DNA of 64,000 nt from an uncultured Gammaproteobacteria bacterium. GTDB taxonomy: Bacteria; Patescibacteriota; Patescibacteriia; UBA9934; CAZDDW01. Below are positions 1 to 64,000 of the stretch, one piece after another (within the stretch, counting starts at the first letter, position 1; every line of letters begins with the position of its first letter). The stretch is from NCBI GenBank assembly GCA_965231015.1, contig OZ246408.1, forward strand, positions 481,237 to 545,236, given 5' to 3'. The notes below the pieces were generated by a model. The model searched no databases and was not told the origin of the DNA. It saw only the letters and a list, made by a program, of their open reading frames with translations. The position numbers and the translations under genes are program-made.

Positions 1-469
1 TACGGTCACACCACTTTATATTGGCATCGTAAGTGCGATTGTTAACACTCTGGCGGCTCTCTTGTTCTCGCGTGAGTTTGGGGTGGCCGGTCTTGGCATG
101 GCCTATTCGTTGTGGGCAGTGGTGCACATGTCTTTGCTTTGGGTAATGTTGCGCAATCGAGTGGGGAGTTTAGGGGAAGCAAGTATTATAAAATCAGTTT
201 ATGTGATTTCAGTTGCCGGGGTGGCCGCCGCAGTGATTATGCAGCTTGTCAAAACTCAGTTTGGTATTTTGCTCGAGCTCGATACTTTCTGGTCAGTGCT
301 TGCGCAAGGGGCTGCGGCCGGATTAGCTGGACTCGCTGTGTATGTGGCAGTATGTTGGGTCTTACATAGTCCTGAATTAAAAGAGGTTATTGAAGGATTA
401 AAAATCCGGTTACTTAGAAAAGCCGTTATTGAGTCACCAATCACCGAAGCTGGCGGCGGTACTGAATAA
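1..469 (+). CDS. C-terminal fragment (5' partial) of a polytopic membrane protein, MurJ/MviN-like lipid II flippase candidate
   Basis: The reading frame is open to the window edge. The hydrophobic segments with small-residue runs (GVAGLGMAYSLWAVVHMSLLWVMLR) resemble the last TM helices of MurJ. The tracked ORF 62..469 starts at an internal TTG. Confidence 0.4.
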   Translation, partial: TVTPLYIGIVSAIVNTLAALLFSREFGVAGLGMAYSLWAVVHMSLLWVMLRNRVGSLGEASIIKSVYVISVAGVAAAVIMQLVKTQFGILLELDTFWSVLAQGAAAGLAGLAVYVAVCWVLHSPELKEVIEGLKIRLLRKAVIESPITEAGGGTE

Positions 470-507
470 GTTGATTTAAATGATTTTTTTGTTAAACTGC
501 AATTGTT

Positions 508-2343
508 ATGACAACCAATGAATTACGGCAAAAATACCTGGATTATTTTAGGGCGTTTAACCATAAGGTGGTGCCGTCGTCTTCTTTGATTCCGGAAAAT
601 GATTCCACGACTTTGTTTACCAGCGCTGGTATGCAACCCATGATGCCGTACTTGCTCGGAGAATCGCATCCAAAGGGGAATCGTATAGCAGACTCCCAAA
701 AGTGTTTTCGTACCCAAGATATCGACGAAATAGGGGACAATCGGCACACTACATTTTTTGAAATGCTTGGAAATTGGTCATTTGGTGACTATTTTAAAGC
801 CGAACAGATTCCATGGGTGTTTGATTTTGTGGTGAACACGCTTGGACTTGATCCGTCTCGTCTTTACGTCACTTGTTACGAAGGAAATGATTCAATAGGG
901 ATTCCAAAGGATACTGAAGCTTTTGATTTATGGGTTGAGCAGTATCAAAAAGTTGGAATTGAAGCCAAAGAAAACGAACGAATTTATTTTTACGGGGACG
1001 ACAAAAACTGGTGGTCGCGCTCTGGTGTCTCAAGCAAGATGCCGGAAGGCGAACCTGGTGGACCGGATTCGGAAATGTTCTGGGACTTTGATCCAAATAA
1101 TGAACTGAAGCTGCACGAGAATTCTGAATGGGCAAATGAACCTTGTCACCCAAACTGTGATTGTGGTCGTTTTTTAGAGATTGGTAATTCAGTATTCATG
1201 CAGTATATGAAGACGGCAGATAGTTTTGAACCGCTCACGAATCAAAATATCGACTTTGGTGGAGGGTTAGAGCGCATGGTGGCGGCAGTAAACGATGATC
1301 CTGACATCTTTAACATTGATGTGTTTTCTGGCGTTAAAAAAGAGCTCGAACAATTATCCGGCCAGAAATATCTTGATGGGGAAGAGGATATGTTAGGAAT
1401 GCGGGTAATCATGGATCATTTGCGCGCGGCCACATTTTTAATTGGCGACGGGGCCTATCCATCTAACAAAGATCAAGGTTACTTTACACGTCGCTTGATT
1501 CGTCGCGCTGTGCGTTATGGGTCACAAATCGGAATCAAGGGTCAATTCACAACCAAACTTGCCGAGCTGTACATCGAAGTATATCGGAACACGTATCCAA
1601 ATTTACTCGAGCACAAGCAAAAAATCTTGGACGAGCTTGAAAAAGAAGAAAACAAGTTTATGAAAACCCTTGCTCGAGGTCTTAAGGAGCTAGACAAAGG
1701 ACTCGATGGTAACCTTGGTGAGCAAGCTTTTTATTATTTTGAGTCACATGGTTTTCCATTAGAGTTGTTCTTAGAAGAACTTGAGCGTCGAAATATTAAG
1801 CATGATAAGAAAAAGATTGAGTCAACTTTTAATGATTGGTTCAAGGCTCATCAGGAGATTTCTCGTGCCGGGGCAGAGCAGAAGTTTAAGGGCGGACTAG
1901 CTGATACTGGAGAAATGAGTATTAAGTATCACACAGCCACGCACTTGTTGCACGAGGCCTTGCGCCGAGTTCTGGGGAATCATGTTGAACAAAAGGGGAG
2001 CAATATCACAGAGAAGAGACTTCGATTTGATTTTTCGCATCCAGACAAAATGACGGATAAACAAACAGCCGAGGTCGAAAAAATGGTAAACGAGGTGATA
2101 GATCAGGATCTTGAAGTGGTTCAAGAAGAGGTGACCCTGGATGAGGCTAAAAAAGCTGGGGCAATCGGGTTGTTTGATGATAAATATGGTGATAAGGTTA
2201 AGGTGTACACCATAGGAAATTTTTCAAAGGAAATTTGTGGCGGTCCACATGTGGCTCGGACCGGGGAACTTGGTACATTTATAATCAAAAAGGAACAAGC
2301 TAGTTCTGCTGGAGTGAGACGTATTAAAGCAGTACTGGAATAA
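508..2343 (+). CDS. alaS: alanine--tRNA ligase (short form: catalytic + tRNA-recognition + editing domains, no C-Ala domain)
   Basis: The N-terminus (FTSAGMQPMMPYLLG, GNWSFGDYFK) matches the class II AlaRS core. The editing-domain HxxxH motif (HTATHLLHEALRRVLG) and CGGPHV are present near the C-terminus. At 611 aa it is about 250 aa shorter than typical bacterial AlaRS. Confidence 0.9.
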   Translation: MTTNELRQKYLDYFRAFNHKVVPSSSLIPENDSTTLFTSAGMQPMMPYLLGESHPKGNRIADSQKCFRTQDIDEIGDNRHTTFFEMLGNWSFGDYFKAEQIPWVFDFVVNTLGLDPSRLYVTCYEGNDSIGIPKDTEAFDLWVEQYQKVGIEAKENERIYFYGDDKNWWSRSGVSSKMPEGEPGGPDSEMFWDFDPNNELKLHENSEWANEPCHPNCDCGRFLEIGNSVFMQYMKTADSFEPLTNQNIDFGGGLERMVAAVNDDPDIFNIDVFSGVKKELEQLSGQKYLDGEEDMLGMRVIMDHLRAATFLIGDGAYPSNKDQGYFTRRLIRRAVRYGSQIGIKGQFTTKLAELYIEVYRNTYPNLLEHKQKILDELEKEENKFMKTLARGLKELDKGLDGNLGEQAFYYFESHGFPLELFLEELERRNIKHDKKKIESTFNDWFKAHQEISRAGAEQKFKGGLADTGEMSIKYHTATHLLHEALRRVLGNHVEQKGSNITEKRLRFDFSHPDKMTDKQTAEVEKMVNEVIDQDLEVVQEEVTLDEAKKAGAIGLFDDKYGDKVKVYTIGNFSKEICGGPHVARTGELGTFIIKKEQASSAGVRRIKAVLE

Positions 2344-2384
2344 TTGGCTAAAATTAGCCATGTTTAATATCCACACTATAAAAC

Positions 2385-2413
2385 TTGACAGAAATTCTAA
2401 ATAAGCTTAAAAT
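2385..2413 (+). promoter_or_regulatory. sigma70-like promoter (TTGACA-17 nt-TAAAAT) upstream of infA operon; a second candidate TTGCTA-17-TAGAAT at 2443..2471
   Basis: There is a direct hexamer match with a 17-nt spacer in the alaS-infA intergenic region. Confidence 0.45.
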
Positions 2414-2481
2414 AGGCGCGCCCTTAAATATCCACATAGGGCTTGCTATTTTTTAGCTTATTTGATAGAATTTCGGCACTT

Positions 2482-2706
2482 ATGGCCGAAAAACAAAGCA
2501 AAGAATTTATTGAAGCACGGGGTACTGTGGAGGAGCTCTTACCCTCAACTAACTTCAAAGTTCGGTTGGAAAATGGGCAGGAAGCCAAAGCTCATCTTTC
2601 CGGAAAAATGCGAAAGTTTCGCATCCGAATTTCAGTTGGAGATGAGGTAAAAGTGGAGTTGTCTCCCTACGATCTGACTCGTGGACGCATTGTCTTCCGA
2701 TTCTGA
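2482..2706 (+). CDS. infA: translation initiation factor IF-1
   Basis: The S1-like IF-1 sequence is present ([50 protein letters not shown]). The start was chosen at the internal ATG of the tracked ORF 2443..2706. Confidence 0.9.
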
Positions 2707-2735
2707 TTCGTACTACCGCGTGAATAACTTTATTT

Positions 2736-2849
2736 ATGAAAGTTCGTGCATCTGTAAAAAAGCGATGTCGTGATTGTAAAGTAATCCGTCGGCACGGACG
2801 AGTTGTTGTGGTTTGTAAAAACCCTCGACATAAACAGCGTCAAGGATAA
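2736..2849 (+). CDS. rpmJ: 50S ribosomal protein L36
   Basis: This 37-aa ORF ([37 protein letters not shown]) is below the ORF-track cutoff. The L36 zinc-ribbon pattern is present. Confidence 0.9.
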
Positions 2850-2851
2850 CT

Positions 2852-3238
2852 ATGGCACGTATCGCCGGTGTAACACTTCCAGCCGATAAACGAATCGTGA
2901 TTGCCCTCACGTATATTTATGGTATTGGATCGACCCGATCAAAGAAAATTTTAAAGGAAGCAAAAGTTGATGAAAGTGTTCGAACCAAAGATTTAACCGG
3001 AGAGCAGGAAACAGCAATTAGAAATGTTTTAGAGAAAACTTATCGTGTTGAAGGTGAACTTCGGCGCGATGTTTTACAAGATGTTAAACGATTAAAAGAG
3101 ATCGGTTGTTACCGGGGTGACCGTCACACCAAAAATCTGCCTTCCCGTGGCCAGCGAACCAAAACCAATTCACGAACTCGCCGCGGAAACAAACGGCAGA
3201 CTATGGGAAGTGGACGCCGTGCTCTTACTAAGACCTAA
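2852..3238 (+). CDS. rpsM: 30S ribosomal protein S13
   Basis: The sequence [26 protein letters not shown] with a basic C-tail matches S13. Confidence 0.95.
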
Positions 3239-3240
3239 TT

Positions 3241-3636
3241 ATGGCTCAGAAAAAGCAGGTAAAAAGCAAAAAGAAAAAAGCTGTACGGCACGTTTCACAA
3301 GGACGCGCTTACATTCAGGCTACTTATAACAACACTATCGTGACTTTGACTGACTTGAACGGTAATACGCTCGCTTGGTCAAGTGCAGGGAAGTGTGGTT
3401 TTAAGGGTCCGAAAAAAGCAACCCCGTATGCTGCTAGTGTGATCGTAAAAAATGCCGCTGAAATGGTGGCGGACAGTGGCCTGCGGGATGTATTTGTTTA
3501 TGTAAAGGGAGTTGGATCAGGACGTGATTCAGCTGTTCGTTCTCTTAACGCAAATGGATTTAATGTAACCGGAATTCAGGATATGACCCCGATTCCGCAT
3601 AATGGGTGCCGTCCACCGGGACCACGACGAGTATAA
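3241..3636 (+). CDS. rpsK: 30S ribosomal protein S11
   Basis: The motif TYNNTIVTLTDLNGNTLAWSSAG....ATPYAA matches S11. Confidence 0.95.
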   Translation: MAQKKQVKSKKKKAVRHVSQGRAYIQATYNNTIVTLTDLNGNTLAWSSAGKCGFKGPKKATPYAASVIVKNAAEMVADSGLRDVFVYVKGVGSGRDSAVRSLNANGFNVTGIQDMTPIPHNGCRPPGPRRV

Positions 3637-3638
3637 AT

Positions 3639-4250
3639 ATGGGACGAACAATGATGCCAACTTGTAAGATGTGTCGACGCGAAGGTGTTTCGCTTTGTGG
3701 TCGGGAAAAGTGTGCCGTAAAGCGTCGTTCTTTTACACCGGGTCAGCACGGTCCGGGGCGACGACCACGATTGACCCCCTACGGACAGCAGCTGCGAGAA
3801 AAGCAAAAAGCCAAGCGTTTTTATAACGTAATGGAGCGTCAGTTTAGAAATTATTTTGCTAAGGCTAACAGCATGAAAGGGAATACCGGTGAGTTGCTGG
3901 TTCGCATGTTGGAAATTCGCCTGGACAACGTGGTTTATCGACTCGGTTTTGCCAGCACTCGTCGGCAAGCACGTCAGATGGTCAACCATGCCATGTTTGA
4001 GGTGAATGGACAAAAGGTAGATATTCCTTCCTATCAAGTAAAAATCGGTGACACTATCAACATTCGAGCGAACAAAGTCGACAAAAAAGTGTTCGAAGGT
4101 CTTCAGGAGCGACTGGCTAAGCTAGAGGCTCCTTCTTGGCTTCACATGGACGCCAAAGCTCTGTCAGGTAAAGTTACATCTTTGCCAGAAGGTGAGGACC
4201 TAAAACAAGTCTTTGATACCAAACTAATCGTTGAGTTTTATTCACGATAA
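3639..4250 (+). CDS. rpsD: 30S ribosomal protein S4
   Basis: An N-terminal zinc-ribbon (CKMCRREGVSLCGREKC) is followed by an S4 domain. The start was set at the ATG directly after the rpsK stop. Confidence 0.9.
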   Translation: MGRTMMPTCKMCRREGVSLCGREKCAVKRRSFTPGQHGPGRRPRLTPYGQQLREKQKAKRFYNVMERQFRNYFAKANSMKGNTGELLVRMLEIRLDNVVYRLGFASTRRQARQMVNHAMFEVNGQKVDIPSYQVKIGDTINIRANKVDKKVFEGLQERLAKLEAPSWLHMDAKALSGKVTSLPEGEDLKQVFDTKLIVEFYSR

Positions 4251-4255
4251 TTTTT

Positions 4256-5041
4256 ATGGAGAATATTCTTCTACCCTCCAAAATTAATTTCGAGCCTGGA
4301 AGCCACGAATATGAGGCTAATCTCGTGGTTGAACCGTGCTACTACGGCTACGGTACCACGCTCGGAAATGCCCTGCGCAGAGTTTTGCTCTCATCCCTGC
4401 CAGGTGCGGCTGTTACGGCCGTCAAGATCAAAGGCGTCACCCACGAATTTTCATCTTTGGAAAACGTTAAGGAGGACGTTTTAGAAATTATTCTTAATAT
4501 AAAGGCTTTGCGCATGAAGGTTCACGTTGATGAACCGGTTAAGTTGACCCTGAAGAAAAAGGGTACCGGCGATGTGTTAGCCAAAGACATTGATGCTAAC
4601 GCCGATGTCGAGATTGTTAATCCTGAGACAAAAATTGCTACGATCACAGATGACAATTTTGAATTTGAAATGGATCTTATTGTTGAGCGAGGGCGTGGTT
4701 TTCGTCCTACAGAGGATCGCAAGAGTGAAGGTGAGTTGGGACTGATTGCGGTTGATGCTGTATTTTCACCGGTTCGTAATGTGGCCTATAAAGTTGAGGC
4801 TACTCGTGTGGGTGAGATTACGAACTTTGATAAGTTGGTGATGACTATTGAAACCGATGGTACTATCACACCTCAGGAAGCTGTAGAAGAGTCAGGAAAA
4901 ATTTTGATGGATTATTTCAGCTTGATTTCACCGGGTAGTTTTGGTTCAGATGATGCGGAAGATACCCAAGAGGCAGAAGGGCCCGTTGAAGAAACAGGTG
5001 AATCCACTATAGAAGATGAGCCTGAAGAAGATAAAAAATAA
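4256..5041 (+). CDS. rpoA: DNA-directed RNA polymerase alpha subunit, N-terminal domain only (no alpha-CTD), acidic C-tail
   Basis: The alpha-NTD signature is present (EPGSHEYEANLVVEPCYYGYGTTLGNALRRVLLSSLPGAAVTAVKIKGV...). At 261 aa it ends in a DE-rich tail and rplQ starts 6 nt later. Confidence 0.85.
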   Translation: MENILLPSKINFEPGSHEYEANLVVEPCYYGYGTTLGNALRRVLLSSLPGAAVTAVKIKGVTHEFSSLENVKEDVLEIILNIKALRMKVHVDEPVKLTLKKKGTGDVLAKDIDANADVEIVNPETKIATITDDNFEFEMDLIVERGRGFRPTEDRKSEGELGLIAVDAVFSPVRNVAYKVEATRVGEITNFDKLVMTIETDGTITPQEAVEESGKILMDYFSLISPGSFGSDDAEDTQEAEGPVEETGESTIEDEPEEDKK

Positions 5042-5047
5042 ATTATT

Positions 5048-5398
5048 ATGCGTCATCGTAACAAGACAAAAACATTAGGACGAGTAAAAGCTTCTCGCGA
5101 AGCTATGCTTAGTGCGTTGGCGCAAAATATTATTCTTTACGAAAAAGTAAAGACCACTGAGGCAAAGGCCAAGGTTGTTCGGTCAATCGTGGAAAAGATG
5201 ATCACCACTGCAAAAGCAGGGGATCTGAATGCTCGACGAAAGTTAATGAAAGACTTACGTGCTGAAGGGGCAGTGAAGAAGGCTTTGGAAGTTTTAGGAC
5301 CACGCTATAAGGATAGACAGGGTGGTTATACTAGAATTGTTAAACTTGGCACCCGGCAGGGCGATGGCGCTCCTATGGTGCAGATTGAACTTGTGTAA
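5048..5398 (+). CDS. rplQ: 50S ribosomal protein L17
   Basis: The sequence MRHRNKTKTLGRVKASREAML....GGYTRIVKLGTRQGDGAPMVQIELV matches L17. Confidence 0.95.
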   Translation: MRHRNKTKTLGRVKASREAMLSALAQNIILYEKVKTTEAKAKVVRSIVEKMITTAKAGDLNARRKLMKDLRAEGAVKKALEVLGPRYKDRQGGYTRIVKLGTRQGDGAPMVQIELV

Positions 5399-5399
5399 T

Positions 5400-5756
5400 A
5401 TGACTACCATTGATAGAACAACTCATAAGATTGATGCAACTGATAAAGCGGCCGGGCGTTTAGCCTCGGAAATTGCTCAGCTTCTGCTTGGGAAACACAA
5501 ACCGGAGTTTCAGCTCCACGTTGATATGGGAGATACAGTGGTGGTTGAGAATGTGAAGAAAATGAAGTTTACCGGCAAGAAGCTTGATCAGAAGGTATAT
5601 TACAAACACACTAATTATCCGGGCAGTCTTAGAGAAATTCCGGTTAAAAAAGTGATGGATGAAAATCCAGCCAAAGTACTTGAAATGGCGGTTAAGCGAA
5701 TGTTGCCGGATAATAAATTGCGCAAAAACCGCATGAAGCGTTTAATCATCAAATAA
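5400..5756 (+). CDS. rplM: 50S ribosomal protein L13
   Basis: The L13 pattern ...KKLDQKVYYKHTNYPGSLREIP is present. The start was chosen at the ATG overlapping the rplQ stop. Confidence 0.9.
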   Translation: MTTIDRTTHKIDATDKAAGRLASEIAQLLLGKHKPEFQLHVDMGDTVVVENVKKMKFTGKKLDQKVYYKHTNYPGSLREIPVKKVMDENPAKVLEMAVKRMLPDNKLRKNRMKRLIIK

Positions 5757-5758
5757 TT

Positions 5759-6163
5759 ATGGCTGAAACAGTAAAAAAATACATTGAAGCAATTGGGCGA
5801 CGCAAGTCTGCAGTAGCTCGAGTTCGTTTGTTTGAGAAAGGGAAGGGAACTGTGATTGTGAATGAGAAAGACGCCAAGGAATTTTTTCCAGTAGATGAGC
5901 TGCAAGCCATGATGGTTGAACCGTTTACTGCGGTTGGACTGGAAGGAAAGTTTGATGTTTCTGCTAAAGTTTCTGGTGGTGGAATTCGTGGACAGGCTGA
6001 AAGTGTGCGACTCGGAATCGCCCGAGCGCTTGTAGAACGCGATCCGGAAATGCGAACCTCGCTTAAGAAACTTGGATATTTGAAGCGTGATCCACGATCA
6101 CGAGAGAGAAAGAAGTTCGGCTTGAAAGGTGCTCGACGAGCTCCACAGTGGAGCAAGCGATAA
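5759..6163 (+). CDS. rpsI: 30S ribosomal protein S9
   Basis: The motif GRRKSAVARVRL....GGGIRGQAESVRLGIARAL...KRAPQWSKR matches S9. Confidence 0.95.
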   Translation: MAETVKKYIEAIGRRKSAVARVRLFEKGKGTVIVNEKDAKEFFPVDELQAMMVEPFTAVGLEGKFDVSAKVSGGGIRGQAESVRLGIARALVERDPEMRTSLKKLGYLKRDPRSRERKKFGLKGARRAPQWSKR

Positions 6164-6178
6164 ATTCAGAATACAAAA

Positions 6179-6206
6179 CAGACCCCGTTCGGACGGGGTC
6201 TTTTGG
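6179..6206 (+). terminator. Rho-independent terminator after rpsI (AGACCCCGTTCGGACGGGGTCTTTTGG)
   Basis: A perfect 9-bp GC stem and tetraloop are followed by a T-run. Confidence 0.8.
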
Positions 6207-6260
6207 TCATCGAATAAATCTTCGGAGAACAACTATGTATTATCGTGTTATAATACAAAC

Positions 6261-6296
6261 GGGCAAATTTTTACGATCGTGAGATTCTGCCTGGAA
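6261..6296. repeat. 36-nt repeat copy A (GGGCAAATTTTTACGATCGTGAGATTCTGCCTGGAA) immediately upstream of PaaX-like gene
   Basis: There are about 31 matches over 36 nt with copy B at 6828..6863. The two copies bracket the CDS 6316..6813. Confidence 0.7.
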
Positions 6297-6315
6297 ATGT
6301 TAATTGAATAAGAAT

Positions 6316-6813
6316 ATGTCGGAAACAATTGAAATGTTGAAGGATTTAATGCATATGACTGGAGTTGCATTATCGTCCGGTCGGCATATGCCTTCGACCT
6401 CGATTCTCAGCAGGGCTTCCTATGAGGAAATAATGGAGAAAAGGAAGCTTTATGAGTCAAGAAAATTACTAAAACGATTAAAGGATCAGAAGTTGTTAAA
6501 GATAAAAGAAAAGGGGAATAGAATAATCGTTTCAATTACAGATAAGGGAAAATACAGATTACTCAAAAGTGATGTTTTGTACGGTGCCGAGTTCCTTTCA
6601 GGGTATAAGGTGTGTCTTGTTAGTTTCGATATACCAGAACATGTCCGGGCTAGCCGTGATGTGTTGCGAGCTTTTTTAAAAGAGGCGGATTTCGAGCAGG
6701 TGCACAGAAGTGTTTGGAGGACAAAATATGACGTTGTTAAACCATTAAAAGAATTGATTGATAATCTCGGAATAGGAGATTGGGTTAAGGTTTATGTAGC
6801 TAACGAGGTTTGA
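6316..6813 (+). CDS. PaaX-like mini regulator: N-terminal winged-helix + Cas2-fold (beta-alpha-beta) domain; paralog of 16047..16541
   Basis: The N-terminus has a wHTH-like segment (LKRLKDQKLLKIKEKGNRIIVSITDKGKYRL). The C-terminal segment (VCLVSFDIPEHVRASRDVLRAFLKEADFEQVHRSVWRT) matches the Cas2/PaaX-middle-domain pattern (hhhhSYDI..RR.V.+.L...GF..lQ.SVW). Confidence 0.55.
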   Translation: MSETIEMLKDLMHMTGVALSSGRHMPSTSILSRASYEEIMEKRKLYESRKLLKRLKDQKLLKIKEKGNRIIVSITDKGKYRLLKSDVLYGAEFLSGYKVCLVSFDIPEHVRASRDVLRAFLKEADFEQVHRSVWRTKYDVVKPLKELIDNLGIGDWVKVYVANEV

Positions 6814-6827
6814 TTAGTGATAGATCT

Positions 6828-6863
6828 GGGCAAAATATTACGATCGTGAATTTTTGCCTGGAA
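6828..6863. repeat. 36-nt repeat copy B (GGGCAAAATATTACGATCGTGAATTTTTGCCTGGAA) immediately downstream of PaaX-like gene
   Basis: See copy A. Confidence 0.7.
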
Positions 6864-6982
6864 TCTGTTTAGTATTTATCTGGTCTTTAGGTATTCTAGT
6901 AAAGAATATAAAAAATAAAAACACTGAACCTCGCATGAGTGGTGCGGGGTAGTTGGCCGGGAAGGTCTAGTTGGTGACGGGA

Positions 6983-7240
6983 TTATTGTTGGAGAACAAA
7001 CCGATCACATGCAGGATGTTTGTCGGCCTGTTGAGAGGCACCTTGATCGGTTCGCCCTTGATATAGAACCATTCCTCCACATGCGTTTGCCTTCTTGATC
7101 CACCCGAAGTTATTGGTTTCCGGCTGCCTGTCACGATGCCAGTCGTGCTTCCAGGAGTTATGTTTGTCAGTCAGAGCTTGGTGGAGCCTCTCCAGCTGAT
7201 CCGCACAGAGTTCCAATTTGTCAAGGTTGTCCCTCGACAA
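6983..7240 (-). CDS. GC-rich orphan ORF (TTG start), probable gene relic of foreign origin
   Basis: This 85-aa ORF lies in a locally GC-rich ~300 bp patch between the PaaX-like gene and wzx. No recognisable domain was found. Confidence 0.2.
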   Translation of the reverse strand: MSRDNLDKLELCADQLERLHQALTDKHNSWKHDWHRDRQPETNNFGWIKKANACGGMVLYQGRTDQGASQQADKHPACDRFVLQQ

Positions 7241-7263
7241 TTAGCCCAAAAATAAGGTAAAAT

Positions 7264-8736
7264 ATGGTCATGTCTGAAGGGAATATTGCTAAAAATACAC
7301 TGTATTTAACCATTGCATCAGTAGGTCAAAAGGTGCTCGCTTTTGTTTATTTCATGTTCATTGCTCGTGTAATGGGTGTGGAAGGGACCGGAGCTTACTT
7401 TTTAGCCCTCTCAATCACCACTATTTTTTCTGTGGTGGCTGACTTTGGACTACAGCCGGTGCTGGTTCGGGAAATTGCCAAAGGGCGGGATGCGGACGGC
7501 ATGATTAAATCGATTTTGGGTGCCAAGATCGGTTTTGTTTTATTGGGGGCGCTGGCCGCTAATGCAACTGCTTGGGTGCTCGGATACAGTCCACTTGTTC
7601 TCGGGCTGGTGGCGTTGGCGTCGCTCGTTATGATTCTTGATTCACTTCACCTGACTTTCTATGGAATTCTCCGCGGTAAACAGAAGTTGCAGTATGAGTC
7701 ACTCGGCGTGTTCATTGGCCAGTTGTTGATTCTCGTTACTGGAGGAGCTGTACTCATGCTCGGACCATCGCTTTATTGGTTGATCGTGGCTTTGATGATG
7801 GGTTCTCTTTTCAATGTCGCTTATTCCTCAAGCCGAGTTGTAAAACACATCGGAACTAATGTCTTAGTCCCAACCTGGAATTGGACTTACACTAAACGCT
7901 TGCTCATAATCGCGCTGCCGTTTTTTCTAGCTGGTGCGTTCACCAAAGTCTATTCCTACATCGATACAGTTTTAATCTCGCAATATCACGGCGAGGCCGC
8001 AGTCGGTCTCTACTCAATTGCCTATAAGCTCACGTACTCGTTTCAGTTTTTACCGCTCGCGTTTGTGGCCGCATTGTACCCGGGTTTGAGCTCACTTCTT
8101 GTCACGGATAAGAAACGAGTGGCTGAAGTATTTGAAGACGCCATGTGGTACATGATGATTTTAGTGACTCCGATCGTGCTTGGAATCTGGAGTATTGCGC
8201 CTGAACTCGTGGTTGCTTTTGCAGGGTCTGAGTTCACAGGCTCGATCTTTCCACTTCAGGTCTTGATTTTCGTTCTTTTCTTCATCTTCCTAGATTTCCC
8301 AATTGGTTCACTCTTGAATGCTGCTGATCGACAGGGAACAAAAACCGCTATCATGGGAGCGACCATGGTAGTGAACGTGATTTTGAACTTTATCTTTGTG
8401 CCAACACATGGAGTGGTTGGAGCCTGTTATGCTGCACTTGGCAGCTTCTTTGTTTTATTTGCGGGTGGAATGTGTTTTGTTCCCCAGATTATTAAAATCA
8501 GTTTTTGGAGTTTAACTAAGCGATTAGCACCGATTTTACTATCCGGAATTATCATGGCTGTAACAGCATATTTTTTAAGTCAGTATTTACATTTTATTCT
8601 GGTGATTGGTGCGGCCGCAGTGGTATATTTTGCTCTATTGTTTACATTAAAAGCAGTTAATGTGGGACACGTTCGTCATGCCGCTCAACTAATAAAACCT
8701 GAAAAACATGAAACGAATCCTCCTCATAACGCCTGA
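7264..8736 (+). CDS. polysaccharide biosynthesis protein / oligosaccharide flippase (Wzx/MOP superfamily)
   Basis: This 490-aa protein has about 12-14 TM segments with the Wzx-like pattern (N-terminal KNTLYLTIASVGQKVLAFVYFMFIAR). Confidence 0.8.
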   Translation: MVMSEGNIAKNTLYLTIASVGQKVLAFVYFMFIARVMGVEGTGAYFLALSITTIFSVVADFGLQPVLVREIAKGRDADGMIKSILGAKIGFVLLGALAANATAWVLGYSPLVLGLVALASLVMILDSLHLTFYGILRGKQKLQYESLGVFIGQLLILVTGGAVLMLGPSLYWLIVALMMGSLFNVAYSSSRVVKHIGTNVLVPTWNWTYTKRLLIIALPFFLAGAFTKVYSYIDTVLISQYHGEAAVGLYSIAYKLTYSFQFLPLAFVAALYPGLSSLLVTDKKRVAEVFEDAMWYMMILVTPIVLGIWSIAPELVVAFAGSEFTGSIFPLQVLIFVLFFIFLDFPIGSLLNAADRQGTKTAIMGATMVVNVILNFIFVPTHGVVGACYAALGSFFVLFAGGMCFVPQIIKISFWSLTKRLAPILLSGIIMAVTAYFLSQYLHFILVIGAAAVVYFALLFTLKAVNVGHVRHAAQLIKPEKHETNPPHNA

Positions 8737-9808
8737 TTTTCCGCCCCGCCGAGGAGGAGTGGCGCGGTACTTAGACAGTCTTTGTCACGAATTCAAAGAC
8801 CAGGTTTTGGTTTTAGCCGAACATGAAGTGGGGGAGAAAAGTTTTGATCCCGTGGCAGGTTATAAAATCGAGCGAGTTAATCTGATGTTTAAGTATTGGT
8901 GGCCGCGGTGGAAAAAGATGTTGTGGCTCGTATTTACTCGTCTGCGCCAGTTCGATGTGATTTGGACATCTCACGTTTTACCAGTTGGTTTGGTAGCCAT
9001 GATTTCTAAGTTGGTCTATCGCAAGCCATACTTTGTGTTTTTACATGGTATGGATTTTGCTTTGGCCACACGAAACTCGTGGAAAAAGTTTTTAACTCGG
9101 CAGATCATTAAACGAGCCGAACTTGTACTGACAAATTCTTGTGCCCTAGAAAAAAGAGTCCTTAAGTTTGTACCAGGGGTTCAAACCGAGGTAATATATC
9201 CGTCCGTGTCAGCCAAACTAACCGCGGTTGATTCTGATCGAGACTATCGAGCTGATGATACTGTTCATTTACTATCAGTGTCTCGGCTGGTTGGCCGCAA
9301 AGGTCACTATAACGTTATGCGAGCTTTGCGTCAGGTGTTGCTTGAAAAACCGGACATTAAAATTCACTACAACATCGTTGGTTCGGGAATTGAATACGCC
9401 AGCTTGCTTCGTCATATGGAAAATTTAAATCTTGAAAACCAGGTTTCATTTCATCAGCACGTAGAAGATCGGGAACTACCAAGTTTTTATACGAATGCTG
9501 ACATATTTATTTTGCCAACCGAGAACATGGGAGCAGATCTAGAAGGTTTCGGGATCGTATATTTAGAAGCTGGGCTTTCCGGGCTTCCAGTAATTGCCTC
9601 GAATTTGCCAGGGGTGAATGAGGCGGTGCTTGATGGTCAAACCGGAGTGTTAGTAGAACCGGGGAATGTGGACGATATTGCGCGAGCCATTAAGATCCTG
9701 ATCGATAATCCGGATCTTTGTAAGAAAATGGGAAAGGCGGGGTATGATCGTGCTCGGACCGAGTTTACCTCTCGTGCTCAAGCGGATAAACTGAAAAAAT
9801 ATCTATGA
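8708..9808 (+). CDS. glycosyltransferase family 4 (GT-B, group 1)
   Basis: The C-terminal EX7E-like region (GFGIVYLEAGLSGLPVIASNLPGVNEAVLDGQTGVLVEPGN) matches GT4. Confidence 0.85.
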   Translation: MKRILLITPDFPPRRGGVARYLDSLCHEFKDQVLVLAEHEVGEKSFDPVAGYKIERVNLMFKYWWPRWKKMLWLVFTRLRQFDVIWTSHVLPVGLVAMISKLVYRKPYFVFLHGMDFALATRNSWKKFLTRQIIKRAELVLTNSCALEKRVLKFVPGVQTEVIYPSVSAKLTAVDSDRDYRADDTVHLLSVSRLVGRKGHYNVMRALRQVLLEKPDIKIHYNIVGSGIEYASLLRHMENLNLENQVSFHQHVEDRELPSFYTNADIFILPTENMGADLEGFGIVYLEAGLSGLPVIASNLPGVNEAVLDGQTGVLVEPGNVDDIARAIKILIDNPDLCKKMGKAGYDRARTEFTSRAQADKLKKYL

Positions 9809-10497
9809 TTAGTATAATTATTCCAACTTATAATGATGCGGAATTTTTACCTCTATGCTTAGAATCAGTATTTGGTCAGACCTTTCGGGATTTCGAGATC
9901 ATCGTAGTCAACGATGGATCAACGGACAATACTAAAGAAATTTTATCGAGCTACGAAAACCAGATTAAGGTCATTCATCAGGAAAACACGGGGCGCAATC
10001 CTGCCCGCATGCGCGGCTACGCTGAAGCGAATGGGGACTATCTATTATTTCTCGATTCAGATATTGAAATGGAACCGGACATGCTTGAGAATTTGTATCG
10101 AGCTCTTGAAACAAGCCCGGACGCGTCTTTTGCTTATGGTCAGTTCGTTTTTGGCAATAAAATGTTTTCGAGTTTTCCGTATGATCCGGAGCTTCTCAAA
10201 AAGATGAACTATATTCACACCTCAGCTCTAATTCGCCGAGCCCATTTTCCTGGGTTTGATCCAGAGATTAAAAAATTTCAGGATTGGGATGTGTGGCTCA
10301 CCATGCTCGGGCAAGGTCACACCGGAGTGTATGTTCCGAAGCTTGTGTTTAAAGCTCACGTAGATGGACAAGCCCTATCAAAATGGTTGCCCGCGTTTGT
10401 ATACAAGATTCCGTGGAAGTATCTTGGCTGGACACCAAAAAGAATTCGAGAGTATGAGGAAGCAAAAAGAATAATACAAAATAAACATAGCATATAG
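9805..10497 (+). CDS. glycosyltransferase family 2
   Basis: The motif MISIIIPTYNDAEFLPLCLESVFGQTFRDFEIIVVNDGSTD plus a DSD motif matches GT2. Confidence 0.85.
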   Translation: MISIIIPTYNDAEFLPLCLESVFGQTFRDFEIIVVNDGSTDNTKEILSSYENQIKVIHQENTGRNPARMRGYAEANGDYLLFLDSDIEMEPDMLENLYRALETSPDASFAYGQFVFGNKMFSSFPYDPELLKKMNYIHTSALIRRAHFPGFDPEIKKFQDWDVWLTMLGQGHTGVYVPKLVFKAHVDGQALSKWLPAFVYKIPWKYLGWTPKRIREYEEAKRIIQNKHSI

Positions 10498-10499
10498 CA

Positions 10500-10537
10500 C
10501 GTCGCAAATCGCTCGTCGTCCAGAAACGACATGCGAC
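10500..10537 (+). promoter_or_regulatory. palindromic leader element (CGTCGCAAATCGCTCGTCGTCCAGAAACGACATGCGAC) in 5' UTR of GT2 gene; second copy at 29627..29664
   Basis: A second copy with about 38/42 matches lies in the equivalent position upstream of another glycosyltransferase gene. It has nested inverted repeats (GTCGCA...GTCGT / ACGAC..GCGAC). Confidence 0.5.
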
Positions 10538-10562
10538 AAGCGACGCGCAACGTGTGATATAT

Positions 10563-11420
10563 ATGAACGACGTTTCGATTATTATTGTGAACTATAAAGT
10601 CGCCGATCTAGTGGAACGGTGTATTGCTTCGGTTTATGAATATACCAAAGGAGTGAATTTTGAGATCTATTTAGTCGACAATGCTTCAGGAGATGATGTG
10701 GTGCCGCGCATTAGCTCGAAATTTCCCGAGGTCAACATTGTAGCCAACAACAAGAATCTAGGTTTTGCCGCGGCCTGTGATCAGGGAATTGAGCTCTCAC
10801 GCGGTGAGTTTGTGTTGTTATTGAATCCTGATACCGAGCTCAAGGATGACGCGATCAGTCAGGTAGTCTCGAAGATGCAAACGGATAGGGAAGTTGGAGT
10901 TGGGGGTGTGCACCTGGTGAACCCGGACGGAACCCACCAGAGTTCAGGGGTGCGGCGTTTTCCGGGCGTACTCGATCAGTTGCTGATTATGCTCAAGATT
11001 CCGCATCTGTTTGGCGAAGTCGGACCGGTGAAACGGTATTTAATGTCGAATCTCGATTACGCCGAGTCGCAAGATGTGGACCAAGTCATGGGCGCGTTCT
11101 TCTGCATCCGCCGGGAGTTAATGCAAAAAATCGGTATGCTCGACCCTGGATTTTTTATCTGGTTTGAAGAGGTGGATTTTTGTAAACGAGCCGTCGATTC
11201 AGGATATCGAGTTCGTTACTATGCGGATATTGACGTCGTGCATCATCGCGGCGCGAGCTTCGGCCAAGTTGCCACGATCAAGAAACAACGCTGGATCCGC
11301 AACAGTCTGCGCAGATATATCCGCAAGCACAAAGGTGTACCTGCGTGGTTGCTCTTTGTCCTGCTCGAGCCCGTGTTTATCGTTCTCGCAATCATGGCTC
11401 AAATAATTAAACCGAAATAA
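10563..11420 (+). CDS. glycosyltransferase family 2
   Basis: The motif MNDVSIIIVNYKVADLVERCIASVYEY....YLVDNASGDD matches GT2. The tracked ORF starts at a GTG at 10554; the ATG at 10563 is preferred. Confidence 0.85.
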   Translation: MNDVSIIIVNYKVADLVERCIASVYEYTKGVNFEIYLVDNASGDDVVPRISSKFPEVNIVANNKNLGFAAACDQGIELSRGEFVLLLNPDTELKDDAISQVVSKMQTDREVGVGGVHLVNPDGTHQSSGVRRFPGVLDQLLIMLKIPHLFGEVGPVKRYLMSNLDYAESQDVDQVMGAFFCIRRELMQKIGMLDPGFFIWFEEVDFCKRAVDSGYRVRYYADIDVVHHRGASFGQVATIKKQRWIRNSLRRYIRKHKGVPAWLLFVLLEPVFIVLAIMAQIIKPK

Positions 11421-11463
11421 TTATGATTCCAATTTTGATAAAGTTTAATAGAAAAACTTAAAT

Positions 11464-11724
11464 TTGATTTTCATAGAGAAAATTACACTTGTTGTAGATG
11501 TTGTTCCGGTAGACCTGGATGTCGAATCATCTGAAGGTATTGAAGTGCATGGGGCGGTCGGTTTTTACCATTCAAAAGAAGATGTTATTACTTTTGATGT
11601 TGCTAATAATAAGAGGAAAGAGTTTGAGTTTATGGGGCGACAGTTCTCTATTCATTTAACTGATCAAATAAATGTTGCCACGCCTTTTGAGTATGTATTT
11701 GGTATATCAGAATTAGATTCGTAG
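11464..11724 (+). CDS. hypothetical small protein
   Basis: This 86-aa ORF has no recognisable motif. Confidence 0.25.
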   Translation: MIFIEKITLVVDVVPVDLDVESSEGIEVHGAVGFYHSKEDVITFDVANNKRKEFEFMGRQFSIHLTDQINVATPFEYVFGISELDS

Positions 11725-11830
11725 ACCTTGCCACGCTCTAAATCAAAAACAAAAATCACCCTACGTTCTTTAAACCCAAACCCACCCTCAATTGAAATCA
11801 ATCGAAGGTGAGTGGGTTGGACCTAAACTT

Positions 11831-11905
11831 TGGTGGACCCAACGAGAATTGAACTCGTGTTTCCCGGTACTCAAACGGGTGGGCTAACCATTACCCCATG
11901 GGCCC
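11831..11905 (-). tRNA. tRNA gene with encoded CCA; class I (short variable arm); anticodon loop UUGAGUA giving anticodon GAG by hand-fold, isotype uncertain
   Basis: The reverse complement reads GGGCCCATGGGGTAATGGTTAGCCCACCCGTTTGAGTACCGGGAAACACGAGTTCAATTCTCGTTGGGTCCACCA. It has a 7-bp acceptor stem, a D-arm with GG, a T-arm ACGAG/TTCAATT/CTCGT, and U8, A14, U33. Confidence 0.75.
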
Positions 11906-11938
11906 TGGCCCACAGCCTAGGATGTTTTTCAACAAAAA

Positions 11939-11968
11939 AACTCCTTCTGTAAAAAGGGGAGTTCTTTT
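11939..11968. terminator. hairpin (AACTCCT..GGGAGTT) flanked by A-run / T-run; bidirectional terminator-like
   Basis: It sits between the tRNA and the 12056 operon. There is an A7 run on one side and T4 on the other. Confidence 0.4.
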
Positions 11969-12055
11969 GGAGTACCGGGAATGGGACCATGAGTTGGTAC
12001 CACCCGTTCATAAATAGATTTAATCACGAAAAAGTGCTAATGTCAAGGCACTGAT

Positions 12056-12580
12056 GTGGACAATATGCCTCGATCTAAGCCAAAAAAAGTGACTGTGAAC
12101 GATAAGATGCAGAAGAGTTACCGCTACGAGCTGACGGAACCGTCAGGTCGGAATTTTGATCCCGAATTTAAGCCAGATCTCACGCCTGCGCAAATGCTTA
12201 AGATGGGCGTGTTTGGAGGGAAGTACATGACCGATTGTAAAAAAGAATTTCCGGCTAGTTGGTTTAAAGGTGCCAAGCTGAACTCGAAGCATCATGATCC
12301 GACACTCAATTTTTTCAAGATAGACGCGTCTCAACGTCTCGCGGTCTGGCAAGAAAAAGGTTGGATTCATCCGGATGACCCACGCGGCTGGTTCCAGTGG
12401 TACTGCCGGTATTACATGGGTCGACGACACGAAGATGATGAGCGACAAATCAAACGCTGGAAAGCCATGACGCGCCACGTGGCGCAGGTCAAAAAGAACT
12501 GTGCCAAGGGAGACAAAAAGTGCCACCCGCGCCAGCGCCAAGCCCTGCTTCATTGGGCGTATGATTCACGCAAATTTTAA
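12056..12580 (+). CDS. conserved-looking hypothetical protein (174 aa; motif GWIHPDDPRGWFQWYCRYYMGRR), moderately GC-rich
   Basis: It is clearly coding, with low complexity absent and conserved-looking aromatic motifs. It is 2 nt from the next gene. Confidence 0.6.
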   Translation: MDNMPRSKPKKVTVNDKMQKSYRYELTEPSGRNFDPEFKPDLTPAQMLKMGVFGGKYMTDCKKEFPASWFKGAKLNSKHHDPTLNFFKIDASQRLAVWQEKGWIHPDDPRGWFQWYCRYYMGRRHEDDERQIKRWKAMTRHVAQVKKNCAKGDKKCHPRQRQALLHWAYDSRKF

Positions 12581-12582
12581 CT

Positions 12583-14316
12583 ATGTCCAAAACCCCCAAC
12601 TACGACGCGAAAGTTAAAGCTATCCTCGACGAGCTCACGCCCGGCGAGCGGGTTTGTGAGTTGACCGGGGAGAAGTGGAAGATGACCGAGCGAGAGATTA
12701 GTTGGTACAAAAAGTTCAACGTCCCGCCATCCAAGTACTCGCCGCTCACACGATGGCGGCTCATGACGTCTTTCTTCTGTGGTTGGCAATGGTGGTATAA
12801 TCCGCACCCGAAAACAGGGAAGCCGGTGTTGAGTTATATCCATCCAGCAAGCGGATACAAGGTGCTGCCAGATAATGAGTGGTATGATACAGACTTCAGT
12901 GAAATATCTGCGAAATATAATCCCGATCGTTCGTTTTTTGAACAATTTGACGAGTTTAATAAACAAATTCCTCAATCTGCATCCAAAGATGTAAAGGAAT
13001 CCTATAATTCAATCACAGTAGTTTCGCTTGGAGATGAGGATAGCTATTTTGTTTTAGCCAGCAACACCAAGCGGTCAATCAATTGTTCTTGTGCCAAAGA
13101 TACAGAGGACTCGGCAGAAGTTTATTGGTCAACGAAGGTTCAGAAGTCATATAATATTGTTAATTCACACCGGGTTCATAATTGTAAATATTTACGTGAA
13201 TGTTTTAATTGCCTTAATTCATCTTTTTTGTTTGATTGTAGAGATTGTGAAGATTGTTTTGGGGCTGCTAACAAGCGTCACAAAAAGTACTTATGGTTTA
13301 ATGAACAATTGAGTGAGGGTGAATACCGTCAAAGATTAAAAGAAGTTGATCTCAGTTGTCGCTCCGGGCTTGAAAAATACATTGAGCGTTTCAAAACAAT
13401 GATTACCGAAGAAAGTGTTTGGCCAGAAAATTTTAATGATGCCGTTGAAAACTGTACGGGTGAATATCTTGAAGGGTGCACCGATCTTGATTATTGTTTT
13501 GCCTGCAATCCCGGATCAAGAAACTTGTATTATTGTTCCTTTGTCCACGGTGCTTCCAATGATTGTGCTTTTTGTTGTGGCCCGCACTCGAGTAATTTAT
13601 GTTATTACACCATTCCGTCAGAGTGTTCAAGATCATATTTTTGTTATGAGACTTTCAAATGCAGTAATGTTGAATATTGCATGAATTGTATTAATTGTGA
13701 ACATTGTTTTGCATGTTCCGGTTTACAACACAAAAGGTTTTGTATCTTTAATCGGCAATATCCAGAATCAGAGTATTGGCAAAAGCTCGATGAGATTAAA
13801 TCAAACATGCTCGAGCAAGGAGATTACGGCGAATTTTTTCCCGCCCAGTATGCGCCTGGTTATTTTCCTGATGCAGGGGCTCTCGTTTTTGATGCTCAGG
13901 ATATGGGCAAAAAGTTTGGTGCATTAGAATACGACCCTGAATCGCTTGGTGCTATTGGGGAAGAACTCGCCGATATCTCGAAGATGCGAGACACAAGCGA
14001 AGTACCCGACTGTATTGATGAAATGGCCTTGGATGACTGGACTGACATTCCGGTGTATGATTCAAAGATTAATCGGCGGTTTTCTTATTTGCGCCCGGAA
14101 ATAGATTTTTATAAAAAGAACAGGATCGCTCCGCCCAATGTGCATTTTATTCCACGGGTTAAGCAGTTATACTGGGAAGGGAACACAGGAGTATTTGTTG
14201 ATGCTCGTTGTGCCAAATGTGATCAGGAAATTATGGTGGCTCGAAATAAGACCTACCCAAACCGAACTATCTATTGCAAACCTTGTTACCTAGAGTATCT
14301 TGAACAATATGGGTAA
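12583..14316 (+). CDS. cysteine-rich protein with 7-residue periodic repeats (Cys at fixed heptad position) and C-terminal CxxC...CxxC zinc-ribbon
   Basis: In this 577-aa protein, residues ~165-400 form heptads with Cys repeatedly at the 4th position. Examples are INCSCAK / FNCLNSS / FLFDCRD / CEDCFGA and VENCTGE / YLEGCTD / LDYCFAC / YYCSFVH / FCCGPHS / YCMNCIN / CEHCFAC. There is no signal peptide. Confidence 0.65.
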   Translation: MSKTPNYDAKVKAILDELTPGERVCELTGEKWKMTEREISWYKKFNVPPSKYSPLTRWRLMTSFFCGWQWWYNPHPKTGKPVLSYIHPASGYKVLPDNEWYDTDFSEISAKYNPDRSFFEQFDEFNKQIPQSASKDVKESYNSITVVSLGDEDSYFVLASNTKRSINCSCAKDTEDSAEVYWSTKVQKSYNIVNSHRVHNCKYLRECFNCLNSSFLFDCRDCEDCFGAANKRHKKYLWFNEQLSEGEYRQRLKEVDLSCRSGLEKYIERFKTMITEESVWPENFNDAVENCTGEYLEGCTDLDYCFACNPGSRNLYYCSFVHGASNDCAFCCGPHSSNLCYYTIPSECSRSYFCYETFKCSNVEYCMNCINCEHCFACSGLQHKRFCIFNRQYPESEYWQKLDEIKSNMLEQGDYGEFFPAQYAPGYFPDAGALVFDAQDMGKKFGALEYDPESLGAIGEELADISKMRDTSEVPDCIDEMALDDWTDIPVYDSKINRRFSYLRPEIDFYKKNRIAPPNVHFIPRVKQLYWEGNTGVFVDARCAKCDQEIMVARNKTYPNRTIYCKPCYLEYLEQYG

Positions 14317-15895
14317 GCTGTCAAAACACTTCATTCCGAATGAACAAAGGAATCCACTGATCTCACAATTTGTTGGACCGTTGTTTTGGATTGTCTTGAG
14401 CTCGGTCTTGGTCGCGCATGTGGTTTCGTTCTTCACCCTCGGCACAGTGGCCGAATCGGTCATGGTGGTGGTAATCGGGGTTTTGGTGTTTGGTTTAAGC
14501 CTGTGGAAGCTTGAATATGGGCTTTATTTTGCCTTTGCAGAGCTATTTGTGGGCTCACATGGTCACTTATTCGATTTCGGGTGGTTCAGCGTAAGAATGG
14601 CCATTTTTGCGGCCGTGATGTTGGCTTGGTTGGTCAAATTTGTTACTCGCCGGATCGATTTCTTTTTGAAGGATTACCGGATTTATCCGTATTTACTGTT
14701 GGTTGTGTCCGTGATTATCGGAACCGCGGTCGGGCTTGTGGCCGGAAACGATAAAATGGACGTGTTTAATGACATGAACGCCTATTTGTTTCTTGGGTAT
14801 TTATTGCCAGTGCTTTCGATCCGTTGGACAGCGCTTCGTAAGCGCTCGCTTTTAGAGGTGCTGGCTGCCGGCGGAGCCTGGATCGTGGTCGAGTCACTGG
14901 CTCTGTTCTACGTGTTCACGCACGCGAGCGAAGACTTAGAGCGATTACTTTACATTTTTTTCCGTGACGCTCGTATTGCTGAAATTACACGAGTCTCCGG
15001 AGATGTGTTTCGGGTGTTCATGCAGTCACAGTTCACAGTTGTGATTGTGCTCATAATTGCCACGGCCGCACTTTTTTACTTGTGGCAACGTCACGTTAAT
15101 CGTAACTTTATTGCCTTGTCGTTGATCGGACTTTGGGCTGCAGTAATTTTGAGTATGTCACGCAGTTTCTGGGTCGGCCTCGCAGCCGGACTTGGTGTGC
15201 TAGGATTGTTTGTTCTTTTTAGTAAGGGGTATGGATTTGGAAAATTTGTCACGCGAGTTTTTCTCTCGGTTCTCATGCTTGGATCCGGCGTGTTGCTGCT
15301 TTGGAACTTGTTGGCTGTACCATTTCCGCAAGCGCTTGGGGTAGGGGACTTTGGTTCGATCTTGTCGTCCCGAGCCACAGACTTGGACGAGGCCGCAGCC
15401 CGAAGTCGTTGGAGTTTGATTGGGCCAATGATGGAACAGATTGGGCAGAGCCCGCTTGCTGGACGCGGATTTGGTACCATTGTTGAATATGAATCAGATG
15501 ATCCACGCGTACAAAAATTCTATGGTGGAGTTGCTACTACGTATGCATTTGAATGGGGGTTCCTGGATCTGTGGCTAAAGATGGGACTGCTCGGTCTGGC
15601 TGCATTTGTTTGGATCTTTGTGATGTATATTCGTTCACTCTTTGGTGCGGCTAAGACCGAGGAACACGGTTGGCTTATGCTCGCGCTTGGTTGCGGACTC
15701 ATTGCCCTTTATGCTACCCATATTTTTTCACCATACTTGAATCATCCAATCGGGCTCGGGTTTTTGGTCTTCCTAATGCCATTTTTAGATCTGACTCATC
15801 CTCATTTTTCCTTCGAATCAATTAAGGAAACCGTTAAGCAAAAAACTGCTGTGCAAACAACCACCCCGGCCATGACTTCAAAGATTGTGGATTAA
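14300..15895 (+). CDS. O-antigen ligase (Wzy_C/WaaL) family membrane protein
   Basis: It is a multi-TM protein. The central loop has an SMSRSFWVGLAAGLGVLGLFVLF motif typical of Wzy_C. It overlaps the previous gene by 17 nt. Confidence 0.6.
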   Translation: MNNMGKLSKHFIPNEQRNPLISQFVGPLFWIVLSSVLVAHVVSFFTLGTVAESVMVVVIGVLVFGLSLWKLEYGLYFAFAELFVGSHGHLFDFGWFSVRMAIFAAVMLAWLVKFVTRRIDFFLKDYRIYPYLLLVVSVIIGTAVGLVAGNDKMDVFNDMNAYLFLGYLLPVLSIRWTALRKRSLLEVLAAGGAWIVVESLALFYVFTHASEDLERLLYIFFRDARIAEITRVSGDVFRVFMQSQFTVVIVLIIATAALFYLWQRHVNRNFIALSLIGLWAAVILSMSRSFWVGLAAGLGVLGLFVLFSKGYGFGKFVTRVFLSVLMLGSGVLLLWNLLAVPFPQALGVGDFGSILSSRATDLDEAAARSRWSLIGPMMEQIGQSPLAGRGFGTIVEYESDDPRVQKFYGGVATTYAFEWGFLDLWLKMGLLGLAAFVWIFVMYIRSLFGAAKTEEHGWLMLALGCGLIALYATHIFSPYLNHPIGLGFLVFLMPFLDLTHPHFSFESIKETVKQKTAVQTTTPAMTSKIVD

Positions 15896-16046
15896 GATTT
15901 CCACAATCTTAATCTTGACGATCAGGTCAAACCGTGTTAAACAGAAAATAGATTATAAAAGACTCCCCAATTTTTTTTGCGGAGTTTTTATTTTCAAAAA
16001 CAGTTGTATAAACAGTTCGATCGCATCATATTTAGAACCAAAGACA

Positions 16047-16541
16047 ATGTCTGAAATTAAGGAAACATTTCTGGATTTGCTACACTTGGCTGGTATGGCA
16101 ATGAGTAATGGTCGGCATATGCCTTCGACCATGTTTTTAGATCGCGAGTCATATAACAGATGGTGTGAAATACAGGAAAGAAAGAAGATGAAACGCTTCA
16201 AATATGAAATAAAACGGCAGAATATTCTTAAAATAGAAGAGAGACACAATGAGATAATTTTACATATATCGCAAAAAGGAAAGCTTGAAGCCCTGAAACA
16301 GCAGATAATGAGCACAGAAGATGAACTACCAAAAGGACAATTGTGTGTTGTGAGTTACGATATTCCAGAGATTGCAAAAAAGAGCAGGGCGGTTTTTCGG
16401 GGGTTTTTAAAACGATCAGGATTTGCTCAGTTGCATAAAAGCACCTGGCATACGAGAAAAAATGTTGTTAAAACACTTAAGCAGTTGATCGATAAACTAG
16501 AGATCAATGAATGGGTTTCTGTTTTTCATGTTGTTGGTTAG
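16047..16541 (+). CDS. PaaX-like mini regulator (wHTH + Cas2-fold domain), paralog of 6316..6813
   Basis: It begins MSEIKETFLDLLHLAGMAMSNGRHMPSTMFLDRESY, versus MSETIEMLKDLMHMTGVALSSGRHMPSTSILSRASY in copy 1. The C-terminus reads LCVVSYDIPEIAKKSRAVFRGFLKRSGFAQLHKSTWHT. The tracked ORF starts upstream at 15885; the ATG at 16047 is preferred. Confidence 0.55.
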   Translation: MSEIKETFLDLLHLAGMAMSNGRHMPSTMFLDRESYNRWCEIQERKKMKRFKYEIKRQNILKIEERHNEIILHISQKGKLEALKQQIMSTEDELPKGQLCVVSYDIPEIAKKSRAVFRGFLKRSGFAQLHKSTWHTRKNVVKTLKQLIDKLEINEWVSVFHVVG

Positions 16542-16608
16542 TGGTTGTAAAAATAGTGCGATCGCGCGTTTTCTGAAACCAGATTGCGTGATTCTATTTA
16601 TTGGAATA

Positions 16609-16634
16609 ACAAAAAACCGCGGTTTAAACCACGA
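16609..16634 (-). terminator. second (backup) Rho-independent terminator of the minus-strand ncRNA (CGUGGUUUAAACCGCG + U6)
   Basis: On the minus strand, the hairpin is followed by TTTTTTGTT. Confidence 0.55.
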
Positions 16635-16659
16635 CTGCTGCAGTCACGAGTGAAATATT

Positions 16660-17183
16660 TGATTAAAAAAAGGCGGGATCGTTTCAATTCACTAGGAATT
16701 GTCGTTTCCCGCCAGAGTGAAGACCATACAGTCACAGCCTGCCCTGATAAAGTAGCTGTTTTTTGACCGTACGTGACACCTTTTTTCACCCTCGGAAGGG
16801 AGACCTGATCGTGCCAAACCAGGATTATCTTTCGTTGCCCGTTAAGGATGCGGGCCTTTGGTGGATGATTAGTCGCACAACGCTGATCGTCCTAGCTCAT
16901 GGGTGGGAACCCCCAATCATTGCCAGGCAATCGACTCTTGCCGCATCAGTTTCCCTGGTTCTCACCTGAACCATCTGATGGGCCTGTCCTTAAGGACCGG
17001 TGAGCTTATCGGGGATCTTGCCAACGTCAGGGTCGCCAGCATCCCTTGGATAAGTGTCCCGTGGTATAGTAGGTCACCCTTTTCCTGAGCCACGTCTCAG
17101 GGGGTGGGCAAGGACGGGGGGGCCGCCTTGCCTCGGCCTTTTCCACTCCGCAGAAACCCTTCAAGTTGGATTCCCACGGTGAT
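16660..17183 (-). ncRNA. candidate ~0.5 kb structured non-coding RNA of unknown class (GC-rich, no ORF over 68 aa in any frame)
   Basis: A consensus promoter lies at 17190..17218 and tandem terminators at its far end. The region is markedly GC-richer than its flanks and has many internal hairpins (e.g. GGCAAGGCGGCCCCCCCGUCCUUGCC). There is no downstream gene on this strand. Confidence 0.55.
16663..16712 (-). terminator. Rho-independent terminator (GGCGGGAAACGA....CGAUCCCGCC + U7) ending the minus-strand ncRNA
   Basis: On the minus strand, an 8-bp GC stem is followed by TTTTTTT. Confidence 0.7.
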
Positions 17184-17189
17184 GCGCCC

Positions 17190-17218
17190 AATATAACACA
17201 AAATAACACTTTTGTCAA
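17190..17218 (-). promoter_or_regulatory. consensus sigma70 promoter on minus strand: TTGACA-17 nt-TATATT
   Basis: On the minus strand the sequence reads TTGACAAAAGTGTTATTTTGTGTTATATTGGGCGCA. The -35 is perfect and the -10 is 5/6, with a 17-nt spacer. The tracked minus ORF 17027..17218 starts with the TTG of the -35 box and is rejected. Confidence 0.7.
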
Positions 17219-17270
17219 GTGTCAGACACAAAAGCGACCTCAAAAGTCGCTTATTTTAGTACAATTTTAC

Positions 17271-18188
17271 CTAATCAAATTTTACTAAGTTTTTGTGGCC
17301 GTTAGCAAATTCGCTGGCGGTCATTGGTTTTTTTCCAGCTGGCTGCAACTTTGTGACTCGGATTGGGTTACTCCCAGTTCCGACTAAGATAGAATCGTCT
17401 TCAAGCTTGATTTGCCCCGGATTTAGAGGATGAAGATCAGTAATTTCGAACTCGATCAACTTAACACGCTTGCCATCAAGCTCGGTATAAATACCAGGCC
17501 AGGCCTCAAAGGCCCGGTGCACCCGATCTATTTCCTCAGCGGTTGCCTTCCAATCGATCCGTCCATCTTCACGTTCAATCATGTGGCAATAGCTAGCCTC
17601 TTCTTCTTTTTGTACAATCGGATCAATTTTGCCCGCTATATAGTCCTCTAAACTTCGGACCAATAATTTCGGACCAACGGTGTGAACCTTTGACTCAAGA
17701 TCAGTATAGGTTTCATTGCCTTTGAGCGGAATTTCATATTGAGCCAAAATCGGACCATGATCCATTTGTTCATCCAAGAGCATGATGCTGACACCGGTTT
17801 TATTATCTCCATTCAAAATTGCGGCTTGCATTGGTGAAGGGCCTCGATATTTTGGTAAAAGGGAAGGATGAACGTTAATAAAAGGACCAAACTCGAGTAC
17901 TCCGTCAGGAATCATTCGACCATACGCCACCACAACATAAAGATCCGCCTTTAGATCCTTGAGTTTGTTTTGGGGAATCGGATGGCGTAAGGTTTTTAGA
18001 ATGAGAACCGGAAGATCTAGTTCTTCCGCTCGAGTTTTGACAGCGCTTGGTTTCATAACCTGTTTTCGCCCAACCGGCTTATCAGATTGTGTGACAACTC
18101 CCACGACTTCAAAATTAGACGCCTCATTAAGGGCGTCTAGAAAAGGAACTGCAAAACCTGGGGTTCCGAAAAATACGACCTTCTTCAT
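17271..18188 (-). CDS. fmt: methionyl-tRNA formyltransferase
   Basis: The motif MKKVVFFGTPGFAVPFLDAL....HPSLLPKYRGPSPMQAAILNGD matches Fmt, including the SLLP motif. Confidence 0.9.
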   Translation of the reverse strand: MKKVVFFGTPGFAVPFLDALNEASNFEVVGVVTQSDKPVGRKQVMKPSAVKTRAEELDLPVLILKTLRHPIPQNKLKDLKADLYVVVAYGRMIPDGVLEFGPFINVHPSLLPKYRGPSPMQAAILNGDNKTGVSIMLLDEQMDHGPILAQYEIPLKGNETYTDLESKVHTVGPKLLVRSLEDYIAGKIDPIVQKEEEASYCHMIEREDGRIDWKATAEEIDRVHRAFEAWPGIYTELDGKRVKLIEFEITDLHPLNPGQIKLEDDSILVGTGSNPIRVTKLQPAGKKPMTASEFANGHKNLVKFD

Positions 18189-18655
18189 AGCTTGGGAGGA
18201 TTGGTGTAGTTGATAACACGATCGATAAACAGAATGCCGTCCAGATGATCAATTTCGTGCTGAAAAATAATGGCCTCCATGCCACCCACCTTGCGTTTCA
18301 TTTTATGACCATGTCGATCCTTGGCCTTGATGGTAACAGATTTGTTTCGTTTTACTTGACCGTAAACTCCGGGAATAGAAAGACACCCCTCTTCCGAAGT
18401 AGTGTGCCAGATAGAACGGCGGATAATTTTCGGATTAACAAAAACTTCCGGACCGGTCTTAGTCTCAATAATTATAATTCGTTTATGAATTCCGATTTGT
18501 GGTGCGGCCAAACCAACTCCATCGGCCAGTTTCATGGTATCAATCATGTTGTCAATCAGGCTCTGGATTTTGTCCTCGGTCAGTTCTTTTTTATTGACCT
18601 CTTCAGACTTCAAACGTAAGTCATGATTGGGGTCAGTTAGAATGTTTAGTTTCAT
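18185..18655 (-). CDS. def: peptide deformylase
   Basis: The motifs GVGLAAPQIG, EGCLSIPG and QHEIDHLDG are present. It overlaps fmt by 4 nt. Confidence 0.9.
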   Translation of the reverse strand: MKLNILTDPNHDLRLKSEEVNKKELTEDKIQSLIDNMIDTMKLADGVGLAAPQIGIHKRIIIIETKTGPEVFVNPKIIRRSIWHTTSEEGCLSIPGVYGQVKRNKSVTIKAKDRHGHKMKRKVGGMEAIIFQHEIDHLDGILFIDRVINYTNPPKL

Positions 18656-20478
18656 AGTGATTCAATTGGATTTGTCTCTATAATGAAAGAATCTGGTAAA
18701 TTTTGCAAGGTTTGATTGATTCTTTCAGTTACTTCTTTGGGTGAGCGAATTTCCAAAGCATACTTTTTATTATTGGTTAAATTTTGTTTTACATTGGGAA
18801 AGGATTCAGTCAAGTGATCGGAAAGTTGGTCTATCATTTGTTGTGCCTCGGTTGGTCTTCCGCGAACCGTGATTCGCCACATACTACCAAAAGGCGGATA
18901 CGAAAAGTGGCGGCGAACCTGTGCTTCATCATCAAGGGTCGTTTTTGGTTCATTGATGATTCGACTGATTAGTTCAGGTGACCAGGTTTGAACCATGAAG
19001 TTGGCTCGAGCCCGCCAGGCTAAACCGCGCAGTTCGTGTAAACGGACCATTGTCTTTTCCACGGCGTTGTAAAACGGTTCAGAGAGACCAATGTCTGCGG
19101 CTAGTTCAGCGACTAATCCGAATTGAGGAGGATTCAAACGGTCAAGTATGTTTTCAAAGTAAAATTGGGTAGCCACTATTATCTCAGTTTCCGGATCAAA
19201 CTGCGTTCCTTTTTCCGCCACACCGATTGTTTCAGTGGGAAAGCGCTTCATTAACTGGCGTACGATTTCTCGGTTACCAATTCCACGTGAAGTTAGCTCG
19301 GTTCCGTTGCAGTTCGGGCAGTTTAAAGGAATGGGCATCAGGTGACCGCAACGGTGACACTTTAGTTCTTGCTCCCAGACCGTTGAGACTCCGTGGCATT
19401 TCGGACACTCGGCTAAATAGTTACAGTCTTTGCATACTAATCGTGGAGCAACACCCTTACGATTATAAGAAAATAACACTTTTTGACCTTTTTGTAAAGC
19501 CTCCCGAGTAGCTTTTAAGACAGGGTTGGAAAGAAGAATAAAATCTGTTGTTTCAGCTTCGGTCTTTAAGTTTAAGGGACGGGTTTTAGGAAGAAGGTCG
19601 TTTGGCAATCGGGTAATTGTGCGGAATTGTTCAGTGGTTTCAAGGGTTGGCACAACATCGAAAAAAGCTAGTGTGGCTCCGGTTGCTTTTTGCCAGGCCA
19701 AAGATAAATCCGTAGCACTGTAGCGCGGGTTCCGATCGTACTGTCGGTGCTCTGGGGAATTTGGTCTTAAAACAAAAATTGCTCCAAGCTCACACGCTGG
19801 AAGCAAAGCTCCCACCCGGGTGGCTACCATGGTCTTGATTCCTCCGGCTCGCCAAGCTGCGGCAGTATCAGCCCGACGCGTACGGGTGGTACGACTATCA
19901 AGCAGATGAACTGCATGTTCGCTTGCCAGAGCCTGACTAACTTCGTCAGCGTCATGTGTGTGGGGAACCAAGATCAGAGTTTGTCGGTTTTTATTTTGTC
20001 GTAGATATGCATCAATAGATCCAACCGCCTGAATCAAATCCGTGACTTCAAAAAAATTAGTACCCCCGTGTTGTATTTTTTTGACCAGGTTTTGCAGGTG
20101 ACTGATTTCTTCGGCGCGTAAACGAACCGCCTGTCCAGGCTGAACCTGAGGAATCGAGTAGGACCCACGTTTACGTGGTGGTAAAAACGCAGTGTCAAGT
20201 ACGGTTGATACCGACTGTACTATTTTTTCAGCCATGTCTTCATAAATTGCCAATTCATCTGAATTAAGCCAATTTTTGTCAAGTACTGATTCTACAGGTT
20301 TCAAGTTGGATTGCTTTGATTTTTCTGAGATTGCTTTTACCAATCCTCGGATTGTAATATTGCGAAATGGGATATAGACCAAAGAACCCCGTTCAACTTC
20401 TATTGAAGACGGGATCTCATAATCAAAGGCGTGAAAGCGTCGTGGTAAACGCTTGATTGGGTAAATTTGGGCAATCAT
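18652..20478 (-). CDS. priA: primosomal protein N' (replication restart helicase PriA)
   Basis: The protein has a 3'-DNA-binding N-terminus, helicase motifs and a Cys-rich zinc-binding insert (CPKCHGVS...CHRCGH...CPNCNG). Confidence 0.85.
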   Translation of the reverse strand: MIAQIYPIKRLPRRFHAFDYEIPSSIEVERGSLVYIPFRNITIRGLVKAISEKSKQSNLKPVESVLDKNWLNSDELAIYEDMAEKIVQSVSTVLDTAFLPPRKRGSYSIPQVQPGQAVRLRAEEISHLQNLVKKIQHGGTNFFEVTDLIQAVGSIDAYLRQNKNRQTLILVPHTHDADEVSQALASEHAVHLLDSRTTRTRRADTAAAWRAGGIKTMVATRVGALLPACELGAIFVLRPNSPEHRQYDRNPRYSATDLSLAWQKATGATLAFFDVVPTLETTEQFRTITRLPNDLLPKTRPLNLKTEAETTDFILLSNPVLKATREALQKGQKVLFSYNRKGVAPRLVCKDCNYLAECPKCHGVSTVWEQELKCHRCGHLMPIPLNCPNCNGTELTSRGIGNREIVRQLMKRFPTETIGVAEKGTQFDPETEIIVATQFYFENILDRLNPPQFGLVAELAADIGLSEPFYNAVEKTMVRLHELRGLAWRARANFMVQTWSPELISRIINEPKTTLDDEAQVRRHFSYPPFGSMWRITVRGRPTEAQQMIDQLSDHLTESFPNVKQNLTNNKKYALEIRSPKEVTERINQTLQNLPDSFIIETNPIESL

Positions 20479-21272
20479 TATTTTAATTCAAAGGTAGCGG
20501 TAAGGTAACCAACACCAAACGGCGCTTCGTAGGATAAGATACTGCTCCTAATATTTACTGAATCCAGAATTCCAAATAAAACAAGTAAGGGGCGCCAACC
20601 GCATTGTGCAACTTCCTTAGCGACCCTGGGATCAATACTTAATAATCCCATAGCGTTATTGCCACTTATCACTTCTTGGATTTTTTCGTCAAAGTCGTGT
20701 CCTTTTGGGTTGAATTCAACCGGGGCATCGCTGGTCAGACAGTGAGATAGATCTCCGGAAGAAATAACAGCCACTCTTTTAGGTGAGTCCTCGATAGTAT
20801 CCCGCAAAGCCTGACCAAAATGAAAATGAGTTTTTGCAGTTAAACCGGCAGTGGTATTAATCGGCACGATTTTAATGTTTGGTAACCGGTCAGTTAATCT
20901 TAAAAGAGGTACTGCCGTGCCGTAATCAAGACTATCTTCCGCGTGCAGGGAAACAGGTAAGTCCGCTTGGCGCAATTGACGTTGTAAGCGATCAATTAAC
21001 AGAAAATCAGGGCGAAATTCACGGTCTACTTCAACACTACCCAATCTTGACAGGTCTAATTTGTATGGGTCATCCATGTGAACCGTGACGGCGTCATCGT
21101 ACGCTGACCCATGGCCTGAAATGACCAAAATTACCTCTGGTTTTGCCGCATACAGTTCGTTGGCGATTTCATTTAAGGCTGCATTCGTTGCGGGTAATTT
21201 TTCTAAGTTTTCTTTCCCCACCTCCGGTAATAATAGGGGAGTGTGAGGAGTAAAGGCTGCAAAGACAAGCAT
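20478..21272 (-). CDS. class III extradiol dioxygenase-fold protein (LigB/DODA/YgiD or AmmeMemoRadiSam-B-like)
   Basis: The motifs PHTPLLLPEVG, ISGHGSAY and LDYGTAVPL match the LigB-type fold. Confidence 0.6.
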   Translation of the reverse strand: MLVFAAFTPHTPLLLPEVGKENLEKLPATNAALNEIANELYAAKPEVILVISGHGSAYDDAVTVHMDDPYKLDLSRLGSVEVDREFRPDFLLIDRLQRQLRQADLPVSLHAEDSLDYGTAVPLLRLTDRLPNIKIVPINTTAGLTAKTHFHFGQALRDTIEDSPKRVAVISSGDLSHCLTSDAPVEFNPKGHDFDEKIQEVISGNNAMGLLSIDPRVAKEVAQCGWRPLLVLFGILDSVNIRSSILSYEAPFGVGYLTATFELK

Positions 21273-21274
21273 AT

Positions 21275-22684
21275 TTATGGCGAGGTGGCGACGGTAAGAT
21301 CGTCTTGTTCAATCAGGTAGACAAAATCACCAAGCGGTTGATTAAGAACTGACCGTTCGTCTGTGACAACGATGTCTTCCCATTCATAACCAAGACCAAG
21401 AAAGACTTCTTCGCTCGGTATCGGTCGGCGCAGGCCTTCTGAAACAACAAAAACGTCCGGACTTTCCGTAGCTTTAATGAGTGTTCCGTCAAAGAATTTA
21501 ACGGGTTCACCGGTCGGATATTCTTCTAATGTTTCTGTTGCTGTTGGAACAATTGACCAAGAAGTGAAACGGTTGTTTAACACGTCTCGAGATTGCACGG
21601 CCTGTTTGATTCCATCTTCCACGTAATAAACTCCACCCGTGGTAGTATCTTGTAAAAGTGAGCCCTGTGGGTGGTCGCTTGCGGCAGTGACGGTTTCACC
21701 AACTGTGAATCCGTTAAGATCATCATTGGCAACAACAATTAATTCATCTTCTACAAAACCGATAGCTCTAAAGTCATCCATACTAGCGATTGGTTTTAAT
21801 ACGTCATCTACGAGTAAATAAATCACCCCGTCTTCGTCCTGAAGCAGGGAATAGTTGGCAAAACTAATTGGTGTTCCTTCCGGATAGGCATTTAAAACAC
21901 TTGGATCAACCGGAATGATCAGGTTTGGATTATACCGTGAAAGAAGAGCGGTTTGTGAGGTGATCGGACGTTTTTCGCCAAACTGAATTAGATACACCCC
22001 ACCGGTGGTGTTATCCTGAAGCAGAGTTCCTGATGGGTAATACAATCCGAAATACTGATTCCAAATTTTTACAAAGTTTTCATTGCCGTGCAGATGAGGG
22101 GTATAGGTGTAGAGCGCAGCAGTTGAAGCGTTTACAAAAGTGACGTCCGTGTCATCAATCTCTGCCGTCACGCCCGGACCATAGCCCATAACTGTCACAC
22201 CATCGTTTTCAATGTCTTCTAAATATCCCTCGATCATCTGAAGAGACGCACTATTTAGCTGTTTGGAAAAACCACGCCAGCGTTGGATGTTTGGGTCATC
22301 ATGAGTGCAATTGTCACATACACCGTATCCAAGAGCCCAATCAAGTTGGCTTTGGTTTGGGTCGTCATCTTCAATCAAGCTTTGCTCTTTTTGGAGCATG
22401 ACGAGCAGTACTTTCGGGTTAATCATGTGGGTGTTGGCGGTCCACCAAATAATTTCTGTGGCGGTACGGAGTCGACCGTCAATATCTTCAGTAACATAAT
22501 CAGCTAAAAAACCACGGTTTAATATGCGCTGAATATCATCCAAATCAAGGGAAAGATAATCAGTAAATTCAGCATCAGAGATCAAAAAATTTGGATTAAA
22601 AGAAGTAGCCGCAAAAGCCGGGGAAAGCGGATAAAAGGCTAAGATAAGCATAATAATAGTAAGGAAAACAGGTTTCATGTACAC
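21275..22684 (-). CDS. secreted hypothetical protein (N-terminal signal peptide)
   Basis: It begins MKPVFLTIIMLILAFYPLSPAFA followed by a cleavage-like site. It is 469 aa with no catalytic motif recognised. Confidence 0.6.
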   Translation of the reverse strand: MYMKPVFLTIIMLILAFYPLSPAFAATSFNPNFLISDAEFTDYLSLDLDDIQRILNRGFLADYVTEDIDGRLRTATEIIWWTANTHMINPKVLLVMLQKEQSLIEDDDPNQSQLDWALGYGVCDNCTHDDPNIQRWRGFSKQLNSASLQMIEGYLEDIENDGVTVMGYGPGVTAEIDDTDVTFVNASTAALYTYTPHLHGNENFVKIWNQYFGLYYPSGTLLQDNTTGGVYLIQFGEKRPITSQTALLSRYNPNLIIPVDPSVLNAYPEGTPISFANYSLLQDEDGVIYLLVDDVLKPIASMDDFRAIGFVEDELIVVANDDLNGFTVGETVTAASDHPQGSLLQDTTTGGVYYVEDGIKQAVQSRDVLNNRFTSWSIVPTATETLEEYPTGEPVKFFDGTLIKATESPDVFVVSEGLRRPIPSEEVFLGLGYEWEDIVVTDERSVLNQPLGDFVYLIEQDDLTVATSP

Positions 22685-22775
22685 TAAATATTAGCATATT
22701 TTAGCATGTTTGGCGAATTGACAGAGAAGGAAAAACATGGTTAGGTAATTAGGCTTTGTGAAAGGTGGTTCATTG

Positions 22776-23132
22776 ATGAATATCGAACACCCGAATGTGG
22801 TTGTGGCCGTGGTCTGGTGTGGTCTTGGGATCGAGCCGACCGGCAACAAGCGTTTTGCCGGGCTCTGGATCCTCGAGAACAACCTGGGGTTCGACAGAGC
22901 CGACAAGAGTTCTTACTACTTCACAGTCAGTTCTTTCAGTCCGATGATGGTGCGGGTTTTTCCTCCGAACTCGGAATATTCGATCGGGGTTTTGGAGGTG
23001 GACGGGGAAGAGCGACGCATGGCTGACAACGACCTGTTCATGCGCGCCGGAACTGACCGCGCCGCAATCATCAGCTGGGCCCAGGCCAAGTTCGAGGCCC
23101 TTGTTCGGCTGGCTACCAAGCCGCCAAACTGA
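22776..23132 (+). CDS. GC-rich hypothetical ORF (possible horizontally acquired small gene)
   Basis: There is a local GC jump, with ORFs on both strands, which is typical of GC-rich DNA. The plus-strand ORF is followed by a strong terminator. No domain was found. Confidence 0.3.
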   Translation: MNIEHPNVVVAVVWCGLGIEPTGNKRFAGLWILENNLGFDRADKSSYYFTVSSFSPMMVRVFPPNSEYSIGVLEVDGEERRMADNDLFMRAGTDRAAIISWAQAKFEALVRLATKPPN

Positions 23133-23150
23133 CACACCTTCTTAAAACGA

Positions 23151-23195
23151 AAAGCCGGAGTAGCAATACGCGCCACTCCGGCTTGATTTGTTTTG
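23151..23195. terminator. bidirectional Rho-independent terminator (AGCCGGAGT..ACTCCGGCT) shared by plus ORF and clpB
   Basis: A 9-bp stem has T-runs on both sides (AAAACGAAA upstream, TGATTTGTTTTG downstream). Confidence 0.75.
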
Positions 23196-23203
23196 AAATT
23201 TTC

Positions 23204-25876
23204 TTACGCCTTGGCTTTTACTTTTGCAGTTTTCTGTTGCTTGATACCGATCTTATCTTTTGTGGTGTCAACTTGTACCGTACTTTCTTCATTGATTTTG
23301 CCACCGATAATCATTTTGGCTAACTCGTCTAGAATTTCAGACTGAATTAAGCGTTTCAAAGGCCGAGCGCCGTAAGCCGGATCGTATCCTTTTTGGGCTA
23401 AATACCCTTTGGCTTTATCTGTGATTTCAAGAGTGATTTTGCGTTGGTCCAACAGGCGTTTAGCTACACGGTTAACCTGCAACTCAACAATCGAACTGAT
23501 TTCGTCCTGACTTAAAGCGTGGAACATGATGATGTCATCGAGTCGATTTAAGAATTCCGGTCTAAATTGCTCGGTTAACATTTCCATGACTCGAGTGCGC
23601 ATGGTTTTATCTTTGGTTGTCTCGGACTCATCATCTTCAGAGAATCCCATCACCCCACTTGTTCCTTTAATAGTCATGTTCATGATGGCATCAGACCCAA
23701 CGTTCGAGGTCATTATCACTACGCAATTCTTAAAGTTCACTTTGCGACCCTTGGCGTCAGTCAGGTGTCCATCATCAAGAATTTGTAGCAGCATGTTAAA
23801 GGTGTCCGGATGAGCCTTTTCAATTTCATCAAACAGAAGTACTGAATACGGTTTACGTCGAACGATTTCGGTCAACTGTCCGCCTTCTTCATGACCAATA
23901 TAACCAGGAGGCGAACCAATCATTTTGGAGACCGAATGCTTTTCCATGTATTCGGACATGTCCAGTCGCACAAGCGCCGATTCATCGTTGAACATAAACT
24001 CGGCCAAAGCTCGGGCTAGTTCAGTCTTACCAACTCCGGTCGGACCAAGGAACAGGAACGAACCAATTGGTCGGCCTTCTTCCGAGATTCCAGCTCGGCT
24101 TCGGCGCAGGGCATTTGAAACAGCTACAATCGATTCTTGTTGACCAACCACTCGTTTCTTAAGCTCCTCTTCCATTCGGTTCAACTTCTCAAGTTCGCTT
24201 TCCAGCATCTTGGAAACAGGAATATTAGTCCAGCGCGATACTACCGCGGCTACATCTTCATCGCTCACAACTTCTTTTAAGATTCCACGATCCTTTTGCA
24301 ATTTAGCTAAGGCGGTTTCAGATTTGCGTAATTCTTTTTCTTTGGCCGGGATTTCACCATAACGAATTTCCGCCACCCGTTGCAGGTCACCTTTACGTTC
24401 TTCAATTTCGGCTTTGATACGCAGCTTGTCGATTTCTTTTTTAGTAGCCCGAATTTCAGCAATTTTATCTTTTTCGTTTTTCCATTTCATTTCCAGTTCT
24501 CGAGACGATTCCTTAGTATCAGCCAGCTGTTTTTCGATTTCAGCTAGACGAGCCTTAGAATCCTTGTCTTCTTCTTTGAGCAAAGCCTGACGCTCAATTT
24601 CAAGCCGCATAATGTCGCGCTTGGCTTTATCCAGGTCCTCGGGCATGGAATCAATCTGCATCTTGAGCGCGGAACTAGCTTCGTCAATCAAGTCCACGGC
24701 CTTATCCGGTAAAAAACGATCTGTGATATATCGGGTTGAAAGTTCAGCCGCGGCAATAATGGCAGAATCTGCAATTCTAATTCCGTGGTGCAGTTCGTAG
24801 CGGTCCTTGATTCCTCGGAGAATAGCAATAGTGTCATCAATGGAGGGCTCTTCTACAAGCACCGGCTGAAAACGGCGTTCAAAAGCCGGGTCCTTCTCAA
24901 TGTGCCGCTGATATTCTTTAAGTGTAGTGGCTCCGATAGTTTTAAACCGACCGCGAGCCAGAGCCGGCTTTAACATGTTTGACGCATCAAGCGGAGAACC
25001 ATCACTTGTTCCTGCACCAACTAAAGTATGAATCTCATCGATAAAACAAATAATCCGACCATCACTGTCTTCGATTTCCTTTATTACTGCCTTGAGCCGA
25101 TCTTCAAATTCACCCCGGTACTTTGTTCCGGCGACCAACGCTCCCAGATCCAATGAAACCAGTTCTCTGTTTTGCAAAGACTCAGGCACGTCACCACCGG
25201 CAATTCGTTGAGCCAGTCCTTCTACGATGGCGGTTTTACCAACTCCGGCCTCACCAATTAACACCGGGTTATTTTTGGTGCGGCGCGAAAGAATCTGCAT
25301 TACACGACGTATCTCTGCATCACGACCGATCACCGGATCCAGCTTTTCTTCGCGTGCCAGTTCGGTCAGGTTCTGGGCGTATTTCTCGAGCGCCTGATAC
25401 TTGGCTTCAGGTTCTGGGGAGTCAACTTTTTGGTTTCCTCGAATGTCTTTTAATACTCGCATGATCTCATCTTCCAACACACCATTTTGTTCCAAAAGTC
25501 GTCGGATGTTTTTGTCAGTCATTAATCCGAGCAATAAATGTTCAGTCGAAATATAATCGTCTTTAAATGATTTGGCGGTTTTATTCGAAGCGGCAAATAC
25601 ACGTGCCATTTGTGGAGAAAGATAAATCTGACCCACACCACCGTTTGTAAATTGGTTTTTGGGCAGAGCGTCCATGATTTTGTCGATCTGTCCGCGTAAT
25701 TCCGCTACATCAATTTCTAATTTTTCAATAGCGCTTATTACCACACCTTCATCTTGAGAAAGCAGGGAAGAGAGAAGGTGGATTGGTTCAATGGCCTGCT
25801 GACCGTTTTCTACGGCCAAATTGTGCGAATTTTGAATTGCCTCTTGAGCCTTGTGAGTGAAGTTTTGTGGGAGCAT
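23204..25876 (-). CDS. clpB: ATP-dependent chaperone ClpB (two AAA+ modules with coiled-coil M-domain)
   Basis: The 890-aa protein has a Clp_N repeat and two Walker A motifs ([30 protein letters not shown]). A long coiled coil lies between NBD1 and NBD2. Confidence 0.95.
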
Positions 25877-25976
25877 AGGGAATTTTCAGTTTTCTATTTT
25901 GCAATTTTCAAGTAAATAATTTACAGAATTGATCATTATATATTAAATGAAAAATTGGTAAATTGATAATTTTCAA

Positions 25977-26003
25977 TTAGCACTCTCAATTATAGAGTGC
26001 TAA
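25977..26003. promoter_or_regulatory. CIRCE element (HrcA operator): TTAGCACTC-N9-GAGTGCTAA
   Basis: It is an exact match to the canonical CIRCE inverted repeat with a 9-nt spacer. It lies about 100 nt upstream of the clpB start and about 80 nt upstream of the 26082 gene. Confidence 0.85.
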
Positions 26004-26081
26004 TCGATAATAGTCAAGCTGGCTAAAATGAGGGTATTTTGGTACAATTTATAGATTATAAAGTGCTTAAATTGGCTAAAT

Positions 26082-29072
26082 ATGCCTAAGGGAAGAGAAG
26101 GATACAGACCAGCCGGGGAAGAGATCCGGCCGGAAGTGGATAAGCCAAGTCTGCCTGAAGAAGCAGAACGTGTTTTGCGTGAAAATGACAAGGAAAAAGT
26201 TCTGGAAGTGGCTAAAGATTTAGATCCCAAATATCACAGCGAATTTGCCATCCGTGTTTTAAACGAATTTGATAGCATTTCTTTGTCACATTCTCTCATT
26301 CAAGAACTTCAAGGTTTAAACGCTGAGGTATCTAAGGCCTGCCAAAATTATGAATTGGTGACTCTCGTGGGTCAAAATTTAGATAATTTTCAAGCCATTG
26401 ATCAATACGCGGCTTTTGCTTTAGCTAGATATGGTTCGAAAGAAGTAAAGAAAAAGTTGTTTGAATCAGCCGACCGACTCGGTTTGGATAAAACGAAGCT
26501 CATTGAGGATTTATTATATGTGGGTCGTGGTTTTACGGTTTTGGAAAATAGGGATTTGCTCTCAGAGATCTCACCGGAGAAGCTTGTAGAAATGTTTGTG
26601 GAATCGGCTGAAACCGAAGTGTTGATTGTTAATCTGCCCAATCACCCAGAATTTGATCAAGCCATGGTGATTAAAAAAATCATGAGCTTACCTCACCCGG
26701 AAGTAGTAAAAATAATATTTGATGAGATAGATAATTTTGATCACCTTGATCATAATGAATTGGTCAAAGATATGCTCGAGGCCACAGAGGTTCATGATGG
26801 GGAGCCAGAAGAGGATGACGCAGAAAAAGAATTTATCAAGTATCAAAAGCGGCGAGTGTTTTTTGATAATTTAGGCAAGCTTGAAGGTTTAAGTTCCGAA
26901 ACAGCAGACAGACTACTCAAAACCGAAGATTACCCAATAGAAAAATTATTGAGAGACCTAAAGAGTTTTAAGGGGTTGGACATGGAAAAAATAGAAGAGA
27001 AAGCACGAAAAGAAAATAAAATATACCTGATCGCAGAAAAAATCGATCATTTTCCTCATATTGACAAGCAACAATTTGCTGAAGAACTGAAGAAAACTGA
27101 TATCCATTTATTGTTGGACAACATTAGAAAATTTCCTGAAATTGACCATGCGGCACTAGGAGACGACTTAATCGCTGAAGGGTGGGGTAAATTGTTTATT
27201 CGAACCAGTAGAAGACTGAATGCAATATCCCCTGAAGCCGCAGATTATTTATGGGATAATATGCAGTACTCCAGTTATGCCGATGCCTTACATAAATTAA
27301 CTGGAATTCCGGTGGATCGGGGGTTAGATTTAGTTGAGATTGGTTTTGTTGCTCAAGTGATCAATAATATTCACAGATTTGAATCTAGCGGTCAGTCAAA
27401 AATCATCGACGCGGTTTTAGAGGTTAATCCGGGCGCGGTAGCCGGGTACATGAACAAGATTTCTGAATTGACTCCAGATCAAGGGTATCGACTTGCTGCA
27501 ACCGGTTTTGGGGAAGTGGTTATTGCACACTTAGATAAGGTTCCCGGAATAGATCACGAAAAAATAGCTCGTTATTTAATCAAGAATGCCCAACCTGAGG
27601 TTTTGTTCAAGCACTTTGAAAAAATTCAAATTAAAGACTGGAATAAGTTGTTGGAGTTAGCTGTTAGGACAGGAAACGGATGGGATGTTTTTGCTCAACT
27701 TCATCGTTTTGAGAGCTATGATAAAGATGCCTTATTGGATGTTTTGTTAGCTAAAAATGAACTTTCTTTGGCAGCGGAATATATCCATTATTTTGAGGCC
27801 AAAAGACACCAGGAGGTAGCAATGGTTTTACTGGAAAGAGGTCATGTATCCGAGTTTCAATCAAATATAAACAAGTTTAAAGATCTAATAAATTGGCGGG
27901 AATTAATTGATAAAAATATAAAAACAGTGTTGAATATTGCCTGGCAAGTTCCGGTAGAAATAATCTCTCAACTTGATGAAAAAGACCAACAACGATTTAA
28001 GCTTCGACTTGAAAGAGGAGTCTCGGAAAAAATGTTTTTACTAAAGTATGATGAGCTTTTGCCGTATATTGAATCTGGATTGGTTGATTTAGAGCTCCCC
28101 GGGTATTCTAAAGAACAACTTCAGCGGCATATTGATCAGGTGATGGAAAACTTACAAAAAAAAGGGTTAGAATATTTAGCCGCTCAAGTGGCTGAATGTG
28201 CTGAGGCCTCAGGTCTTGAAGTAAATCATGCAGAGTTAAATAAGTTGCGGCAAGCTGAAAGGGAAGAAGAGGCAAGGAGGGAAAATCGGGAAGCCCGTGA
28301 GGTGGATCTAGGGAACCATGAAGTAGCTGATGAAATGACTCGTTTTTATGTGTATCAGTTGATCTCATCACATTTACCGGCCAAGCGGTTGAATTATGAA
28401 GCGTGGGGTATTAAATTACCTCATCGGGATCGGGTTGCCCTGAATGATATTACCCGCCAAGCCGAGCCCTTTAATGAAGAACTGTATAAATGGATGAAGG
28501 ATTATGGGGTTTTTGCTGTTGTTTCAGAGTTGTCACATCAGGCTGATGTTTTTCCAAGACAGGAATGGCTGGAACTACCTCAGATGGAGGTTCCAGAATG
28601 GGATATAGCAGTCAAGGATAGGGCAAATGTAGATGTTTTTTTAAAGTACGCAACTAAGCAAGAGATTGGTGAGTTTTTGCACCAAGCCTCATTGGTATTT
28701 AGGAAGCGCGGTTGGTACACTAGTTTTGGTGGAGAGCCTTGGGCTAAAATAGCTGAAGTGGTGGCTGAGGCCTGGCAAGAAAAGTATCCGGAAGAGGTTG
28801 TGTGTGATAGGATTTTTGACCTAGAACATAATTCAGGAATGATTTTTGATAAACGGCCGGACAGAATTCGGGCCGAAAATTCTGAACTGCAGAAGATTTT
28901 AGATTTTAAATTTAAAGCCAAGGGCGATGTGGATGAATGGCTGGAAGAAATACCGAAGATGGAAATCAGTGACCAAACAACCCGACATCTAACCAATAGC
29001 CTGAAGACATTTAAACGTCTTCAGCCACAGTTAAATAAAATGCAGGCTAAGTATACTGGTCAATTTAGTTAA
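26082..29072 (+). CDS. large hypothetical protein (996 aa, mostly alpha-helical repeats, acidic)
   Basis: It is a long uninterrupted ORF with no recognisable catalytic motif. Confidence 0.6.
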   Translation: MPKGREGYRPAGEEIRPEVDKPSLPEEAERVLRENDKEKVLEVAKDLDPKYHSEFAIRVLNEFDSISLSHSLIQELQGLNAEVSKACQNYELVTLVGQNLDNFQAIDQYAAFALARYGSKEVKKKLFESADRLGLDKTKLIEDLLYVGRGFTVLENRDLLSEISPEKLVEMFVESAETEVLIVNLPNHPEFDQAMVIKKIMSLPHPEVVKIIFDEIDNFDHLDHNELVKDMLEATEVHDGEPEEDDAEKEFIKYQKRRVFFDNLGKLEGLSSETADRLLKTEDYPIEKLLRDLKSFKGLDMEKIEEKARKENKIYLIAEKIDHFPHIDKQQFAEELKKTDIHLLLDNIRKFPEIDHAALGDDLIAEGWGKLFIRTSRRLNAISPEAADYLWDNMQYSSYADALHKLTGIPVDRGLDLVEIGFVAQVINNIHRFESSGQSKIIDAVLEVNPGAVAGYMNKISELTPDQGYRLAATGFGEVVIAHLDKVPGIDHEKIARYLIKNAQPEVLFKHFEKIQIKDWNKLLELAVRTGNGWDVFAQLHRFESYDKDALLDVLLAKNELSLAAEYIHYFEAKRHQEVAMVLLERGHVSEFQSNINKFKDLINWRELIDKNIKTVLNIAWQVPVEIISQLDEKDQQRFKLRLERGVSEKMFLLKYDELLPYIESGLVDLELPGYSKEQLQRHIDQVMENLQKKGLEYLAAQVAECAEASGLEVNHAELNKLRQAEREEEARRENREAREVDLGNHEVADEMTRFYVYQLISSHLPAKRLNYEAWGIKLPHRDRVALNDITRQAEPFNEELYKWMKDYGVFAVVSELSHQADVFPRQEWLELPQMEVPEWDIAVKDRANVDVFLKYATKQEIGEFLHQASLVFRKRGWYTSFGGEPWAKIAEVVAEAWQEKYPEEVVCDRIFDLEHNSGMIFDKRPDRIRAENSELQKILDFKFKAKGDVDEWLEEIPKMEISDQTTRHLTNSLKTFKRLQPQLNKMQAKYTGQFS

Positions 29073-29074
29073 GT

Positions 29075-29617
29075 ATGAAACGTCTATTTCTAGCTATAAA
29101 ATTGCCGCCAGAGGTTAAAGGGGTTCTTTATGGAATGCAGGATGACATGAAGAAGGTTTTTAAGCATTCTAAAATAACCTGGGTGGATCCGGAGATTGCT
29201 CATATCACGCTTCAGTTTCTTGGTGATGTGCTTGAAGAAGATCTTGAGTCATTGATCTCGGAAATTAGGGCAGGGGAGTACCCTGAACCGTTTGAGCTAG
29301 AAACGCGTAGCACATCTTGTTTTCCAAATCCGAAAAAACCAAAAACACTCTATATCGAGACCTCAAACCATACAGCCGCAACCGGGTTGCACAAAAGATT
29401 GTCAAAAATTTTGGTGGAAAACGGGTTTGAAATCGATGATCGTCCCTGGGTGCCACATATCACACTTGGACGAGTTAAGACTCAATCCGAGACATATCCG
29501 TCAGAAGGTTTCGAGGTTGAGCCGGTTAGTTTTGAAGTTGACTCGTTTGAACTTCTTGAGTCTGATCTGAGCGAAGACGGACCAATTTATACAACTCTTG
29601 AAATTTTTAAACTATAG
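29075..29617 (+). CDS. thpR: RNA 2',3'-cyclic phosphodiesterase (2H phosphoesterase, LigT/ThpR family)
   Basis: It carries two H-x-T/S-x motifs (HITLQFLG and HITLGRV) in a 180-aa protein. Confidence 0.8.
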   Translation: MKRLFLAIKLPPEVKGVLYGMQDDMKKVFKHSKITWVDPEIAHITLQFLGDVLEEDLESLISEIRAGEYPEPFELETRSTSCFPNPKKPKTLYIETSNHTAATGLHKRLSKILVENGFEIDDRPWVPHITLGRVKTQSETYPSEGFEVEPVSFEVDSFELLESDLSEDGPIYTTLEIFKL

Positions 29618-29626
29618 CCAATCGTT

Positions 29627-29664
29627 CGTCGCAAATCGCTTGTCGTTCTGAAACGACGTGCGAC
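29627..29664 (+). promoter_or_regulatory. second copy of palindromic leader element (CGTCGCAAATCGCTTGTCGTTCTGAAACGACGTGCGAC), followed by (GCGATAT)x3 tandem heptamer
   Basis: See 10500..10537. Here it sits about 21 nt upstream of the TagA-like start codon. Confidence 0.5.
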
Positions 29665-29685
29665 GTGCGATATGCGATATGCGAT

Positions 29686-30459
29686 ATGATACAAATCCTA
29701 GGAGTGAAAATTAGCATGCTCGATAAAAAAGCTGTTCGTGAGGCCTTGCGTTCTTATCTTGAGTCAGACCGTCAGTATTACGTAGTCACCCCGAATCCGG
29801 AAATGGTGGTTCGGGCTCGACGCGATAAAGAGTTTCGTGAAATTTTGAACGGGGCGGATTTAGCTATTGCTGATGGAGTCGGGTTGCAACATGCTGCGTC
29901 ACTGAATCGCGACAAGTGGCCACCACGAATAACCGGAAATGATGTCATGCAAATGTTGGCAGAAATTTGTGCGGGATCCGGCAAGAAAATTTTTTTGCTC
30001 GGCGGAGAAAAAAACGATGTAGCAAAAAAGTCAGCTGATTTGTTAAAAGAAAAATATCCCACGCTTGAGATCGGGCATGATCCAGCCGGACCAGTGTATT
30101 TTGAACATGGAGAATGGCACATGAATCCGGCAGTGATTGATCGGCTCAAAGAGTTTGAACCAGATTGTTTGCTCGTAGCCCTTGGGCACGGCAAACAAGA
30201 ACGTTGGATCACGAAATTTATGCCTCATTTACCGAGTGTAAAAGTGGCCGTGGGGATCGGTGGAGCTTTTGACTATCTGGCCGGAGCAGTAGAGCGAGCG
30301 CCTGAAGCTATGCGAAGCGTGGGGCTCGAATGGCTATTTAGGTTGTACAAAGAACCGAAAAGATTTAAGCGGATCATGAACGCGGTGCTTGTCTTTCCAA
30401 TTCTCGTTATTTGGAGTAAAATAAGACCTCAAAATAAAGTTAAAAAGGATAAAGGATAA
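29686..30459 (+). CDS. WecB/TagA/CpsF-family glycosyltransferase (N-acetylmannosaminyltransferase-like)
   Basis: The sequence MIQILGVKISMLDKKAVREAL...YVVTPNPEMVV...LGHGKQERWI matches the family. The tracked ORF starts at a GTG at 29665; the ATG at 29686 is preferred. Confidence 0.8.
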   Translation: MIQILGVKISMLDKKAVREALRSYLESDRQYYVVTPNPEMVVRARRDKEFREILNGADLAIADGVGLQHAASLNRDKWPPRITGNDVMQMLAEICAGSGKKIFLLGGEKNDVAKKSADLLKEKYPTLEIGHDPAGPVYFEHGEWHMNPAVIDRLKEFEPDCLLVALGHGKQERWITKFMPHLPSVKVAVGIGGAFDYLAGAVERAPEAMRSVGLEWLFRLYKEPKRFKRIMNAVLVFPILVIWSKIRPQNKVKKDKG

Positions 30460-30462
30460 AGT

Positions 30463-31935
30463 ATGTCAATTCGAACCAGATTTGCACCGTCACCAACCGG
30501 ATATTTGCACATTGGAGGTCTTAGAACCGCCCTTTATAACTATTTGCACGCTCGCCATGAAAAAGGGGAGTTTATATTACGCATTGAAGACACTGACCGC
30601 GAGCGTTATGTTGAAGGAGCGGTGGAGGGATTGATTGATGCTTTGAATCGCTGTGGGTTGGATTACGATGAAGGCCCGGTATTAAACGGGGACGTTGTTG
30701 AGCAAAAAGGGAAGAAGGGGCCGTATATACAATCGGATCGAGTTGATACTTATCGAGAACACGCAGAGGCCTTACTCGTTAAAGGTCATGCCTACCGTTG
30801 TTTTTGTTCGCCCGAGCGGCTTGAGTCTATGCGCAAGGAGCAACAGTTAGCCAAAATGCCAACTAAGTATGACCGGCATTGCATGAACTTGAGCGAGGAG
30901 GAAGTAGTGAAGAAAATTGAGCTCGGAGAGCCATTTGTGGTGCGGATGAGGGTGCCGGAAGGGGAGACCGTGATGGAAGATGTGATTCGTGGCAAGGTCA
31001 AGTTTCCTAATGCAGAGGTGGATGACCAGGTTCTGTTAAAGTCTGACGGTTTTCCAACTTATCATTTGGCCAATGTGGTTGATGACCACTTAATGGAAAT
31101 CACCCATGTGATTAGGGGAGAGGAGTGGTTGAGCTCAACGCCCAAGCACGTGATTTTATACAACATGCTGGGATGGGATGTTCCAACGTTTGCTCACCTG
31201 CCTTTGATTTTGAACCCGGACAAATCTAAGCTCTCTAAACGTCAGGGTGATGTAGCGGTTGAGGATTATCTGGTCAAGGGTTATTTGCCGGAAGCCTTGC
31301 TAAATTTTGTGGCCACGCTTGGGTACAACCCAAAGGGTGACCAAGAGATTTACTCTATGGACGAGCTGGTAAAATTATTTGATTTATCTAAGGTAAATTC
31401 TTCAGGGGCAGTTTTTAACACGGAAAAACTCAACTGGCTCAATGCGCATTACATCAAAGAAAAAGATATAGATGAGCTGGTTGATTTGGTTCAGTACTTT
31501 CTTATTCGCGCGAATAAGAAAGTGGAAGAGGGTAGGCTCGAGAAAATTGTCACTGTCGAACGCGAGCGCTTAACTCGGCTGGATGAAATCGTTGACCTAG
31601 TTGATATGTATGAAGGTTTGCCTGAATTTGCAGACCCGAATATTTTGGTTTGGAAAAAGTCAGACGCAGCTGACTCCAGAGCTATGCTAGAAGGTTTAAT
31701 TGAGCAGGTTGAGTCCATGAAAGATAGTGATTTTGCTGAGCTTGGCCTGGTCGAAACCGCCATAAAAAGGTATATTGAAGAAAAGGGATATGCCAATGGT
31801 AACGTTTTGTGGCCAATGCGTGTGGCATTGTCTGGGAAATCTGCTTCTCCGAGTCCTTTTGAGTTGTCTTGGGTTTTTGGAAAAAATACGACTTTAGAGC
31901 GTTTAAAGCACGCCCTGGAAACCCTAAAAAAATAA
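30463..31935 (+). CDS. gltX: glutamate--tRNA ligase
   Basis: The motifs RFAPSPTGYLHIGGLRTALYNYL (HIGH) and KLSKRQG (KMSKS) are present. Confidence 0.9.
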   Translation: MSIRTRFAPSPTGYLHIGGLRTALYNYLHARHEKGEFILRIEDTDRERYVEGAVEGLIDALNRCGLDYDEGPVLNGDVVEQKGKKGPYIQSDRVDTYREHAEALLVKGHAYRCFCSPERLESMRKEQQLAKMPTKYDRHCMNLSEEEVVKKIELGEPFVVRMRVPEGETVMEDVIRGKVKFPNAEVDDQVLLKSDGFPTYHLANVVDDHLMEITHVIRGEEWLSSTPKHVILYNMLGWDVPTFAHLPLILNPDKSKLSKRQGDVAVEDYLVKGYLPEALLNFVATLGYNPKGDQEIYSMDELVKLFDLSKVNSSGAVFNTEKLNWLNAHYIKEKDIDELVDLVQYFLIRANKKVEEGRLEKIVTVERERLTRLDEIVDLVDMYEGLPEFADPNILVWKKSDAADSRAMLEGLIEQVESMKDSDFAELGLVETAIKRYIEEKGYANGNVLWPMRVALSGKSASPSPFELSWVFGKNTTLERLKHALETLKK

Positions 31936-31939
31936 ATTC

Positions 31940-33178
31940 ATGTCAAAAAAGCTTGTTATCTTTACACTGTTTGCCACCCTGATTATACCGTTAGGTTCAA
32001 TTCAGTTATTTGCCGCTGAAACGGATGTAACTGAGGACATTGACGAAATTAATGAGGATATTGAAGAAAAACAAACTCGGATTGATGAAATTGATCGGCG
32101 CATGAATCAGTATCAAAGTGAGATTGATGCGGCTCAGGATCAGGAAATTACGCTTTCTAATGAGGTGGCCATGCTGGAAAACCAAATTGCGTTAACCGAG
32201 CTCGACATTGAGTCCACCCAGTTACAAATAGAAGAAGTAGAACTGGAAATCGCTGTTTTAGAGGTTCGGATAGGGGAGTTAGAAGATCAATTAGAACGAC
32301 AACGTGGGGTCTTAGCCTCTATTTTACGACGCATAAACGAATTTGATGATGATTCTATTTTAGAGCTTGTTTTTGGAACGGATAATTTTTCCGAACTTTT
32401 TGACCAAGTGCGTTACCTGGAAGAAGTAAACTCTGATTTGGATGATGCTTTAGAGTTGGCCCAAACCACACGAGATTCGTTTCAGCTGGAGCAGCAAAGT
32501 AGGGAAGAGCGGTTAGAGCGTTTGGTGGTGCTGGGAGAAGAACTGGAAGGGGAGCAGTTGCGTTTGGAGCATGAAATGGCGGCGAAAGAGGTTTTGATTG
32601 CCGAGGCTCAGTATTCAGAGGCTCAGTTTTCAACACTGCTTTACGAGTTGCGTCAAGAACAGCAATATGTCGATCAACAGGTGGCTCAGTTGCAACGTGA
32701 AATTGAATCTTTGCTTTATGAGCACGACGAAATTGGAGACGCTACAGTATTAACTTGGCCGTTAGATCCAAGTTATCGTGGTATTTCAGCATACTTTCAT
32801 GATCCAACCTATCCATTCCGTCATTTGTTTGAGCACTCCGGTATAGACATTCCAGCCCCACAAGGTTCAGTCATTGTATCTCCGGCACCTGGTTATGTGG
32901 CTTGGGTTAAACAGGGTCGTTCATACGGAAATTACGTCATGATCATTCATGCCAATGGTTTAGCCACTCTGTACGCCCACTTGTCTCAGCCGCTTGTGGA
33001 AGCAGATCAGTTTGTGACTCGCGGAGAGACAATTGCGTTATCAGGTGGCATGCCAGGCACAAGTGGTGCCGGGTTGTCTACCGGGCCGCATCTTCACTTT
33101 GAGGTTCGCTTGAACGGTATTCCGGTCAACCCAATGAATTACATGATTGATACTTATATTCCGGACTATCCGGGTTAA
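31940..33178 (+). CDS. M23-family metallopeptidase with N-terminal signal/TM and long coiled-coil (EnvC/NlpD-like)
   Basis: The C-terminal LytM domain carries HxxxD and HxH motifs (YGNYVMIIHANGLATLYAHL, GPHLHFEV). Confidence 0.85.
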   Translation: MSKKLVIFTLFATLIIPLGSIQLFAAETDVTEDIDEINEDIEEKQTRIDEIDRRMNQYQSEIDAAQDQEITLSNEVAMLENQIALTELDIESTQLQIEEVELEIAVLEVRIGELEDQLERQRGVLASILRRINEFDDDSILELVFGTDNFSELFDQVRYLEEVNSDLDDALELAQTTRDSFQLEQQSREERLERLVVLGEELEGEQLRLEHEMAAKEVLIAEAQYSEAQFSTLLYELRQEQQYVDQQVAQLQREIESLLYEHDEIGDATVLTWPLDPSYRGISAYFHDPTYPFRHLFEHSGIDIPAPQGSVIVSPAPGYVAWVKQGRSYGNYVMIIHANGLATLYAHLSQPLVEADQFVTRGETIALSGGMPGTSGAGLSTGPHLHFEVRLNGIPVNPMNYMIDTYIPDYPG

Positions 33179-33183
33179 TACAT

Positions 33184-33384
33184 ATGGATTCAATTTGGAA
33201 ATTAGTTTTATATCTTGGAATCGTTTTCTTCTTCTTACCGCTTTCATTATTTGTCGGTTTATCCGTGATGATGATGAAAGAGTTAATGGACGAGGAAGAC
33301 ACTGTTAAGACAATAATCATGACCGGCTTTTTTGTTATGATGGCCGGTGCGTTAATGTTGTTGCTCTACTACTTGCTACACTAA
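33184..33384 (+). CDS. small two-TM membrane protein (66 aa)
   Basis: It is a hydrophobic ORF directly after the M23 gene and is followed by a terminator. Confidence 0.45.
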   Translation: MDSIWKLVLYLGIVFFFLPLSLFVGLSVMMMKELMDEEDTVKTIIMTGFFVMMAGALMLLLYYLLH

Positions 33385-33413
33385 TATTTTCCGACACATA
33401 ATAAAACGACACA

Positions 33414-33439
33414 CCTCCCCGGGGTAGGGGAGGTTTTTT
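33414..33439 (+). terminator. Rho-independent terminator (CCTCCCCGGGGTAGGGGAGG + T6)
   Basis: A GC stem is followed by TTTTTT. Confidence 0.8.
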
Positions 33440-34044
33440 AATTGTATCGATCCTAAGTCTTAAGTATAAAAAATAAAGTTCCACATCACGAAATTTTTTT
33501 ATCTGATTTAATAGTTTCTCAAGAATCCCAAAGGGGGATAACGGGAAACACCATAATAAATAAGAAATCTAGGGTCGCACAATATATGTTAGACGACGCT
33601 TAATAAAGCGTTTAAGCCTGACGTTTTTCATGTTTATTAAGCGTTTGTCTAACATTCGGAACATTGTTACGGCACAAAAATGCAAAATAAGTTTTGTGAT
33701 CGTAAAATGTTCCTTGGCGCGTTTATATGCTTCAAATCGAAGTTTTATTTGCGGAAATACATTTTTTCACTTTATCTTTAATTCTTTATACTTTTTGTTA
33801 TTTCGAGAGGTATGTAGATACCTCCCAAATTCAAATACGGCAAATTTGAGCGTCACAAATAAACAAGTTTCATAAAAATCAAATTGAAAACCACCAATAC
33901 AAAATTAAGCTCGTATCAGTGATTATTTTGTTTTATGGTTGTTTCTAGGTATCAACAGCAATCAAAATCATTGTTTTCCATACCTCTCCTCTTCCCTGTA
34001 GGTACACCTCCTGATTATGTGTCGTAAAATACATCAATAAGTTT

Positions 34045-34527
34045 TTAATAGAACTTTAACGATTCTATTATTAAAAACATGTTGTCATTATATTCGTATC
34101 CAGAAAAGACAAACCAACCATGATCAGTCTCACGTATCACATGCGTCACTTCATTTGCTGCCGGATCCATTCCCGTTCCTACTAACCGAGTCATTTCAAC
34201 ATCATCAATCTTTGCTCCGTCTTTAGTTTCAACGTTCAGGTGTGACTCGATTAAACCGGTTGGATCGTCATCAGTGAAGACTTGCAGTGTCACAGTCTCG
34301 CTACTGGTTTTGTCATAAAACTTAATTAAACTGGCCGTGGCATCTTCTTCAAAATCCCAACCATTTGGAAATGAGAGTTCAAACGTTGTTTCGGTAAAGT
34401 CATTATTTATATAGAAAAGGCTTGAGTCAGATGGCTCGTATCGCGACACTCGAACTGGCTCGGCAGATGATTTACATCCACCCCCAAGTAAAATAAGGGC
34501 TAAACTAAAAAATATAATTTTTTTCAT
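34045..34527 (-). CDS. lipoprotein, hypothetical (signal peptide + lipobox LLGGGC)
   Basis: It begins MKKIIFFSLALILLGGGCKS. Confidence 0.65.
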   Translation of the reverse strand: MKKIIFFSLALILLGGGCKSSAEPVRVSRYEPSDSSLFYINNDFTETTFELSFPNGWDFEEDATASLIKFYDKTSSETVTLQVFTDDDPTGLIESHLNVETKDGAKIDDVEMTRLVGTGMDPAANEVTHVIRETDHGWFVFSGYEYNDNMFLIIESLKFY

Positions 34528-34618
34528 ATAAATCTATTTTAGCAGAAATCAAAAGACTCCACCAAGGTGGAATCTTTTGATCGGGCTCTTCATAACGAGA
34601 CCCTTAGCTTTTTGAGTA

Positions 34619-34768
34619 TTACTCAGCAGCAGGAGCTTCTGGAGCACCTTCAGCTGGAGCCTCAGGAGTAGCTTCACCTTCAGCAGGTGCAGCATTCTCC
34701 TCAGCTGGAGCGTCAGCCGTAGGCTGTGCGTCATCACCAGCTGGCATATCGTCGAAGAACATAGTCAT
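34619..34768 (-). CDS. small acidic Pro/Ala/Glu-rich protein (about 50 aa), hypothetical
   Basis: The sequence is MTMFFDDMPAGDDAQPTADAPAEENAAPAEGEATPEAPAEGAPEAPAAE. It is GC-rich and low-complexity, and could be spurious. Confidence 0.25.
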   Translation of the reverse strand: MTMFFDDMPAGDDAQPTADAPAEENAAPAEGEATPEAPAEGAPEAPAAE

Positions 34769-34853
34769 AATCGGGTTAATTCTTATGTTCTGGCCTACAA
34801 GAGACCGCCTGAAGTATATCATTGACTTCAAATAAGGTCAAGCTCAGTATCAG

Positions 34854-36152
34854 CTATTTTTTCCTTAAAATACGCTTAGTAAGGTCTTTGCTCACCTGTA
34901 CCCCGGGTTGATTGTATGTGTTTACACCAAGTAATTCCCCCATAAACGCTGTGGCTGTTTCATAAAACTGAAACAGTGCACCTAGTGATTCTGGGCTAAT
35001 TTTAGGTATTTCTATCGTTCCATTCGGCTGTTTTACTTTTGTAAGAGCCTTTTCAGTCCCCTTTTGCTCGGCCTGAATGATTTTACTCATTTTTTGACCT
35101 AAAAAGTATGAAATTTTGCTAATTTTAGCATATTTTTTAGGTATGACAAGGTCGGATCTGTATGATTTGGGGATAATAAAGGTAAAAACCTTGTCTGCTG
35201 GGCCATCTGTGTATAATTGGAGCTGAGAGTGCTGATCCGTAGCTCCGAGAGCCGCCACCGGAGTTGGTCCAATATTGCGTCTTCCTTTGATTTTACCCAG
35301 TGATTCCGCCCAGAGTTGTCGGTACCAGAGAGAAAACTCTCTAAGCGAATCAGCATACGGCATCAGTACATTGATTCTTTGTTGCCGTTTTTCATAAGCT
35401 AAATAATGTAGAGCGGCAAATTTGGCTGCAGAGCAGCGGACTCCTAGTTTTTTGCGTTCTTCTTCAATGGTTCGAGCACCCTTCTGAAGCCCTGATATAT
35501 TGATTCCAGCACAGGCGGCAGGAAAAAGTCCAACCGTAGAAAGAACGGCAAAACGACCACTGACATTCAGTGGGTGTGGAATCAACGTATATCCTTCTTC
35601 TTTGGCTATTTGTTCTAAGACACCACCGTTTATATCAGTTGTGGCCCAAATATGGTCTTTGTGATTTTTTTGTCCAACCTTTTTGATTAGTGCTTCTTGC
35701 AGAATGAAAAAAGCAGACATGGTTTCTATTGTAGAACCTGATTTAGAGACCACGTTAATGGCGGTCTTTTTCAGATCGATTGAGTTCATGAGGACGGATA
35801 AAGTTTCCGGGTCAGTGTTTCCACCGGCAAAATAAAGGTTTACCCCATCCGAATCTATTTTTAGTGCTTGCCAAATAGCCCGGGCTCCTAAATCTGAACC
35901 GCCAATACCTACCACGATTAAATTCTTGAACCGGGTTTGTACTTTTTTTGCCTCTTTATTGACCAGACGAGGTGTTTGTTTGTCGTATGGCAAATCCATG
36001 AACCCCTGTTCCCCACTCTCTTTTAATTTGCTCAGACTTTGGTTGGCCCGTTTTAGTTTTGGTTGGATTTTTTTTAGTTCAGTTGTTGTTGCACCGAATG
36101 ATTTAACCTGGCCAGACATCATGTTAGCGGTCTTGTATTTTAAATATGGCAT
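34854..36152 (-). CDS. pgi: glucose-6-phosphate isomerase
   Basis: It has the sugar-isomerase motifs LIVVGIGGSDLGARA and the PGI fold. The tracked ORF is longer; the start was set to avoid a 38-nt overlap with ftsQ. Confidence 0.8.
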   Translation of the reverse strand: MPYLKYKTANMMSGQVKSFGATTTELKKIQPKLKRANQSLSKLKESGEQGFMDLPYDKQTPRLVNKEAKKVQTRFKNLIVVGIGGSDLGARAIWQALKIDSDGVNLYFAGGNTDPETLSVLMNSIDLKKTAINVVSKSGSTIETMSAFFILQEALIKKVGQKNHKDHIWATTDINGGVLEQIAKEEGYTLIPHPLNVSGRFAVLSTVGLFPAACAGINISGLQKGARTIEEERKKLGVRCSAAKFAALHYLAYEKRQQRINVLMPYADSLREFSLWYRQLWAESLGKIKGRRNIGPTPVAALGATDQHSQLQLYTDGPADKVFTFIIPKSYRSDLVIPKKYAKISKISYFLGQKMSKIIQAEQKGTEKALTKVKQPNGTIEIPKISPESLGALFQFYETATAFMGELLGVNTYNQPGVQVSKDLTKRILRKK

Positions 36153-36153
36153 A

Positions 36154-36996
36154 CTATTTGAAATATATGTGGTTTCCAAAGCGTAAATCAATATAATCGA
36201 TTGTCGTTGGGTTACTTATACTCTCTCTTAGTATAGCAAATAAATGATTTGCCTGCTCCTCTACGTCTTCATCCGGATTAAAATAAATCTCATAATCATT
36301 GGTGGTCTTGGCTGCCAACCATGAGGAATGTGGGGAGTCGGTAAAAACAGTCTGTACTTGAACCCCACCCTGCTCAAGAAGTTCCAAAAAATCAAATGTG
36401 CCTTGAATACAATGTTTATTCAGCACATTGTCTCCCACGTTTATTTTTGTATTCGATCGATCAACAAAAATAGGCAGGCTGGCCAATGGTGTGTCTAGGT
36501 ATTCGAGGGACAAGCTTCTGATGACCGTACCTTCAAAATCCACAAAAAACATTTTGTCACCGCTTTGCCAGACCAGACTGGAAATACTTTCGGACACGGT
36601 TATCAGCATGGTTTGTTTCCGTTTTTCTATTAAAATGTCATTGAAAATGAATTTTTGAGATAGGGTTTGTTTAACCCAATCTTCATTGAGTAAAAACCTA
36701 TTATTACCGGGTAGCACCAGCCAGTGTCTTTTTTCCAAAGCCTTCCAACCTTGCTCAACAACCGCCTGATTGGACACAAATTCAGTGCCCTGAACCCTGA
36801 TTTCCCAAATGCCAAAACGTGGAGCTGTTAAGAGCCAGATAATGAATCCAAGTACGAAAACAACCAGTATTATAATCAACCATTTTATCCAGGGACGATC
36901 AGGTTTTTTGGTAGGTTGAAAATATGGATTACGAAAACGCCGCTCGTCATAGCGTTTAAAGTGATATCGTTTAAAAAAGTCGTGCCTCCTGGGCAT
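36154..36996 (-). CDS. ftsQ: cell division protein FtsQ/DivIB (single TM + POTRA domain)
   Basis: A basic N-terminus and one TM segment (WLIIILVVFVLGFIIWLL) are followed by a POTRA-like region. It sits between alr and pgi. Confidence 0.6.
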   Translation of the reverse strand: MPRRHDFFKRYHFKRYDERRFRNPYFQPTKKPDRPWIKWLIIILVVFVLGFIIWLLTAPRFGIWEIRVQGTEFVSNQAVVEQGWKALEKRHWLVLPGNNRFLLNEDWVKQTLSQKFIFNDILIEKRKQTMLITVSESISSLVWQSGDKMFFVDFEGTVIRSLSLEYLDTPLASLPIFVDRSNTKINVGDNVLNKHCIQGTFDFLELLEQGGVQVQTVFTDSPHSSWLAAKTTNDYEIYFNPDEDVEEQANHLFAILRESISNPTTIDYIDLRFGNHIYFK

Positions 36997-36999
36997 AGA

Positions 37000-38145
37000 T
37001 TATACTGTCCGACGAGGAAGGTGCGGACTGATTCGAGCGACCACCTCGTAATTTATGGTTTCCATGATTTTAGCCAGGTCATCGGCGGTTATGCGTCCAG
37101 TTCCCTGTTGACCGATTAGAACCACTTCTTCTTCAGGTTTTATTTGCGGTAGACTAGAAATGTCAACCATGCACATATTCATACATATTCTACCCAGTAT
37201 TTTACATCTATGTCCGCGGATTAAAACTTCTCCTTTATTGCTAAGACGTCGATCAAACCCGTCATAATAGCCAACTGGAATAACGGCAATTCTACTACGC
37301 GATGGCATGATTTCCGTACAACCATAGCCTATTGGACTACCGGCCGGAACATCTTTTATTTGAGCAAGACGGGTCTTCCAGGATAAAACAGGATTCAAGT
37401 CAATGTGTCGGCTGATATTGCGAGAAGTCGTTTCAACGTCATCAGAGGGCCACAAACCATAGGCGGCAATCCCGGCTCGAACCATGTTGCCATGGCTTTC
37501 CGGAAACAAGATGATTGCGCCAGAAGCAGCTAGGTGGTATCGCTTTGGCTTTAGACCAACTACGTGCACTTTTTGAGCTGCTTCGTTATAACGTTTCAAT
37601 TGTGTGATTGCATGGCTTGGGTCTTTGGTATCCTCAATATTGGAGAAATGGGTTGAAATACCAATTAGCTCAATATTTTGACAAAATTTGATCTCCTTAC
37701 AGACATCAACCAGATTAGCTGTCATTACGCCCTGCCGATGAGTTCCTGTCTCGATTTTCAGGTGAATCTTCGCCACCTTACCAAGTCCGGCCGCGACTTC
37801 TTGAAGTTTCCGAACCGTTTCTGTGTCGTAAACCGTTTGTTCAAAGCCAGACTTAATTAGGTCTTCAAAATTTGTGTGCAGGGTGTAGCCAAGGATTAGG
37901 ATTTGATGCTTGGGGGCAACAGCTTTTACTTCACGGGCTTCTTCAAGACTGTCCACTGCAAAATAGGTAACAGACTCTTCAGAAGAGACGATTTTTACGG
38001 TCTCTTTTAAGCCGTGGCCATAGGCGTTAGCCTTAACTACAAAACAAAGCTCGGCTTCCGGCTCTAACAAAGAACTAAGCGCTCGGAGATTGTTCCGAAG
38101 CGCCTGTTCATTGATCTCGATCCAGGTTCGATAGACCTCAGGCAT
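37000..38145 (-). CDS. alr: alanine racemase
   Basis: It carries the PLP-binding motif VVKANAYGHG. Confidence 0.9.
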   Translation of the reverse strand: MPEVYRTWIEINEQALRNNLRALSSLLEPEAELCFVVKANAYGHGLKETVKIVSSEESVTYFAVDSLEEAREVKAVAPKHQILILGYTLHTNFEDLIKSGFEQTVYDTETVRKLQEVAAGLGKVAKIHLKIETGTHRQGVMTANLVDVCKEIKFCQNIELIGISTHFSNIEDTKDPSHAITQLKRYNEAAQKVHVVGLKPKRYHLAASGAIILFPESHGNMVRAGIAAYGLWPSDDVETTSRNISRHIDLNPVLSWKTRLAQIKDVPAGSPIGYGCTEIMPSRSRIAVIPVGYYDGFDRRLSNKGEVLIRGHRCKILGRICMNMCMVDISSLPQIKPEEEVVLIGQQGTGRITADDLAKIMETINYEVVARISPHLPRRTV

Positions 38146-38150
38146 ACAAG

Positions 38151-39449
38151 CTACACTTTTGGTTTTAAAGCTTTTTGTTTGCCCATGTACGGCCGAAGAA
38201 TCTTTGGAATAGTGATTGATCCGTCTTTGTTTTGATAGTTTTCGAGGATAGCAATCAGGATACGAGGAGAGGCGATCATGGTGTTGTTCAAAGTGTGACA
38301 GTACTTGATATCTCCGTCTGCGGTTCTGTATCGAAGTCCTCCCCGGCGAGCTTGCCAGTCGGTTAGGTATGAAACTGAGTGGGTTTCACAATAGTCTTGC
38401 CGTGACGGCATCCAGGTTTCAATGTCGTACATCTTGTACTTCCCTGCTCCCATGTCACCGGTACAGATCTGGATTACTCGATGCGGCAGCTCTAAGTCGC
38501 GTAACAGTTCAAGGGCGTTTTCTTTGATGGCCTCCATCCAGTACAATCCCTCAGTCAAATCGTTTTTACATAGAACCACCTGCTCTACCTTCATAAATTC
38601 GTGGACGCGATAAATACCGCGAGTGTCTTTGCCGTAACCACCGACTTCTCTGCGGTAGCACGGAGAAAAACCGGCCAACTGAACCGCTAGGTCTTCCTCG
38701 TTCAAGATCTCACCCGCATGATATTGCAATAGAGCCGGCTCACTAGTTCCAGCTAAATATTTGGTTTCGGCAGTCTTCCCTTCTTCAGCATGATCGTGAA
38801 TTTCATAGATCTCCTCACGCTCACCCGGGAAGTGTCCACTCGTGGTTAACGCTCCTTCGCGAACAATGGCTGGAGCGGTCATGATTGTAAAACCTTTTTC
38901 AGCCAATCGAGCTGCAGCTAGGTTTATAAGTCCCAGATGCATGAGTGCCAGCTCATTCTTGAGATAATAACCACGGAAACCACCGGTTTTAACGCCTCGT
39001 TCAGTGTCTAACAGATCCAATTTCTCGGCTAATTCTACATGATCTTTAGGTTCGAAATCAAACTTGGTTGGATCTCCGCTACGGTCAATCTCCACGTTAC
39101 CATTCTCGTCTGGACCAATTGGGGTGTCATCAGAAGGAATGTTTGGTACTCGGTACATCAGAGTTTGAAAACGTTCTTCAACTTCACGAAGCTGTGGTTC
39201 GATTTCAGATAATTTTTCTTTTACCTCTTTTCCCTCTTCGGCAATCTTGGCTTTGTCTTCCGGTTTGGCAGCTTGAACTCGATCAGCCACAGCACGCTTT
39301 TCAGCATTCAAAGTTTCGACTTTTTGCAATAATTCTCGGCGCTCTCGGTCAACTTCTAATAGTTCATCCAAATCAATGTCTACCCCCTTATCCTTGGCCG
39401 CCTTTTTGACCTCGGCTGTGTTTTCACGAATAAATTTAATGTCTAGCAT
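38151..39449 (-). CDS. serS: serine--tRNA ligase
   Basis: An N-terminal coiled coil and class II motifs are present (RGIYRVHEFMKVEQ). Confidence 0.9.
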   Translation of the reverse strand: MLDIKFIRENTAEVKKAAKDKGVDIDLDELLEVDRERRELLQKVETLNAEKRAVADRVQAAKPEDKAKIAEEGKEVKEKLSEIEPQLREVEERFQTLMYRVPNIPSDDTPIGPDENGNVEIDRSGDPTKFDFEPKDHVELAEKLDLLDTERGVKTGGFRGYYLKNELALMHLGLINLAAARLAEKGFTIMTAPAIVREGALTTSGHFPGEREEIYEIHDHAEEGKTAETKYLAGTSEPALLQYHAGEILNEEDLAVQLAGFSPCYRREVGGYGKDTRGIYRVHEFMKVEQVVLCKNDLTEGLYWMEAIKENALELLRDLELPHRVIQICTGDMGAGKYKMYDIETWMPSRQDYCETHSVSYLTDWQARRGGLRYRTADGDIKYCHTLNNTMIASPRILIAILENYQNKDGSITIPKILRPYMGKQKALKPKV

Positions 39450-39843
39450 ATGATGTTTTGTAATTATCCGGTTGAAACGGTTTTAATCGCACCAGCTGAA
39501 TGTGCCTGTTTTGAGTTTTTGCTAGATACTGTTTTAGACTTTCGTAAAGTTCATCTTGATCATATCCAACAGCGATCACATCTGGTTTGACCTCCTCGAC
39601 GATCTTGAATTTTCCTCGTTGGCGATCTGACAGCCAAGCCTCATCTATGAGCGGGTAATCCTTCACTATCTGCAATCGTTCTTGCTCATCAAATTTGGGG
39701 GCCCTGTCCTTGGTTTCTCTTACATATCGATCTCGAGCAACACTAGCTATTAAATAGTCACCATGTTCTCGAGCTTCATGCATCATGGCAAAGTGCCCAG
39801 GGTGTAGCTCATCAAAGGTCCCAAAAATTAATACGCGGCTCAT
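39436..39843 (-). CDS. cytidylyltransferase-like nucleotidyltransferase (TagD/RibL-like, HxGH motif)
   Basis: The sequence RVLIFGTFDELHPGHFAMMHEAREHGDYLIASV matches the family. The protein is 135 aa. Confidence 0.7.
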   Translation of the reverse strand: MSRVLIFGTFDELHPGHFAMMHEAREHGDYLIASVARDRYVRETKDRAPKFDEQERLQIVKDYPLIDEAWLSDRQRGKFKIVEEVKPDVIAVGYDQDELYESLKQYLAKTQNRHIQLVRLKPFQPDNYKTSYARH

Positions 39844-41927
39844 AATCCAAGTTCATCTGATCCTTCTTGCATGGCCTTGAGACTGGTTTCGATTACTTCT
39901 TCTAAGCTCATACCCATTAATTCATCACACCTCGCAATTATATCTCGATTTACATTTCGGGCGAACTCTTTCTTTTTGAATTTTTTCTTGACTGATGGCA
40001 CGGTCAAAGTTGCCAGTTTCTTTTCAGGTTGTACCAGCGCGGCGGCAGAAATCAGTCCGGTAAGCTCTTCTACGCAAAACAGAGTTTTATCAAGCAGGAG
40101 TTGCAAATCAATTCCGTGCATATGGTTGTGGGCTTTGACCGCGTTGACAATTCGAGAGTCAATTCCTTCCCCTTCCAAAATTTCAGCACTGCGCAGTGAG
40201 TGTTGTTCAGGGTCATCTCTTGTTTCTTCCCAGTCGATATCATGCAAGAGTCCGGTCATGCCCCAAAGGTTCTCATTCTTGCCAAAGTGACGGGCAAAAG
40301 ACCGCATTACCATTTCAGCGGCTAAATGATGCTTGATTAAACCGTCTTGTTTAATGTGTTTTTTTAGTAATTTTAGCGCATTTTCTCGCTCCGGGATTGT
40401 TCCGGTAATATCTAAACTTTCTCCGTCATCGTCATCCGACGGAGATGAATTACTTTTTAAACCAGCTTCCGGTTTCAAAGTTGGGAACAAGATCACTTCT
40501 TTTAAGTTTGGAGAATTGGTTAGCATTTTAGCCAATCGGTCCAACCCCATTCCAAGCCCAGCGGTCGGTGGCATACCATGTTTGAGAGCGTTCAAGAAAT
40601 CCTCGTCAAAGCGTTGGGCTTCATCATCTCCAGCCGCACGTAAAGATTCCTGTTCACGGAAACGCTCTTCTTGGTCTAATGGATCATTGAGCTCAGAAAA
40701 TCCATTACACAGTTCCACCCCGGCCGCACAAACAAGTTGCATGCGCTCCACGTAACGTGGATCTTCCGGCTTTCGTTTTGCAAGCGGTGAAAGTTCAACC
40801 GGATGATCGATCATGAAAATCGGATCAATTATTTTTGGTCGAGCGAAAGTCTTGTAAATTTCATCTACCAACTTACCTCGCCCATCAGTTTCTTTGATGT
40901 CTTCAACACCCTTCTTGACGGCGGCTTTATACAAACTGGTAGCGTCAGGATAATCCTCAATATCGATTCCTGCGTGGTCGATGATTAATTGACGCATGGT
41001 AATCCGCGGATACGGTGGTTTGAAGTTAGCGGTTTTGTCTCCGGCCTTAATCTTAAAACCGAGCCCAAGTTCAGTTAACAGATACGGCAACATTTGCTCA
41101 GTCAAATCCATTAAATCGTGATAATTGGCATAGGCCCAGTAGTACTCGATTTGAGTAAATTCCGGGTTGTGTTCATTGTCGATCCCCTCATTTCTAAAAC
41201 ACCGAGCAATCTCAAATACTTTTTCATATCCACCCACAATAAGTTTTTTTAGATACAGTTCCGGAGCGATACGCATGTACATGTCAACATTGAGTGCGTT
41301 ATGGTGGGTTTTAAAAGGCTTGGCTGTAGCGCCACCCGGAATAATTTGCAGAATAGGAGTTTCAACTTCCATAAAACCGCGTTCTTCAAAAAAGTCGCGG
41401 ATTAATTTGATCATTTTACTGCGAAGACGGAAAATATTGCGCACTTGTTCGTTCGCAATCAAATCCAGATAGCGCTGACGATAACGTATTTCAACATCAT
41501 TCAAACCATGCCATTTTTCTGGGAGCGGCAACAGGCTCTTGGTCAACATGAGGTAGTCTTTGGCAAGGAGTGTGTGTTCTCCGGTTTTGGTGACAAAAGT
41601 CGTGCCATTGATCTCGATGAAGTCTCCCATGTCATAAAGATCATGGAATTGTTTATAGTTGTCGGTCCCAAGATCGTCTTTTTTAAGCAAGACTTGAACG
41701 CGAGCAGTTTCGTCTTCAACCACGATAAAAGTTAACCCGCCATGTTTGCGAATACTGCGAATCCGTCCGGTAAGATGCACATGTTCTCCGGTTTTATCTA
41801 GTTCATCAAATAAATCTAAAAACTTATCAATGGTGTGAGTTCGGGTTGTTTTACAAGGGTACGGTTCAATCCCAGCCTGCCTAGCAAGCTCGAGACGCCG
41901 CCGCCGCATGGCCTCTTCATCAATCAT
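39840..41927 (-). CDS. lysS: lysine--tRNA ligase (class II) fused to C-terminal HD-domain phosphohydrolase
   Basis: The LysRS core runs over residues ~1-500 (OB fold, motifs 1-3 incl. GMGLDRL). An Asp/Ser-rich linker follows, then an HD domain (HHLAAEMVMRSFARHFG....LLHDIDWEE...HNHMH). Confidence 0.85.
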   Translation of the reverse strand: MIDEEAMRRRRLELARQAGIEPYPCKTTRTHTIDKFLDLFDELDKTGEHVHLTGRIRSIRKHGGLTFIVVEDETARVQVLLKKDDLGTDNYKQFHDLYDMGDFIEINGTTFVTKTGEHTLLAKDYLMLTKSLLPLPEKWHGLNDVEIRYRQRYLDLIANEQVRNIFRLRSKMIKLIRDFFEERGFMEVETPILQIIPGGATAKPFKTHHNALNVDMYMRIAPELYLKKLIVGGYEKVFEIARCFRNEGIDNEHNPEFTQIEYYWAYANYHDLMDLTEQMLPYLLTELGLGFKIKAGDKTANFKPPYPRITMRQLIIDHAGIDIEDYPDATSLYKAAVKKGVEDIKETDGRGKLVDEIYKTFARPKIIDPIFMIDHPVELSPLAKRKPEDPRYVERMQLVCAAGVELCNGFSELNDPLDQEERFREQESLRAAGDDEAQRFDEDFLNALKHGMPPTAGLGMGLDRLAKMLTNSPNLKEVILFPTLKPEAGLKSNSSPSDDDDGESLDITGTIPERENALKLLKKHIKQDGLIKHHLAAEMVMRSFARHFGKNENLWGMTGLLHDIDWEETRDDPEQHSLRSAEILEGEGIDSRIVNAVKAHNHMHGIDLQLLLDKTLFCVEELTGLISAAALVQPEKKLATLTVPSVKKKFKKKEFARNVNRDIIARCDELMGMSLEEVIETSLKAMQEGSDELGL

Positions 41928-42031
41928 AAATATAGGTTTTAAACGTAGATATTTTAACTTAATTTAGGCTTATAGTCAAAAACTCACCGGGCTTTTAACA
42001 CGGCGAGTTGAGCTTAAAATTATAAACGCCG

Positions 42032-42490
42032 CTACAGGATCTTTTTTACCTTGTATGAAACGTTTCCGGATGGCAGTTCTACTTCAACGGTTTCCCCTAC
42101 CCTAGCTCCCAAAAAGGCTTTACCTACCGGGGTTTCGTTACTGATTTTGCCGCTCATGGGATCGGCTTCGGTTGAACCAACCATTTCAAACTCCTTGTCT
42201 TCTCCATTTAGTTCAGCGATAAACTTGTTTCCAATATTTACACTGTCTCCACCAGCCTTTTCTTCTACTAATACTGCGTTTTGCAGCATGTCTTTGAGCT
42301 CAATAATCCGACTCTCGTTTTGAGCCTGCTCTTCTTTAGCCGCATGATACTCAAAGTTTTCGGAAAGATCTCCGAGTTCTTTGGCTTGTTCTATTTTGCC
42401 AGCAATAATTTTGCGTCCCTCACCTTGACGGTGTTCGAGCTCTTGTTTTAATTCTTCTAGCTTTTCAGCTGAAACAAATACTGCATCCAT
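42032..42490 (-). CDS. greA: transcription elongation factor GreA
   Basis: The motif GDLSENFEYHAAKEEQ and the FKBP-like C-domain are present. Confidence 0.9.
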   Translation of the reverse strand: MDAVFVSAEKLEELKQELEHRQGEGRKIIAGKIEQAKELGDLSENFEYHAAKEEQAQNESRIIELKDMLQNAVLVEEKAGGDSVNIGNKFIAELNGEDKEFEMVGSTEADPMSGKISNETPVGKAFLGARVGETVEVELPSGNVSYKVKKIL

Positions 42491-42574
42491 ATGTTCTTTT
42501 TAAATTGAACACCCGTGGCCATGCGGACACGAGTTGGTTAAATTACTATACCAAAAACTTGTCCACAGAGCAAG

Positions 42575-43117
42575 TTAGTCCTCAATAATAGCTTGTAAGA
42601 CACTCGGCACTTCGGTTATCCCGGTATCATCGTCGTAATGACTCATGTCGTGATCGATTACGGTCGAGGCACCAAAGTGTTCTTTGGTGTAATTAGTACT
42701 GCTGGTTGGTATAAATGGATCGTTGTCAGAAAAGACCGATGATTTTTTTGGCTGAACTCGAGATCTTGGTGTCGTTGAAAGGTTGTTCAAGCCATGGGGC
42801 GATAAATTCGGGCATATCGTCAGTTAATCCGTTGATAATATCAACCGCCGGGACCACCAAAACAGCTTTGTTGATTTTATTCCTTCAAGTAGTCGCTCGA
42901 GGTATCGCGGCGCTGTTGCTCCACCCATGCTGTGGCCGACAATAATAACGTCTTCACTTGGTGTGCCGACAACCTGTTCAAGGTATGATACCCAAGCTTC
43001 CATGCGTGGATTATCCGAATCCGGCATGGAAAGAGATTCGACTTCGTAACCCTCGGCTTCGAGCTCACGCTTGAGCCATGGAAAAAAATGAGTTGTTGGA
43101 GCTCCCTTCCCAACCAT
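42575..43117 (-). pseudogene. frameshifted RBBP9/YdeN-family alpha/beta serine hydrolase
   Basis: The N-terminal part (42824..43117) has FPWLKRELEAEGYEV....IIVGHSMGG. The C-terminal part (42575..42790) is in another frame. The frameshift lies between them near 42800-42860. Confidence 0.6.
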
Positions 43118-43234
43118 GAACCAAGAATGCTTTTGGCATAAAATTTTGTTTATAGATTTAACCTTTTGGTTAGAAGATTATTCACTGGCACATTCGTGCG
43201 AATGTGAAAGTAAGATACTTGTTATTTAGTATAG

Positions 43235-43350
43235 TTGCTGTTAGGCGCTGTCGCGAGCGGAGCGAGCGGCAAAGCGCCGACAGTCGCAGCCCGTTATATT
43301 CCTCGAAGGGCTGAAATTCAGTGCAACGTCCCGAAGGGCTGGCGAGCGTA
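43235..43350. repeat. GC-rich repeat element R0 (partial; contains GTTAGGC and GTGCAACG modules)
   Basis: It shares sub-modules with R1/R2, such as agtgcaacg...cgaag and gttaggcg. Confidence 0.5.
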
Positions 43351-43366
43351 ATAAATACCATTAAAT

Positions 43367-43726
43367 TTATTGCAATTTCTTGAGCATTCTTTCAACTATT
43401 CTTTGAGCTTGTCTTCCGGCGGCAGCGTGTATAAGGTCAAACATATCTCTTGATAGTGCTTCACACTCTCCTGTTTTTGAATCGACTTTGTATCCGGTAA
43501 AATTTTCTGAAACATCTGATGTTTTTTCGATTTCTTGAAGAAAATCAATTAATTCAGATCGAGGAACACCGCCGCCTTGATCAGGATTTTGTTCTAAAAT
43601 TTTTCTTAATGCTTGAGCTCTTTCTGGACTAAAATGTTTTGTTAATTCAGATAACTCTGCCGTCTTTTCTTTTGCTTGTTCGGCAAGGTCTCTGAGCTCT
43701 GTTGGTTGTTCTGATCCTTTTTCCAT
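43367..43726 (-). CDS. hypothetical protein (119 aa)
   Basis: It is a clean ORF preceded by repeat R1, with no domain found. Confidence 0.5.
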   Translation of the reverse strand: MEKGSEQPTELRDLAEQAKEKTAELSELTKHFSPERAQALRKILEQNPDQGGGVPRSELIDFLQEIEKTSDVSENFTGYKVDSKTGECEALSRDMFDLIHAAAGRQAQRIVERMLKKLQ

Positions 43727-43754
43727 AAGTTATAAATTTAATGGTATTTATTAT

Positions 43755-44058
43755 GGCGTATAACGGCCGGCGGCTATGCGACGTGGTCCGGAGACGAGCT
43801 TGCTCGTCGACGGGCCATGTCCGCATAGCTGACTGTTGTGCGATGTCGCGTAGCGACGAGCGCAACAAAAGGCGTAGCCGCCGGCCGTTGTGGCGAAGGA
43901 GCGAAGCGATTTCGCCACAACGTTTGCGTGTATCTGATGTTTTGCGGAGCAAAATATGGGAGATCGAAGTGCAACGAGTGAACCGCATATGCTGTGTTAG
44001 GCGAGCCGAACGGAGTGATAGCGAAGTGAGAGTGCAACGTGCCTTTAGCGTATTTTTG
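43755..44058. repeat. GC-rich hairpin-rich repeat element R1 (core module A + module C)
   Basis: A ~170-bp core is nearly identical to R2 and R3: a 14-bp perfect inverted repeat ACGGCCGGCGGCTA...TAGCCGCCGGCCGT encloses ~90 nt, followed by the hairpin GTTGTGGCGAA..TTCGCCACAAC. Arg-rich ORFs inside it are artefacts of GC-richness. Confidence 0.8.
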
Positions 44059-44115
44059 AAAAAATTATCATTATTATTCTTTTGTTGTTGGTCTTTTTAT
44101 AATTGTTGATTGCTA

Positions 44116-44520
44116 TTAACCAAATACTGCAAAACCTTCCCCAAATACCCTTGATGAAACCGCACTTAATATGATAACGCCAACAAGTAATGTCACCATT
44201 ATAAAAATAACTTCTCCAAGAATAACTTTTTTATATAACTTACCCAGCTCACTCTCACACGTTTTTTTCAGAAATTCAGATAAAAATTTTTCTTTGAAGT
44301 AGAAATATAAACCTAATAATATAAATAAGGTTCCTACAAGTAAATTGATGACAAAACCAATGCGAGATAAATAAATACTACCAATGATAATCAATCCACT
44401 TGTTATCCAAAGAAAAATCGTCAAATAAGTTGCGAACTGTAATAATTTTAATTGTAAGTTATTTTTCATAATGTTTAGTCTGAATAAATTAATTTTTATA
44501 TACTCCAACAACAAAAACAT
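44116..44520 (-). CDS. hypothetical integral membrane protein (4 TM)
   Basis: Hydrophobic helices are present. The 5' end of the tracked ORF overlaps a repeat motif, so the start was trimmed. Confidence 0.45.
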   Translation of the reverse strand: MFLLLEYIKINLFRLNIMKNNLQLKLLQFATYLTIFLWITSGLIIIGSIYLSRIGFVINLLVGTLFILLGLYFYFKEKFLSEFLKKTCESELGKLYKKVILGEVIFIMVTLLVGVIILSAVSSRVFGEGFAVFG

Positions 44521-44815
44521 TTTAAAAACAAATTTTTCAAAAATATGTCGCCTAACGTTCAAGTATATGAGAAGTTTCGCACACTCCTTATTAAAATTCA
44601 ATAATGTGTGTGCGAAATTTGGGTAAAAGAAATTGCGCCCCCGCTAAAAGTTAAGAAGCGTAATTTCTTGAACCTCTTATACTTTGTTGTACGATGTTGG
44701 CTTTCCATTTTATTCGATTTTTTGGGGAGTTTTCGGTCGTTTGCAATTGACAGGCGGGGAGCAACTTGCTATTATTCAAAGTCGCAATTCCGCGACCAAC
44801 GAAGGAGGTTTATCA

Positions 44816-45102
44816 TGAGTGACAAGACGAAGAGGCGACCGGCACACGAGATCATCATGGGGATGATACACGAGGCGTACAGAGATCTGGCTTCTGCCGA
44901 TAAGGGGCAGGAAGAACGGCATGCTGTTCGGATTCAGACTCTGTGCCAGGTGATGACTGACATGTTCATCCCCGAGGAATTGATGCCTCAGCTGACCAAT
45001 CAGCTCGAAATGGCCACCCGAGTCCCCATCATCGCCGATGTGGCCTACCTGGTGCACGAGGACATTCAGCGTCTCATGGGCAGGCTCATGTACGACGAGT
45101 AG
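44816..45102 (+). CDS. GC-rich hypothetical protein (95 aa) with strong SD (AAGGAGG 8 nt upstream); only plus-strand gene in the island
   Basis: Its composition differs from its neighbours. There is an RBS, and start is MSDKTKRRPAHEIIMGMIHEAYRDL. Confidence 0.5.
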
Positions 45103-45221
45103 AACGCCCCGCCGCCATCCGCTTCACCAACCCCCGTTCGGACAACATGTCCAGCAGGGGTTCATTTTTTATAGAGAAAACTGCCCAAATAATTGAATTG
45201 GAAAAGAGAAAAATGGAAAGC

Positions 45222-45345
45222 CAATTTCGCCACAACGTTCCTGCGTATGCGATGTTTGCTAGTGGTATAATTGCACGAAGTGCTTACCACTGGCAAATAT
45301 GGGTGCAGTGAGGAGGAGGTACAACGACGAACGGAACCGCATATT
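45222..45345. repeat. partial repeat R2' (module B: hairpin CCAGTGGTATAATTGCACGAAGTGCTTACCACTGG)
   Basis: It is near-identical to the right half of R3. Confidence 0.7.
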
Positions 45346-45350
45346 CTTTG

Positions 45351-45899
45351 TTATATGATGTTTTTGTGTGACACGTCATTAAGATAAAACAATATTGCAA
45401 TCAATGATATACCGTCTGATATTTCCTTGTTTTCAATCAGTTCTTTGACTTTAGCAATAGAGAGCCAATGGATTTCATTGACTTCATCTGTATCAAAATC
45501 TATTTGTTTAGAACTATCAGCTTCACCAATAACTACATGTGTCGTTTGGTTTGACATTCCGTTTGAAGGATTGAAAGAATAATGGAGTTTTAATGCCTTC
45601 GTTCTAAACCCAGTTTCTTCTAGCACTTCGCGTTCAGCGGCTTTCAAAATATCCTCGCTTTTATCGATTCCACCGGCGGGTAATTCCCACTGAATCTGTT
45701 GGGTTGTATAGCGAAGTGCTTTTATGAAGCAAATGTCTTTTTTATCGTTGGTCAACAAAACGACTACAGAATCGTTTGGATAGTCTAAAAAATGGTATTT
45801 TTCAATAATTTTACCAGAAGGCATTAAAACCCTGTCTGTATAGAGGTTGATCCATTGGCTCTCGTAGATTGTTTTTCGCTCTAGTCTTTCAGGTAACAT
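45351..45899 (-). CDS. NUDIX hydrolase
   Basis: It carries the Nudix box GGIDKSEDILKAAEREVLEETGF. Confidence 0.85.
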   Translation of the reverse strand: MLPERLERKTIYESQWINLYTDRVLMPSGKIIEKYHFLDYPNDSVVVLLTNDKKDICFIKALRYTTQQIQWELPAGGIDKSEDILKAAEREVLEETGFRTKALKLHYSFNPSNGMSNQTTHVVIGEADSSKQIDFDTDEVNEIHWLSIAKVKELIENKEISDGISLIAILFYLNDVSHKNII

Positions 45900-45943
45900 A
45901 TCTTGATTGTATTAGTGTCACACAAAAATTTCACACAACGGCC

Positions 45944-46240
45944 GGCGGCTATGCGACGTGGTCCGGAGACGAGCTTACTCGTCGACGGGCCATGTCCGCA
46001 TAGCTGACTGTTGTGCGATGTCGCGTAGCGACGAGCGCAACAAAAGGCGTAGCCGCCGGCCGTTGTGGCGAAGGAGCGAAGCGATTTCGCCACAACGTTC
46101 GCGTATATCTGATGTTTTGCGGAGCGTAGCGGAGCAAAATATGGGAGAGCGACGGCAGGAGCGAACCAGATATACGCTGTTGTGCGAGGGTGAGCGACGA
46201 TAGGAGCGAAAGTGCAACGACCCCGAAGCGTATTTTTCAA
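45944..46240. repeat. GC-rich repeat element R2 (core module A + modules C and D)
   Basis: See R1. The core 45944..46115 is nearly identical. Confidence 0.8.
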
Positions 46241-46359
46241 TATTTTTTCATTCTTTATTATTTTGTTGAAGAATTTTATTATTATTTGGAATTTTTATTT
46301 TTTCGTTTTTCTTTTTCCAAGAGGGATTAGGGGTGAATTGGAAAAAGAAAAACACCTTA

Positions 46360-47840
46360 CTAAAAAAATCCTCTCATTTTCTCAATAGACTGTTTTAGCT
46401 GTTTTATATCGGGTTTTCCATTATCTTTTTGATGATGAATTTGATTTCTCAAAAATGTATGAATAGTTACTTCATTTTGATTTCCTTTCCATGGAGAATC
46501 TTTTGTTTCTTGTTTTTCACTTTGAAAATAATCTATATCAAATTTTTTGATTGCTTTAGTAATGGTTTCCTTTGTTCCGTCTTTTTTTTCTATTTCTTCT
46601 TGTCCATGTTTAAATATTAATTCTTCGTATAATTCGTTGTGATATTCTTCAGTTGCTAACCCAAAAGCAATAAAATTTACTTCGTTAGCTGAAACATATG
46701 GTAAAACTCTTTTTTCTAATTCTAAAATTTTTACTTCTTCATTTTCTTTCTCTAAGCAATGAATTTGAATTTTGCTATTGTCATTATTTAATGTTTGTTT
46801 AACAAAAAGTGGAGAGTGAGTAGAAAATAGAAATTGATTTTTTTCAGAAATTGAAACTATGTGGTTAATAAAATTATTTTGTAAATCTGGGTGCAAATGT
46901 AGTTCTGGCTCATCAATTAAAATCAAAATGTTTTCTTTTGAAATTTCTGCCATTGTTTCTAAAAATAATAAGGAAACAACCATTTCAACACCTGATCCAA
47001 GTTGAGATATCGGCAAATCTAAACTTTCTAATTTTTGAGAAAGAAAAGCACTATCAAAAGGTGCGTTACAATCAATTAGTGAAAGATCTGCTTTCGGTAA
47101 GCCGACTTTTTCAAGTTTTTCGTTTAATGTCTGAAATGTTTTTTGTTGTGATTTTTCGTCAATTTTTTCTAAAACGCTTGTTTCAAAATTATTTTTTTGA
47201 GTTGTAAATTTTTCTCCGTCAAAATCTTCCTTTGTTTCATTTTTTTTATTTCTTTATTAAATCTCCAATTAAAATCTTCAAAAACTGACGAAATGGAAGA
47301 ATTAAACCCTCTCTGTAATTGTTTTTCTCTGTTTTTTGGAAAATAAAAACTTTTTGGCAACCCTTCTGATTCCAAAGGAAAAGATAACTGTCTTTCATCA
47401 AATTTAAATTTTGTTCCTGTCCCTCTTGTTATCTCCCAGCCATTTTCATTATCTTTTTCTCTGTTTGGTAAAACATAATGAGACACAACAACAATATCTG
47501 AAAATGCTTTTTTAGGAGTTGCCCTATCTCTCTTTTTTATTTCCAAGCAAACTTTACTGCATTCAACATCTTGTTTAGTATAGCCGTCAGGTAAAAAGAT
47601 TTTAAAGTTTTCATTAAATTCTAAAATAATCTTTATTTCAACATCTTCGCCTTTATAAAAATCTGTATGTTTTATTCTTCCTGATAAAAAATAAGGAGAA
47701 AGACAAAAATTTATTGCTTCCAAAATAGAGGTTTTACTTGTTCCATTTTCACCAACAAGCAAAGAAAGATTTTTTAGTTCAAAATCTTTTAATTCTTTTA
47801 TGCCTCTAAAATTTTGGATTGTGATTGTCTTTATCTTCAT
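46360..47840 (-). pseudogene. AAA_21/ABC-like ATPase (OLD/RecF-type) disrupted by frameshift(s): N-part 47169..47840, C-part 46360..47016
   Basis: The N-terminal part has Walker A (LLVGENGTSKTSILEAINF). The C-terminal part has the signature and Walker B (SQLGSGVEMV...LILIDEPELHLHP...STHSPLF). The roughly 150-nt gap between them contains T8 homopolymers. Confidence 0.55.
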
Positions 47841-47860
47841 AACTTTTTTATTTAAAAAAT

Positions 47861-48943
47861 CTAAACTCCCACAAAATATCTATTCTCTTCTTTTGTGGCA
47901 AAAACTTTTTCTTCTTTTTTCTTGTGTATCGATTCTGTTTTTGGCGTTTGATTCATTTTTTCATTCTTCTGTATTCTTTTATTTCTGATTAAAATTCTAA
48001 AATATGGACATTTTCCATTTATAGACAAATCTTTTTCGTCATTTCCTTTTCTGAATTTAATTATTTCAAACTGATCTGGGTTGAATTTATGTAAAAAAGT
48101 TATCGGTACACCCATAACACCTGAATAATCCAAAGGAATATTTTGTGTTTTATTCACATTAATTCCATGATAATTATCATAATGAGGATACTCAGTTTCG
48201 TTTCCAAAATATTTCTTAGTAAGAGGAATATCTTCGTGTCTTTTAGAAGTATCTAAATTGGTGAGCCATAGACAATTATTTGGGGAGACTATTCTATTTC
48301 CAAAGTCATCAATACGGGCTTCTGTTCCATAAAGCTCATAATGTTCTGGAACAATAAAGCCTGAAATACCTCTACCTAGATTTATTCCTAACCACGCTTT
48401 ACTTCTCTTAATTAATTTAAAAATTTCTTTGTAGGTTATAGCATTAATATTGCCAATAATCAGAAATTTCTTATCATATTTAACCAATTGATCTACGTGC
48501 TCTCTAAATAATGAAAATGGTGGATTAGTAACAACTATATCGGATTGTTTTAATAACTGGATACTTTCCGCACTACGAAAGTCCCCATCCCCTTTAAAGT
48601 GAACAATATCATCTGAACTTGGCTTTGTTTTTTCATCTTGAGCACCTGTATATTCATAAAAAAATCCACATTCAGATACCTCAGTATTAAATAAATTTCT
48701 TTCTTGTTTTTTATAACAAGCCGCTATTAATTTTTTAAGTCCTAGCTCTTTGAAGTTTAAAGCAAAATAATGAAAAAAATTACTAATTTTTGGATCATCG
48801 CAATTACAAAAAACCACTTTGTTTTTAAAATGATCTTTATAATGTTGCAATTCGCTTTCTATATCTGAAAGTTGAGTGTAAAACTCATCACTTTTTGATT
48901 TTTTAGCTTTTTGCAGTAATGTATTTGTTGCATTTCTTGCCAT
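47861..48943 (-). CDS. N6-adenine DNA methyltransferase, M.EcoRI family
   Basis: The N-terminus MARNATNTLLQKAKKSKSDEFYTQ...VVFCNCDDP is near-identical to M.EcoRI as recalled. The NPPF motif is present (IVVTNPPFSLF), and the C-terminus reads GKCPYFRILIRNKRIQK. Confidence 0.85.
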   Translation of the reverse strand: MARNATNTLLQKAKKSKSDEFYTQLSDIESELQHYKDHFKNKVVFCNCDDPKISNFFHYFALNFKELGLKKLIAACYKKQERNLFNTEVSECGFFYEYTGAQDEKTKPSSDDIVHFKGDGDFRSAESIQLLKQSDIVVTNPPFSLFREHVDQLVKYDKKFLIIGNINAITYKEIFKLIKRSKAWLGINLGRGISGFIVPEHYELYGTEARIDDFGNRIVSPNNCLWLTNLDTSKRHEDIPLTKKYFGNETEYPHYDNYHGINVNKTQNIPLDYSGVMGVPITFLHKFNPDQFEIIKFRKGNDEKDLSINGKCPYFRILIRNKRIQKNEKMNQTPKTESIHKKKEEKVFATKEENRYFVGV

Positions 48944-48970
48944 AATCAAATTTTATAAATAAAATTTTAG

Positions 48971-49806
48971 TTATTTGCTCTTAGTTATCTGTTTAAATAT
49001 TTCACTTCCTAATACTTGAAGAGAGGTTTTTGAAATCTCAATCATAATGTTAAACATCTCTTTTGCATCCCATTTTTCTCCATTGCCTTGTGTATATATT
49101 GAAGTTGCCTGAAGCATAATTGTTTTATCTTTGTGTTTAACAAATTTATTTTTACACAGATTAGTATTAATTGGCATTCCATAATTTGCAGAGGTCAGCC
49201 TATCTAACCTATTTAACATTCCTGAATTGTATTCAAGTGTCACAACCCTTCCATCAGGTCTTTTAATTGAAATAGTTTCTGTTAAAAAATTTGACCCCTC
49301 CAAAAATAAGATATATGGAAAATGGGATTCATATAGCATAAAGTTGGCAATTTCTGATATGTTTTTATGTGATCTTTCTATCGCGTTACCGGCAGCCATC
49401 AAGTCTTGATTGTTGTTTATACCAACTTGATTTCCTTTCAGTATATTTTCAATGTCTTTCCCTTGATGTTTAGCCTCCGTTACAAGTAATACTCTCCAAT
49501 TATCGCTATCGTCTTTTACTTCTATTATTCCGCCATCAGGTTTAATGCTTGAATTTGATACAAAAATAGTTTGTCCTAACTCTGGATCAATTTTCTTTAA
49601 TGCTTCGTTTATTTCTTCCTTTTTTATGCTTGTTCTATATCTAAAAGATAATTGAGGAAATTCTTTTTCAAGTTGTTCAATTACAAGATGTGAAATTTTA
49701 CCAACACTTATATCATGCGATTTTGCGTTTTCTCCAAATATACCAACTACTCCGTGAGATTTTTATGCTGATTTGTTAATCTTTTAGATTGATTCTTTTT
49801 AGCCAT
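48971..49806 (-). pseudogene. EcoRI-family type II restriction endonuclease, N-terminal frameshift in T5/A5 run at 49760..49764
   Basis: The region downstream of the frameshift matches R.EcoRI closely: GVVGIFGENAKSHD, PQLSFRYRTSIKKEEINEALKKIDPELGQTIFVSNSSIKPDGGIIEVKDDSDNWRVLLVTEAKHQGKDI and QDLMAAGNAIERSHKNISEIANFML. The N-terminus MAKKNQSKRLTNQHKN is in the -1 frame; one extra A restores the full ORF. Confidence 0.8.
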
Positions 49807-49894
49807 ATTGTTTTTTGAATAAGTAAGGTGTCTTTATTATAGTGTTTTTTTATAAAAATTTAAAATTCATTTTTTGCGGAAGTATGAAGCAAAA

Positions 49895-49918
49895 AATACC
49901 ATATATCCCCCTCATTAA
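49895..49918 (-). promoter_or_regulatory. motif ATGAGGGGGATATATGGTA (minus sense) about 110 nt upstream of the EcoRI-like R start; related copies upstream of C gene
   Basis: The same about 19-nt motif occurs twice at 56629..56647 and 56681..56697. Confidence 0.4.
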
Positions 49919-49981
49919 AATAAAAATTCCATTCCTTTTTAAATTCTTCAACAAAATTCTTTATTTGAGAAAAAATATTGA

Positions 49982-50150
49982 AAAATATGTCGCACAACGT
50001 TAGGGCTATACGAAGTTTTTCGACCGAAGGGAGAAAAATTTGGAGAAATGGCGAGCCGAGCCATTTCTCGTATAGCCCTTGTTATACGAGGGTGAGCGAC
50101 CAACGGGAGCGAAAGCGCAGCGTCCCCTTGCGTATGACGCAGGCAGGCGA
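49982..50150. repeat. partial repeat R3' (modules sharing AAAAATATGTCGCNNAACGTT and GAGGGTGAGCGAC..GGAGCGAAAG with R2 and 44539..44600)
   Basis: The same sub-modules occur in R2 and at 44539..44600, as seen by eye. Confidence 0.5.
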
Positions 50151-50156
50151 TTTTCG

Positions 50157-50936
50157 TCAGTCCATCTTTTTCATTGGTTTATTGGGATCAACATTATCAT
50201 AATAAAAGTCAAAACCCAGCTCATCAAAAATATTCTCAAATTCTGTAAATACTTGTTCCACCACTTTCTGAAGTTTGGCAAAATTTTGGTACTCACCATT
50301 AATAATGATTTGGAGTAAGTCGTCAAAATGCTCAGGCTTCTTTTTGAATTTCTTTGCTTCTTCTATGAATTTTGCAAATGTTGTATAAGGCTTCTGATTT
50401 AGAAAAGTTAATGTTATTAACATGTAATTGCACATGTCAAATACCAAAAGGGAAATGCCAAGTTTGTTTTTTTTCGTGATAGCATTTAGAACTTTAGCAG
50501 TTGATTCTTGTAGGTCTCCGAAGTGATGAATGATCTGCTTGTGACACTTTTCTTTAAGGTTCTTAACTTTGTAATTGTTGAGACGATCTATAAAAGGTTT
50601 ATTGATGAGTGGAAGTAATTTATCAGAACCGGAAAGAAACCAATCAGGCGTGGGCTCTTTCACTGTTTTTATGTATGAGTCTTTAGTCATCCAAACCAGT
50701 TCAACCAGAAGACCATCACGGATTTTGCCCATGCCCGCCCAGGTTTTACCTCTTGGCATTTCCCGAACAAATGCAATTAACTCTAAATCAGAATAGCCAA
50801 AATCTTCGTTTCTAGCAAAAGAAGCCTGAGCCGCTAATGCAATAAGATTTTTGCCAAACTTCTTTTTGATAAGTGGAACAAGTTCTTTAACTACTTGCTC
50901 TCTTTCTTTATGAGAATATTTTTGTAGACCACGCAT
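50157..50936 (-). CDS. nucleotidyltransferase of the ANT(4')/KNTase/Lnu superfamily (NTase domain + KNTase_C-like helical domain)
   Basis: The sequence KEREQVVKELVPLIKKKFGKNLIALAAQASFARNEDFGYSDLELIAFV matches the pol-beta-type NTase motif ([GA]S...SD[LI]E[LM]). The protein is 259 aa. Confidence 0.6.
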   Translation of the reverse strand: MRGLQKYSHKEREQVVKELVPLIKKKFGKNLIALAAQASFARNEDFGYSDLELIAFVREMPRGKTWAGMGKIRDGLLVELVWMTKDSYIKTVKEPTPDWFLSGSDKLLPLINKPFIDRLNNYKVKNLKEKCHKQIIHHFGDLQESTAKVLNAITKKNKLGISLLVFDMCNYMLITLTFLNQKPYTTFAKFIEEAKKFKKKPEHFDDLLQIIINGEYQNFAKLQKVVEQVFTEFENIFDELGFDFYYDNVDPNKPMKKMD

Positions 50937-51014
50937 AGTGTTAGATAGTTTATATTAGTATATAAATATTGCTGGGTTTTGACCATCTTAGAAAATCGCC
51001 TGCCGAGTAATATT

Positions 51015-51300
51015 TCGTATAACGGCCGGCGGCTATGCGACGTGGTCCGGAGACGAGCTTACTCGTCGACGGGCCATGTCCGCATAGCTGACTGTTGTGC
51101 GATGTCGCGTAGCGACGAGCGCAACAAAAGGCGTAGCCGCCGGCCGTTGTGGCGAAGGAGCGAAGCGATTTCGCCACAACGTACCTGCGTATGCGATGTT
51201 TGCCAGTGGTATAATTGCACGAAGTGCTTACCACTGGCAAATATGGGTGGAGGCTTGCGGAGGTACGGAGCAAGCCGTAACCGCATACGCAGTGTTAGCT
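51015..51300. repeat. GC-rich repeat element R3 (core module A + module B)
   Basis: See R1. The core 51020..51185 is nearly identical. Confidence 0.8.
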
Positions 51301-51364
51301 GATGTATTCCTTTTCTTTTCGACGATAGTCGTTTGTTTTAAAAATTTTCAAATTTCTTTTTCCG

Positions 51365-51473
51365 TTTTGGGTGGTGGGCAGAGGGGAATTAAAGGGGTGA
51401 ATGCCCGCCACCCAAAACACCTATTTCTGTTTGAGGGAGGGGCAAGAGGGGAACAAAAGGGGTGAATTGCCCC
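51365..51473 (-). terminator. two tandem GC-rich hairpins directly after the Ppl-like gene stop, loops sharing GAGGGGAAYWAAAGGGGTGAAT
   Basis: Hairpin 1 is TTTTGGGTGGTGGGC..GCCCGCCACCCAAAA. Hairpin 2 is GGGGCAA..TTGCCCC. Both are flanked by A/T runs. Confidence 0.5.
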
Positions 51474-51486
51474 GACCGAAAACATG

Positions 51487-54339
51487 TTATTTGTTTAACA
51501 AATATTTCCTTTCTCGCTGTCTAAAGGCTTCCTCTCCACCTTCAAGAATATCTCTTATATTTTTGTTTATTTCTGGATTTTCAATACTGCCTGATAAATA
51601 GCCTAATTCTTGATCTAGCCTTGCTACGATTATTTGTTCGGCATCCGCATTAACTACTAGATTAGCGTTGTGGGTCGACATTATGATTTGTCTTGATTGT
51701 TTGGCCTTCCGGATGAGTGGGACAAGTTCATTCATTATGAAATTGTTATCAAGGTTGTCTTCAGGTTGATCTATAATGAAAACTTGTTTTGCCGTTGCAG
51801 TAGCTAAATAGACTTTTAGTAAAAGGGTTCCTCTTTGTCCGATAGATAAAATTTCAGTTGCCTTTCCATTTAACTTTGCAATTGCTTTTACTCCCAAGAA
51901 GTCAGCCCATTCAGTGAAAATGTAATATGTGATTCCGCTGATTCCATCACGACTAAAACATTTTTGTTCGCCTAGGTCAGTTTTTTGTATCCATACTGAT
52001 AGATTCTCAAAGGTTATTTCTCGGGGCGTTCCGTCTTCATTTGTGCCAGCTATCATTTTTTTCAGATCAGTTTCATTTGCTACTTTCCGGTTATCCAGAA
52101 AATCATCCAATACACGCTTAGCAAACTTTTTGAAATTAAATTCAATTTTTCCCTCAACTTCAATGCCATTGATAATTTTTTCGAATAGTTCCTTCTCTTC
52201 GGCTGTTGAATCATCGCGTGAATTTTGAAAATCTTTAAATGCTTGTGTGATGGCATTTCGTAGGGCAAGTAATGAATTACTGATTTGTTCCAAGATTTTT
52301 CTTTTCTCCTCATGCAAGTCCACCAATTGTGTTATTGACCGATTGTAATTCTCAAGATCTTTTCCAATGTTGCTTATTTGGCGTTGTAAATTTTCACTGG
52401 CCTGTAATAAGGTATTAACATCTTCCTTAATACCCTGTTCAATAAGTTTCTTTTTTAGAGCAATGATTTCTTCTCTCAATTTAGTCATATCTGCCTCAAT
52501 TTTTGTCTGTAATTCGCTAAGTACTTTTGTCTGTTTGCTGATATTTAGACCCTCAATCTCTTCGTTGTCGGGGTAGTGGTTTTTTAGAATAATGTTGAAG
52601 TTGGCTATTTCTTGTGTGATTGGCAATTCACGAAGGCCTAGCAGTAGTGTGTTTGCTTTTTCTTTCAACTCTTTAAGCTTAAGTCCTTTTTCAGTTTTTT
52701 TATTTATTTCATCAAGTGTCTCCTTTGTTTCTTTTGATGAGAGTCTTTTTTGTTGGTCTGTAAGTTTTGCTAAATAGCTTGCTATCCATTTTTCCAAGTC
52801 TTCGCCCTCGGTATATCCAAGCTCTTTATACCGTTCAATAATGTCTCGGGTACGTTGCTGGGTATTATCAATATCACCAAGTACATCTCGTGCTTTTGAA
52901 GTTAAAACTTCTTGGCCTATTTCGTTAACGTCAATGCCAATCAAATCGCAAACAGTTCGTGTTAGTTCAAAATCATTTGTTGCAATACCGCTTAGCCTTT
53001 CTTGTCCTAGGTACAAAAATGGTAATTCAAGATTTGTTTTATCCGAAAGTTCCTTCTCAAATTCAGACATATCACCATCTTTATCTATCAATGAAGTTTT
53101 GAATGTATAAGAAGGACGTGGCTCTGTTCTTGCTTCATTATCTCTATAATATTCAATAATCTTTTTCTTATTGTTTTGATCTAATTTTAAATGTTCCTCA
53201 TTAAGAAAAGCGAAAGTATCAAGCAGAGCACTTTTTCCACTTCCTCTACCGCCAATTAATGCTATAAGCTCTCTATTTAATAGTATTTCTAAGTCAGGCA
53301 AAACAAAATTTTTACTTCCAGTTAGTTTTATTGAATCAAAATATATTTTCTTTTTTTCTTCGTATGGGTTCTGTTCTTGAATTTTTACTCTTTCCGAAGG
53401 TTCAAATAGTAATTGTTTCAGCCCGTCAAATGTTGGGTTGGATTTAATCCATGTATATCTTTTATTGTCTGGTTCAAATAACTTTTCGTAGGTGTGGGAA
53501 TCTGACCCCCAAATGCATGGTTTAAGGCTTTTAAATTCATTAATGTATTCTTGGGGATTCTCATGCTTTCTTCCAAGACCCCAATTTATCGTAGCTTGAT
53601 TTGAACTGATAAGTACATCAGATTTTTGAATATAAATTTTTCTTACATTATGATCTTGTCCATCCCAAGAAATTTTACTTAAATCTTCATCAGAAGGTAC
53701 ACACATCATATACATGCCTGCAAATTTCGATTTCTTATTAGTTAGTATTTCTGCTATCTGAGTGTGATTTACTACCGCACACTTCATGCCGACAAATAAG
53801 TCAGTATCTGAGTTAAACTCTGCGTGCTCTTTCTTTAGACTTTGACCCAACGTTTCAAGGTTGGGAATTTTTAATTTCCATTTTTCATCAGTGCCTTGAG
53901 GATTTCCTTCATAAATAAAATCTAATTCGTGGAGGAAATTTTCTTCAATATCTGTAATTAAAACTTCATCTGAAAAAATCACATGAAAATTTACTCGGTT
54001 ACCATCTACTAACGTATCAAGGCGAAATTCTACATTTGGGAACAGTTTTATTTTTTTAATTTGCTTAATTTCTTTATCCGTAAATAGTTCAGCAAGCTTG
54101 GTGTCATTATTCAGGTACTCCTGCTTTATCTTCTTATATCCTTCAATGCAGAAGTAATCAGTAATTCCTATAACCGCTATCTGCTTTTCAATGGCAGCTT
54201 TAAAAAGCTTTTTAACATATTCATCGAAGTCATCGCCAAAGCCATTACTTAAATGCGAAAAGGGAGTATGAACCTGTAAATCCCATTTTCTCCAAATCGA
54301 CCCCCTTTGAAACTGATTGTATTTAACTTCGTCAGACAT
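51487..54339 (-). CDS. PHP-domain phosphoesterase fused to SMC/ABC-type ATPase with coiled-coil (Ppl-like single-gene defence candidate)
   Basis: The N-terminal PHP motifs are WDLQVHTPFSH, NVEFRL, NFHVIF and GSDSH. Walker A is LIGGRGSGKSALLDTF, followed by a long coiled-coil middle. The C-terminus has Walker B/D-loop FIIDQPEDNLD and H-loop MSTHN. Confidence 0.7.
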   Translation of the reverse strand: MSDEVKYNQFQRGSIWRKWDLQVHTPFSHLSNGFGDDFDEYVKKLFKAAIEKQIAVIGITDYFCIEGYKKIKQEYLNNDTKLAELFTDKEIKQIKKIKLFPNVEFRLDTLVDGNRVNFHVIFSDEVLITDIEENFLHELDFIYEGNPQGTDEKWKLKIPNLETLGQSLKKEHAEFNSDTDLFVGMKCAVVNHTQIAEILTNKKSKFAGMYMMCVPSDEDLSKISWDGQDHNVRKIYIQKSDVLISSNQATINWGLGRKHENPQEYINEFKSLKPCIWGSDSHTYEKLFEPDNKRYTWIKSNPTFDGLKQLLFEPSERVKIQEQNPYEEKKKIYFDSIKLTGSKNFVLPDLEILLNRELIALIGGRGSGKSALLDTFAFLNEEHLKLDQNNKKKIIEYYRDNEARTEPRPSYTFKTSLIDKDGDMSEFEKELSDKTNLELPFLYLGQERLSGIATNDFELTRTVCDLIGIDVNEIGQEVLTSKARDVLGDIDNTQQRTRDIIERYKELGYTEGEDLEKWIASYLAKLTDQQKRLSSKETKETLDEINKKTEKGLKLKELKEKANTLLLGLRELPITQEIANFNIILKNHYPDNEEIEGLNISKQTKVLSELQTKIEADMTKLREEIIALKKKLIEQGIKEDVNTLLQASENLQRQISNIGKDLENYNRSITQLVDLHEEKRKILEQISNSLLALRNAITQAFKDFQNSRDDSTAEEKELFEKIINGIEVEGKIEFNFKKFAKRVLDDFLDNRKVANETDLKKMIAGTNEDGTPREITFENLSVWIQKTDLGEQKCFSRDGISGITYYIFTEWADFLGVKAIAKLNGKATEILSIGQRGTLLLKVYLATATAKQVFIIDQPEDNLDNNFIMNELVPLIRKAKQSRQIIMSTHNANLVVNADAEQIIVARLDQELGYLSGSIENPEINKNIRDILEGGEEAFRQRERKYLLNK

Positions 54340-54342
54340 AAA

Positions 54343-55419
54343 CTATTTGATAAATCGTATTTGCAGGTTGAGTTTGATAAACATTTCGCCGTTTTCTTCG
54401 TAAACTGTGCCGTATCCGTGGCGTGTTGCACTTGGTGATTCCATGCGAGTGTTATTAAACAAGTAATTTCGAAACGCTTCCGCATTATAAAGATGATAAC
54501 AAACGATTTCGCCGTCTTCACGAACCACAATCACTCCACCGTGGGCACGCAAGGTACCGTCCCATGCACTGGCGGGAACCATTCCGAGAGCTGCATTATT
54601 GAGTAATGCTTTGATTTTGTAGGCGTAGTCTTCGGTGGAAAGTTTGAAATTCAAAATTTGCATTTTTTCATCTTGCAAGTGTTGCAATAATTCCGGGAAA
54701 GTTGCGCCTTTGTCAGAGAAATAAGCCAAAAGAACTTCCGCCATTATTTCTGGCATGATCGTGTCGATTTTTCGTAAGTTTCGCTCGAAAACTTCGGAAT
54801 CAATGCCGTGAAACGCAAACGCTCCGCCCGCTTCACGAATTGCGAAAAGGCGATCACGAATTTTTGCCTTTGTATCAATTGTATTTATTTCTTCAATTTT
54901 TCGTTCATCAAGTCCTGTGATTTTGTATGTAAAGTTAGTTGCTCCCGAAGCGTTGAGAAGTGTTGCGGGTGAACCGAGTTTTGATTTGATACTGAATCCT
55001 ATTTCGTGATCTCGTCCGATCGTGTGATCATGGACTTTCAAAATCAAATCTTCTTTCCGTGCATTTCCGGCATTGAGGGTTTTTATTCCAAAGCGTTCAA
55101 AAAGTTCGTCCGCAAGTGGGACGGAAAAGGTTTGTGATTTTTCTTTAATCTCCGCAAATACTTCAACGACTTTCGATTTCAAATCGGAGGTGTCTACGAT
55201 TGTGGTTTCGCCGTCAATGTGCAAGATTTTCACTTTTTCTCCTTCTTGCAATTCGTATTCCGATTTCCCCTCGGTCTCCTCACGGATTATTTTCAAAATT
55301 GGAAAAAAGACCGCTTCGATTTTTTCGAGTTCTTCATCAGCTCCGATGATTTTTTTATCGACGAGAAGTTTTATAAAAGCATAAAACTCGCTCCATTCGC
55401 CTTTATTTCCTGTGATCAT
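54343..55419 (-). CDS. type II restriction endonuclease candidate (HpaII-like family by N-terminal GNKGEWSE.Y...KLL pattern; assignment tentative)
   Basis: It lies immediately downstream of, and 3'-overlapping, a C5-MTase in a C-M-R arrangement. Motifs GNKGEWSEFYAFIKLL and SIKSKLGSPATLLNASGATNFTYKI are present. Confidence 0.5.
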   Translation of the reverse strand: MITGNKGEWSEFYAFIKLLVDKKIIGADEELEKIEAVFFPILKIIREETEGKSEYELQEGEKVKILHIDGETTIVDTSDLKSKVVEVFAEIKEKSQTFSVPLADELFERFGIKTLNAGNARKEDLILKVHDHTIGRDHEIGFSIKSKLGSPATLLNASGATNFTYKITGLDERKIEEINTIDTKAKIRDRLFAIREAGGAFAFHGIDSEVFERNLRKIDTIMPEIMAEVLLAYFSDKGATFPELLQHLQDEKMQILNFKLSTEDYAYKIKALLNNAALGMVPASAWDGTLRAHGGVIVVREDGEIVCYHLYNAEAFRNYLFNNTRMESPSATRHGYGTVYEENGEMFIKLNLQIRFIK

Positions 55420-56320
55420 AAGTATTGAGTGATTGGATAATTTGTTGAGCGACCGCTTGAATGGCAGTAACCGCAACCGCATTTCCCAGTTGCTTCATTG
55501 CTTTCATGTCTGAAACTGGAAATTCAAAATCATCGGGGAAGCCCATCATTTTTTTACCTTCAACCGGTGAAAGTCGTTTTACTTTTCCTTTTACCATGTA
55601 TGAATCCCAGTTATGGCGATCATCAATTTTTGATCCTCGTCCACCAACACGAAGTGTATATCCGATTTTCTTTTCGCAAGGTGCGCCCCAAATGTCGGAC
55701 ATGGTTTTTTCGAGTTTGATTGGTTCCGGAAATTCAAATTTTATATTTGGATCTTTGAATCCGACCATAAATAGACGGGGTCGGTGTTGCGGAAGCCCAA
55801 AATCGGACGCTTTAACTATTTTGTAATGGAATGAATAGCCAAGATCATCGGTTATTGTTTTTTTAATAACTTCAAAAGTTTTTCCGTCGTCGTGATTCAA
55901 CAAGTGTCGAACATTTTCCAAAAAGAAAGCCGTCGGTTGTTTTTCTTTGATGATTCTTACTATGTCATGAAAAAGTGTTCCGCGAGTATCTGAAAAACCT
56001 TTTCTAAAGCCGGCTTGTGAGAATGGCTGACAAGGAAAACCACCCGTCAAAATATCAAAGTCGGGGATTTCTTTTTCATCTACCTTGGTAATGTCGCCTG
56101 CAAATAATTCTTTTCCTTCCGCAAAAAGGCCTTTTTTGAAAAGCTCAGGTTGGATTTTTTTGAAATTATGCTCGTATGTTTGGCGTGCGTGTTCGTCCCA
56201 TTCACTTACAAAAACGCATTTTGCACCCGCATTGTGAAAAGCCAAATGAAAACCACCTATTCCAGCGAACAGGTCAATGAAAGTGATTTCCCGTTTTTTC
56301 TTTTGAGTTTTCGCTTTCAT
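55403..56320 (-). CDS. DNA (cytosine-5)-methyltransferase (Dcm/HhaI-type, short TRD)
   Basis: Motif I is DLFAGIGGFHLAF, motif IV is GGFPCQPFSQAG, motif VI is FFLENV and motif X is QLGNAVAV. Confidence 0.9.
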   Translation of the reverse strand: MKAKTQKKKREITFIDLFAGIGGFHLAFHNAGAKCVFVSEWDEHARQTYEHNFKKIQPELFKKGLFAEGKELFAGDITKVDEKEIPDFDILTGGFPCQPFSQAGFRKGFSDTRGTLFHDIVRIIKEKQPTAFFLENVRHLLNHDDGKTFEVIKKTITDDLGYSFHYKIVKASDFGLPQHRPRLFMVGFKDPNIKFEFPEPIKLEKTMSDIWGAPCEKKIGYTLRVGGRGSKIDDRHNWDSYMVKGKVKRLSPVEGKKMMGFPDDFEFPVSDMKAMKQLGNAVAVTAIQAVAQQIIQSLNTYDHRK

Positions 56321-56322
56321 AG

Positions 56323-56532
56323 TTATTTTATTAAGTCGTTAATGTCCACTTCAAGTGCTTGCGCAATTTTTGTCATTGTTTCGATTGTTGGGTTTCCGTT
56401 GTTTCCTGATTCTAAAGTAACAATTGTATTGAGTGCGACATCAGCAAGTTTTGATAGTCGGTCTTGCGATATCCCTTTTTCGGTACGGATCTTTTTTAAG
56501 TTCTTACCTATGTTTGCAATGTTTGGTTTCAT
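56323..56532 (-). CDS. XRE-family HTH protein, R-M controller (C) protein candidate
   Basis: The sequence is MKPNIANIGKNLKKIRTEKGISQDRLSKLADVALNTIVTLESGNNGNPTIETMTKIAQALEVDINDLIK. It lies directly upstream of the MTase. The start was set at an internal ATG. Confidence 0.7.
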   Translation of the reverse strand: MKPNIANIGKNLKKIRTEKGISQDRLSKLADVALNTIVTLESGNNGNPTIETMTKIAQALEVDINDLIK

Positions 56533-56609
56533 ATACCAGTAGAATGTAATAGTTACACTGGTTGTATTGTATCGTGTCTGAAATGCTTGGTCAATTCTTA
56601 TAAATAAAT

Positions 56610-56705
56610 GTTCCGCCGACAGGCGGAACTCCATATATTCCCCTCATCAAAAAAGCGTTTCCGTAGCTTTGCGGAGGAAACACCATATTTCCCCTTATAA
56701 AAAAG
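56610..56705. promoter_or_regulatory. two tandem units of [GC hairpin + CCATATWTCCCCT motif] upstream of the C gene
   Basis: Unit 1 is GTTCCGCC gaca GGCGGAAC + tccatatattcccctcat. Unit 2 is GTTTCCG tagctttg CGGAGGAAAC + accatatttcccctta. Confidence 0.45.
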
Positions 56706-56840
56706 AAAAAGAAATTTGAAAATTTTTTAAAACAATTGGGCGATAGCCCAGAAAAGAAAAGGAATATTTCAGCTAACTCGTTTATATGTGAAGTAAAGTT
56801 CGGATAAAGTATGGATTTAAGATAATATCCGATCCTAATC

Positions 56841-58805
56841 TTACCTATTATCAAACCACCATGTAAAGATGTCACGGGCGATAGGGACGGCCACACTTGA
56901 TCCCTCCCCTCCGTTCTCAATCAATACGGCCATGGCGATTTCTGGCGACTCATATGGTCCAAACCCGGTAAACCAGGCGTGGTTTTCTGCGTCACCTCCG
57001 ACCTGAGCGGTTCCGGTTTTACCGGCCACCTTCTCAGAAGAACCGGCCATGTAACGGGCTGAACCATCAGTTACAGTTTGCCGCATTCCCGAGCGAACGA
57101 TTTCGATTGTATTGTCTGACACCACCTGATCATTAACTATGCTTGGTGGATTTATCACTTCCCCATCTTCTGCCCAAAAAGAGCGAATTACTCTTGGTTC
57201 ATAGAGTGTTCCACCGTTAGCAAACACGGTGGTCGATAAAGCCATTTGAAGCGGGGTCACCAATATATCTCCCTGTCCAATGGCTAAATGGTAAGTGTCA
57301 CCAATGTACCAGCGTTCACCCTTGACCTCCTCTTTCCATTCTTTGCTTGGTAGGAATCCAGTTGCTTCACCGGGTAAATCAATTCCGGTTTGGGAGCCGA
57401 GTCCAAACTTGGCCGCGTACTCAGTAATACGAGCAACTCCGAGACCAATAAAGTCATAATCTTCATGCCCACCTCCGACGATGTAGAAAAAAGTATTGAC
57501 GGAGTCAGCAATGGCTTTGCGAACATTTGTTATCCCGTGTCCACCTGCCCGCCAGTCAGGGAAAAACCATTCCGTTATTCTGACTCCTCCTACAGACAAG
57601 AAGCTGGTGCGCTCATCAATAATCCCTTCTTCTAGGGCGGCGCTGGCTACGATTGGTTTAAAAGTTGAGCCCGACGGGTATTCTCCAGAAATAGCTCGGA
57701 AGAACAGTGGCTGGTTATCATCATTGATTAAAGCCGAGTAATTTTCTGTGTCGATTCCACCAGAGAAGTCATTGCTGTCAAAAGATGGAAGGCTGACCAT
57801 TGATAGTACCTCGCCATTGTTTGGATCTATTACAACCACACTGGCTTTTCGGCTATTTGATGTTTTTTGGTATTCGATTAAACGGTCTTCGATGTATTCT
57901 TGAAGATCCGCATCAATACTCAGGCGGATATTGTAGCCATTCTGTGCTTCTTCATGAGTAAGCACGGTGACTTCTTGACCGAGCGCATCCACTTCCACAA
58001 TTTTTCTTCCCGGAATTCCTCGTAAAAAGGCCTCGTATGTTTTTTCGATTCCCTGCCGACCAATTTCTTCGCTACGACGGTATCCTTGTTCCAGGTACTG
58101 ATCAATTTCTTCTGCATTGATTTTACCCATGTAGCCAAGCAGATGGGAAAGAGACAGGGCTCGATCAGTGGCATAGTCACGCTTGGTGTTCAGATAAATT
58201 TTTACACCGCGCAAAAAATGGTTTGAAGTTGCCATGCGCAAGGCAGCCTCATAATCCATGTCACGAGCCACTGGAATAGGTTCTAATGGCACGGAGGAGT
58301 ACTCGGAAAGGAGATTTTCAATATCGAGTGGGTTTTGTCCGGTGGCTTCGGCAATGGTTTGAATCACCAAGGATCGCTCGTGCTCGTCTTCGGGTAGATC
58401 AGCCGCGGTGATTGCAACCGTAAAAGTGGAAACATTGTCTACCAGGGTGGAACCGTTTCGGTCGTACACTACCCCGCGCATTGGTGAAATAACCTCAATA
58501 CGAATCCGATTCCCTTCAGCTAACACTCGATAGTTGCCCCCTTCAATAACCTGAAGTTGAGCCGCCCTCCCCATAAAAATTCCGAAAACCAGTATGGTTA
58601 TGACGAGCAAATTTCGTAAAGTTTTCTTTTTTACTGTTTTGCTGATGTACTCACTCGAACGCGTTTCTTTAGTTTCCGTGATGATAGCCTCATTAATTTC
58701 ATGTTCCCGGTCTTCCTTATCCAAATTATAATTTTTAAAAACGTCCTTTTCTATTCCAAAAGGGTTAATAGATTGGTTAGATTGTCGGTGTTTAAACCAC
58801 TTCAT
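56841..58805 (-). CDS. mrdA: penicillin-binding protein 2 / peptidoglycan D,D-transpeptidase (MrdA/FtsI class B PBP)
   Basis: It has the dimerisation domain and a transpeptidase with SxxK (PSGSTFKP) and KTGT motifs. It is adjacent to mreBCD. Confidence 0.85.
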   Translation of the reverse strand: MKWFKHRQSNQSINPFGIEKDVFKNYNLDKEDREHEINEAIITETKETRSSEYISKTVKKKTLRNLLVITILVFGIFMGRAAQLQVIEGGNYRVLAEGNRIRIEVISPMRGVVYDRNGSTLVDNVSTFTVAITAADLPEDEHERSLVIQTIAEATGQNPLDIENLLSEYSSVPLEPIPVARDMDYEAALRMATSNHFLRGVKIYLNTKRDYATDRALSLSHLLGYMGKINAEEIDQYLEQGYRRSEEIGRQGIEKTYEAFLRGIPGRKIVEVDALGQEVTVLTHEEAQNGYNIRLSIDADLQEYIEDRLIEYQKTSNSRKASVVVIDPNNGEVLSMVSLPSFDSNDFSGGIDTENYSALINDDNQPLFFRAISGEYPSGSTFKPIVASAALEEGIIDERTSFLSVGGVRITEWFFPDWRAGGHGITNVRKAIADSVNTFFYIVGGGHEDYDFIGLGVARITEYAAKFGLGSQTGIDLPGEATGFLPSKEWKEEVKGERWYIGDTYHLAIGQGDILVTPLQMALSTTVFANGGTLYEPRVIRSFWAEDGEVINPPSIVNDQVVSDNTIEIVRSGMRQTVTDGSARYMAGSSEKVAGKTGTAQVGGDAENHAWFTGFGPYESPEIAMAVLIENGGEGSSVAVPIARDIFTWWFDNR

Positions 58806-59317
58806 GAGTTTGTGCGGCGTAAGGCCAGGCTTTTACGTAAGGTTTGGTTAGTTTGAAACACCAGAAAGGTGAGAACAATGAAAGAAAATGTTTGTGCGGT
58901 TAGGTAGACTAGATTTTGGGTCAGGTTAATTTCAGTATTAAGGAAGAAGGAAGTAATGGCGTGAAAACCAAAATGAATTGCAAAAACAGCAAGCAAGGTT
59001 AGAAGTCCGCAACCTATAATTCCGTAAAGAGAGCGGTTTGAGAAAATACTTCTGGACAGCAGAAAGGCCAGCATACCAGCAACAAAATAAATAATTGTTT
59101 CTCCTGGCATGTATCCGATTTGCAATATGTCCAGATACAGTCCATAACCAACAAGCCACCAAATGCCCATGGTTGAGCCGCGGTGCTGAATTACATAAAT
59201 TGCTGCGGTAAATAATAAAGGGGTGTAAGCAAGAGGTGCACCAAGTGATGCGAAAAAACTGGTCTCTACAGCAGTGAGAAAAAGTAAGGTAAAAAATGCC
59301 AGAAAGATACTTGTCAT
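58802..59317 (-). CDS. mreD: rod shape-determining protein MreD
   Basis: It is a 171-aa polytopic membrane protein directly after mreC. Confidence 0.7.
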   Translation of the reverse strand: MTSIFLAFFTLLFLTAVETSFFASLGAPLAYTPLLFTAAIYVIQHRGSTMGIWWLVGYGLYLDILQIGYMPGETIIYFVAGMLAFLLSRSIFSNRSLYGIIGCGLLTLLAVFAIHFGFHAITSFFLNTEINLTQNLVYLTAQTFSFIVLTFLVFQTNQTLRKSLALRRTNS

Positions 59318-59318
59318 A

Positions 59319-60113
59319 TTAAGGTTCTGTAATCACGGTTACGAATTGATATCGTCGGTAATCAATGACCGGTTCAATTACCGCTGATTTAAACGGGTCA
59401 GTATCAGATGAAGTGATTGAGTTGATGATACCAATAGCCAGGCCGTATGGTACTGCTTCTTCCAGTCCTGAAGTCACCACGATTTCATTTATGTTCAATT
59501 CTGTTTCTTGAGGAATGAATTGGAAGTCAAGTAAAAATCCGGATGAACCCTCAACTAATCCCAGAGTTCGGTCTTTGTTTAAAATGGTGGCGGCTGTACT
59601 GCTAGCTCGGTCAGAGAGAAAACGTACTGTAGAGGTTGTATTAGTGGTGGCCATTATCTTGCCCAATAAAACACCACTATCAACAATGACCGGATCACCC
59701 GGTTCAATTCCTGCGTCTGACCCCTGATCAAGCGTGGCGGTGTTAGAGTTAGGAGAAATGGAACGGGTTGTGATCGCGGCAGTGATTGAATCATTTTCGT
59801 GTTCAAATAGATATTCAAGTTGTAACTTCAAAGAAGCGTTTTCATCACGTAAAGTTTCCAGTTCAGATTGGTAAACTGCGAATGACTCCAGTTTATTTTT
59901 TAGATCCCGGTTCTCACTGACCAGGGCCGACCGGGTTTGAAAAAAATCTGAGGTTCCCTGGAGCCAAGTTCCAGCACTCACCAGAGGTCGTTGAATCAGG
60001 GCTAATCCTTTGGCAGCCTGTCCACTGATTAGTAAAACCAACAATATTAAGACCGCACCAATCAACATGACGGTAAACGTCCGTCTCATTTTTTTGGCCG
60101 GCCTTATATTCAT
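59319..60113 (-). CDS. mreC: rod shape-determining protein MreC
   Basis: It has an N-terminal TM segment, a coiled coil and a beta-domain, and follows mreB. Confidence 0.8.
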   Translation of the reverse strand: MNIRPAKKMRRTFTVMLIGAVLILLVLLISGQAAKGLALIQRPLVSAGTWLQGTSDFFQTRSALVSENRDLKNKLESFAVYQSELETLRDENASLKLQLEYLFEHENDSITAAITTRSISPNSNTATLDQGSDAGIEPGDPVIVDSGVLLGKIMATTNTTSTVRFLSDRASSTAATILNKDRTLGLVEGSSGFLLDFQFIPQETELNINEIVVTSGLEEAVPYGLAIGIINSITSSDTDPFKSAVIEPVIDYRRYQFVTVITEP

Positions 60114-60121
60114 GGAATTTT

Positions 60122-61174
60122 TTAAATGATTCCCTGATCAGTGGTGGAAGGAAGGGTTACGTCAGAAAGCAACGATTGATTATCTAGTAGAGCGCCCGCT
60201 CCCCGAGCAACACAGGTGAGCGGGTCTTCAGCAATGCGTACCGGAATTTGTGCGGCTTCTGCAATTGCCTTGTCTAGTCCGCGTAGTAACGCTCCCCCAC
60301 CGGTCAACACAATACCGCGTTCATAAATGTCTGCAACCAATTCTGGTGGGGTGACTTCAAGGGTTGATTTAATGTTGTCAATGATAGTTTTGATTGATTT
60401 TCCGATTGCGTCTCTCACTTCTTCGTCAGTGACCAATAATTCTTTCGGTAAACCGGTGATCAAGTCTCGACCACGCATTTGCATCTCAAGGCCTTCTTCA
60501 AGCTCAATGATTGAGCCGATTCGTATTTTTACCTGTTCGGCTACCCGTTCTCCGAGTAAAAGATTGAAGTTTTCCCGAGCGTATTGGATGATATTTTTAT
60601 TTAATTCTTCTCCGGCAATAGAAAGTGACTTCCAGGTTACCACGCCAGAAAGTGAAATTACAGCAATCTCAGTGGTACCACCTCCAATATCAACAATCAT
60701 TGAGCCAACTGAATCAGTCACTGGTAAACGTGCTCCGATCGCCGCCAGCATTGGCTCTTCAACCAAGTGGACGGAGCGGGCTCCGGCTGAAAGTACAGCG
60801 TCTTCAGCGGCCTTACGTTCCACTTCTGTGATCTCTAAAGGCACTCCAATAACCACGTTCGGACGTGGCACAATAGTGAAAGATTCCTGGTGAACACTAT
60901 CAATGAAATACTTTAACATCTTCTCTGCTACTTCAAAATCAGAAATAACTCCCTTGTTTAGTGGCTTTGTAATTTTGATATGCGGAGGAGTTTTACCAAG
61001 CATATCCTTGGCATCCTTTCCAACAGCCACTATTTGATCAGTCCTGGTGTTGATAGCCACAACAGAGGGTTCATTTATTATGATCCCCTTCTCTTTTACA
61101 AAAACTAACGTGTTGGCGGTTCCAAGGTCTATTCCCAAATCTTTTGAAAAGCGTCCAAACAGTTTTCCAAGCAT
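60122..61174 (-). CDS. mreB: rod shape-determining protein MreB (actin homologue)
   Basis: The motifs LGIDLGTANTLVF and DIGGGTTEIAVISL match the actin fold. Confidence 0.95.
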   Translation of the reverse strand: MLGKLFGRFSKDLGIDLGTANTLVFVKEKGIIINEPSVVAINTRTDQIVAVGKDAKDMLGKTPPHIKITKPLNKGVISDFEVAEKMLKYFIDSVHQESFTIVPRPNVVIGVPLEITEVERKAAEDAVLSAGARSVHLVEEPMLAAIGARLPVTDSVGSMIVDIGGGTTEIAVISLSGVVTWKSLSIAGEELNKNIIQYARENFNLLLGERVAEQVKIRIGSIIELEEGLEMQMRGRDLITGLPKELLVTDEEVRDAIGKSIKTIIDNIKSTLEVTPPELVADIYERGIVLTGGGALLRGLDKAIAEAAQIPVRIAEDPLTCVARGAGALLDNQSLLSDVTLPSTTDQGII

Positions 61175-61277
61175 ATTTCATTAAAGTCCCGTTCGACGGG
61201 ATATAAAAAATAAAGGCATTATTGAGCCTTCATTTTAACTCATCTAAACCTTGGTGGCAAGACAAAATTGGATACAA

Positions 61278-61679
61278 TTATTGTTCAGGGGTGTGTGTTC
61301 TACTGGTTCTTTTAGCAGTCAAGAAAAATAGTTCCAATAGACTCAAAACGATGATGATGAGTAGTCCTGCCCACCAGTACAAAATATCTCGTGAAAGCAG
61401 GATAAGGGATCCTGCAAGAAGCGCCGCAAACCAAATTGCTTGGCGAAATGAGACAGTAACTTCCCTACTGATAACGTCTGGACGTTTTACTAGAACACGT
61501 AGGCTGACTCCTGCGATTGAGAACGATCCGATTAATGCGACAGCGAGAGTAAGATAAAAAAATAAAAAACCGACAATCGAAGTTTCAACCGGGTCAATCG
61601 TAAACAAAGTTACAGCCCAGGTAATCCATGCGCCGATCGTTCCAATACTCATTACTAATAAGAAATGTTTAAACGTCAT
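61278..61679 (-). CDS. hypothetical membrane protein (4 TM)
   Basis: It is a hydrophobic 133-aa ORF. Confidence 0.45.
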   Translation of the reverse strand: MTFKHFLLVMSIGTIGAWITWAVTLFTIDPVETSIVGFLFFYLTLAVALIGSFSIAGVSLRVLVKRPDVISREVTVSFRQAIWFAALLAGSLILLSRDILYWWAGLLIIIVLSLLELFFLTAKRTSRTHTPEQ

Positions 61680-62014
61680 GTGATTAGCAACCCATCATCA
61701 TCGTACCATAAATCAGCTTCAGTTTTAATACGTGTTCTGACTTGCTTCAGATTCATTTCAGGAATCGCTCGGTGCATGTAATTGCGAAGTTCATTTTCAT
61801 GGCTCACGATCTCATTAGCCACCACGCTTGAGGTACAGTCGATATTTAAAGTCCCGAATTTATAACTGCAAGCTCGAGCAAGTCGATACTGCTCCCCAAG
61901 CAAATCTTTTAAATACACATTACAGGTATCAATAATCCCAGACGCTTCAAGCTGCCGCCCAATTTTAGCGCGGTTGACAGAGTCTTGGAGGTAATTACTA
62001 AGTGGCTTCATCAT
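61676..62014 (-). CDS. DUF721/DciA-like small protein (tentative)
   Basis: This 112-aa protein has a pattern (YLKDLLGEQ...ARACSYKFGTLNIDCTSSVVANEI) compatible with the DciA/DUF721 family. The assignment is weak. Confidence 0.35.
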   Translation of the reverse strand: MMKPLSNYLQDSVNRAKIGRQLEASGIIDTCNVYLKDLLGEQYRLARACSYKFGTLNIDCTSSVVANEIVSHENELRNYMHRAIPEMNLKQVRTRIKTEADLWYDDDGLLIT

Positions 62015-64000
62015 AACTTTCTAAACTCACAAATATCCTTAAAGTCGCAGAATTGGCAGGAGAAACCTGGAGTGGCGTCGAACTTGCTCGCCTTAATCTT
62101 ATCATAAAACTGATTCATTTTGTCACGGAGCTTATCGAGCTCTTTTTCGGTTCCGAGAAACGAGATCTGCGAGTTATCCTCAAGGTAGTGAAAAGTAAGT
62201 TTAACTGGTTGGTAACCGAGCGACTCGGCCGCGGCGAGCTGGTAAATCAAGAGTTGTTCTTTGTCATCGAAGGTGAGTTTTTCTTTTGGTTTGCCGGTCT
62301 TGTAATCTATAATCTCAACCCCGCCTTCAGCTTCGTCAATCCTATCGATCCGTCCTTTGATCACCAAGTCCTCATGCTTCAAAGTGAAGCCAGCCTCAAG
62401 GGCGATTGGCTTTGGTTGCTCGGTTTCGATCTGCTTGTAAAAGTCTTTAAGGGTCTTTCTTCCGGTGGCTCGGTACTCTTCCCTGAGTCCATCATTCGGG
62501 TACCACTCATCGATCCAGTGTTCCTTGTATATTTCTAGTAGCTCATCGACTCCAACTGGAATCGCATCGGTCGGTGCTTCCTCTCCCTCACCAAATAAAT
62601 CTTGCTGTGAGTTTTTGGTCCGCTCAATCCATCGTCTAAAGTATTCTTGTAAAGTGTTGTGCATGGTTTTTCCAAAAGACATTTGATATTTACCAAGCAC
62701 TGGAATTTTAAGTAGGTGTGCGAACTTGTATTGTAACGGACAGGTATTAAAGGCTCGGATTTGGGTGAATGAGAACTGTTTTGGAAGCTGGTATGTAATT
62801 TTGTTGTACTTGCCTTCCGTAGCCTTGGCGGAGGATGGGTCTTCGAACGGCCCAACCGCTTCCGTTGGTTTGGTCGAATCATTAATTAGTCCGATCTCGT
62901 GCAGGAAGCGCGACATTTTACGCTTACGAACACCGCCATAGTCTTCTGCAGAGGTCAGATACAGCTCGTCTTTGGCTCGTGTGACCGCGACATAAAATAA
63001 TCGACGTTCTTCTTCTAGATGAACATCTCCTTCTGGTACCCTGTCTTTAATCAGTCCATCCGGTAATGGAATAGCTTCCTTGCGTTCACTTGTCGGAAAG
63101 CGTCGGTCGATCAAGTTGGTCACAAAAATATATTTGAACTCCAACCCTTTTGAACCATGCACGGTCATAATTTTCACCGTGTCCGGTCCGGTCTCAATGT
63201 CGAACTGCAGGCTTCCCTCTTCTCCGGCAGAACGTTCATGCTCAAATTCGGCTAAGAAGTTTTTAAGAACCGGGTGGTCGTGCCGGGCCTCGAATCGTTT
63301 AACGCGCTCAAAAAACTGATGCAGGTAGCGAAACGAGTCATGTTTGGTTTGTTCGTCTAGTCCGTTAATCCATTCTAAGAGCCCGGTCTTCTGCACTGTG
63401 TTCACTATAATCTCGGTAACGTTTTTGGTTTTAGCTTCTTGAGAGAGTTCGTTTGTAATCGAGATCACGTTTTCAATCTTGCTAGCAGTCTCTTCTTTGA
63501 TTCCGTCTACTGCTCGAATCGTTTTTAAGATATCGAAACTAGTCTTTCCTGCTTTATCAGCCTCTAAGTTCAGTTTCGCGATCTCTTCGTGGCTGATATC
63601 AAACATGGGGTGGGTCAGAAGGCGGTACCAAGCCGGGCTGTTGTATGGGTTGTCGATGATATTGAGATAAGCTACCAAGTCCATAACAGTGGGTTTCGTG
63701 TATAGTCCTCGCAAAGCCAGAAATTGATACGGGATACCGCGGCGTTCAAGCGCAGATAAAAAGTCGTTAGCTGCATCGTTGGCTCGAACCAGGATTCCAA
63801 AGTCGCTCCAAAGGGCATCGGGGTTCTCGGTTCTAATTTTCATGATTTGGTCAGCTACTCCTTCGATCTCTTGTTCAAGTGTTACATAGTGCAAGTGTTC
63901 AATTTTGCCCTCGTGATTAAGTTGAGATGCGAGTTCTTTGGAAAGTCCCTCCCGTTCTAAACGATTCGGGTTGTTCATCTGTATAAACTTGTAAGCATGG
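62011..64000 (-). CDS. UvrD/PcrA-like helicase C-terminal half fused to PD-(D/E)xK nuclease with Cas4/AddB-like Cys cluster (5' partial; continues beyond window)
   Basis: Helicase motifs V-VI are present (TVHGSKGLEF, FYVAVTRAKDEL). The nuclease has GRIDRID...IIDYKTGK and terminal CQFCDFKDIC. The frame is open at the window edge. Confidence 0.8.
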   Translation of the reverse strand, partial: HAYKFIQMNNPNRLEREGLSKELASQLNHEGKIEHLHYVTLEQEIEGVADQIMKIRTENPDALWSDFGILVRANDAANDFLSALERRGIPYQFLALRGLYTKPTVMDLVAYLNIIDNPYNSPAWYRLLTHPMFDISHEEIAKLNLEADKAGKTSFDILKTIRAVDGIKEETASKIENVISITNELSQEAKTKNVTEIIVNTVQKTGLLEWINGLDEQTKHDSFRYLHQFFERVKRFEARHDHPVLKNFLAEFEHERSAGEEGSLQFDIETGPDTVKIMTVHGSKGLEFKYIFVTNLIDRRFPTSERKEAIPLPDGLIKDRVPEGDVHLEEERRLFYVAVTRAKDELYLTSAEDYGGVRKRKMSRFLHEIGLINDSTKPTEAVGPFEDPSSAKATEGKYNKITYQLPKQFSFTQIRAFNTCPLQYKFAHLLKIPVLGKYQMSFGKTMHNTLQEYFRRWIERTKNSQQDLFGEGEEAPTDAIPVGVDELLEIYKEHWIDEWYPNDGLREEYRATGRKTLKDFYKQIETEQPKPIALEAGFTLKHEDLVIKGRIDRIDEAEGGVEIIDYKTGKPKEKLTFDDKEQLLIYQLAAAESLGYQPVKLTFHYLEDNSQISFLGTEKELDKLRDKMNQFYDKIKASKFDATPGFSCQFCDFKDICEFRKL

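What the first reader, a model, noticed from the sequence alone, without database searches (positions are those of the whole stretch)
47861..49806. EcoRI-family R-M system in an AT-rich small-genome bacterium, with the endonuclease inactivated by a homopolymer frameshift
Both proteins align almost residue-for-residue, by eye, with my recollection of R.EcoRI and M.EcoRI. The R side shows catalytic PD..EVK..EAK, the GNAIERSHKNISEIANFML helix and the C-terminal TSLQVLG. The M side shows MARNATN, SDEFYTQ and NPPF. Gene order (R then M) and the ~27-nt spacing match the E. coli system.

The R gene is broken 16 codons in: MAKKNQSKRLTNQHKN is in the -1 frame relative to the rest, and a single extra T in the T5 run at 49760-49764 restores a full-length 277-aa ORF. 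The M gene is intact.

So this is either a recently decayed system (orphan GAATTC-specific MTase), a slippage-prone on/off switch, or a sequencing error.
Basis: partly seen in the sequence, partly recalled or inferred. Interest (0 to 1): 0.7.

Follow-up and report, generated by a model that had tools for sequence, protein, structure and literature searches.

The report
Broken EcoRI-like restriction system in gene cassette
This is a close relative of the classic EcoRI restriction-modification system whose cutting enzyme gene has recently been broken by a one-base deletion while its protective methylase is intact; that fate is common, but the system sits in an integron-like mobile gene cassette in a tiny-genome (CPR) bacterium.

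Summary
On the minus strand, 49806-48971 encodes an EcoRI-family endonuclease: 74.9% identical to R.EcoRI without gaps, with catalytic and recognition residues identical. 48943-47861 encodes an intact M.EcoRI-family methylase (72.7% identical).

The R gene is broken at codon 16. The window has A5 (T5 at 49760-49764) where the two closest relatives have A6. Adding one A gives a 278-aa protein, the length of nearly all of the 120 best homologs.

Two separate short-read assemblies carry the same A5. More than 100 other homopolymer runs in the island's intact genes are in frame. The site is not a conserved tract in relatives, and dN/dS is 0.07. A recent, real inactivating deletion is the best reading, leaving a methylase-only state. 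R is damaged or absent next to a retained M in 18 of 68 related loci, so this is ordinary.

New context:
- The host is a Patescibacteria (CPR) bacterium with about 42% GC; only the island is AT-rich.
- R, M and a neighbouring AriA/OLD-like ATPase gene form a 3.9-kb attC-bounded cassette. The ATPase is also frameshifted (A9 to A8).
- The cassette lies in a 13-kb integron-like array of defence cassettes with no integrase in the window.
- Related arrays sit beside short IntI-like recombinases that lack the IntI-specific domain.

The parts
49747..49806 (-). 5' fragment of the EcoRI-like endonuclease gene: ATG at 49806, 19 codons (MAKKNQSKRLTNQHKNLTE), premature TAG
   Evidence: the first 15 residues match the N-termini of intact homologs
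49760..49764 (-). A5 run (T5 on the + strand) where the closest relatives have A6: the 1-nt deletion that breaks the R gene
   Evidence: alignment with L003 and L004, CAGCAT-AAAAATCTCA against CAGCATAAAAAATCTCA; survey of relatives
48971..49762 (-). Remainder of the R gene (263 codons plus TAA) in the shifted frame. It has no further lesions and carries catalytic D91/E111/K113 and the EcoRI recognition residues
   Evidence: dN/dS 0.07 against relatives
47861..48943 (-). Intact M.EcoRI-family N6-adenine DNA methyltransferase gene (360 aa, NPPF motif, 34-aa C-terminal extension relative to M.EcoRI)
   Evidence: Pfam PF13651 at 435 bits; PADLOC MTase_II; 72.7% identity to M.EcoRI over 326 aa with no gaps
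46360..47840 (-). Third gene of the cassette: an AAA_15 / AriA / OLD-like ATPase. It is split into two ORFs by a 1-nt deletion in a poly-A run (T8 at 47240-47247; the intact homolog implies A9)
   Evidence: the intact 498-aa homolog in L026 aligns across the break
49836..49864 (-). Promoter-like site (TTTAAA-17-TATAAT) upstream of R, in a leader conserved in relatives
   Evidence: consensus match only; the number of such sites is not above chance
49992..50087 (-). attC-like site of the preceding cassette. Its G|TT (G at 49998) marks the start of the R-M cassette at 49997
   Evidence: z -5.8; homology to L003 and L026 starts exactly at GTTGTGC
46090..46185 (-). attC-like site of the R-M cassette. 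Its R'' GCACAAC is complementary to the cassette's first bases TTGTGC. The cassette ends at G 46096
   Evidence: the same attC follows the cassette in L003; L026 has the same R'' with a different L''/L' stem that keeps the pairing
46096..49997 (-). The whole 3.9-kb gene cassette: leader, R (broken), M, ATPase (broken), trailer hairpin, attC
43758..56777 (-). Integron-like cassette array (defence island) holding the R-M cassette: 8 attC-like sites, all genes on the minus strand, an attI-like junction ATAAACGAG|TTAGCT at 56777, and no recombinase gene alongside
   Evidence: gene content

Best explanation
This is a Type IIP restriction-modification operon of the EcoRI family. By inference it recognises GAATTC, and M would make GA(m6A)TTC.

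The operon was acquired horizontally as part of a 3.9-kb attC-bounded gene cassette (R, M and an AriA/OLD-like ATPase). The cassette sits in an integron-like array of defence cassettes in the chromosome of a roughly 1-Mb Patescibacteria (CPR) genome.

In this genome the endonuclease gene carries a real and recent 1-nt deletion in an A6 tract at codons 15-16, so translation stops after 19 residues. No usable start codon follows in the main frame. The methyltransferase gene is intact, so the locus now behaves as a methylase-only (orphan-like) system.

The ATPase gene of the same cassette was knocked out in the same way (A9 to A8). Slippage in short poly-A runs of AT-rich foreign DNA supplied the mutations. 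Selection against, or indifference to, a potentially self-toxic nuclease kept them. This is the usual way R-M systems decay.

Shown:
- family membership of R and M;
- the lesion and its ancestral state;
- intactness of M;
- the cassette boundaries.

Inferred:
- the specificity;
- that M is expressed;
- that the deletion is fixed rather than heterogeneous;
- the selective reason.
For: Family membership:
- PDB EcoRI E=4.6e-135.
- Pfam EcoRI 496 bits and EcoRI_methylase 435 bits.
- 74.9% (R) and 72.7% (M) ungapped identity to the proteins of an E. coli EcoRI plasmid.
- D91, E111, K113, residues 137-142, E144, R145, R200 and R203 are identical to EcoRI.

The lesion:
- The two closest relatives have A6 where the window has A5.
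- Nearly all of the 120 best homologs are 278 aa; the 15 whose sequences were read begin ...QHK(K/E)S(Q/H/K/R)GV(V/I)G.

The lesion is real:
- Logan contigs from SRR7048225 and SRR7048221 are collinear with the window and have no indels. One of them differs by a single SNP elsewhere.
- These contigs break at 136-189-nt repeats, as short-read assemblies do.
- 90 homopolymer runs of 5 or more bases in the six intact island genes are all in frame, with 42 more in the rest of R and the ATPase.

The lesion is recent:
- There is no other stop or shift in the remaining 263 codons.
- dN/dS is 0.07 against relatives, the same as between two intact relatives.

This is a common fate:
- 17 damaged and 1 absent R next to a retained M, among 68 assessable genome loci.

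Cassette structure:
-.
- In a systematic test, the bases after G|TT match the next cassette's R'' in 18 of 34 pairs and the cassette's own R'' in 0 of 34.

Second frameshift:
-.
Against: - No reads could be inspected, so a minority A6 subpopulation cannot be excluded. Nor can a systematic homopolymer under-call shared by runs of one project.
- Both lesions in the cassette are single-A losses in poly-A runs, which is also the signature of some sequencing chemistries.
- The specificity GAATTC is inferred from 75% identity and conserved contact residues. It was not tested. K130 is replaced by I in this copy.
- Expression of M was not shown.
Confidence: 0.74

Rival explanations
1. Reversible phase variation: slippage in the poly-A tracts (A5/A6 in R, A8/A9 in the ATPase) switches the two potentially toxic defence genes off and on within the population. 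The sequenced state would simply be the OFF phase.
For: - Both lesions lie in homopolymers and are each repaired by +1 A.
- The rest of both genes is undamaged.
- Homopolymer-switched R-M genes are well known in Helicobacter, Haemophilus, Neisseria and Campylobacter (general knowledge).
Against: - A6 is far shorter than known contingency tracts.
- The site is not a conserved tract. In about 65 relatives it reads AAAAAA, AAAAAG, AAAGAG, AAACAG and others, and none is shifted there.
- The intact L026 ATPase has no poly-A at the equivalent position.
- Three assemblies from at least two runs all show the same OFF lengths.
- No intact allele of this copy was found in JGI metagenomes.
Confidence: 0.12
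2. Sequencing or assembly artefact: the true genome has T6 (and T9) and both genes are intact.
For: - Both breaks are single-base under-counts in homopolymers.
- The remaining ORFs are perfect.
- The NCBI record and the Logan runs may derive from one project.
Against: - Independent de Bruijn assemblies of two runs reproduce A5 and A8 with no indel over 3.8-4.0 kb. One of them carries a distinguishing SNP.
- Six intact AT-rich island genes hold 90 runs of 5 or more bases with no frame error, and the window's housekeeping genes are full length.
- A 5-base run is not error-prone for short-read data.
Confidence: 0.1
3. Recoding: a programmed -1 ribosomal frameshift or transcriptional slippage on the A run yields some full-length endonuclease, keeping R at a low, safe level.
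For: - The shift needed is -1 on an A-rich stretch (U AAA AAU).
- The downstream frame is fully open and conserved.
Against: - The heptamer is not a canonical X XXY YYZ site.
- No stimulatory structure follows (z = +0.35).
- No relative conserves a frameshift here. All 50 intact R genes in the genome loci, and all 120 best database homologs, are single full-length ORFs.
Confidence: 0.03

Closest known systems
EcoRI restriction-modification system (ecoRIR-ecoRIM) of small E. coli plasmids
   Same: - Same two protein families, same order (R then M) and same strand.
- Short spacer.
- 74.9% (R) and 72.7% (M) amino-acid identity without gaps, and 72% nucleotide identity across the operon.
- Identical catalytic and DNA-recognition residues.
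- Low GC: 29% here against 32%.
   Different: - R is frameshifted here.
- Repaired R is 278 aa against 277.
- M has a 34-aa C-terminal tail.
- The spacer is 27 nt against 29.
- K130 is I.
- The system is chromosomal, in an attC-bounded cassette of a CPR bacterium, and is linked to an ATPase gene.
Orphan or solitary methyltransferases left by decay of Type II R-M systems
   Same: An intact M sits next to a disabled R. The same state is seen in 18 of 68 related loci, for example several Microcystis copies.
   Different: Here the decay is at its very first step: one deletion, with no other lesion and dN/dS of 0.07. The R gene is therefore still one mutation away from function.
Integron gene cassettes that carry anti-phage defence systems (sedentary chromosomal integrons; Darracq et al., bioRxiv 10.1101/2024.07.02.601686)
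   Same: - Co-oriented cassettes separated by attC-like imperfect palindromes with AAC...GTT ends.
- Crossover at G|TT.
- Defence cargo, including small Type II R-M systems.
   Different: - No integrase beside the array in this window, so it is CALIN-like.
- The host is a CPR bacterium.
- The cassettes are large (3.9 and 5.6 kb) and hold several genes.
- They have long complementary leader and trailer modules and a conserved trailer hairpin.
- Recombinases found beside related arrays lack the IntI-specific domain.
Phase-variable R-M genes with homopolymer tracts (Helicobacter, Haemophilus, Neisseria, Campylobacter)
   Same: A frameshift within a homopolymer in an R-M gene, reversible in principle by slippage.
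   Different: The tract is only 5-6 bases, it is not conserved in relatives, and no length heterogeneity was seen.

Membership tests
EcoRI-family Type IIP restriction endonuclease (Pfam PF02963) | Full-length sequence match to the family profile and to solved EcoRI | tested here: met
EcoRI-family Type IIP restriction endonuclease (Pfam PF02963) | PD...(D/E)XK catalytic residues D91, E111, K113, plus the recognition elements (extended chain 137-142, E144, R145, R200, R203) | tested here: met
   All are identical to R.EcoRI in an ungapped alignment. Among the residues checked, only K130I and I197M differ
EcoRI-family Type IIP restriction endonuclease (Pfam PF02963) | An intact, translatable gene | tested here: not met
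   1-nt deletion at 49760-49764, stop after 19 codons, and no start codon in the main frame until 49402
EcoRI-family Type IIP restriction endonuclease (Pfam PF02963) | Cleavage at G^AATTC | not testable with these tools
   Inferred only, from 75% identity and conserved contact residues
M.EcoRI-family N6-adenine DNA methyltransferase (Pfam PF13651) | Full-length profile match, NPPF catalytic motif, intact ORF | tested here: met
   PF13651 at 435 bits (cut-off 26.4)...VVTNPPFS... present; 360-aa ORF; 72.7% ungapped identity to M.EcoRI
M.EcoRI-family N6-adenine DNA methyltransferase (Pfam PF13651) | Methylation of the second A of GAATTC | not testable with these tools
   Needs methylome data or an EcoRI-resistance assay
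Integron gene cassette / attC array | attC: an imperfect palindrome of about 57-141 nt with R''(..AAC) L'' ... L' R'(GTT..), at the 3' end of each co-oriented cassette | tested here: met
   8 sites of 88-136 nt with coordinates; the ssDNA fold z-score is -5 to -9.5 for 5 of the 8 sites, -2.75 for this cassette's own attC, and not significant for the other 2; confined to the island
Integron gene cassette / attC array | Recombination crossover at G|TT: the first 6 nt of a cassette pair with the R'' of that cassette's own attC, not with the upstream one | tested here: met
   Window pairs: TTAGCT/AGCTAA, TTATAC/GTATAA, TTGTGC/GCACAA, TTGTGG/CCACAA, TTAGGC/GCCTAA. L026 adds two matches seen by eye, one of them the same TTGTGC/GCACAA pair, and the scan a third, TTAGCC/GGCTAA. 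Homology between genomes breaks exactly at G|TT. Scan result: 18 of 34 match the next cassette against 0 of 34 matching the own attC
Integron gene cassette / attC array | An integron integrase gene adjacent to the array and divergent from it | tested here: not met
   The array is flanked by mrdA (56841) and by GreA (42490). The 20 window ORFs scanned hit no tyrosine-recombinase family; about 17 other ORFs of at least 150 aa, all more than 6 kb from the array, were not scanned. An attI-like junction is present at 56777. The array therefore classes as CALIN-like
Integron gene cassette / attC array | The integrase carries the IntI-specific additional domain (Messier and Roy 2001, as cited in PMC9668308) | tested here: not met
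   Tested on 9 recombinases beside related arrays in metagenome loci. TIGR02249 scores 184-223 bits, below its cut-off of 265, and matches in two pieces. Alignment to IntI1 shows that residues of about 207-248 are missing
Phase-variable (contingency) R-M locus | A long homopolymer or SSR in the ORF, conserved among relatives, with length heterogeneity in populations | tested here: not met
   The tract is A5/A6. It is not conserved in about 65 relatives. Length is identical in three assemblies. Read-level heterogeneity could not be tested
Programmed -1 ribosomal frameshift | A slippery X XXY YYZ heptamer, a downstream stimulatory structure, and conservation of the shift | tested here: not met
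   The heptamer is U AAA AAU; the downstream fold has z = +0.35; all relatives are single ORFs

The most novel reading that the evidence does not exclude
The R-M cassette may belong to an undescribed CPR-type integron. In this reading, arrays of multi-gene defence cassettes are bounded by attC-like sites and exchanged between distant Patescibacteria lineages; trailer and attC DNA is 96-98% identical between Uhrbacteria-like, Patescibacteria KA31 and Peregrinibacteria genomes. The cassettes have long complementary leader and trailer modules and a conserved C-rich trailer hairpin. They would be served by short (270-290 aa) IntI-like tyrosine recombinases that lack the IntI-specific domain considered necessary for integron recombination.
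Probability: 0.35. Interest if true: 0.7.

Novelty: new member of a known kind. Interest (0 to 1): 0.42.

Why it matters
Taken alone, the finding is a textbook case caught early: an addictive, potentially self-toxic restriction enzyme disabled by a single slippage event while the protective methylase survives. It predicts GA(m6A)TTC methylation without restriction in an uncultivated CPR bacterium, and methylome data could test that directly.

The context has wider interest. The same EcoRI-like genes, 87-95% identical at the protein level, occur in hundreds of species across many phyla. Here they can be seen travelling as a discrete attC-bounded cassette that is shared between distant CPR lineages. 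Beside related arrays there are recombinases that resemble integron integrases but lack their hallmark domain. If those recombinases move the cassettes, the definition and host range of integrons would widen, and this would explain how ultra-small symbionts trade defence systems.

Tried and rejected
- Sequencing error. Not eliminated, but made unlikely by two independent Logan assemblies and by the in-frame state of more than 100 other homopolymer runs.
- Evolved on/off switch. Rejected as the main reading because the tract is short and not conserved.
- Programmed frameshift. There is no canonical heptamer, no downstream structure and no conservation.
- Internal restart. There is no ATG, GTG or TTG in frame before codon 137 of 278.
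- Search for an intact (A6) allele of this very copy. None was found in JGI metagenomes or in the 5.8-billion-protein database, where the best hit is 95% identical.
- Finding the host genome itself in the GTDB representative genomes. It is not there; the best match is 87-89% identical.
- Finding the project from the SRA run numbers in the literature. No hits.
- Known RNA families in the GC-rich intergenic elements. None at the gathering threshold or at E<=1.
- A genome-wide REP-type repeat. Rejected because the repeats are confined to 43.7-51.5 kb.
- An integrase inside the window. None found next to the array or among the 20 window ORFs scanned.
- The trailer-hairpin motif in viral contigs. 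None found.
- PDB relatives of M. None found by sequence.
- Literature linking integrons to CPR/Patescibacteria. Nothing relevant in the searchable library.
Full report
**1. The observation**

On the minus strand an ATG at 49806 opens a frame that reads MAKKNQSKRLTNQHKNLTE and stops. The other frame is open from 49762 to the TAA at 48973-48971 and reads SHGVVGIFGENAKSHD...TSLQVLGSEIFKQITKSK. That frame contains no ATG, GTG or TTG until the TTG at 49402. The two frames meet in an A5 run (T5 at 49760-49764 on the + strand). Adding one A gives a single 278-aa ORF. The M gene runs from 48943 to 47861 (360 aa) and is intact. It lies 27 nt downstream of R.

**2. What the genes are**

The repaired R protein matches the solved EcoRI endonuclease at E=4.6e-135. 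It matches Pfam PF02963 over the whole profile at 496 bits. M matches Pfam PF13651 (EcoRI_methylase) at 435 bits and a PADLOC Type II methyltransferase model. It has no solved relative by sequence.

I compared both proteins with a real EcoRI operon fetched from an E. coli plasmid (NZ_CP068038).
- R is 74.9% identical over 275 residues with no gap.
- M is 72.7% identical over 326 residues with no gap.
- The DNA is 72% identical across the operon.
- The E. coli spacer is 29 nt, against 27 nt here.

D91, E111, K113, the extended-chain motif 137-142, E144, R145, R200 and R203 are all identical to EcoRI. K130 is I in this copy. GAATTC specificity is therefore a reasonable inference, but it was not tested.

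**3. The ancestral state of the lesion**

The database holds more than 5,000 homologs. The best 120 are 87-95% identical, and nearly all are exactly 278 aa. Their N-termini read MAKKNQSKRLTNQHK(K/E)SQGVVG.

The DNA of the two closest relatives (L003 and L004, 88-89% nucleotide identity) reads CAGCATAAAAAATCTCA. The window reads CAGCATAAAAATCTCA, so one A of an A6 run was lost.

In about 65 genome loci that include the N-terminus, the two codons at this site are AAAAAA, AAAAAG, AAAGAG, AAAGAA, AAACAG and others. None is shifted there. The site is two ordinary codons, not a conserved tract.

**4. Real or artefact?**

The exact M protein is encoded on contigs assembled independently from two sequencing runs: Logan SRR7048225 and SRR7048221.
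- The first contig is 100% identical to window 46070-50064.
- The second has one SNP, at 46326.
- Neither has an indel, so both carry A5.

These contigs end inside the 136-189-nt repeats of the island, which is how short-read assemblies behave.

The six intact genes of the AT-rich island hold 90 homopolymer runs of 5 or more bases, all in frame. The rest of R and the ATPase hold 42 more. The housekeeping genes of the window are full length. I could not look at reads, so a minority allele cannot be excluded.

**5. Age of the lesion**

The 263 codons after the shift have no other defect. dN/dS between the repaired R and its relatives is 0.07-0.08, the same as between two intact relatives. The gene was under purifying selection until very recently.

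**6. How common is this fate?**

A scan of one genome per species found 541 relatives of M. They occur in Patescibacteria, Bacteroidota, Cyanobacteria (many Microcystis), Proteobacteria, Desulfobacterota and Chlamydiota, and in one Woesearchaeota MAG.

Of the 80 loci fetched, 68 could be assessed.
- 50 have an intact R.
- 17 have a frameshifted, truncated or stop-containing R.
- 1 has no R.

M is retained in all of them. A caveat: a few of these MAGs may use another genetic code. Loss of R with retention of M is thus a routine outcome for this family.

**7. Host and island**

The window is 42% GC and carries ClpB, LysRS, SerRS, GreA, PBP2 and MreB. Its proteins occur only in one NCBI record with a 1,002,985-bp contig and in the same Logan runs.

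The nearest SerRS relatives that carry a name are Candidatus Uhrbacteria and other Patescibacteria, at no more than 72% identity. So 'small-genome bacterium' is right. Only the island is AT-rich: 29-30% GC around the R-M genes.

**8. A third gene, broken the same way**

Downstream of M, two ORFs (47840-47169 and 47016-46360) are the halves of one AAA_15 / AriA / OLD-like ATPase.
- A conceptual fusion matches the PADLOC AriA model end to end in one stretch.
- An intact 498-aa homolog in L026 aligns across the junction.
- That alignment shows the window lost one A from an A9 run, now T8 at 47240-47247.

**9. The R-M system is a gene cassette**

GC-rich palindromic repeats occur only between 43.7 and 51.5 kb, and they separate co-oriented genes. 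Read on the minus strand, they have the anatomy of attC sites: R''(NNNNAAC), L'', a loop, L', then R'(G|TTNNNN). There are eight of them, 88-136 nt long. As single-stranded DNA, five of the eight fold far better than shuffled controls (z from -5 to -9.5). This cassette's own attC scores z = -2.75 and two others are not significant.

The decisive feature is that the first six bases of each cassette are complementary to the R'' of that cassette's own attC:
- TTAGCT / AGCTAAC
- TTATAC / GTATAAC
- TTGTGC / GCACAAC (the R-M cassette)
- TTGTGG / CCACAAC
- TTAGGC / GCCTAAC

The same attC is followed by different hexamers depending on which cassette comes next. This is the footprint of recombination at G|TT.

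Two other CPR genomes carry the same cassette: L003/L007 (Patescibacteria KA31) and L026 (Peregrinibacteria).
- Homology to the window starts exactly at G|TTGTGC.
- The trailer hairpin and an attC whose R'' is GCACAAC are shared. L003 has essentially the same attC sequence. L026 has different L''/L' arms that still pair.
- In L026 the cassette is R (intact), M, ATPase (intact).
- In L003 the third gene is a different one.

I also ran a crude automatic scan of the window and 122 related loci. In 34 consecutive attC pairs with different R'', the four variable bases after G|TT matched the next cassette's R'' in 18 pairs. They matched the cassette's own attC in 0 pairs.

The R-M cassette spans 49997-46096. 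The array runs from an attI-like junction (ATAAACGAG|TTAGCT at 56777) to about 43758. Its other contents are:
- an HTH regulator, an HpaII-like M and R, and a 950-aa Ppl-like ATPase, together in one 5.6-kb cassette;
- a KNTase-like nucleotidyltransferase;
- a Nudix hydrolase;
- small ORFs;
- three copies of an ORF-less 164-nt cassette.

**10. No integrase here, and an unusual one elsewhere**

The array abuts mrdA on one side and GreA on the other. The 20 window ORFs scanned hit no tyrosine-recombinase family; about 17 other ORFs of at least 150 aa, all more than 6 kb from the array, were not scanned.

A conserved hairpin lies in the cassette trailers: the loop is ATTCACCCCTTTAATTCCCCTCT and the stems covary. 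It occurs in at least 120 metagenome contigs. Nine of those contigs encode a 270-292-aa tyrosine recombinase.
- It is always divergent from the array.
- It always lies upstream of the array.
- An ...A(A/T)AAACGAG|TT junction lies about 70-85 nt from its start codon in several of the nine; the others show variants such as AACTAG|TT or AAGGAG|TT.

These recombinases score 205-240 bits on NCBIfam NF040815 ('tyrosine recombinase/integron integrase'). They score only 184-223 bits on the integron-integrase model TIGR02249, whose cut-off is 265, and they match it in two pieces. Aligned with IntI1, they are 30-37% identical. The IntI1 sequence was recalled from memory and verified as 100% identical to annotated intI1 genes. 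They keep the catalytic R-K-H-R-H-Y residues and the IntI-like C-terminal (I/V)(K/R)SPL. They lack IntI1 residues of about 207-248, which is the IntI-specific domain.

Papers in the library describe defence systems, including small Type II R-M systems, in integron cassettes. They define IntI by that extra domain. I found no paper that links integrons to CPR bacteria.

**11. Alternatives**

- Phase variation. It is weakened by the short, non-conserved tract and by identical lengths in three assemblies.
- Recoding. It is weakened by the non-canonical heptamer, by the absence of a downstream structure (z = +0.35), and by the lack of any conserved shift.
- Artefact. It is weakened as set out in section 4.
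- Intact allele of this copy. None was found in JGI metagenomes.

**12. Verdict**

The finding is a new member of a very well known kind, in a common state of early decay. The surrounding integron-like cassette platform in a CPR genome is the more interesting part, and it deserves its own follow-up.

Noticed in passing
window 46360-47840 (T8 at 47240-47247): The AriA/OLD-like ATPase gene next to M is split by a 1-nt deletion in a poly-A run (A9 to A8). The intact 498-aa homolog in L026 spans the break. This is the second gene of the same cassette to be knocked out in the same way.
   Followed up: yes
window 43758-56777: An integron-like array of attC-bounded, co-oriented cassettes (a defence island) with an attI-like junction ATAAACGAG|TTAGCT at 56777. 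No recombinase gene lies beside it, so it is CALIN-like.
   Followed up: yes
window 51487-56600: The first cassette (5.6 kb) holds an HTH regulator, an HpaII-like C5-methyltransferase (56320-55403), an HpaII-like endonuclease (55419-54343) and a 950-aa Ppl-like ATPase (54339-51487). All appear intact. CCGG is not avoided in the window (259 sites).
   Followed up: partly
window 51017-51180, 45933-46096, 43758-43921: Three copies (93-98% identical) of a GC-rich, ORF-less 164-nt cassette made almost entirely of a 136-nt attC-like hairpin (ssDNA z from -7.8 to -9.5). These repeats are where the short-read contigs break.
   Followed up: partly
window 51356-51419, 51421-51484 and 46292-46366; loci L088-L207: A hairpin directly after the last stop codon of cassettes, with covarying stems and a conserved C-rich loop ATTCACCCCTTTAATTCCCCTCT (anti-Shine-Dalgarno-like). 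It is present in at least 120 metagenome contigs and absent from IMG/VR, and it has no Rfam match. Its function is unknown.
   Followed up: partly
window 49917-49957 vs 46260-46300; 56699-56777 vs 51294-51368: The leader of a cassette is complementary to its own trailer over 40-80 nt (73-93%). On circularisation the palindrome would therefore be much longer than a canonical attC.
   Followed up: partly
loci L092, L100, L105, L117, L135, L139, L147, L163, L191: Tyrosine recombinases of 270-292 aa lie divergent from and upstream of related cassette arrays. They are IntI-like (30-37% identity to IntI1, with the C-terminal KSPL) but lack the IntI-specific domain.
   Followed up: partly
window 28865-58012: There is no GAATTC site in 29 kb. 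Within it, the island 43.3-56.8 kb has 0 sites against 4.4-7.3 expected, while 1-28.9 kb has 12 against 9-14 expected. This may be avoidance of the site in the mobile cassettes.
   Followed up: partly
window 51175-51492 vs L026 3689-4008: Trailer and attC DNA is 97-98% identical between this genome and a Peregrinibacteria MAG, whereas the coding parts of the shared R-M-ATPase cassette are only about 85% identical.
   Followed up: no
window 50157-50936: A single-gene cassette encodes a KNTase_C-domain nucleotidyltransferase. In L026 a SAM-dependent methyltransferase cassette occupies the equivalent position.
   Followed up: partly
window 10487-10560 and 29614-29687: A 74-nt GC-rich intergenic repeat (76% identical) lies outside the island, at the ends of glycosyltransferase-region genes.
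   Followed up: no
window 39840-41927 and 26082-29072: The lysyl-tRNA synthetase is fused to a C-terminal HD/HDIG domain (695 aa). A 996-aa ORF has no NCBIfam match.
   Followed up: no
loci L208-L212 (IMG/VR): Endonucleases 83-86% identical to this one also occur on five contigs classed as viral, so the family also travels on phage-like elements.
   Followed up: no

What the first reader, a model, noticed from the sequence alone, without database searches (positions are those of the whole stretch)
51487..54339. PHP-phosphoesterase + SMC-like ATPase single polypeptide (Ppl-like), co-oriented 4 nt downstream of a restriction endonuclease gene
The 950-aa protein has an N-terminal PHP domain (H-x-H...E...H...GSDSH), then Walker A, a ~350-aa coiled-coil insert, and Walker B/D-loop/H-loop. 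It resembles an SbcC-like ATPase with a PHP nuclease in cis. This matches the domain logic of the 'ppl' single-gene anti-phage system reported in large-scale defence-island screens, as I recall the name. Here it appears to be the fourth cistron of the C-M-R operon. The terminator-like hairpins begin only after its stop.
Basis: partly seen in the sequence, partly recalled or inferred. Interest (0 to 1): 0.7.

Follow-up and report, generated by a model that had tools for sequence, protein, structure and literature searches.

The report
Ppl-like TrlF nuclease-ATPase in restriction cassette
The 950-residue gene is real and encodes a nuclease-plus-ATPase protein of the already catalogued TrlF family, a distant relative of the anti-phage protein Ppl, and it travels with a restriction-modification system inside a small mobile gene cassette.

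Summary
The ORF at 51487-54339 is real (950 aa) and lies on the minus strand. It is the last gene of a tightly packed operon: HTH controller, C5 methyltransferase, HpaII-type endonuclease, then this gene.

Structure prediction and fold searches confirm an N-terminal PHP phosphoesterase fold. They also confirm an SMC/Rad50-like ABC ATPase head split by a roughly 250-residue coiled coil.

The protein is a full-length member of NCBIfam "TrlF family AAA-like ATPase" (543 bits, cutoff 350). It fails the Ppl model (121 bits, cutoff 1000). It is nevertheless homologous to E. coli Ppl over its whole length (24% identity; hhalign probability 99.9%). The first PHP histidine is a glutamine (Q-x-H).

TrlF has no conserved partner gene, but it recurs inside restriction-modification operons of several types.

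The four genes here form a 5.5-kb cassette bounded by 80-nt inverted repeats. Sister cassettes occur at different sites in other CPR genomes. They also carry a vsr gene and a different TrlF N-domain.

The same cassette ends occur in at least 120 metagenome contigs with varied, mostly defence, cargo. An IntI-like recombinase often lies next to them.

Best reading: a Ppl-like defence nuclease. Any functional coupling to restriction is an inference.

The parts
56699..56777 (.). Upstream cassette boundary: the 'AA-type' arm of the ~80-nt inverted repeat. The outer end GTTAGCTGAAATATTCC... is at 56777. The arm lies directly after the stop codon of the PBP2 gene.
   Evidence: The repeat finder reported inverted pairs I3/I7/I8, and the sequence is shown. 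The terminus occurs exactly twice in the window. Homology to the sister cassettes L002-L006 begins here.
56323..56634 (-). Controller (C) protein gene with an HTH_3/HTH_19 domain. Homologues are annotated as 69 or 102 aa.
   Evidence: Pfam HTH_19 45.7 bits and HTH_3 44.9 bits; PADLOC Control_protein models also match. The same gene sits first in the sister cassettes.
55403..56320 (-). C5 cytosine DNA methyltransferase, 305 aa.
   Evidence: Pfam DNA_methylase 287.9 bits; TIGR00675 dcm 297.5 bits.
54343..55482 (-). HpaII-type (CCGG) restriction endonuclease. The ORF is 379 aa. The annotated start in an identical contig corresponds to 55419 (358 aa).
   Evidence: Pfam RE_HpaII 377.2 bits, covering profile positions 1-359 of 359. 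Gene calls in L001 give the shorter start.
51487..54339 (-). TrlF-family protein, 950 aa: a PHP phosphoesterase domain fused to an SMC/Rad50-like ABC ATPase.
   Evidence: NCBIfam NF045780 543 bits (cutoff 350), residues 12-946 aligned to profile 1-943 of 944. The AF2 model has pLDDT 89.6 and pTM 0.75.
53380..54306 (-). PHP-fold domain, residues 12-320. Putative metal ligands are D20, Q22, H24, D61, E104, H119, D280 and H282.
53458..54265 (-). Recombinant segment, about residues 26-294. This PHP core has no DNA homology to the sister HpaII-Vsr-TrlF cassettes, although the sequence on both sides does.
   Evidence: blastn breakpoints. Identity by segment: the PHP core is unrelated to P0002 (E 0.19), while the ATPase lobes are 96-99% and the coiled coil 84% identical to it. 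The same core is 59-69% identical to P0004, P0005, P0009 and P0105.
52930..53349 (-). ATPase head, N-terminal lobe (residues 331-470), containing Walker A GGRGSGKS (363-370) and the Q-loop Q446.
   Evidence: Pfam SMC_N matches residues 335-408. K369 and Q446 are invariant.
52165..52929 (-). Antiparallel helical coiled-coil arm, about residues 471-725. No Cys hook at the apex.
   Evidence: AF2 helices 476-505, 515-532, 539-570, 573-588, 601-634, 640-705 and 713-723. The top Foldseek hits are SMC heads with a coiled coil (5xei, E 2e-13).
51490..52164 (-). ATPase head, C-terminal lobe (residues 726-950). It contains the signature LSIGQRG, Walker B/D-loop IIDQPEDNLD, H890 and the conserved C-terminal motif LEGGxxAFxxRxxKY.
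   Evidence: Pfam AAA_21 matches residues 832-895. The motif residues are invariant columns. A profile search of the PDB gives Rad50 heads as the best hits (E 8e-9).
51356..51484 (-). Two tandem 64-nt hairpin units immediately after the TrlF stop codon; probably the terminator module of the cassette.
   Evidence: Direct repeat D3. The RNA fold shows two long hairpins, z = -3.5.
51294..51368 (.). Downstream cassette boundary: the 'TG-type' arm of the inverted repeat. The outer end GTTAGCTGATGTATTCC... is at 51294.
   Evidence: Homology to the sister cassettes ends here or just beyond.
51015..51293 (+). GC-rich, highly structured element abutting the cassette. Its last ~110 nt (51182-51293) match the 107-113-nt junction found between adjacent cassettes in metagenome contigs.
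   Evidence: Three copies in the window. Fold energy -164 kcal/mol, z = -13.1. Junctions in L126 and L127. No Rfam match.

Best explanation
The gene encodes a TrlF-family protein, a sister family of the anti-phage protein Ppl. A PHP-fold metal-dependent phosphoesterase (nuclease-type) domain is fused to an SMC/Rad50-like ABC ATPase head that carries a short coiled-coil arm.

It is transcribed as the last gene of an operon under a C-protein regulator, after a C5 methyltransferase and an HpaII-type (CCGG) endonuclease. The four genes form a 5.5-kb cassette bounded by ~80-nt inverted repeats. That cassette has moved between genomes of CPR bacteria (Candidate Phyla Radiation).

Most likely function (inferred): a second-layer defence nuclease against phages and other invading DNA that works like Ppl. 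Nucleotide binding by the ATPase head and the PHP site would keep it off. Free DNA 3'-OH ends would let the PHP domain degrade DNA as an exonuclease.

In this operon the ends could come from HpaII cleavage of unmethylated incoming DNA. TrlF would then turn restriction cuts into irreversible degradation. This coupling is the least certain step.

Shown here: family membership, both folds, homology to Ppl, operon structure, cassette mobility and recurrent linkage to R-M genes.

Inferred: defence role (about 0.65), end-directed exonuclease activity (about 0.5) and functional coupling to restriction (about 0.3).
For: Family and fold:
- NF045780 TrlF scores 543 bits against a cutoff of 350 and aligns end to end.
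- The ATPase resembles SMC, Rad50, RecF and JetC heads with a coiled coil.

Homology to a characterised defence protein:
- Against E. coli Ppl (WP_015059139.1), BLASTP gives 24% identity over 745 aa (E 1e-24) plus an N-terminal match.
- hhalign gives probability 99.9% and E 1e-34 over residues 6-939 against 2-888.
- Ppl is described as an NTP-inhibited ssDNA 3'-5' exonuclease that senses 3'-OH ends (review PMC12904381; primary reference Xu et al., Mol Cell 2026, cited in PMC13434339).

Operon: spacers of 2-3 nt or overlaps between genes, and hairpins only after the last gene.

Accessory, mobile character:
- The island has 28-39% GC against about 44% for the rest of the window.
- The neighbours of 80 GTDB homologues are not conserved.
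- 1174 plasmid records carry a match, 845 of them on plasmids predicted to be conjugative.
- The family has 1550 cluster representatives at E<=1e-30.

Linkage to R-M genes:
- Sister cassettes read C-M-R(HpaII)-Vsr-TrlF.
- Type I operons read hsdS-TrlF-hsdR or hsdM..hsdS-TrlF..hsdR in L090, L020, L021, L048 and L069.
- MmeI-like, type ISP and solitary methyltransferase neighbours also occur.
- L154 reads MTase-S-TrlF inside a cassette that starts at the same repeat terminus (AA end only; the contig ends before a second arm).
- IncC plasmids read hsdR-TrlF-TrlG-hsdS-AAA-hsdM.
- In total at least 16 of 80 GTDB loci show same-strand R-M linkage. Eight of 19 tightly coupled upstream genes are R-M subunits.
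Against: - No experiment links any TrlF-family protein to phage defence in the literature I could search. The only functional study, on the Photorhabdus TRL locus, ties the locus to temperature-dependent growth arrest and found no role for trlF itself.
- The protein fails the Ppl equivalog model, and PADLOC has no TrlF model.
- The first PHP metal-ligand histidine is Gln here, and the residue after D61 is Tyr (ITDY) where Ppl has His (ISDH). Catalysis could be altered.
- The canonical Walker B glutamate position is Gln (DQPED). This is shared with Ppl, so the ATPase may bind rather than rapidly hydrolyse nucleotide.
- HpaII leaves 5' overhangs, whereas Ppl is reported to sense 3'-OH overhangs.
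- Most TrlF genes (about 80% of sampled loci, and the three enterobacterial and Burkholderia plasmid copies inspected) are not next to R-M genes. Coupling is therefore not obligatory.
- R-M genes are common in defence islands in any case, and I ran no matched control.
Confidence: 0.6

Rival explanations
1. TrlF is an independent single-gene defence protein that merely shares a cassette and a promoter with the HpaII system. The linkage reflects co-mobilisation of defence genes, not a shared mechanism.
For: - About 80% of the sampled TrlF loci have no adjacent R-M gene. The three plasmid copies inspected in detail stand alone next to toxin-antitoxin genes, colicin genes or integrases.
- Close homologues occur with only an HTH gene (P0005) or alone (P0009).
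- Ppl itself is a single-gene system.
Against: TrlF is repeatedly found between subunits of one R-M system, with overlapping or 3-20-nt junctions, in distant phyla and with four R-M types. Simple co-location in an island does not explain this easily.
Confidence: 0.3
2. TrlF is a DNA-end processing or repair factor, acting like SbcCD or Mre11-Rad50. It would limit the cost of carrying a restriction system, for example by processing self-inflicted breaks, rather than attacking phage DNA.
For: - Its best solved relatives are Rad50, SMC and RecF heads.
- The PHP fold is shared with proofreading and repair nucleases: the PHP domains of DnaE and PolC, and EndoQ.
- Sister cassettes also carry the repair nuclease Vsr.
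Against: - No NCBIfam SbcC, RecN or Rad50 model matched this protein.
- There is no zinc hook and no SbcD/Mre11 partner.
- The distribution is patchy and linked to mobile elements.
- The N-domain is hypervariable and swapped between lineages, which suggests conflict-driven evolution rather than housekeeping.
Confidence: 0.07
3. It is part of a TRL-type growth-arrest module, as in Photorhabdus trlR-trlF-trlG. The HTH regulator would control a toxic effector that halts replication under stress.
For: The family is named after that locus. There an HTH gene, trlF and trlG form an operon that arrests growth at 36-37 C. An HTH gene heads the operon here too.
Against: - There is no TrlG homologue in the window. 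TrlG is essentially absent from the 80 GTDB loci, with one distant hit.
- All suppressor mutations in Photorhabdus mapped to trlG, none to trlF.
- HTH genes accompany TrlF in only 5 of the 80 GTDB loci.
Confidence: 0.05
4. The PHP domain is catalytically degenerate (Q22 in place of His; Y62, where Ppl's ISDH motif has His). The protein would then act only as an ATP-dependent DNA-binding sensor or scaffold.
For: - The motif is Q-x-H here and in 15 of 87 class-1 homologues.
- A second N-domain class (29 of 118) has Q-x-Q and SD-x-R, losing three canonical histidines.
Against: D20, E104 and D280 are invariant, and H24 and H282 are conserved in class 1. The domain model is very confident. The ORF is intact, and its ATPase part is 84-99% identical to sister copies while the N-domain was actively exchanged, which argues that the domain is under selection.
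Confidence: 0.1

Closest known systems
Ppl (single-gene anti-phage system of E. coli; NCBIfam NF042955; Millman et al. 2022 from my own knowledge; mechanism in Xu et al., Mol Cell 2026 as cited in PMC13434339 and summarised in PMC12904381)
   Same: - Same overall architecture and homologous from end to end: an N-terminal PHP domain, an ABC/SMC-type NTPase head with a helical insert, and the C-terminal motif LEGGxxAFxxR.
- Shared GSDxH and DQPED-x-LD motifs.
- hhalign probability 99.9%.
   Different: - Only 24% identity.
- It scores 121 bits against the Ppl model's cutoff of 1000.
- Ppl has H-x-H and ISDH where this protein has Q-x-H and ITDY.
- In the one Ppl plasmid locus inspected (pGUE-NDM) the gene stands alone, whereas this gene is the fourth cistron of an R-M operon.
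TrlF of the Photorhabdus laumondii Temperature Restricting Locus (trlR-trlF-trlG; PMC7554251)
   Same: Same curated family (NF045780), and an HTH gene is present in the operon.
   Different: - There is no TrlG (AlbA_2/HATPase_c_4 'RecG-like') partner here.
- The partners here are a methyltransferase and an HpaII endonuclease.
- No function was assigned to TrlF in that study.
Rad50-Mre11 / SbcC-SbcD and SMC-type defence complexes (Wadjet JetC, Lamassu LmuB)
   Same: An ABC ATPase head interrupted by an antiparallel coiled coil; these are the best structural matches. The logic of pairing a nuclease with an ATPase is also shared.
   Different: - The nuclease has a PHP fold and is fused in cis, rather than being an Mre11/SbcD phosphodiesterase or Toprim protein acting in trans.
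- The arm is short (about 110 residues per strand) and has no zinc hook or hinge.
- No kleisin or other partner genes are present.
PrrC/EcoprrI and other defence genes embedded in type I R-M operons
   Same: A nuclease-type defence gene is inserted between or after R-M subunit genes and co-transcribed with them, as TrlF is in L090, L020, L021, L048, L069, L095 and L154.
   Different: PrrC is an anticodon nuclease unrelated in sequence. No evidence here shows that the R-M proteins hold TrlF latent.
OLD/Gabija GajA and PARIS AriA (ABC ATPases of the AAA_21/AAA_15 type in defence)
   Same: The C-terminal ATPase lobe hits AAA_21 and PADLOC AriA, GajA, HEC-01A and mad3 models. AriA is among the PDB hits.
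   Different: Those proteins pair the ATPase with Toprim nucleases and lack both the PHP domain and the long helical insert.

Membership tests
TrlF family AAA-like ATPase (NCBIfam NF045780) | Whole-protein score at or above the curated cutoff (350 bits), with an end-to-end alignment to the 944-position model | tested here: met
   543 bits, E 2e-162, residues 12-946 aligned to profile 1-943 of 944. A close homologue (P0002; 91% over 69% of the query) is named 'TrlF family AAA-like ATPase' by NCBI.
TrlF family AAA-like ATPase (NCBIfam NF045780) | N-terminal PHP-type (histidinol-phosphatase-like) domain | tested here: met
TrlF family AAA-like ATPase (NCBIfam NF045780) | Operon partners of the founding locus (TrlG AlbA_2/HATPase_c_4 protein and TrlR) | tested here: not met
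   No TrlG-like sequence in the window, and only 1 distant hit in the 80 GTDB loci. An HTH gene is present but is the C protein of the R-M system. Because most family members lack TrlG, this is not a family-defining feature in practice.
Ppl anti-phage protein (NCBIfam NF042955 / PADLOC Ppl) | Score at or above the curated equivalog cutoff (1000 bits) | tested here: not met
   121.2 bits, two stretches, the best covering residues 832-942. PADLOC Ppl gives 102.8 bits, two stretches, the best covering 830-944.
Ppl anti-phage protein (NCBIfam NF042955 / PADLOC Ppl) | Full-length homology and the same domain order as E. coli Ppl | tested here: met
   hhalign probability 99.9%, E 1e-34, residues 6-939 against 2-888. 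BLASTP gives 24% identity over 745 aa, E 1e-24.
Ppl anti-phage protein (NCBIfam NF042955 / PADLOC Ppl) | Canonical PHP H-x-H motif | tested here: not met
   WDLQVHT here against FDFHNHT in Ppl. Q-x-H occurs in 15 of 87 class-1 homologues.
Ppl anti-phage protein (NCBIfam NF042955 / PADLOC Ppl) | NTP-inhibited 3'-5' exonuclease activity and protection against phage | not testable with these tools
   This needs biochemistry and phage assays. The Ppl primary paper was not available.
Housekeeping SbcC / Rad50 / RecN | A match to the curated SbcC, Rad50 or RecN models; a zinc hook; an adjacent SbcD/Mre11 gene; a conserved chromosomal context | tested here: not met
   - None of these models is among the listed NCBIfam hits for this protein.
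- There is no CxxC at the coiled-coil apex.
- The neighbours are R-M genes.
- The context is not conserved across 80 genomes.
Type II R-M system with C protein (HpaII-like) | A cognate methyltransferase, an endonuclease and an HTH controller in one operon | tested here: met
   RE_HpaII 377 bits, DNA_methylase 288 bits, HTH_3 45 bits, with contiguous genes. Enzyme activity and CCGG specificity were not tested.
Integron-type gene cassette (side question) | Cassettes in head-to-tail arrays separated by palindromic recombination sites, next to a divergent IntI-type tyrosine recombinase | tested here: inconclusive
   - All 15 complete cassettes pair one AA-type end with one TG-type end.
- Junctions are 107-113 nt and bounded by AGCTAAC...GTTAGCT.
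- A ~270-aa recombinase lies 57-560 nt outside the AA end and divergent from the cargo in 6 loci.
- Its best PDB relative is IntI4, E 4e-45.
- No recombinase was found in the window, the recombinase is shorter than IntI, and recombination itself is untested.

The most novel reading that the evidence does not exclude
There are two linked readings.

(1) TrlF-family proteins are modular effectors of restriction-modification systems. They are recruited again and again as the terminal or embedded gene of type I, II, IIL/IIG and ISP operons. In MTase-S-TrlF or MTase-TrlF arrangements where no R gene was seen nearby (L154, L007, L008), they may even serve as the nuclease-ATPase arm. In the usual case they would extend restriction cuts into full degradation.

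(2) The C-M-R-TrlF unit is one cassette of a previously undescribed integron-like system in CPR bacteria. That system has 80-nt inverted cassette arms, a ~110-nt GC-rich attC-like junction and a short IntI-like recombinase, and it shuffles mainly defence genes.
Probability: 0.3. Interest if true: 0.75.

Novelty: new member of a known kind. Interest (0 to 1): 0.45.

Why it matters
The protein itself is an ordinary member of a large family that is already annotated. About 1,550 clusters at 50% identity match at E<=1e-30. Relatives occur on more than a thousand plasmid records, most of them from Enterobacteriaceae, and its relative Ppl has a published mechanism.

The context matters more, for three reasons.

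- TrlF recurs inside restriction-modification operons of several unrelated types. That suggests a testable division of labour between sequence-specific cutting and end-directed degradation. It also gives the untested TrlF family a concrete functional hypothesis.
- The nuclease domain is exchanged between lineages while the ATPase stays nearly identical, a pattern typical of an arms race.
- The cassette ends found here define a widespread family of mobile cassettes in CPR metagenomes that carry mostly defence genes and sit next to an integron-integrase-like recombinase. If this is a true site-specific cassette system, it would extend integron-type gene capture to a major, poorly studied bacterial radiation.

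Tried and rejected
- A sequence search of the PDB with the protein and with a family profile found only Rad50 and ABC heads and no Ppl structure. Foldseek against the PDB with the full model likewise returned only SMC/Rad50-type heads.
- The Ppl primary paper is not in the library. A follow-up literature search failed on term syntax. Searches for TrlF and TRL found only the Photorhabdus paper.
- I looked for a conserved partner gene. BLAST clustering of neighbours in 86 loci found none. HTH genes lie near TrlF in only 5 of the 80 GTDB loci, and TrlG in about 1. TrlF is therefore not an obligate multi-gene system.
- TrlF-like genes are rare in the phage collection, with 7 weak hits.
- Rfam gave nothing for the GC-rich repeat or the cassette arms, at the gathering threshold or at E<=1.
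- tblastn for an integrase or Vsr in the window found nothing.
- CCGG is not depleted in the window (O/E 1.16), so there is no sign of long-term HpaII pressure.
- I considered and rejected a housekeeping SbcC/RecN paralogue (see the membership test).
- I considered target-site duplications at the cassette ends and saw none.
- A literature search for integrons in CPR returned nothing relevant.


Full report
**1. The observation**

The window has an ATG-initiated ORF at 51487..54339 that encodes 950 residues. It lies on the minus strand.

Upstream on the same strand are three genes:
- an HTH_3/HTH_19 controller gene at 56323-56634;
- a C5 DNA methyltransferase at 55403-56320 (Pfam 288 bits, TIGR00675 298 bits);
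- an HpaII-type endonuclease at 54343-55482 (RE_HpaII 377 bits over the whole profile).

The genes are packed tightly. C and M are 2 nt apart. M and R overlap. The R stop codon TAG is followed by TTT and then the ATG of the 950-aa gene.

Two tandem 64-nt hairpin units at 51356-51484 follow the last stop codon. The description "fourth cistron of a C-M-R operon" therefore holds.

Walker A (GGRGSGKS, 363-370), Q446, the signature LSIGQRG (831-837), Walker B/D-loop IIDQPEDNLD, H890, GSDSH (278-282), E104 and H119 can all be read in the sequence. Most are invariant or nearly invariant in alignments of 20 and 79 homologues.

The N-terminal motif is Q22-V-H24, not H-x-H. The helical insert is about 250 residues rather than 350.

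**2. What the protein is**

Pfam gives only marginal hits: SMC_N 42 bits, AAA_21 42 bits, and PHP 17 bits, which is below threshold.

NCBIfam is decisive. NF045780 "TrlF family AAA-like ATPase" scores 543 bits against a cutoff of 350 and aligns residues 12-946 to profile positions 1-943 of 944. The Ppl model NF042955 reaches only 121 bits against a cutoff of 1000, and its best stretch covers only the C-terminal lobe. PADLOC's Ppl model behaves the same way, and PADLOC has no TrlF model.

An AlphaFold2 model built on 79 homologues is confident (pLDDT 89.6, pTM 0.75). Its best PDB matches are SMC, cohesin, condensin, Rad50, RecF and JetC heads with a coiled coil. A family profile finds Rad50 heads by sequence (E 8e-9).

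The N-terminal 330 residues, modelled alone, give pLDDT 94.2 and pTM 0.91. They match only PHP-fold proteins at significant levels:
- Foldseek: BAD_1165, the DnaE PHP domain and RNase AM;

**3. Relation to Ppl**

I retrieved an annotated E. coli Ppl (WP_015059139.1, plasmid pGUE-NDM).

BLASTP gives 24% identity over 745 residues (E 1e-24) plus a separate N-terminal match. Comparing the TrlF family profile with the Ppl sequence aligns residues 6-939 with 2-888 at probability 99.9%.

TrlF and Ppl are thus homologous families with the same domain order and shared motifs: GSDxH, DQPED-x-LD and the C-terminal LEGGxxAFxxR. They are not orthologues.

Ppl is summarised in a 2026 review as an ssDNA 3'-5' exonuclease. 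NTPs bound to both its PHP and NTPase domains inhibit it. Nucleotide depletion together with 3'-OH ends made by phage homing endonucleases activates it. The primary reference is cited, and I could not read it.

For the TrlF family itself I found only the Photorhabdus "Temperature Restricting Locus" study. There trlR-trlF-trlG arrests growth at 36-37 C, all suppressor mutations map to trlG, and no role was assigned to trlF.

**4. Features that temper the analogy**

- In this protein the first PHP histidine is glutamine. The residue after D61 is tyrosine where Ppl has histidine.
- Among 118 close homologues, 87 share this type of N-domain (68 with H-x-H, 15 with Q-x-H). Another 29 have a second type with Q-x-Q and SD-x-R.
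- In both TrlF and Ppl the Walker B aspartate is followed by glutamine rather than the usual catalytic glutamate (DQPED). This may mean slow hydrolysis.
- These are observations only. Their catalytic consequences are unknown.

**5. Genomic context of the family**

The family is large and mobile:
- 1,550 representatives of 50%-identity clusters match at E<=1e-30.
- 1,174 plasmid records carry a match, mostly from Enterobacteriaceae. Of these, 845 are on plasmids predicted to be conjugative, and the listed matches are mostly annotated "TrlF family AAA-like ATPase".
- Only seven weak matches occur in phage records.

In 80 GTDB genomes from many phyla no neighbouring gene is conserved. HTH genes are near TrlF in only 5 of these loci, and TrlG is essentially absent. 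TrlF is therefore basically a stand-alone gene in variable, island-like or plasmid contexts.

One class of neighbour does stand out: restriction-modification genes on the same strand, often translationally coupled.

- *Type I.* hsdM..hsdS-TrlF..hsdR in L020, L021, L048 and L069; hsdM-TrlF in L075; an hsdS fragment, TrlF and hsdR in L076; TrlF-hsdS in L029; hsdS-TrlF-hsdR in L090.
- *MmeI-like type IIL.* L018, L033 and L052.
- *Type ISP.* L014, L065 and L070.
- *Solitary methyltransferases.* L007, L008 and L015.
- *IncC plasmid.* HTH-hsdR-TrlF-TrlG-hsdS-AAA-hsdM.

That is at least 16 of 80 independent loci. Eight of 19 tightly coupled upstream genes that I tested are R-M subunits. I did not run a matched control against other defence genes, so the enrichment is suggestive rather than proven.

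**6. The cassette**

The island from about 44 to 57 kb has 28-39% GC, against about 44% for the rest of the window.

The four-gene unit is bracketed by an ~80-nt imperfect inverted repeat, with arms at 51294-51368 and 56699-56777. Its 26-nt terminus, GTTAGCTGANNTATTCCTTTTCTTTT, occurs exactly twice in the window.

The closest TrlF homologues are 69-91% identical. They lie in other CPR genomes in cassettes reading HTH-M-R(HpaII)-Vsr-TrlF, bounded by the same repeat but inserted at different chromosomal sites.

DNA homology to those cassettes starts exactly at 56777 and ends at 51236-51285. It is interrupted at 54265-53458. There the window copy lacks vsr and carries a different PHP core. That core is unrelated to its sisters' (E 0.19) but 59-69% identical to other lineages. 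The ATPase lobes stay 96-99% and the coiled coil 84% identical to the sister copy.

The nuclease module has therefore been exchanged by recombination between conserved flanks.

**7. Where the cassette ends lead**

The findings:

- The ends come in two types. The "AA" type sits at the 5' side of the cargo and is followed by a conserved leader. The "TG" type sits at the 3' side and is preceded by hairpins.
- All 15 complete cassettes, from 0.97 to 9.2 kb, pair one end of each type. In the 12 metagenome cassettes whose cargo was examined, 22 of 23 cargo ORFs run from the AA end to the TG end.
- The cargo is mostly defence genes:
  - a type I R-M system with an AAA_15 ATPase and DUF2130;
  - helicase-MTES_1575 nucleases of 1,600-1,700 aa;
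  - type IIG enzymes and methyltransferases;
  - a T5orf172 protein.
- Some cargo is not defence-related: NUDIX, SDR plus radical SAM, and an MFS transporter.
- Another locus with an AA-type end (L154; the contig ends before a second arm) reads MTase-S-TrlF.
- Adjacent cassettes are separated by a 107-113-nt GC-rich palindromic junction bounded by AGCTAAC...GTTAGCT. The same sequence abuts the TG end in the window (51182-51293).
- The most recurrent protein in these contigs is a ~270-aa tyrosine recombinase. In six contigs it lies 57-560 nt outside an AA end and is divergent from the cargo.
- The recombinase's best solved relative is the Vibrio integron integrase IntI4 (E 4e-45), ahead of XerC, XerA and XerD.

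This geometry resembles an integron platform. However, no recombinase is present in the window. The recombinase is shorter than IntI. The conserved 80-nt arms have no counterpart in classical integrons. I found no literature on such elements in CPR. I report it as a partly followed lead.

**8. Mechanism**

*Shown:* family membership, both folds, homology to Ppl, operon structure, cassette mobility, domain exchange and recurrent R-M linkage.

*Inferred, in decreasing order of confidence:*
- TrlF is a defence effector (about 0.65).
- It acts as an NTP-gated, end-directed exonuclease like Ppl (about 0.5).
- In this operon it acts on the ends produced by R.HpaII, or otherwise cooperates with restriction (about 0.3).

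*Points against:*
- There is no experimental link between TrlF and defence.
- The PHP ligand set is altered.
- HpaII leaves 5' overhangs, whereas Ppl is reported to sense 3'-OH overhangs.
- Most TrlF genes are not next to R-M genes.

The rivals are independent hitch-hiking, a repair or restriction-alleviation role, a TRL-type growth-arrest module, and a degenerate nuclease. Each is listed with its refuting experiment.

**9. Verdict**

The protein is Ppl-like in architecture and ancestry, but it belongs to the separately curated TrlF family. It is therefore a new member of a known kind.

Interest is moderate. It comes from three things: the repeated capture of TrlF by restriction-modification operons, the swapping of its nuclease domain, and the integron-like cassette family that the locus reveals.

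Noticed in passing
window 51294-51368 and 56699-56777; loci L096-L215, L002-L006: The cassette's 26-nt terminus GTTAGCTGANNTATTCCTTTTCTTTT is present in at least 120 metagenome contigs.
- All 15 complete cassettes (0.97-9.2 kb) pair an 'AA' end with a 'TG' end, and the cargo runs from AA to TG.
- The cargo is mostly defence genes.
- Adjacent cassettes are separated by a 107-113-nt GC-rich palindrome bounded by AGCTAAC...GTTAGCT.
- A ~270-aa tyrosine recombinase, closest to the integron integrase IntI4, often sits just outside the AA end and is divergent from the cargo.
- This looks like an integron-like cassette system in CPR bacteria.
   Followed up: partly
window 43762-43950, 45937-46125, 51021-51209 (extended copy 51015-51293); partial copy 45224-45322: A GC-rich repeat is present in three copies, with an identical 52-mer in each.
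- It folds extremely stably: -164 kcal/mol, z = -13.1 on the + strand and z = -8.7 on the - strand.
- It has no Rfam match even at E<=1.
- The copies separate gene blocks of the low-GC island, and each carries several CCGG sites.
   Followed up: partly
window 53458-54265 (TrlF residues ~26-294): The TrlF N-domain is mosaic. The PHP core was exchanged relative to the sister cassettes, while the ATPase lobes are 96-99% and the coiled coil 84% identical. Across the family, many database hits match either residues 9-380 or about 292-950 separately, so the nuclease and ATPase modules recombine.
   Followed up: yes
homologues P0002, P0003, P0006, P0008, P0067 (loci L002-L006): A second N-domain class (29 of 118 homologues) replaces H-x-H with Q-x-Q and SD-x-H with SD-x-R. 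It loses three canonical PHP histidines but keeps D20, E104 and D280. It may be an inactive or chemically different nuclease domain.
   Followed up: partly
window 54340-54342, compared with L002 9612-9989 and L004 9576-9989: The sister cassettes carry a vsr (very-short-patch repair endonuclease) gene between R.HpaII and TrlF. The window copy has only a 3-nt spacer there, and no vsr occurs anywhere in the window.
   Followed up: yes
The listed ORF therefore starts only at 49402. The adjacent EcoRI-type methyltransferase is intact (435 bits). GAATTC is under-represented in the window (O/E 0.57).
   Followed up: partly
window 46360-47016 (-) and 47169-47840 (-): Two adjacent ORFs match the N-terminal and C-terminal parts of one AAA_15/AAA_21 (PtuA, GajA, OLD-like) ATPase. 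Intact relatives in the cassette-bearing contigs (those matched by the repeat terminus) are 401-534 aa, so this is probably a split pseudogene.
   Followed up: partly
window 50157-50936 (-): This gene encodes a KNTase_C / ANT(4')-like nucleotidyltransferase (NCBIfam ANT_4p_I 64 bits, far below its cutoff). It lies between the GC-rich repeat and the EcoRI genes. Its function was not examined.
   Followed up: no
window 45351-45899 (-), with inverted repeat 45350-45374 / 45915-45939: A NUDIX hydrolase gene is bracketed by its own short inverted repeat and by copies of the GC-rich repeat. A NUDIX gene is also the cargo of one metagenome cassette (L145) bounded by the same inverted-repeat ends.
   Followed up: no
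TrlF residues 857-861 (window 51757-51771): The Walker B region reads D-Q-P-E-D. A glutamine occupies the position of the usual catalytic glutamate. The motif is invariant in the family and shared with Ppl (LDQPEDDLD). It may indicate slow hydrolysis or a sensor-type NTPase.
   Followed up: partly
L095 (IncC plasmid pNDM-EcoGN568, NZ_KJ802404.1 133934-144981): On an IncC resistance plasmid, TrlF and a TrlG-like 'RNA-binding domain' protein are embedded in a type I R-M operon: HTH-hsdR-TrlF-TrlG-hsdS-AAA ATPase-hsdM. All genes are co-oriented and overlapping.
   Followed up: partly
L013, L057, L119, L127: A DUF2130 protein recurs immediately downstream of TrlF in two loci. It is also the last gene of two metagenome cassettes with the same repeat ends that carry other defence genes.
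   Followed up: no
whole window: CCGG is not depleted (259 observed, 223 expected; O/E 1.16) despite the resident HpaII-type system. This is consistent with recent acquisition of the cassette.
   Followed up: partly

What the first reader, a model, noticed from the sequence alone, without database searches (positions are those of the whole stretch)
54343..56705. Complete C-protein / C5-methyltransferase / restriction-endonuclease operon with structured upstream repeat units
There is a classic controller-M-R organisation on the minus strand: a 70-aa XRE HTH protein, a 305-aa Dcm-type MTase and a 358-aa REase candidate with 3' overlaps. The MTase is among the shortest C5-MTases, implying a short target. 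The REase N-terminal pattern is suggestive of the HpaII (CCGG) family, but I could not verify this.

Upstream of the C gene lie two tandem units, each a GC hairpin followed by CCATATWTCCCCT. These are candidate C-boxes or a promoter. The region also marks the island's right boundary.
Basis: partly seen in the sequence, partly recalled or inferred. Interest (0 to 1): 0.55.

Follow-up and report, generated by a model that had tools for sequence, protein, structure and literature searches.

The report
Restriction-modification cassette in integron-like array
The operon is a real, intact HpaII-type (probably CCGG) restriction-modification system, and the folded repeats in front of it are not its control sites but the standard end-piece of a family of mobile gene cassettes that form integron-like arrays in Patescibacteria.

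Summary
On the minus strand lie a 70-aa XRE regulator, a 305-aa C5-methyltransferase and a 358-aa full-length HpaII-family endonuclease, preceded by two tandem motif-plus-hairpin units.

- **C-boxes.** The units are not C-boxes. The best operator candidate is a unique 28-bp dyad (56535-56562) between a strong promoter (TTGACC-17-TACAAT) and the C start codon.
- **What the units are.** They belong to a ~180-nt cassette "head" starting at 56777. A partly inverted "tail" lies at 51294-51486, so one 5.6-kb cassette carries C-M-R plus a TrlF-family ATPase.
- **How common the ends are.** The same 22-nt terminus occurs on more than 120 metagenome contigs, flanking unrelated and mostly defence-related cargo.
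- **Cassette structure.** Each cassette starts GTTnnnn and ends with the exact complement nnnnAAC, followed by a covarying imperfect palindrome that resembles an integron attC site.
- **Recombinase.** In relatives, an IntI-related tyrosine recombinase lacking the IntI-specific domain sits divergently 57-107 nt from the first cassette. The window has at least eight cassettes and no recombinase gene.

The restriction-modification system is ordinary. The cassette platform appears to be an undescribed integron variant.

The parts
56778..56840 (-). attI-like spacer between the PBP2 stop codon (56841) and the first cassette. It ends ACATATAAACGA|GTT.
   Evidence: The 12-nt junction is identical to the one in L125, where the recombinase gene starts 75 nt away. 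There is loose similarity to the recombinase-adjacent spacers of L099, L136 and L131.
56756..56777 (-). Cassette 5' terminus GTTAGCTGAAATATTCCTTTTC. It contains the R'-type core GTTAGCT.
   Evidence: Homology with L003-L006 starts exactly here. The 22-mer is invariant in 62 heads, though that part is by construction because the loci were retrieved with this pattern.
56737..56750 (-). Head hairpin 0, TGGGC-tatc-GCCCA, followed by a T-rich tract. It looks like a terminator.
   Evidence: Flagged by the terminator scan. It is 89% paired across 62 heads, with changes on both sides at 3 of 5 pairs. The tail carries a hairpin of different sequence at the same position.
56699..56735 (-). Conserved T-rich tract TTGTTTTAAAAAATTTTCAAATTTCTTTTTC.
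   Evidence: An inverted copy lies at 51333-51368, 91% complementary. It is nearly invariant in heads and tails.
56649..56696 (-). Unit 1: AAGGGGAAATATGG, hairpin 1 (56655-56683) and a T-run. This is the generic cassette-head element.
   Evidence: Present in most of the 62 heads regardless of cargo. The stem covaries (U-A in 37 sequences, C-G in 13 at one pair). It is 82% paired, against 42-58% when the partner columns are slid.
56610..56645 (-). Unit 2: GAGGGGAATATATGG plus hairpin 2 (GTTCCGCC/GGCGGAAC, 56610-56629), followed by ATTTATTTAT.
   Evidence: Flagged as terminator-like. It is shared only by cassettes whose first gene is a C-type HTH, including four whose downstream cargo differs from this M-R. 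The loop varies while the stem is constant.
56566..56594 (-). Operon promoter candidate: TTGACC, 17 nt, TACAAT.
   Evidence: Scores 10 of 12 in the promoter scan. Both hexamers are conserved in most C-M-R relatives, with the -10 divergent in L086.
56535..56562 (-). Candidate C operator: dyad ACCAGT-N16-ACTGGT, with an inner palindrome TGTAActaTTACA (56545-56557). It ends 2 nt before the C start codon.
   Evidence: Conserved in L003-L006 and L009 even where the rest of the leader diverges. It is unique in the window, with 0 matches expected by chance. It is found in 7 of 202 loci, always directly upstream of C.
56323..56532 (-). C gene: 69-aa XRE-family HTH regulator.
   Evidence: Pfam HTH_19/HTH_3. 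The best solved relatives are C.BclI (5.5e-6) and C.AhdI (3.8e-4). The short start is conserved; the 103-aa extension is not.
55403..56320 (-). M gene: 305-aa C5-cytosine DNA methyltransferase.
   Evidence: PF00145 at 1.6e-85 and TIGR00675 at 297 bits. The catalytic half matches M.HhaI at 6e-70, and the target-recognition part is unmatched.
54343..55419 (-). R gene: 358-aa HpaII-family restriction endonuclease.
   Evidence: PF09561 at 1e-112, full length. Relatives are 358 aa with a conserved N-terminus and 55 invariant columns.
51487..54339 (-). TrlF-family PHP/ABC-type ATPase, 950 aa. It occupies the variable second slot of the cassette.
   Evidence: NF045780 at 543 bits against a cut-off of 350, with a distant PADLOC Ppl match. 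The same slot holds PDC-S06 ATPases in L003 and L004, and a 217-aa protein plus an MBL-fold protein in L006.
51294..51486 (+). Cassette tail, read inward on the plus strand. It comprises the terminus GTTAGCTGATGTATTCCTTTTC (51294-51315), hairpin CGAC-gata-GTCG (51320-51331), the T-rich tract, and two 64-nt hairpin units (51356-51419 and 51421-51484) with loop GAGGGGAAnnAAAGGGGTGAA.
   Evidence: Across 55 tails, 88.7% of cells are paired against 32-54% when slid, and 19 of 24 pairs change on both sides. The segment is 96-98% identical in L003 and L009.
51174..51300 (-). attC-like site of this cassette: R'' AGCTAAC, L'' CTGCGTATGCG, about 86 nt of variable sequence, L' CGCATACGCAG, then ggtAC|GTTGTGG (R', which is the start of the next unit).
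   Evidence: In 38 of 58 distinct tails an L'' is followed 45-86 nt later by its complement, in at least six sequence variants, and then by AAC|GTT.

Best explanation
**What it is.** The interval holds an intact Type II restriction-modification module: an XRE-type regulator C, a C5-methyltransferase M and an HpaII-family endonuclease R. The target is predicted to be CCGG. Together with a TrlF-family ATPase gene, this module is the cargo of one integron-style gene cassette. The cassette runs from 56777 to about 51180 and includes its attC-like site. It is the first of at least eight cassettes in a recombinase-less array (about 43.7-56.8 kb) in a Patescibacteria genome.

**How it most likely works.**
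- *Inferred:* the promoter TTGACC-17-TACAAT transcribes C-M-R, and probably TrlF, as one message. C binds the 28-bp dyad that overlaps the expected transcription start and represses its own operon. This keeps M and R at a fixed low level wherever the cassette lands.
- *Inferred:* R is translated less or later than M. Its start codon has no ribosome-binding site and lies inside the end of M.
- *Shown:* the two tandem units are the inner part of a ~180-nt head shared by the whole cassette family. Unit 1 is generic. Unit 2 is the variant found in cassettes that start with a C gene.
- *Inferred, low confidence:* the head hairpins with T-runs, and the mirror-image tail hairpins, act as inward-facing terminators that insulate the cassette. 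Hairpin 2 separates the generic head from the C-controlled promoter. The invariant 22-nt termini and the attC-like palindrome are the recombination site.
- *Inferred:* the site is used by an IntI-related tyrosine recombinase with crossover at or near G|TT. That recombinase is encoded next to such arrays in related genomes but not in this window.
For: **R-M identity.**
- Pfam, NCBIfam and PDB matches.
- Near-universal M-then-R order in 80 loci, with exceptions such as L038 and L073.
- Conserved 358-aa R with 55 invariant columns.
- Relatives carry a vsr gene right after R, as expected for a 5mC system.

**Operator and promoter.**

**Discrete cassette.**
- Homology with L003-L006 runs exactly 56777 to 54343, then the cargo varies, then the tail is shared.
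- Head and tail are inverted repeats of about 95 nt, with a structurally equivalent hairpin of different sequence.
- The 22-nt terminus occurs on more than 120 metagenome contigs and on no viral contig.
- 21 complete head-to-tail cassettes span 0.4-9.2 kb. Their 134 cargo ORFs fall into 108 families rich in R-M and ATPase defence genes.

**Integron-like logic.**
- Every window cassette starts GTTnnnn and ends with the exact 7-nt complement. There are seven such pairs with five different sequences (plus GTTATAC/GTATAAC read directly).
- The attC-like L''/L' arms covary.
- The recombinase is divergent and 57-107 nt from the first head in L131, L099, L136 and L125.
- Its best solved relative is the integron integrase IntI4, at 5.4e-51, ahead of XerA (9e-44) and XerD (4e-24).

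**Hairpins are selected structures.** U-G wobble pairs are common on the inward-reading strand, which favours a strand-specific RNA or single-stranded DNA role.

**Generic heads carry a promoter.** A TAYAAT -10 lies at a fixed 24-29 nt after hairpin 1 in 23 of 51 heads. The C-type heads lack it and carry hairpin 2 plus their own promoter instead.
Against: - No experiment or transcript data exist. Operator binding, the terminator function of the hairpins and recombination are all inferred.
- CCGG specificity rests on family membership of R only. The target-recognition part of M matches nothing of known specificity. CCGG is not avoided in the genome (observed/expected 1.16).
- The recombinase scores below the curated integron-integrase cut-off (190-244 against 265) and lacks the IntI-specific domain. 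No recombinase gene lies in the 64-kb window.
- Simple terminators would not need the near-invariant AGGGG motifs, the T-rich tract or the conserved loop. These suggest sequence-specific recognition by a protein, so an accessory role in recombination may be the main one.
- The dyad does not fit the 35-bp C.PvuII-type box architecture.
Confidence: 0.65

Rival explanations
1. One reading: the two units are the C-boxes or the promoter through which the C protein controls the operon.
For: They lie upstream of C, are tandem and are conserved in the closest relatives.
Against: - Unit 1 is present in about 60 cassette heads whose cargo has no C gene.
- The same motif occurs inverted in tails and upstream of the EcoRI-like cassette, which has no C gene.
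- Cassettes whose C protein is only 66-71% identical and whose operator differs share an identical unit 2.
- A separate dyad fits the operator role better.
Confidence: 0.04
2. The head and tail are mainly recombination accessories. They would be binding sites for the recombinase or a cofactor, and extended arms that help the tail-attC-head palindrome fold. Any effect on transcription would be incidental.
For: - The 22-nt termini, the T-rich tract and the AGGGG loop motif are nearly invariant, while the stems covary.
- The tail of one cassette and the head of the next form a ~2 x 95-nt inverted repeat around every attC-like site.
- The recombinase lacks the IntI domain that canonical integrases use (PMC9668308), so it may need sequence-specific arms.
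Against: - T-runs follow the hairpins only on the inward-reading strand.
- Wobble pairs indicate a strand-specific structure.
- Other cassettes in the same arrays lack this head and tail yet keep the GTT/AAC cores.
Confidence: 0.3
3. The 5.5-kb segment is a non-autonomous transposon bounded by long terminal inverted repeats with sub-terminal repeats, moved by a transposase encoded elsewhere.
For: The terminal inverted repeats span about 95 nt, with two repeated motif units inside each end. The same ends occur in many genomic contexts.
Against: - No target-site duplication was seen.
- No transposase ranks among the commonest cargo families, though only the top 25 families were listed.
- The ends always abut attC-like palindromes with covarying arms and AAC|GTT junctions.
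- Cassettes sit head to tail in arrays next to a tyrosine recombinase.
Confidence: 0.07
4. The units are an RNA leader or attenuator. The Shine-Dalgarno-like AGGGG motif and the hairpins would form alternative structures that tune cargo expression, or they would start short leader peptides or a 103-aa form of C.
For: - The motif resembles a ribosome-binding site followed by ATG.
- GGGGAAA can pair with the 5' arm of hairpin 1, by my own inspection of the sequence.
- Gene callers annotate the 103-aa form.
Against: - The ATG of unit 1 is AAG in L004, and the ATG of unit 2 is absent in L006.
- The ORF that starts in unit 2 is 5, 19 or 33 aa long, or in frame with C, depending on the locus.
- In generic heads the second AGGGG lies in the spacer of a putative promoter, not before a start codon.
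- I saw no obvious covariation for the alternative helix on inspecting; it was not formally tested.
Confidence: 0.1

Closest known systems
HpaII restriction-modification system (Haemophilus parainfluenzae; C^CGG; Pfam PF09561)
   Same: R is a full-length family member. The M gene lies directly upstream on the same strand. A vsr-type repair gene follows R in the closest relatives. From my own recollection, not checked here, the original HpaII locus also has a neighbouring vsr-like ORF.
   Different: - This system has a C-type regulator as its first gene. Among the 80 loci that was found only in the nearest relatives.
- M is 305 aa, shorter than the solved M.HhaI (327 aa) and M.HaeIII (324-331 aa).
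- The window copy has lost vsr and is joined to a TrlF ATPase gene.
- Specificity is untested.
C-protein (controller) regulated R-M systems: PvuII, AhdI, Esp1396I, BclI, Kpn2I
   Same: The regulator is a small XRE HTH protein. Its best solved relatives include C.BclI and C.AhdI. A conserved dyad lies immediately upstream of its own gene, and the leader is short and lacks a Shine-Dalgarno sequence.
   Different: In the studied systems C is co-transcribed with R, the promoter is weak and C-activated, and the box is about 35 bp with a GTG centre, 17-18 nt from the ATG (PMC2632904). Here C heads a C-M-R operon behind a near-consensus promoter. The 28-bp dyad lies between the -10 and the ATG, which is a repressor-type layout.
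Integrons (bacterial sedentary and mobile integrons; archaeal integrons, PMC9668308)
   Same: - Arrays of co-oriented cassettes.
- Each cassette begins GTTnnnn and ends with the complementary nnnnAAC.
- An imperfect palindrome follows, with paired inner arms and a variable centre.
- The recombinase gene is divergent from the first cassette, with a short attI-like spacer.
- The recombinase is closest to IntI4 among solved structures.
- Cargo is rich in defence genes, as reported for Vibrio integrons (PMC12409362).
   Different: - The recombinase lacks the IntI-specific additional domain and scores below the TIGR02249 cut-off.
- Many cassettes carry ~180-nt conserved head and tail inverted repeats and probably their own promoter.
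- Cassettes reach 9 kb and six genes. By contrast, integron defence cassettes are reported to be streamlined, and systems of more than two genes to be absent.
- The host phylum is Patescibacteria. I found no report of integrons there.
Xer/dif-type modules (for example the pdif modules of Acinetobacter plasmids; named from my own knowledge, not checked here)
   Same: Gene modules are bounded by inverted copies of a recombinase site, and the recombinase is Xer-like in size and domain make-up. NF040815 'XerA/integron integrase' is the only model scoring above its cut-off.
   Different: No 28-bp dif-like site with an XerD-type arm was recognised. The junctions contain a ~110-nt folded palindrome. 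The 7-nt cassette start and end complement each other as they do in integron cassettes.

Membership tests
HpaII-family Type II restriction endonuclease | Full-length match to the family profile (PF09561) above the curated cut-off. | tested here: met
   377.5 bits against a cut-off of 25, covering profile positions 1-359 of 359.
HpaII-family Type II restriction endonuclease | A cognate C5-methyltransferase gene is adjacent. | tested here: met
   M lies directly upstream and overlaps R by 17 nt. The same order holds in nearly all of 80 loci.
HpaII-family Type II restriction endonuclease | Cleavage of unmethylated C^CGG, with protection by m5C at CCGG. | not testable with these tools
   This rests on family inference only. 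CCGG is not depleted: 259 sites, observed/expected 1.16.
C-protein (controller) of R-M systems | A small XRE-type HTH protein encoded within an R-M gene cluster. | tested here: met
   69 aa, HTH_3/HTH_19. C.BclI and C.AhdI are among the best solved relatives.
C-protein (controller) of R-M systems | A conserved symmetric binding site (C-box) directly upstream of its own gene. | tested here: inconclusive
   A unique conserved 28-bp dyad ends 2 nt before the ATG. Its architecture and position differ from the 35-bp box placed 17-18 nt upstream. Binding was not tested.
C-protein (controller) of R-M systems | C is co-transcribed with R from a weak C-activated promoter, so that R expression is delayed. 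| tested here: not met
   The gene order is C-M-R behind a 10/12 sigma-70-type promoter, with the dyad downstream of the -10. This is judged from sequence only.
Integron | An integrase of the tyrosine-recombinase family carrying the IntI-specific additional domain (PMC9668308). | tested here: not met
   The array-associated recombinases in relatives score 190-244 bits on TIGR02249, below the 265 cut-off, and match in two stretches. The alignment shows the insertion is absent. There is no recombinase in the window.
Integron | attC sites: R''(..AAC)-L''-variable-L'-R'(GTT..), with paired arms. | tested here: met
   Seven start/end 7-mer pairs are complementary in the window. L''/L' are complementary in 38 of 58 sites with at least six sequence variants. 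This was judged by inspection; the IntegronFinder attC model was not run.
Integron | The integrase gene is divergent from the cassette array, with an attI site between them. | tested here: met
   Met in relatives: L131, L099, L136 and L125 at 57-107 nt, L123 at 264 nt and L003 at 650 nt. In the window only an attI-like junction remains.
Integron | Cassettes are short, mostly single promoterless ORFs. | tested here: not met
   Cassettes are 0.4-9.2 kb with up to six ORFs. 23 of 51 heads carry a positioned TAYAAT -10.
Transposon with terminal inverted repeats | Target-site duplication and a transposase. | tested here: not met
   No duplication at the ends in five loci. No transposase family among the 25 commonest cargo families.
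Intrinsic terminators (head hairpins 0-2) | A G+C-rich stem-loop followed by a U-run on the transcribed strand. | tested here: inconclusive
   Hairpins 0 and 2 pass the simple scan. Hairpin 1 has a 13-nt loop and does not. The stems covary. There are no transcript data.
Rfam RNA families | A match to any curated covariance model. | tested here: not met
   No hit in 43000-57000, even at E up to 1. The only hit in the whole window is a tRNA.

The most novel reading that the evidence does not exclude
Patescibacteria carry a distinct, widespread integron-like gene-capture system.
- Its recombinase is IntI-related but lacks the domain that defines integron integrases.
- Its recombination sites are attC-like.
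- Its cassettes are self-contained expression units, bounded by ~180-nt mirror-image head and tail modules, and they mostly carry defence genes.

Such a system could represent an early or parallel branch in the evolution of integrons from Xer-type recombinases. It could also be a main route of defence-gene exchange in these ultra-small bacteria.
Probability: 0.5. Interest if true: 0.8.

Novelty: new variant of a known kind. Interest (0 to 1): 0.6.

Why it matters
The R-M system itself adds one more member to a very large family.

The value lies in its packaging:
- The repeats give an exact 22-nt handle, GTTAGCTRAWRTATTCCTTTTC, that retrieves more than a hundred cassettes of one platform. This makes cassette content, turnover and host range in Patescibacteria directly measurable in existing metagenomes.
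- If the associated recombinase really acts on these sites, cassette capture would not need the IntI-specific domain. That bears on how integrons arose from Xer-type recombinases.
- It would also show a design that canonical integrons lack: cassettes that bring their own insulated promoter. That would explain how tightly regulated toxic cargo such as a C-controlled R-M operon can be shuffled safely.

There is also a practical point. Assemblies break at these repeats (and the contig ends), so defence islands of these organisms are probably under-assembled and under-counted.

Tried and rejected
- **103-aa form of C.** Rejected. The reading frame from the unit-2 ATG is 5, 19 or 33 aa long, or in frame with C, in different loci. 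The ATG is missing in L006.
- **Units as a genome-wide dispersed repeat.** Rejected. The motif is not enriched in the window. It is absent from about 1 Mb of unrelated HpaII loci.
- **Known RNA families.** No match.
- **CCGG avoidance as an independent check of specificity.** Uninformative, because CCGG is over-represented.
- **Solved structures as a route to M or R specificity.** Only the catalytic half of M matches (M.HhaI), and R has no solved relative.
- **A recombinase in the window.** The flanking genes are housekeeping: PBP2, GreA, tRNA synthetases. tblastn with four array-associated recombinases gave nothing better than E = 0.15.
- **A 10-nt match between the PBP2-proximal spacer and the first codons of the L125 recombinase.** Too short to call a remnant.
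- **Classical transposon.** No target duplication and no transposase.
- **Viral origin.** The terminus is absent from 2.9 million viral contigs.
- **Literature.** Searches combining integron or attC with Patescibacteria or Candidate Phyla Radiation, the IntegronFinder 2.0 paper and the archaeal-integron paper gave no description of such arrays. The library is incomplete, so prior description elsewhere cannot be excluded.
- **Caveat on queries.** The conclusions drawn from them were cross-checked with NCBIfam and PDB searches.

Full report
**1. Observation**

On the minus strand of 54343-56705 the ORF list and sequence show three consecutive genes.
- A 69-aa helix-turn-helix protein at 56323-56532 (HTH_19 at 2e-12, HTH_3 at 4e-12).
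- A 305-aa C5-cytosine methyltransferase at 55403-56320 (PF00145, 1.6e-85).
- A 358-aa protein at 54343-55419 that matches the HpaII endonuclease profile over its whole length (PF09561, 1e-113, profile 1-359 of 359).

M and R overlap by 17 nt. C and M are 2 nt apart.

The two tandem units exist: direct repeat D2 with 50-nt spacing, and the 8-bp hairpin I11. So the description is correct.

- A 950-aa gene starts 3 nt after the R stop codon.
- The conserved upstream block runs to 56777.
- A third similar unit lies at about 49870-49913, in front of a second, EcoRI-like R-M system.

**2. The R-M module**

The organism is a Patescibacteria (CPR) bacterium. The identical R protein is recorded on a 1.0-Mb NCBI contig, and named relatives are Patescibacteria MAGs.

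The family is large: 5,833 proteins at E ≤ 1e-10. Relatives are 358 aa long with a conserved MIxGNKGEWSE start, which fixes the R start at 55419.

In 80 genome loci, a C5-methyltransferase gene precedes R on the same strand in nearly all. A C homologue directly upstream of M was found only in the closest relatives: L003-L006, L009 and L020.

The four closest relatives with sequence downstream of R (L003, L004, L005, L086) carry a 137-aa vsr-type gene right after R. That fits a 5-methylcytosine system. The window has lost it.

CCGG specificity is inferred from family membership only.
- The catalytic half of M resembles M.HhaI and its recognition part matches nothing solved. R has no solved relative.
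- CCGG is over-represented in the window. That argues neither for nor against the assignment.

**3. Control region**

A sigma-70-type promoter, TTGACC-17-TACAAT (56594-56566, 10 of 12), lies between the units and C. Most C-M-R relatives conserve it; the -10 diverges in L086.

Between the -10 and the start codon lies a dyad, ACCAGT-N16-ACTGGT, with an inner palindrome TGTAActaTTACA (56535-56562).
- It is conserved even in L009, where the rest of the leader has diverged.
- It is unique in the window, with zero matches expected by chance.
- It is found in 7 of 202 loci, always directly before C.

Cassettes whose C protein is 66-71% identical have a related but different dyad at the same place.

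Described C systems differ: a 35-bp box sits 17-18 nt before the ATG and the promoters are weak and C-activated (PMC2632904). The layout here is that of an autorepressor on a strong promoter, placed first in a C-M-R operon. C is most similar to C.BclI and C.AhdI among solved proteins, but only weakly.

I therefore read C as a C-type regulator that works by repression. This is an inference from sequence.

**4. What the units are**

*Homology boundaries.* Alignment with relatives shows homology beginning exactly at GTTAGCT (56777) and ending at the R stop codon. After that the gene differs:
- TrlF in the window, L005 and L086;
- PDC-S06 ATPases in L003 and L004;
- two other genes in L006.

A shared block follows that is 96-98% identical to window 51168-51502.

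*Head and tail.* That block is an inverted copy of the upstream block. Both begin GTTAGCTGAWRTATTCCTTTTC and continue with a hairpin, the tract TTGTTTTAAAAAATTTTCAAATTTCTTTTTC, and two units containing AGGGGAA and a hairpin. The first hairpin has a different sequence at the two ends.

None were found among viral contigs. The ends fall into a head type and a tail type.
- 21 complete head-to-tail cassettes span 0.4-9.2 kb.
- Their 134 cargo ORFs fall into 108 families, dominated by Type I, II and IIG R-M genes, ATPases, Fic and NUDIX proteins.

*The two units.*
- Unit 1 is present in most heads whatever the cargo. Its stem covaries.
- Unit 2, with hairpin 2, occurs only in heads that are followed by a C-type gene, including four cassettes whose downstream cargo differs from this M-R.
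- Generic heads instead have a TAYAAT -10 at a fixed 24-29 nt after hairpin 1 (23 of 51 heads).

*Tail hairpins.* They covary strongly. 88.7% of cells are paired against 32-54% when slid, and 172 cells change on both sides against 57 in shuffles. The loop GAGGGG..AGGGGTGAA stays nearly invariant.

*Conclusion.* The units are cassette-end modules, not C-boxes. The 103-aa C annotation that starts in unit 2 is an artefact, because that reading frame is not conserved.

**5. The array**

Within the window, cassette after cassette starts GTTnnnn and ends with the exact complement:

| Cassette start | Position | Cassette end | Position |
|---|---|---|---|
| GTTAGCT | 56777 | AGCTAAC | 51300 |
| GTTGTGG | 51180 | CCACAAC | 51152 |
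| GTTATAC | 51023 | GTATAAC | 50087 |
| GTTGTGC | 49998 | GCACAAC | 46185 |
| GTTGTGG | 46096 | CCACAAC | 46068 |
| GTTAGGC | 44556 | GCCTAAC | 44002 |
| GTTGTGG | 43921 | CCACAAC | 43893 |

Each end is followed by an imperfect palindrome. Across loci, 38 of 58 distinct tails are followed by an arm whose perfect complement lies 45-86 nt downstream. At least six sequence variants occur, and the complement is followed by AAC|GTT and the next cassette. This is the R''-L''...L'-R' layout of integron attC sites. It includes the rule that the first bases of a cassette belong to the same site as its 3' end.

A tyrosine recombinase of about 270 aa occurs in 13 loci.
- It is divergent from, and 57-107 nt away from, the first head in L131, L099, L136 and L125.
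- In L003 the first cassette next to it is the C-M-R cassette.
- Its best solved relative is the integron integrase IntI4, at 5.4e-51, ahead of XerA and XerD.
- It falls below the curated integron-integrase cut-off and lacks the IntI-specific additional domain that defines IntI (PMC9668308).

The window has no such gene. Its junction ACATATAAACGA|GTTAGCT equals the recombinase-side junction of L125.

The island (low G+C) is therefore an integrase-less array of an integron-like system, starting 64 nt after the PBP2 stop codon.

**6. Mechanism and uncertainty**

*Shown:*
- gene families;
- cassette boundaries;
- family-wide conservation and covariation of the end structures;
- core-site complementarity;
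- linkage of the recombinase to arrays in relatives.

*Inferred:*
- C autorepression at the dyad;
- lower or later translation of R;
- terminator or insulator function of the inward-facing hairpins, and of hairpin 2 in particular;
- recombination at G|TT.

The invariant motifs and the T-rich tract suggest protein recognition. A recombination-accessory role for head and tail is therefore a serious rival, and the two roles are not exclusive.

**7. Comparison and novelty**

The R-M module is a new member of the HpaII family, with an added regulator.

Integron cassettes carrying streamlined defence systems, including small Type II R-M systems, are known in Vibrio and in mobile integrons (PMC12409362). 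The short M fits that trend.

Three features differ from described integrons:
- the recombinase type;
- the long mirror-image head and tail with a probable own promoter;
- multi-gene cassettes of up to 9 kb.

I found no report of integrons in Patescibacteria in the searchable library. I therefore rate the whole as a new variant of a known kind. The caveat is that no standard integron software could be run here.

Noticed in passing
L003:8080-8490, L004:2426-2815, L005:3879-4292, L086:9264-9680; the window lacks it at 54339-54343: The closest relatives carry a 137-aa vsr-type (very-short-patch repair) gene 2 nt after the R stop codon. The L003 copy has an in-frame TGA. In the window vsr is gone and the TrlF start codon sits 3 nt after the R stop.
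   Followed up: partly
window 46185-49998 (minus strand): A second cassette holds an EcoRI-like R-M system in decay. The REase gene is frameshifted near codon 17-19 (about 49765). The EcoRI-like N6-adenine methyltransferase (47861-48949) is intact. A downstream AAA_15/AAA_21 ATPase is split by a frameshift (47169-47840 and 46360-47016). Its head carries a diverged unit (49870-49913), and head and tail are again inverted repeats (46260-46300 against 49917-49957).
   Followed up: partly
window 43762-43950, 45937-46125, 51021-51209: A G+C-rich 189-nt element is present three times at 93-98% identity. It reads as a 35-nt 'empty cassette' (GTTGTGGCGAA..TTCGCCACAAC) plus its own ~135-nt palindromic site. 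It explains the spurious G+C-rich ORFs on both strands. Rfam has no match.
   Followed up: partly
L003:5858-5883, L005:1657-1682, L006:946-971, L009:5868-5893, compared with window 56536-56561: In relatives the operator half-sites contain CCGG, the predicted target of the system itself: the right half in L003-L005, the left half in L006 and both halves in L009. The window copy has CCAG and CTGG instead. Methylation of the operator could feed back on expression in those relatives.
   Followed up: no
window, whole 64 kb: CCGG is one of the most over-represented 4-bp palindromes: 259 sites, observed/expected 1.16 (1.18 outside the island). The host shows no avoidance of the predicted target.
   Followed up: yes
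window 51376-51398 and 51442-51464; tails of 55 loci (alignment A7): The loop of the tail hairpins, GAGGGG(AATTAA)AGGGGTGAA, is nearly invariant while the stem covaries. It resembles an extended Shine-Dalgarno sequence (AAGGAGGTGA). Its reader, whether a protein, rRNA or something else, is unknown.
   Followed up: partly
L184:863-938; L153:6800-6943: Very small or empty cassettes exist. L184 has a 76-nt head-to-tail unit. L153 has a tail fused directly to an inverted head fragment. These suggest deletions or exchange inside the end modules.
   Followed up: no
window 56778-56850 (plus strand) against L125:2441-2560: The spacer next to PBP2 contains ATCCTAATCTTA, close to the first codons ATGCCTAATCTTA of the L125 recombinase gene. 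It may be the last remnant of a deleted recombinase gene, but the match is too short to judge.
   Followed up: partly
L001 (5475 nt), L002, and many of L083-L202: Metagenome contigs often begin about 100-120 nt before a head and end about 100-130 nt after a tail. Assemblies therefore break in the repeated sites between cassettes, so such arrays are likely to be fragmented or missing in MAGs.
   Followed up: partly
window 44556-45236: One cassette contains a G+C-rich ORF on the opposite (plus) strand (44608-45102, 164 aa), unlike the other cassettes. It has no attC-like end of the usual form. It was not analysed.
   Followed up: no
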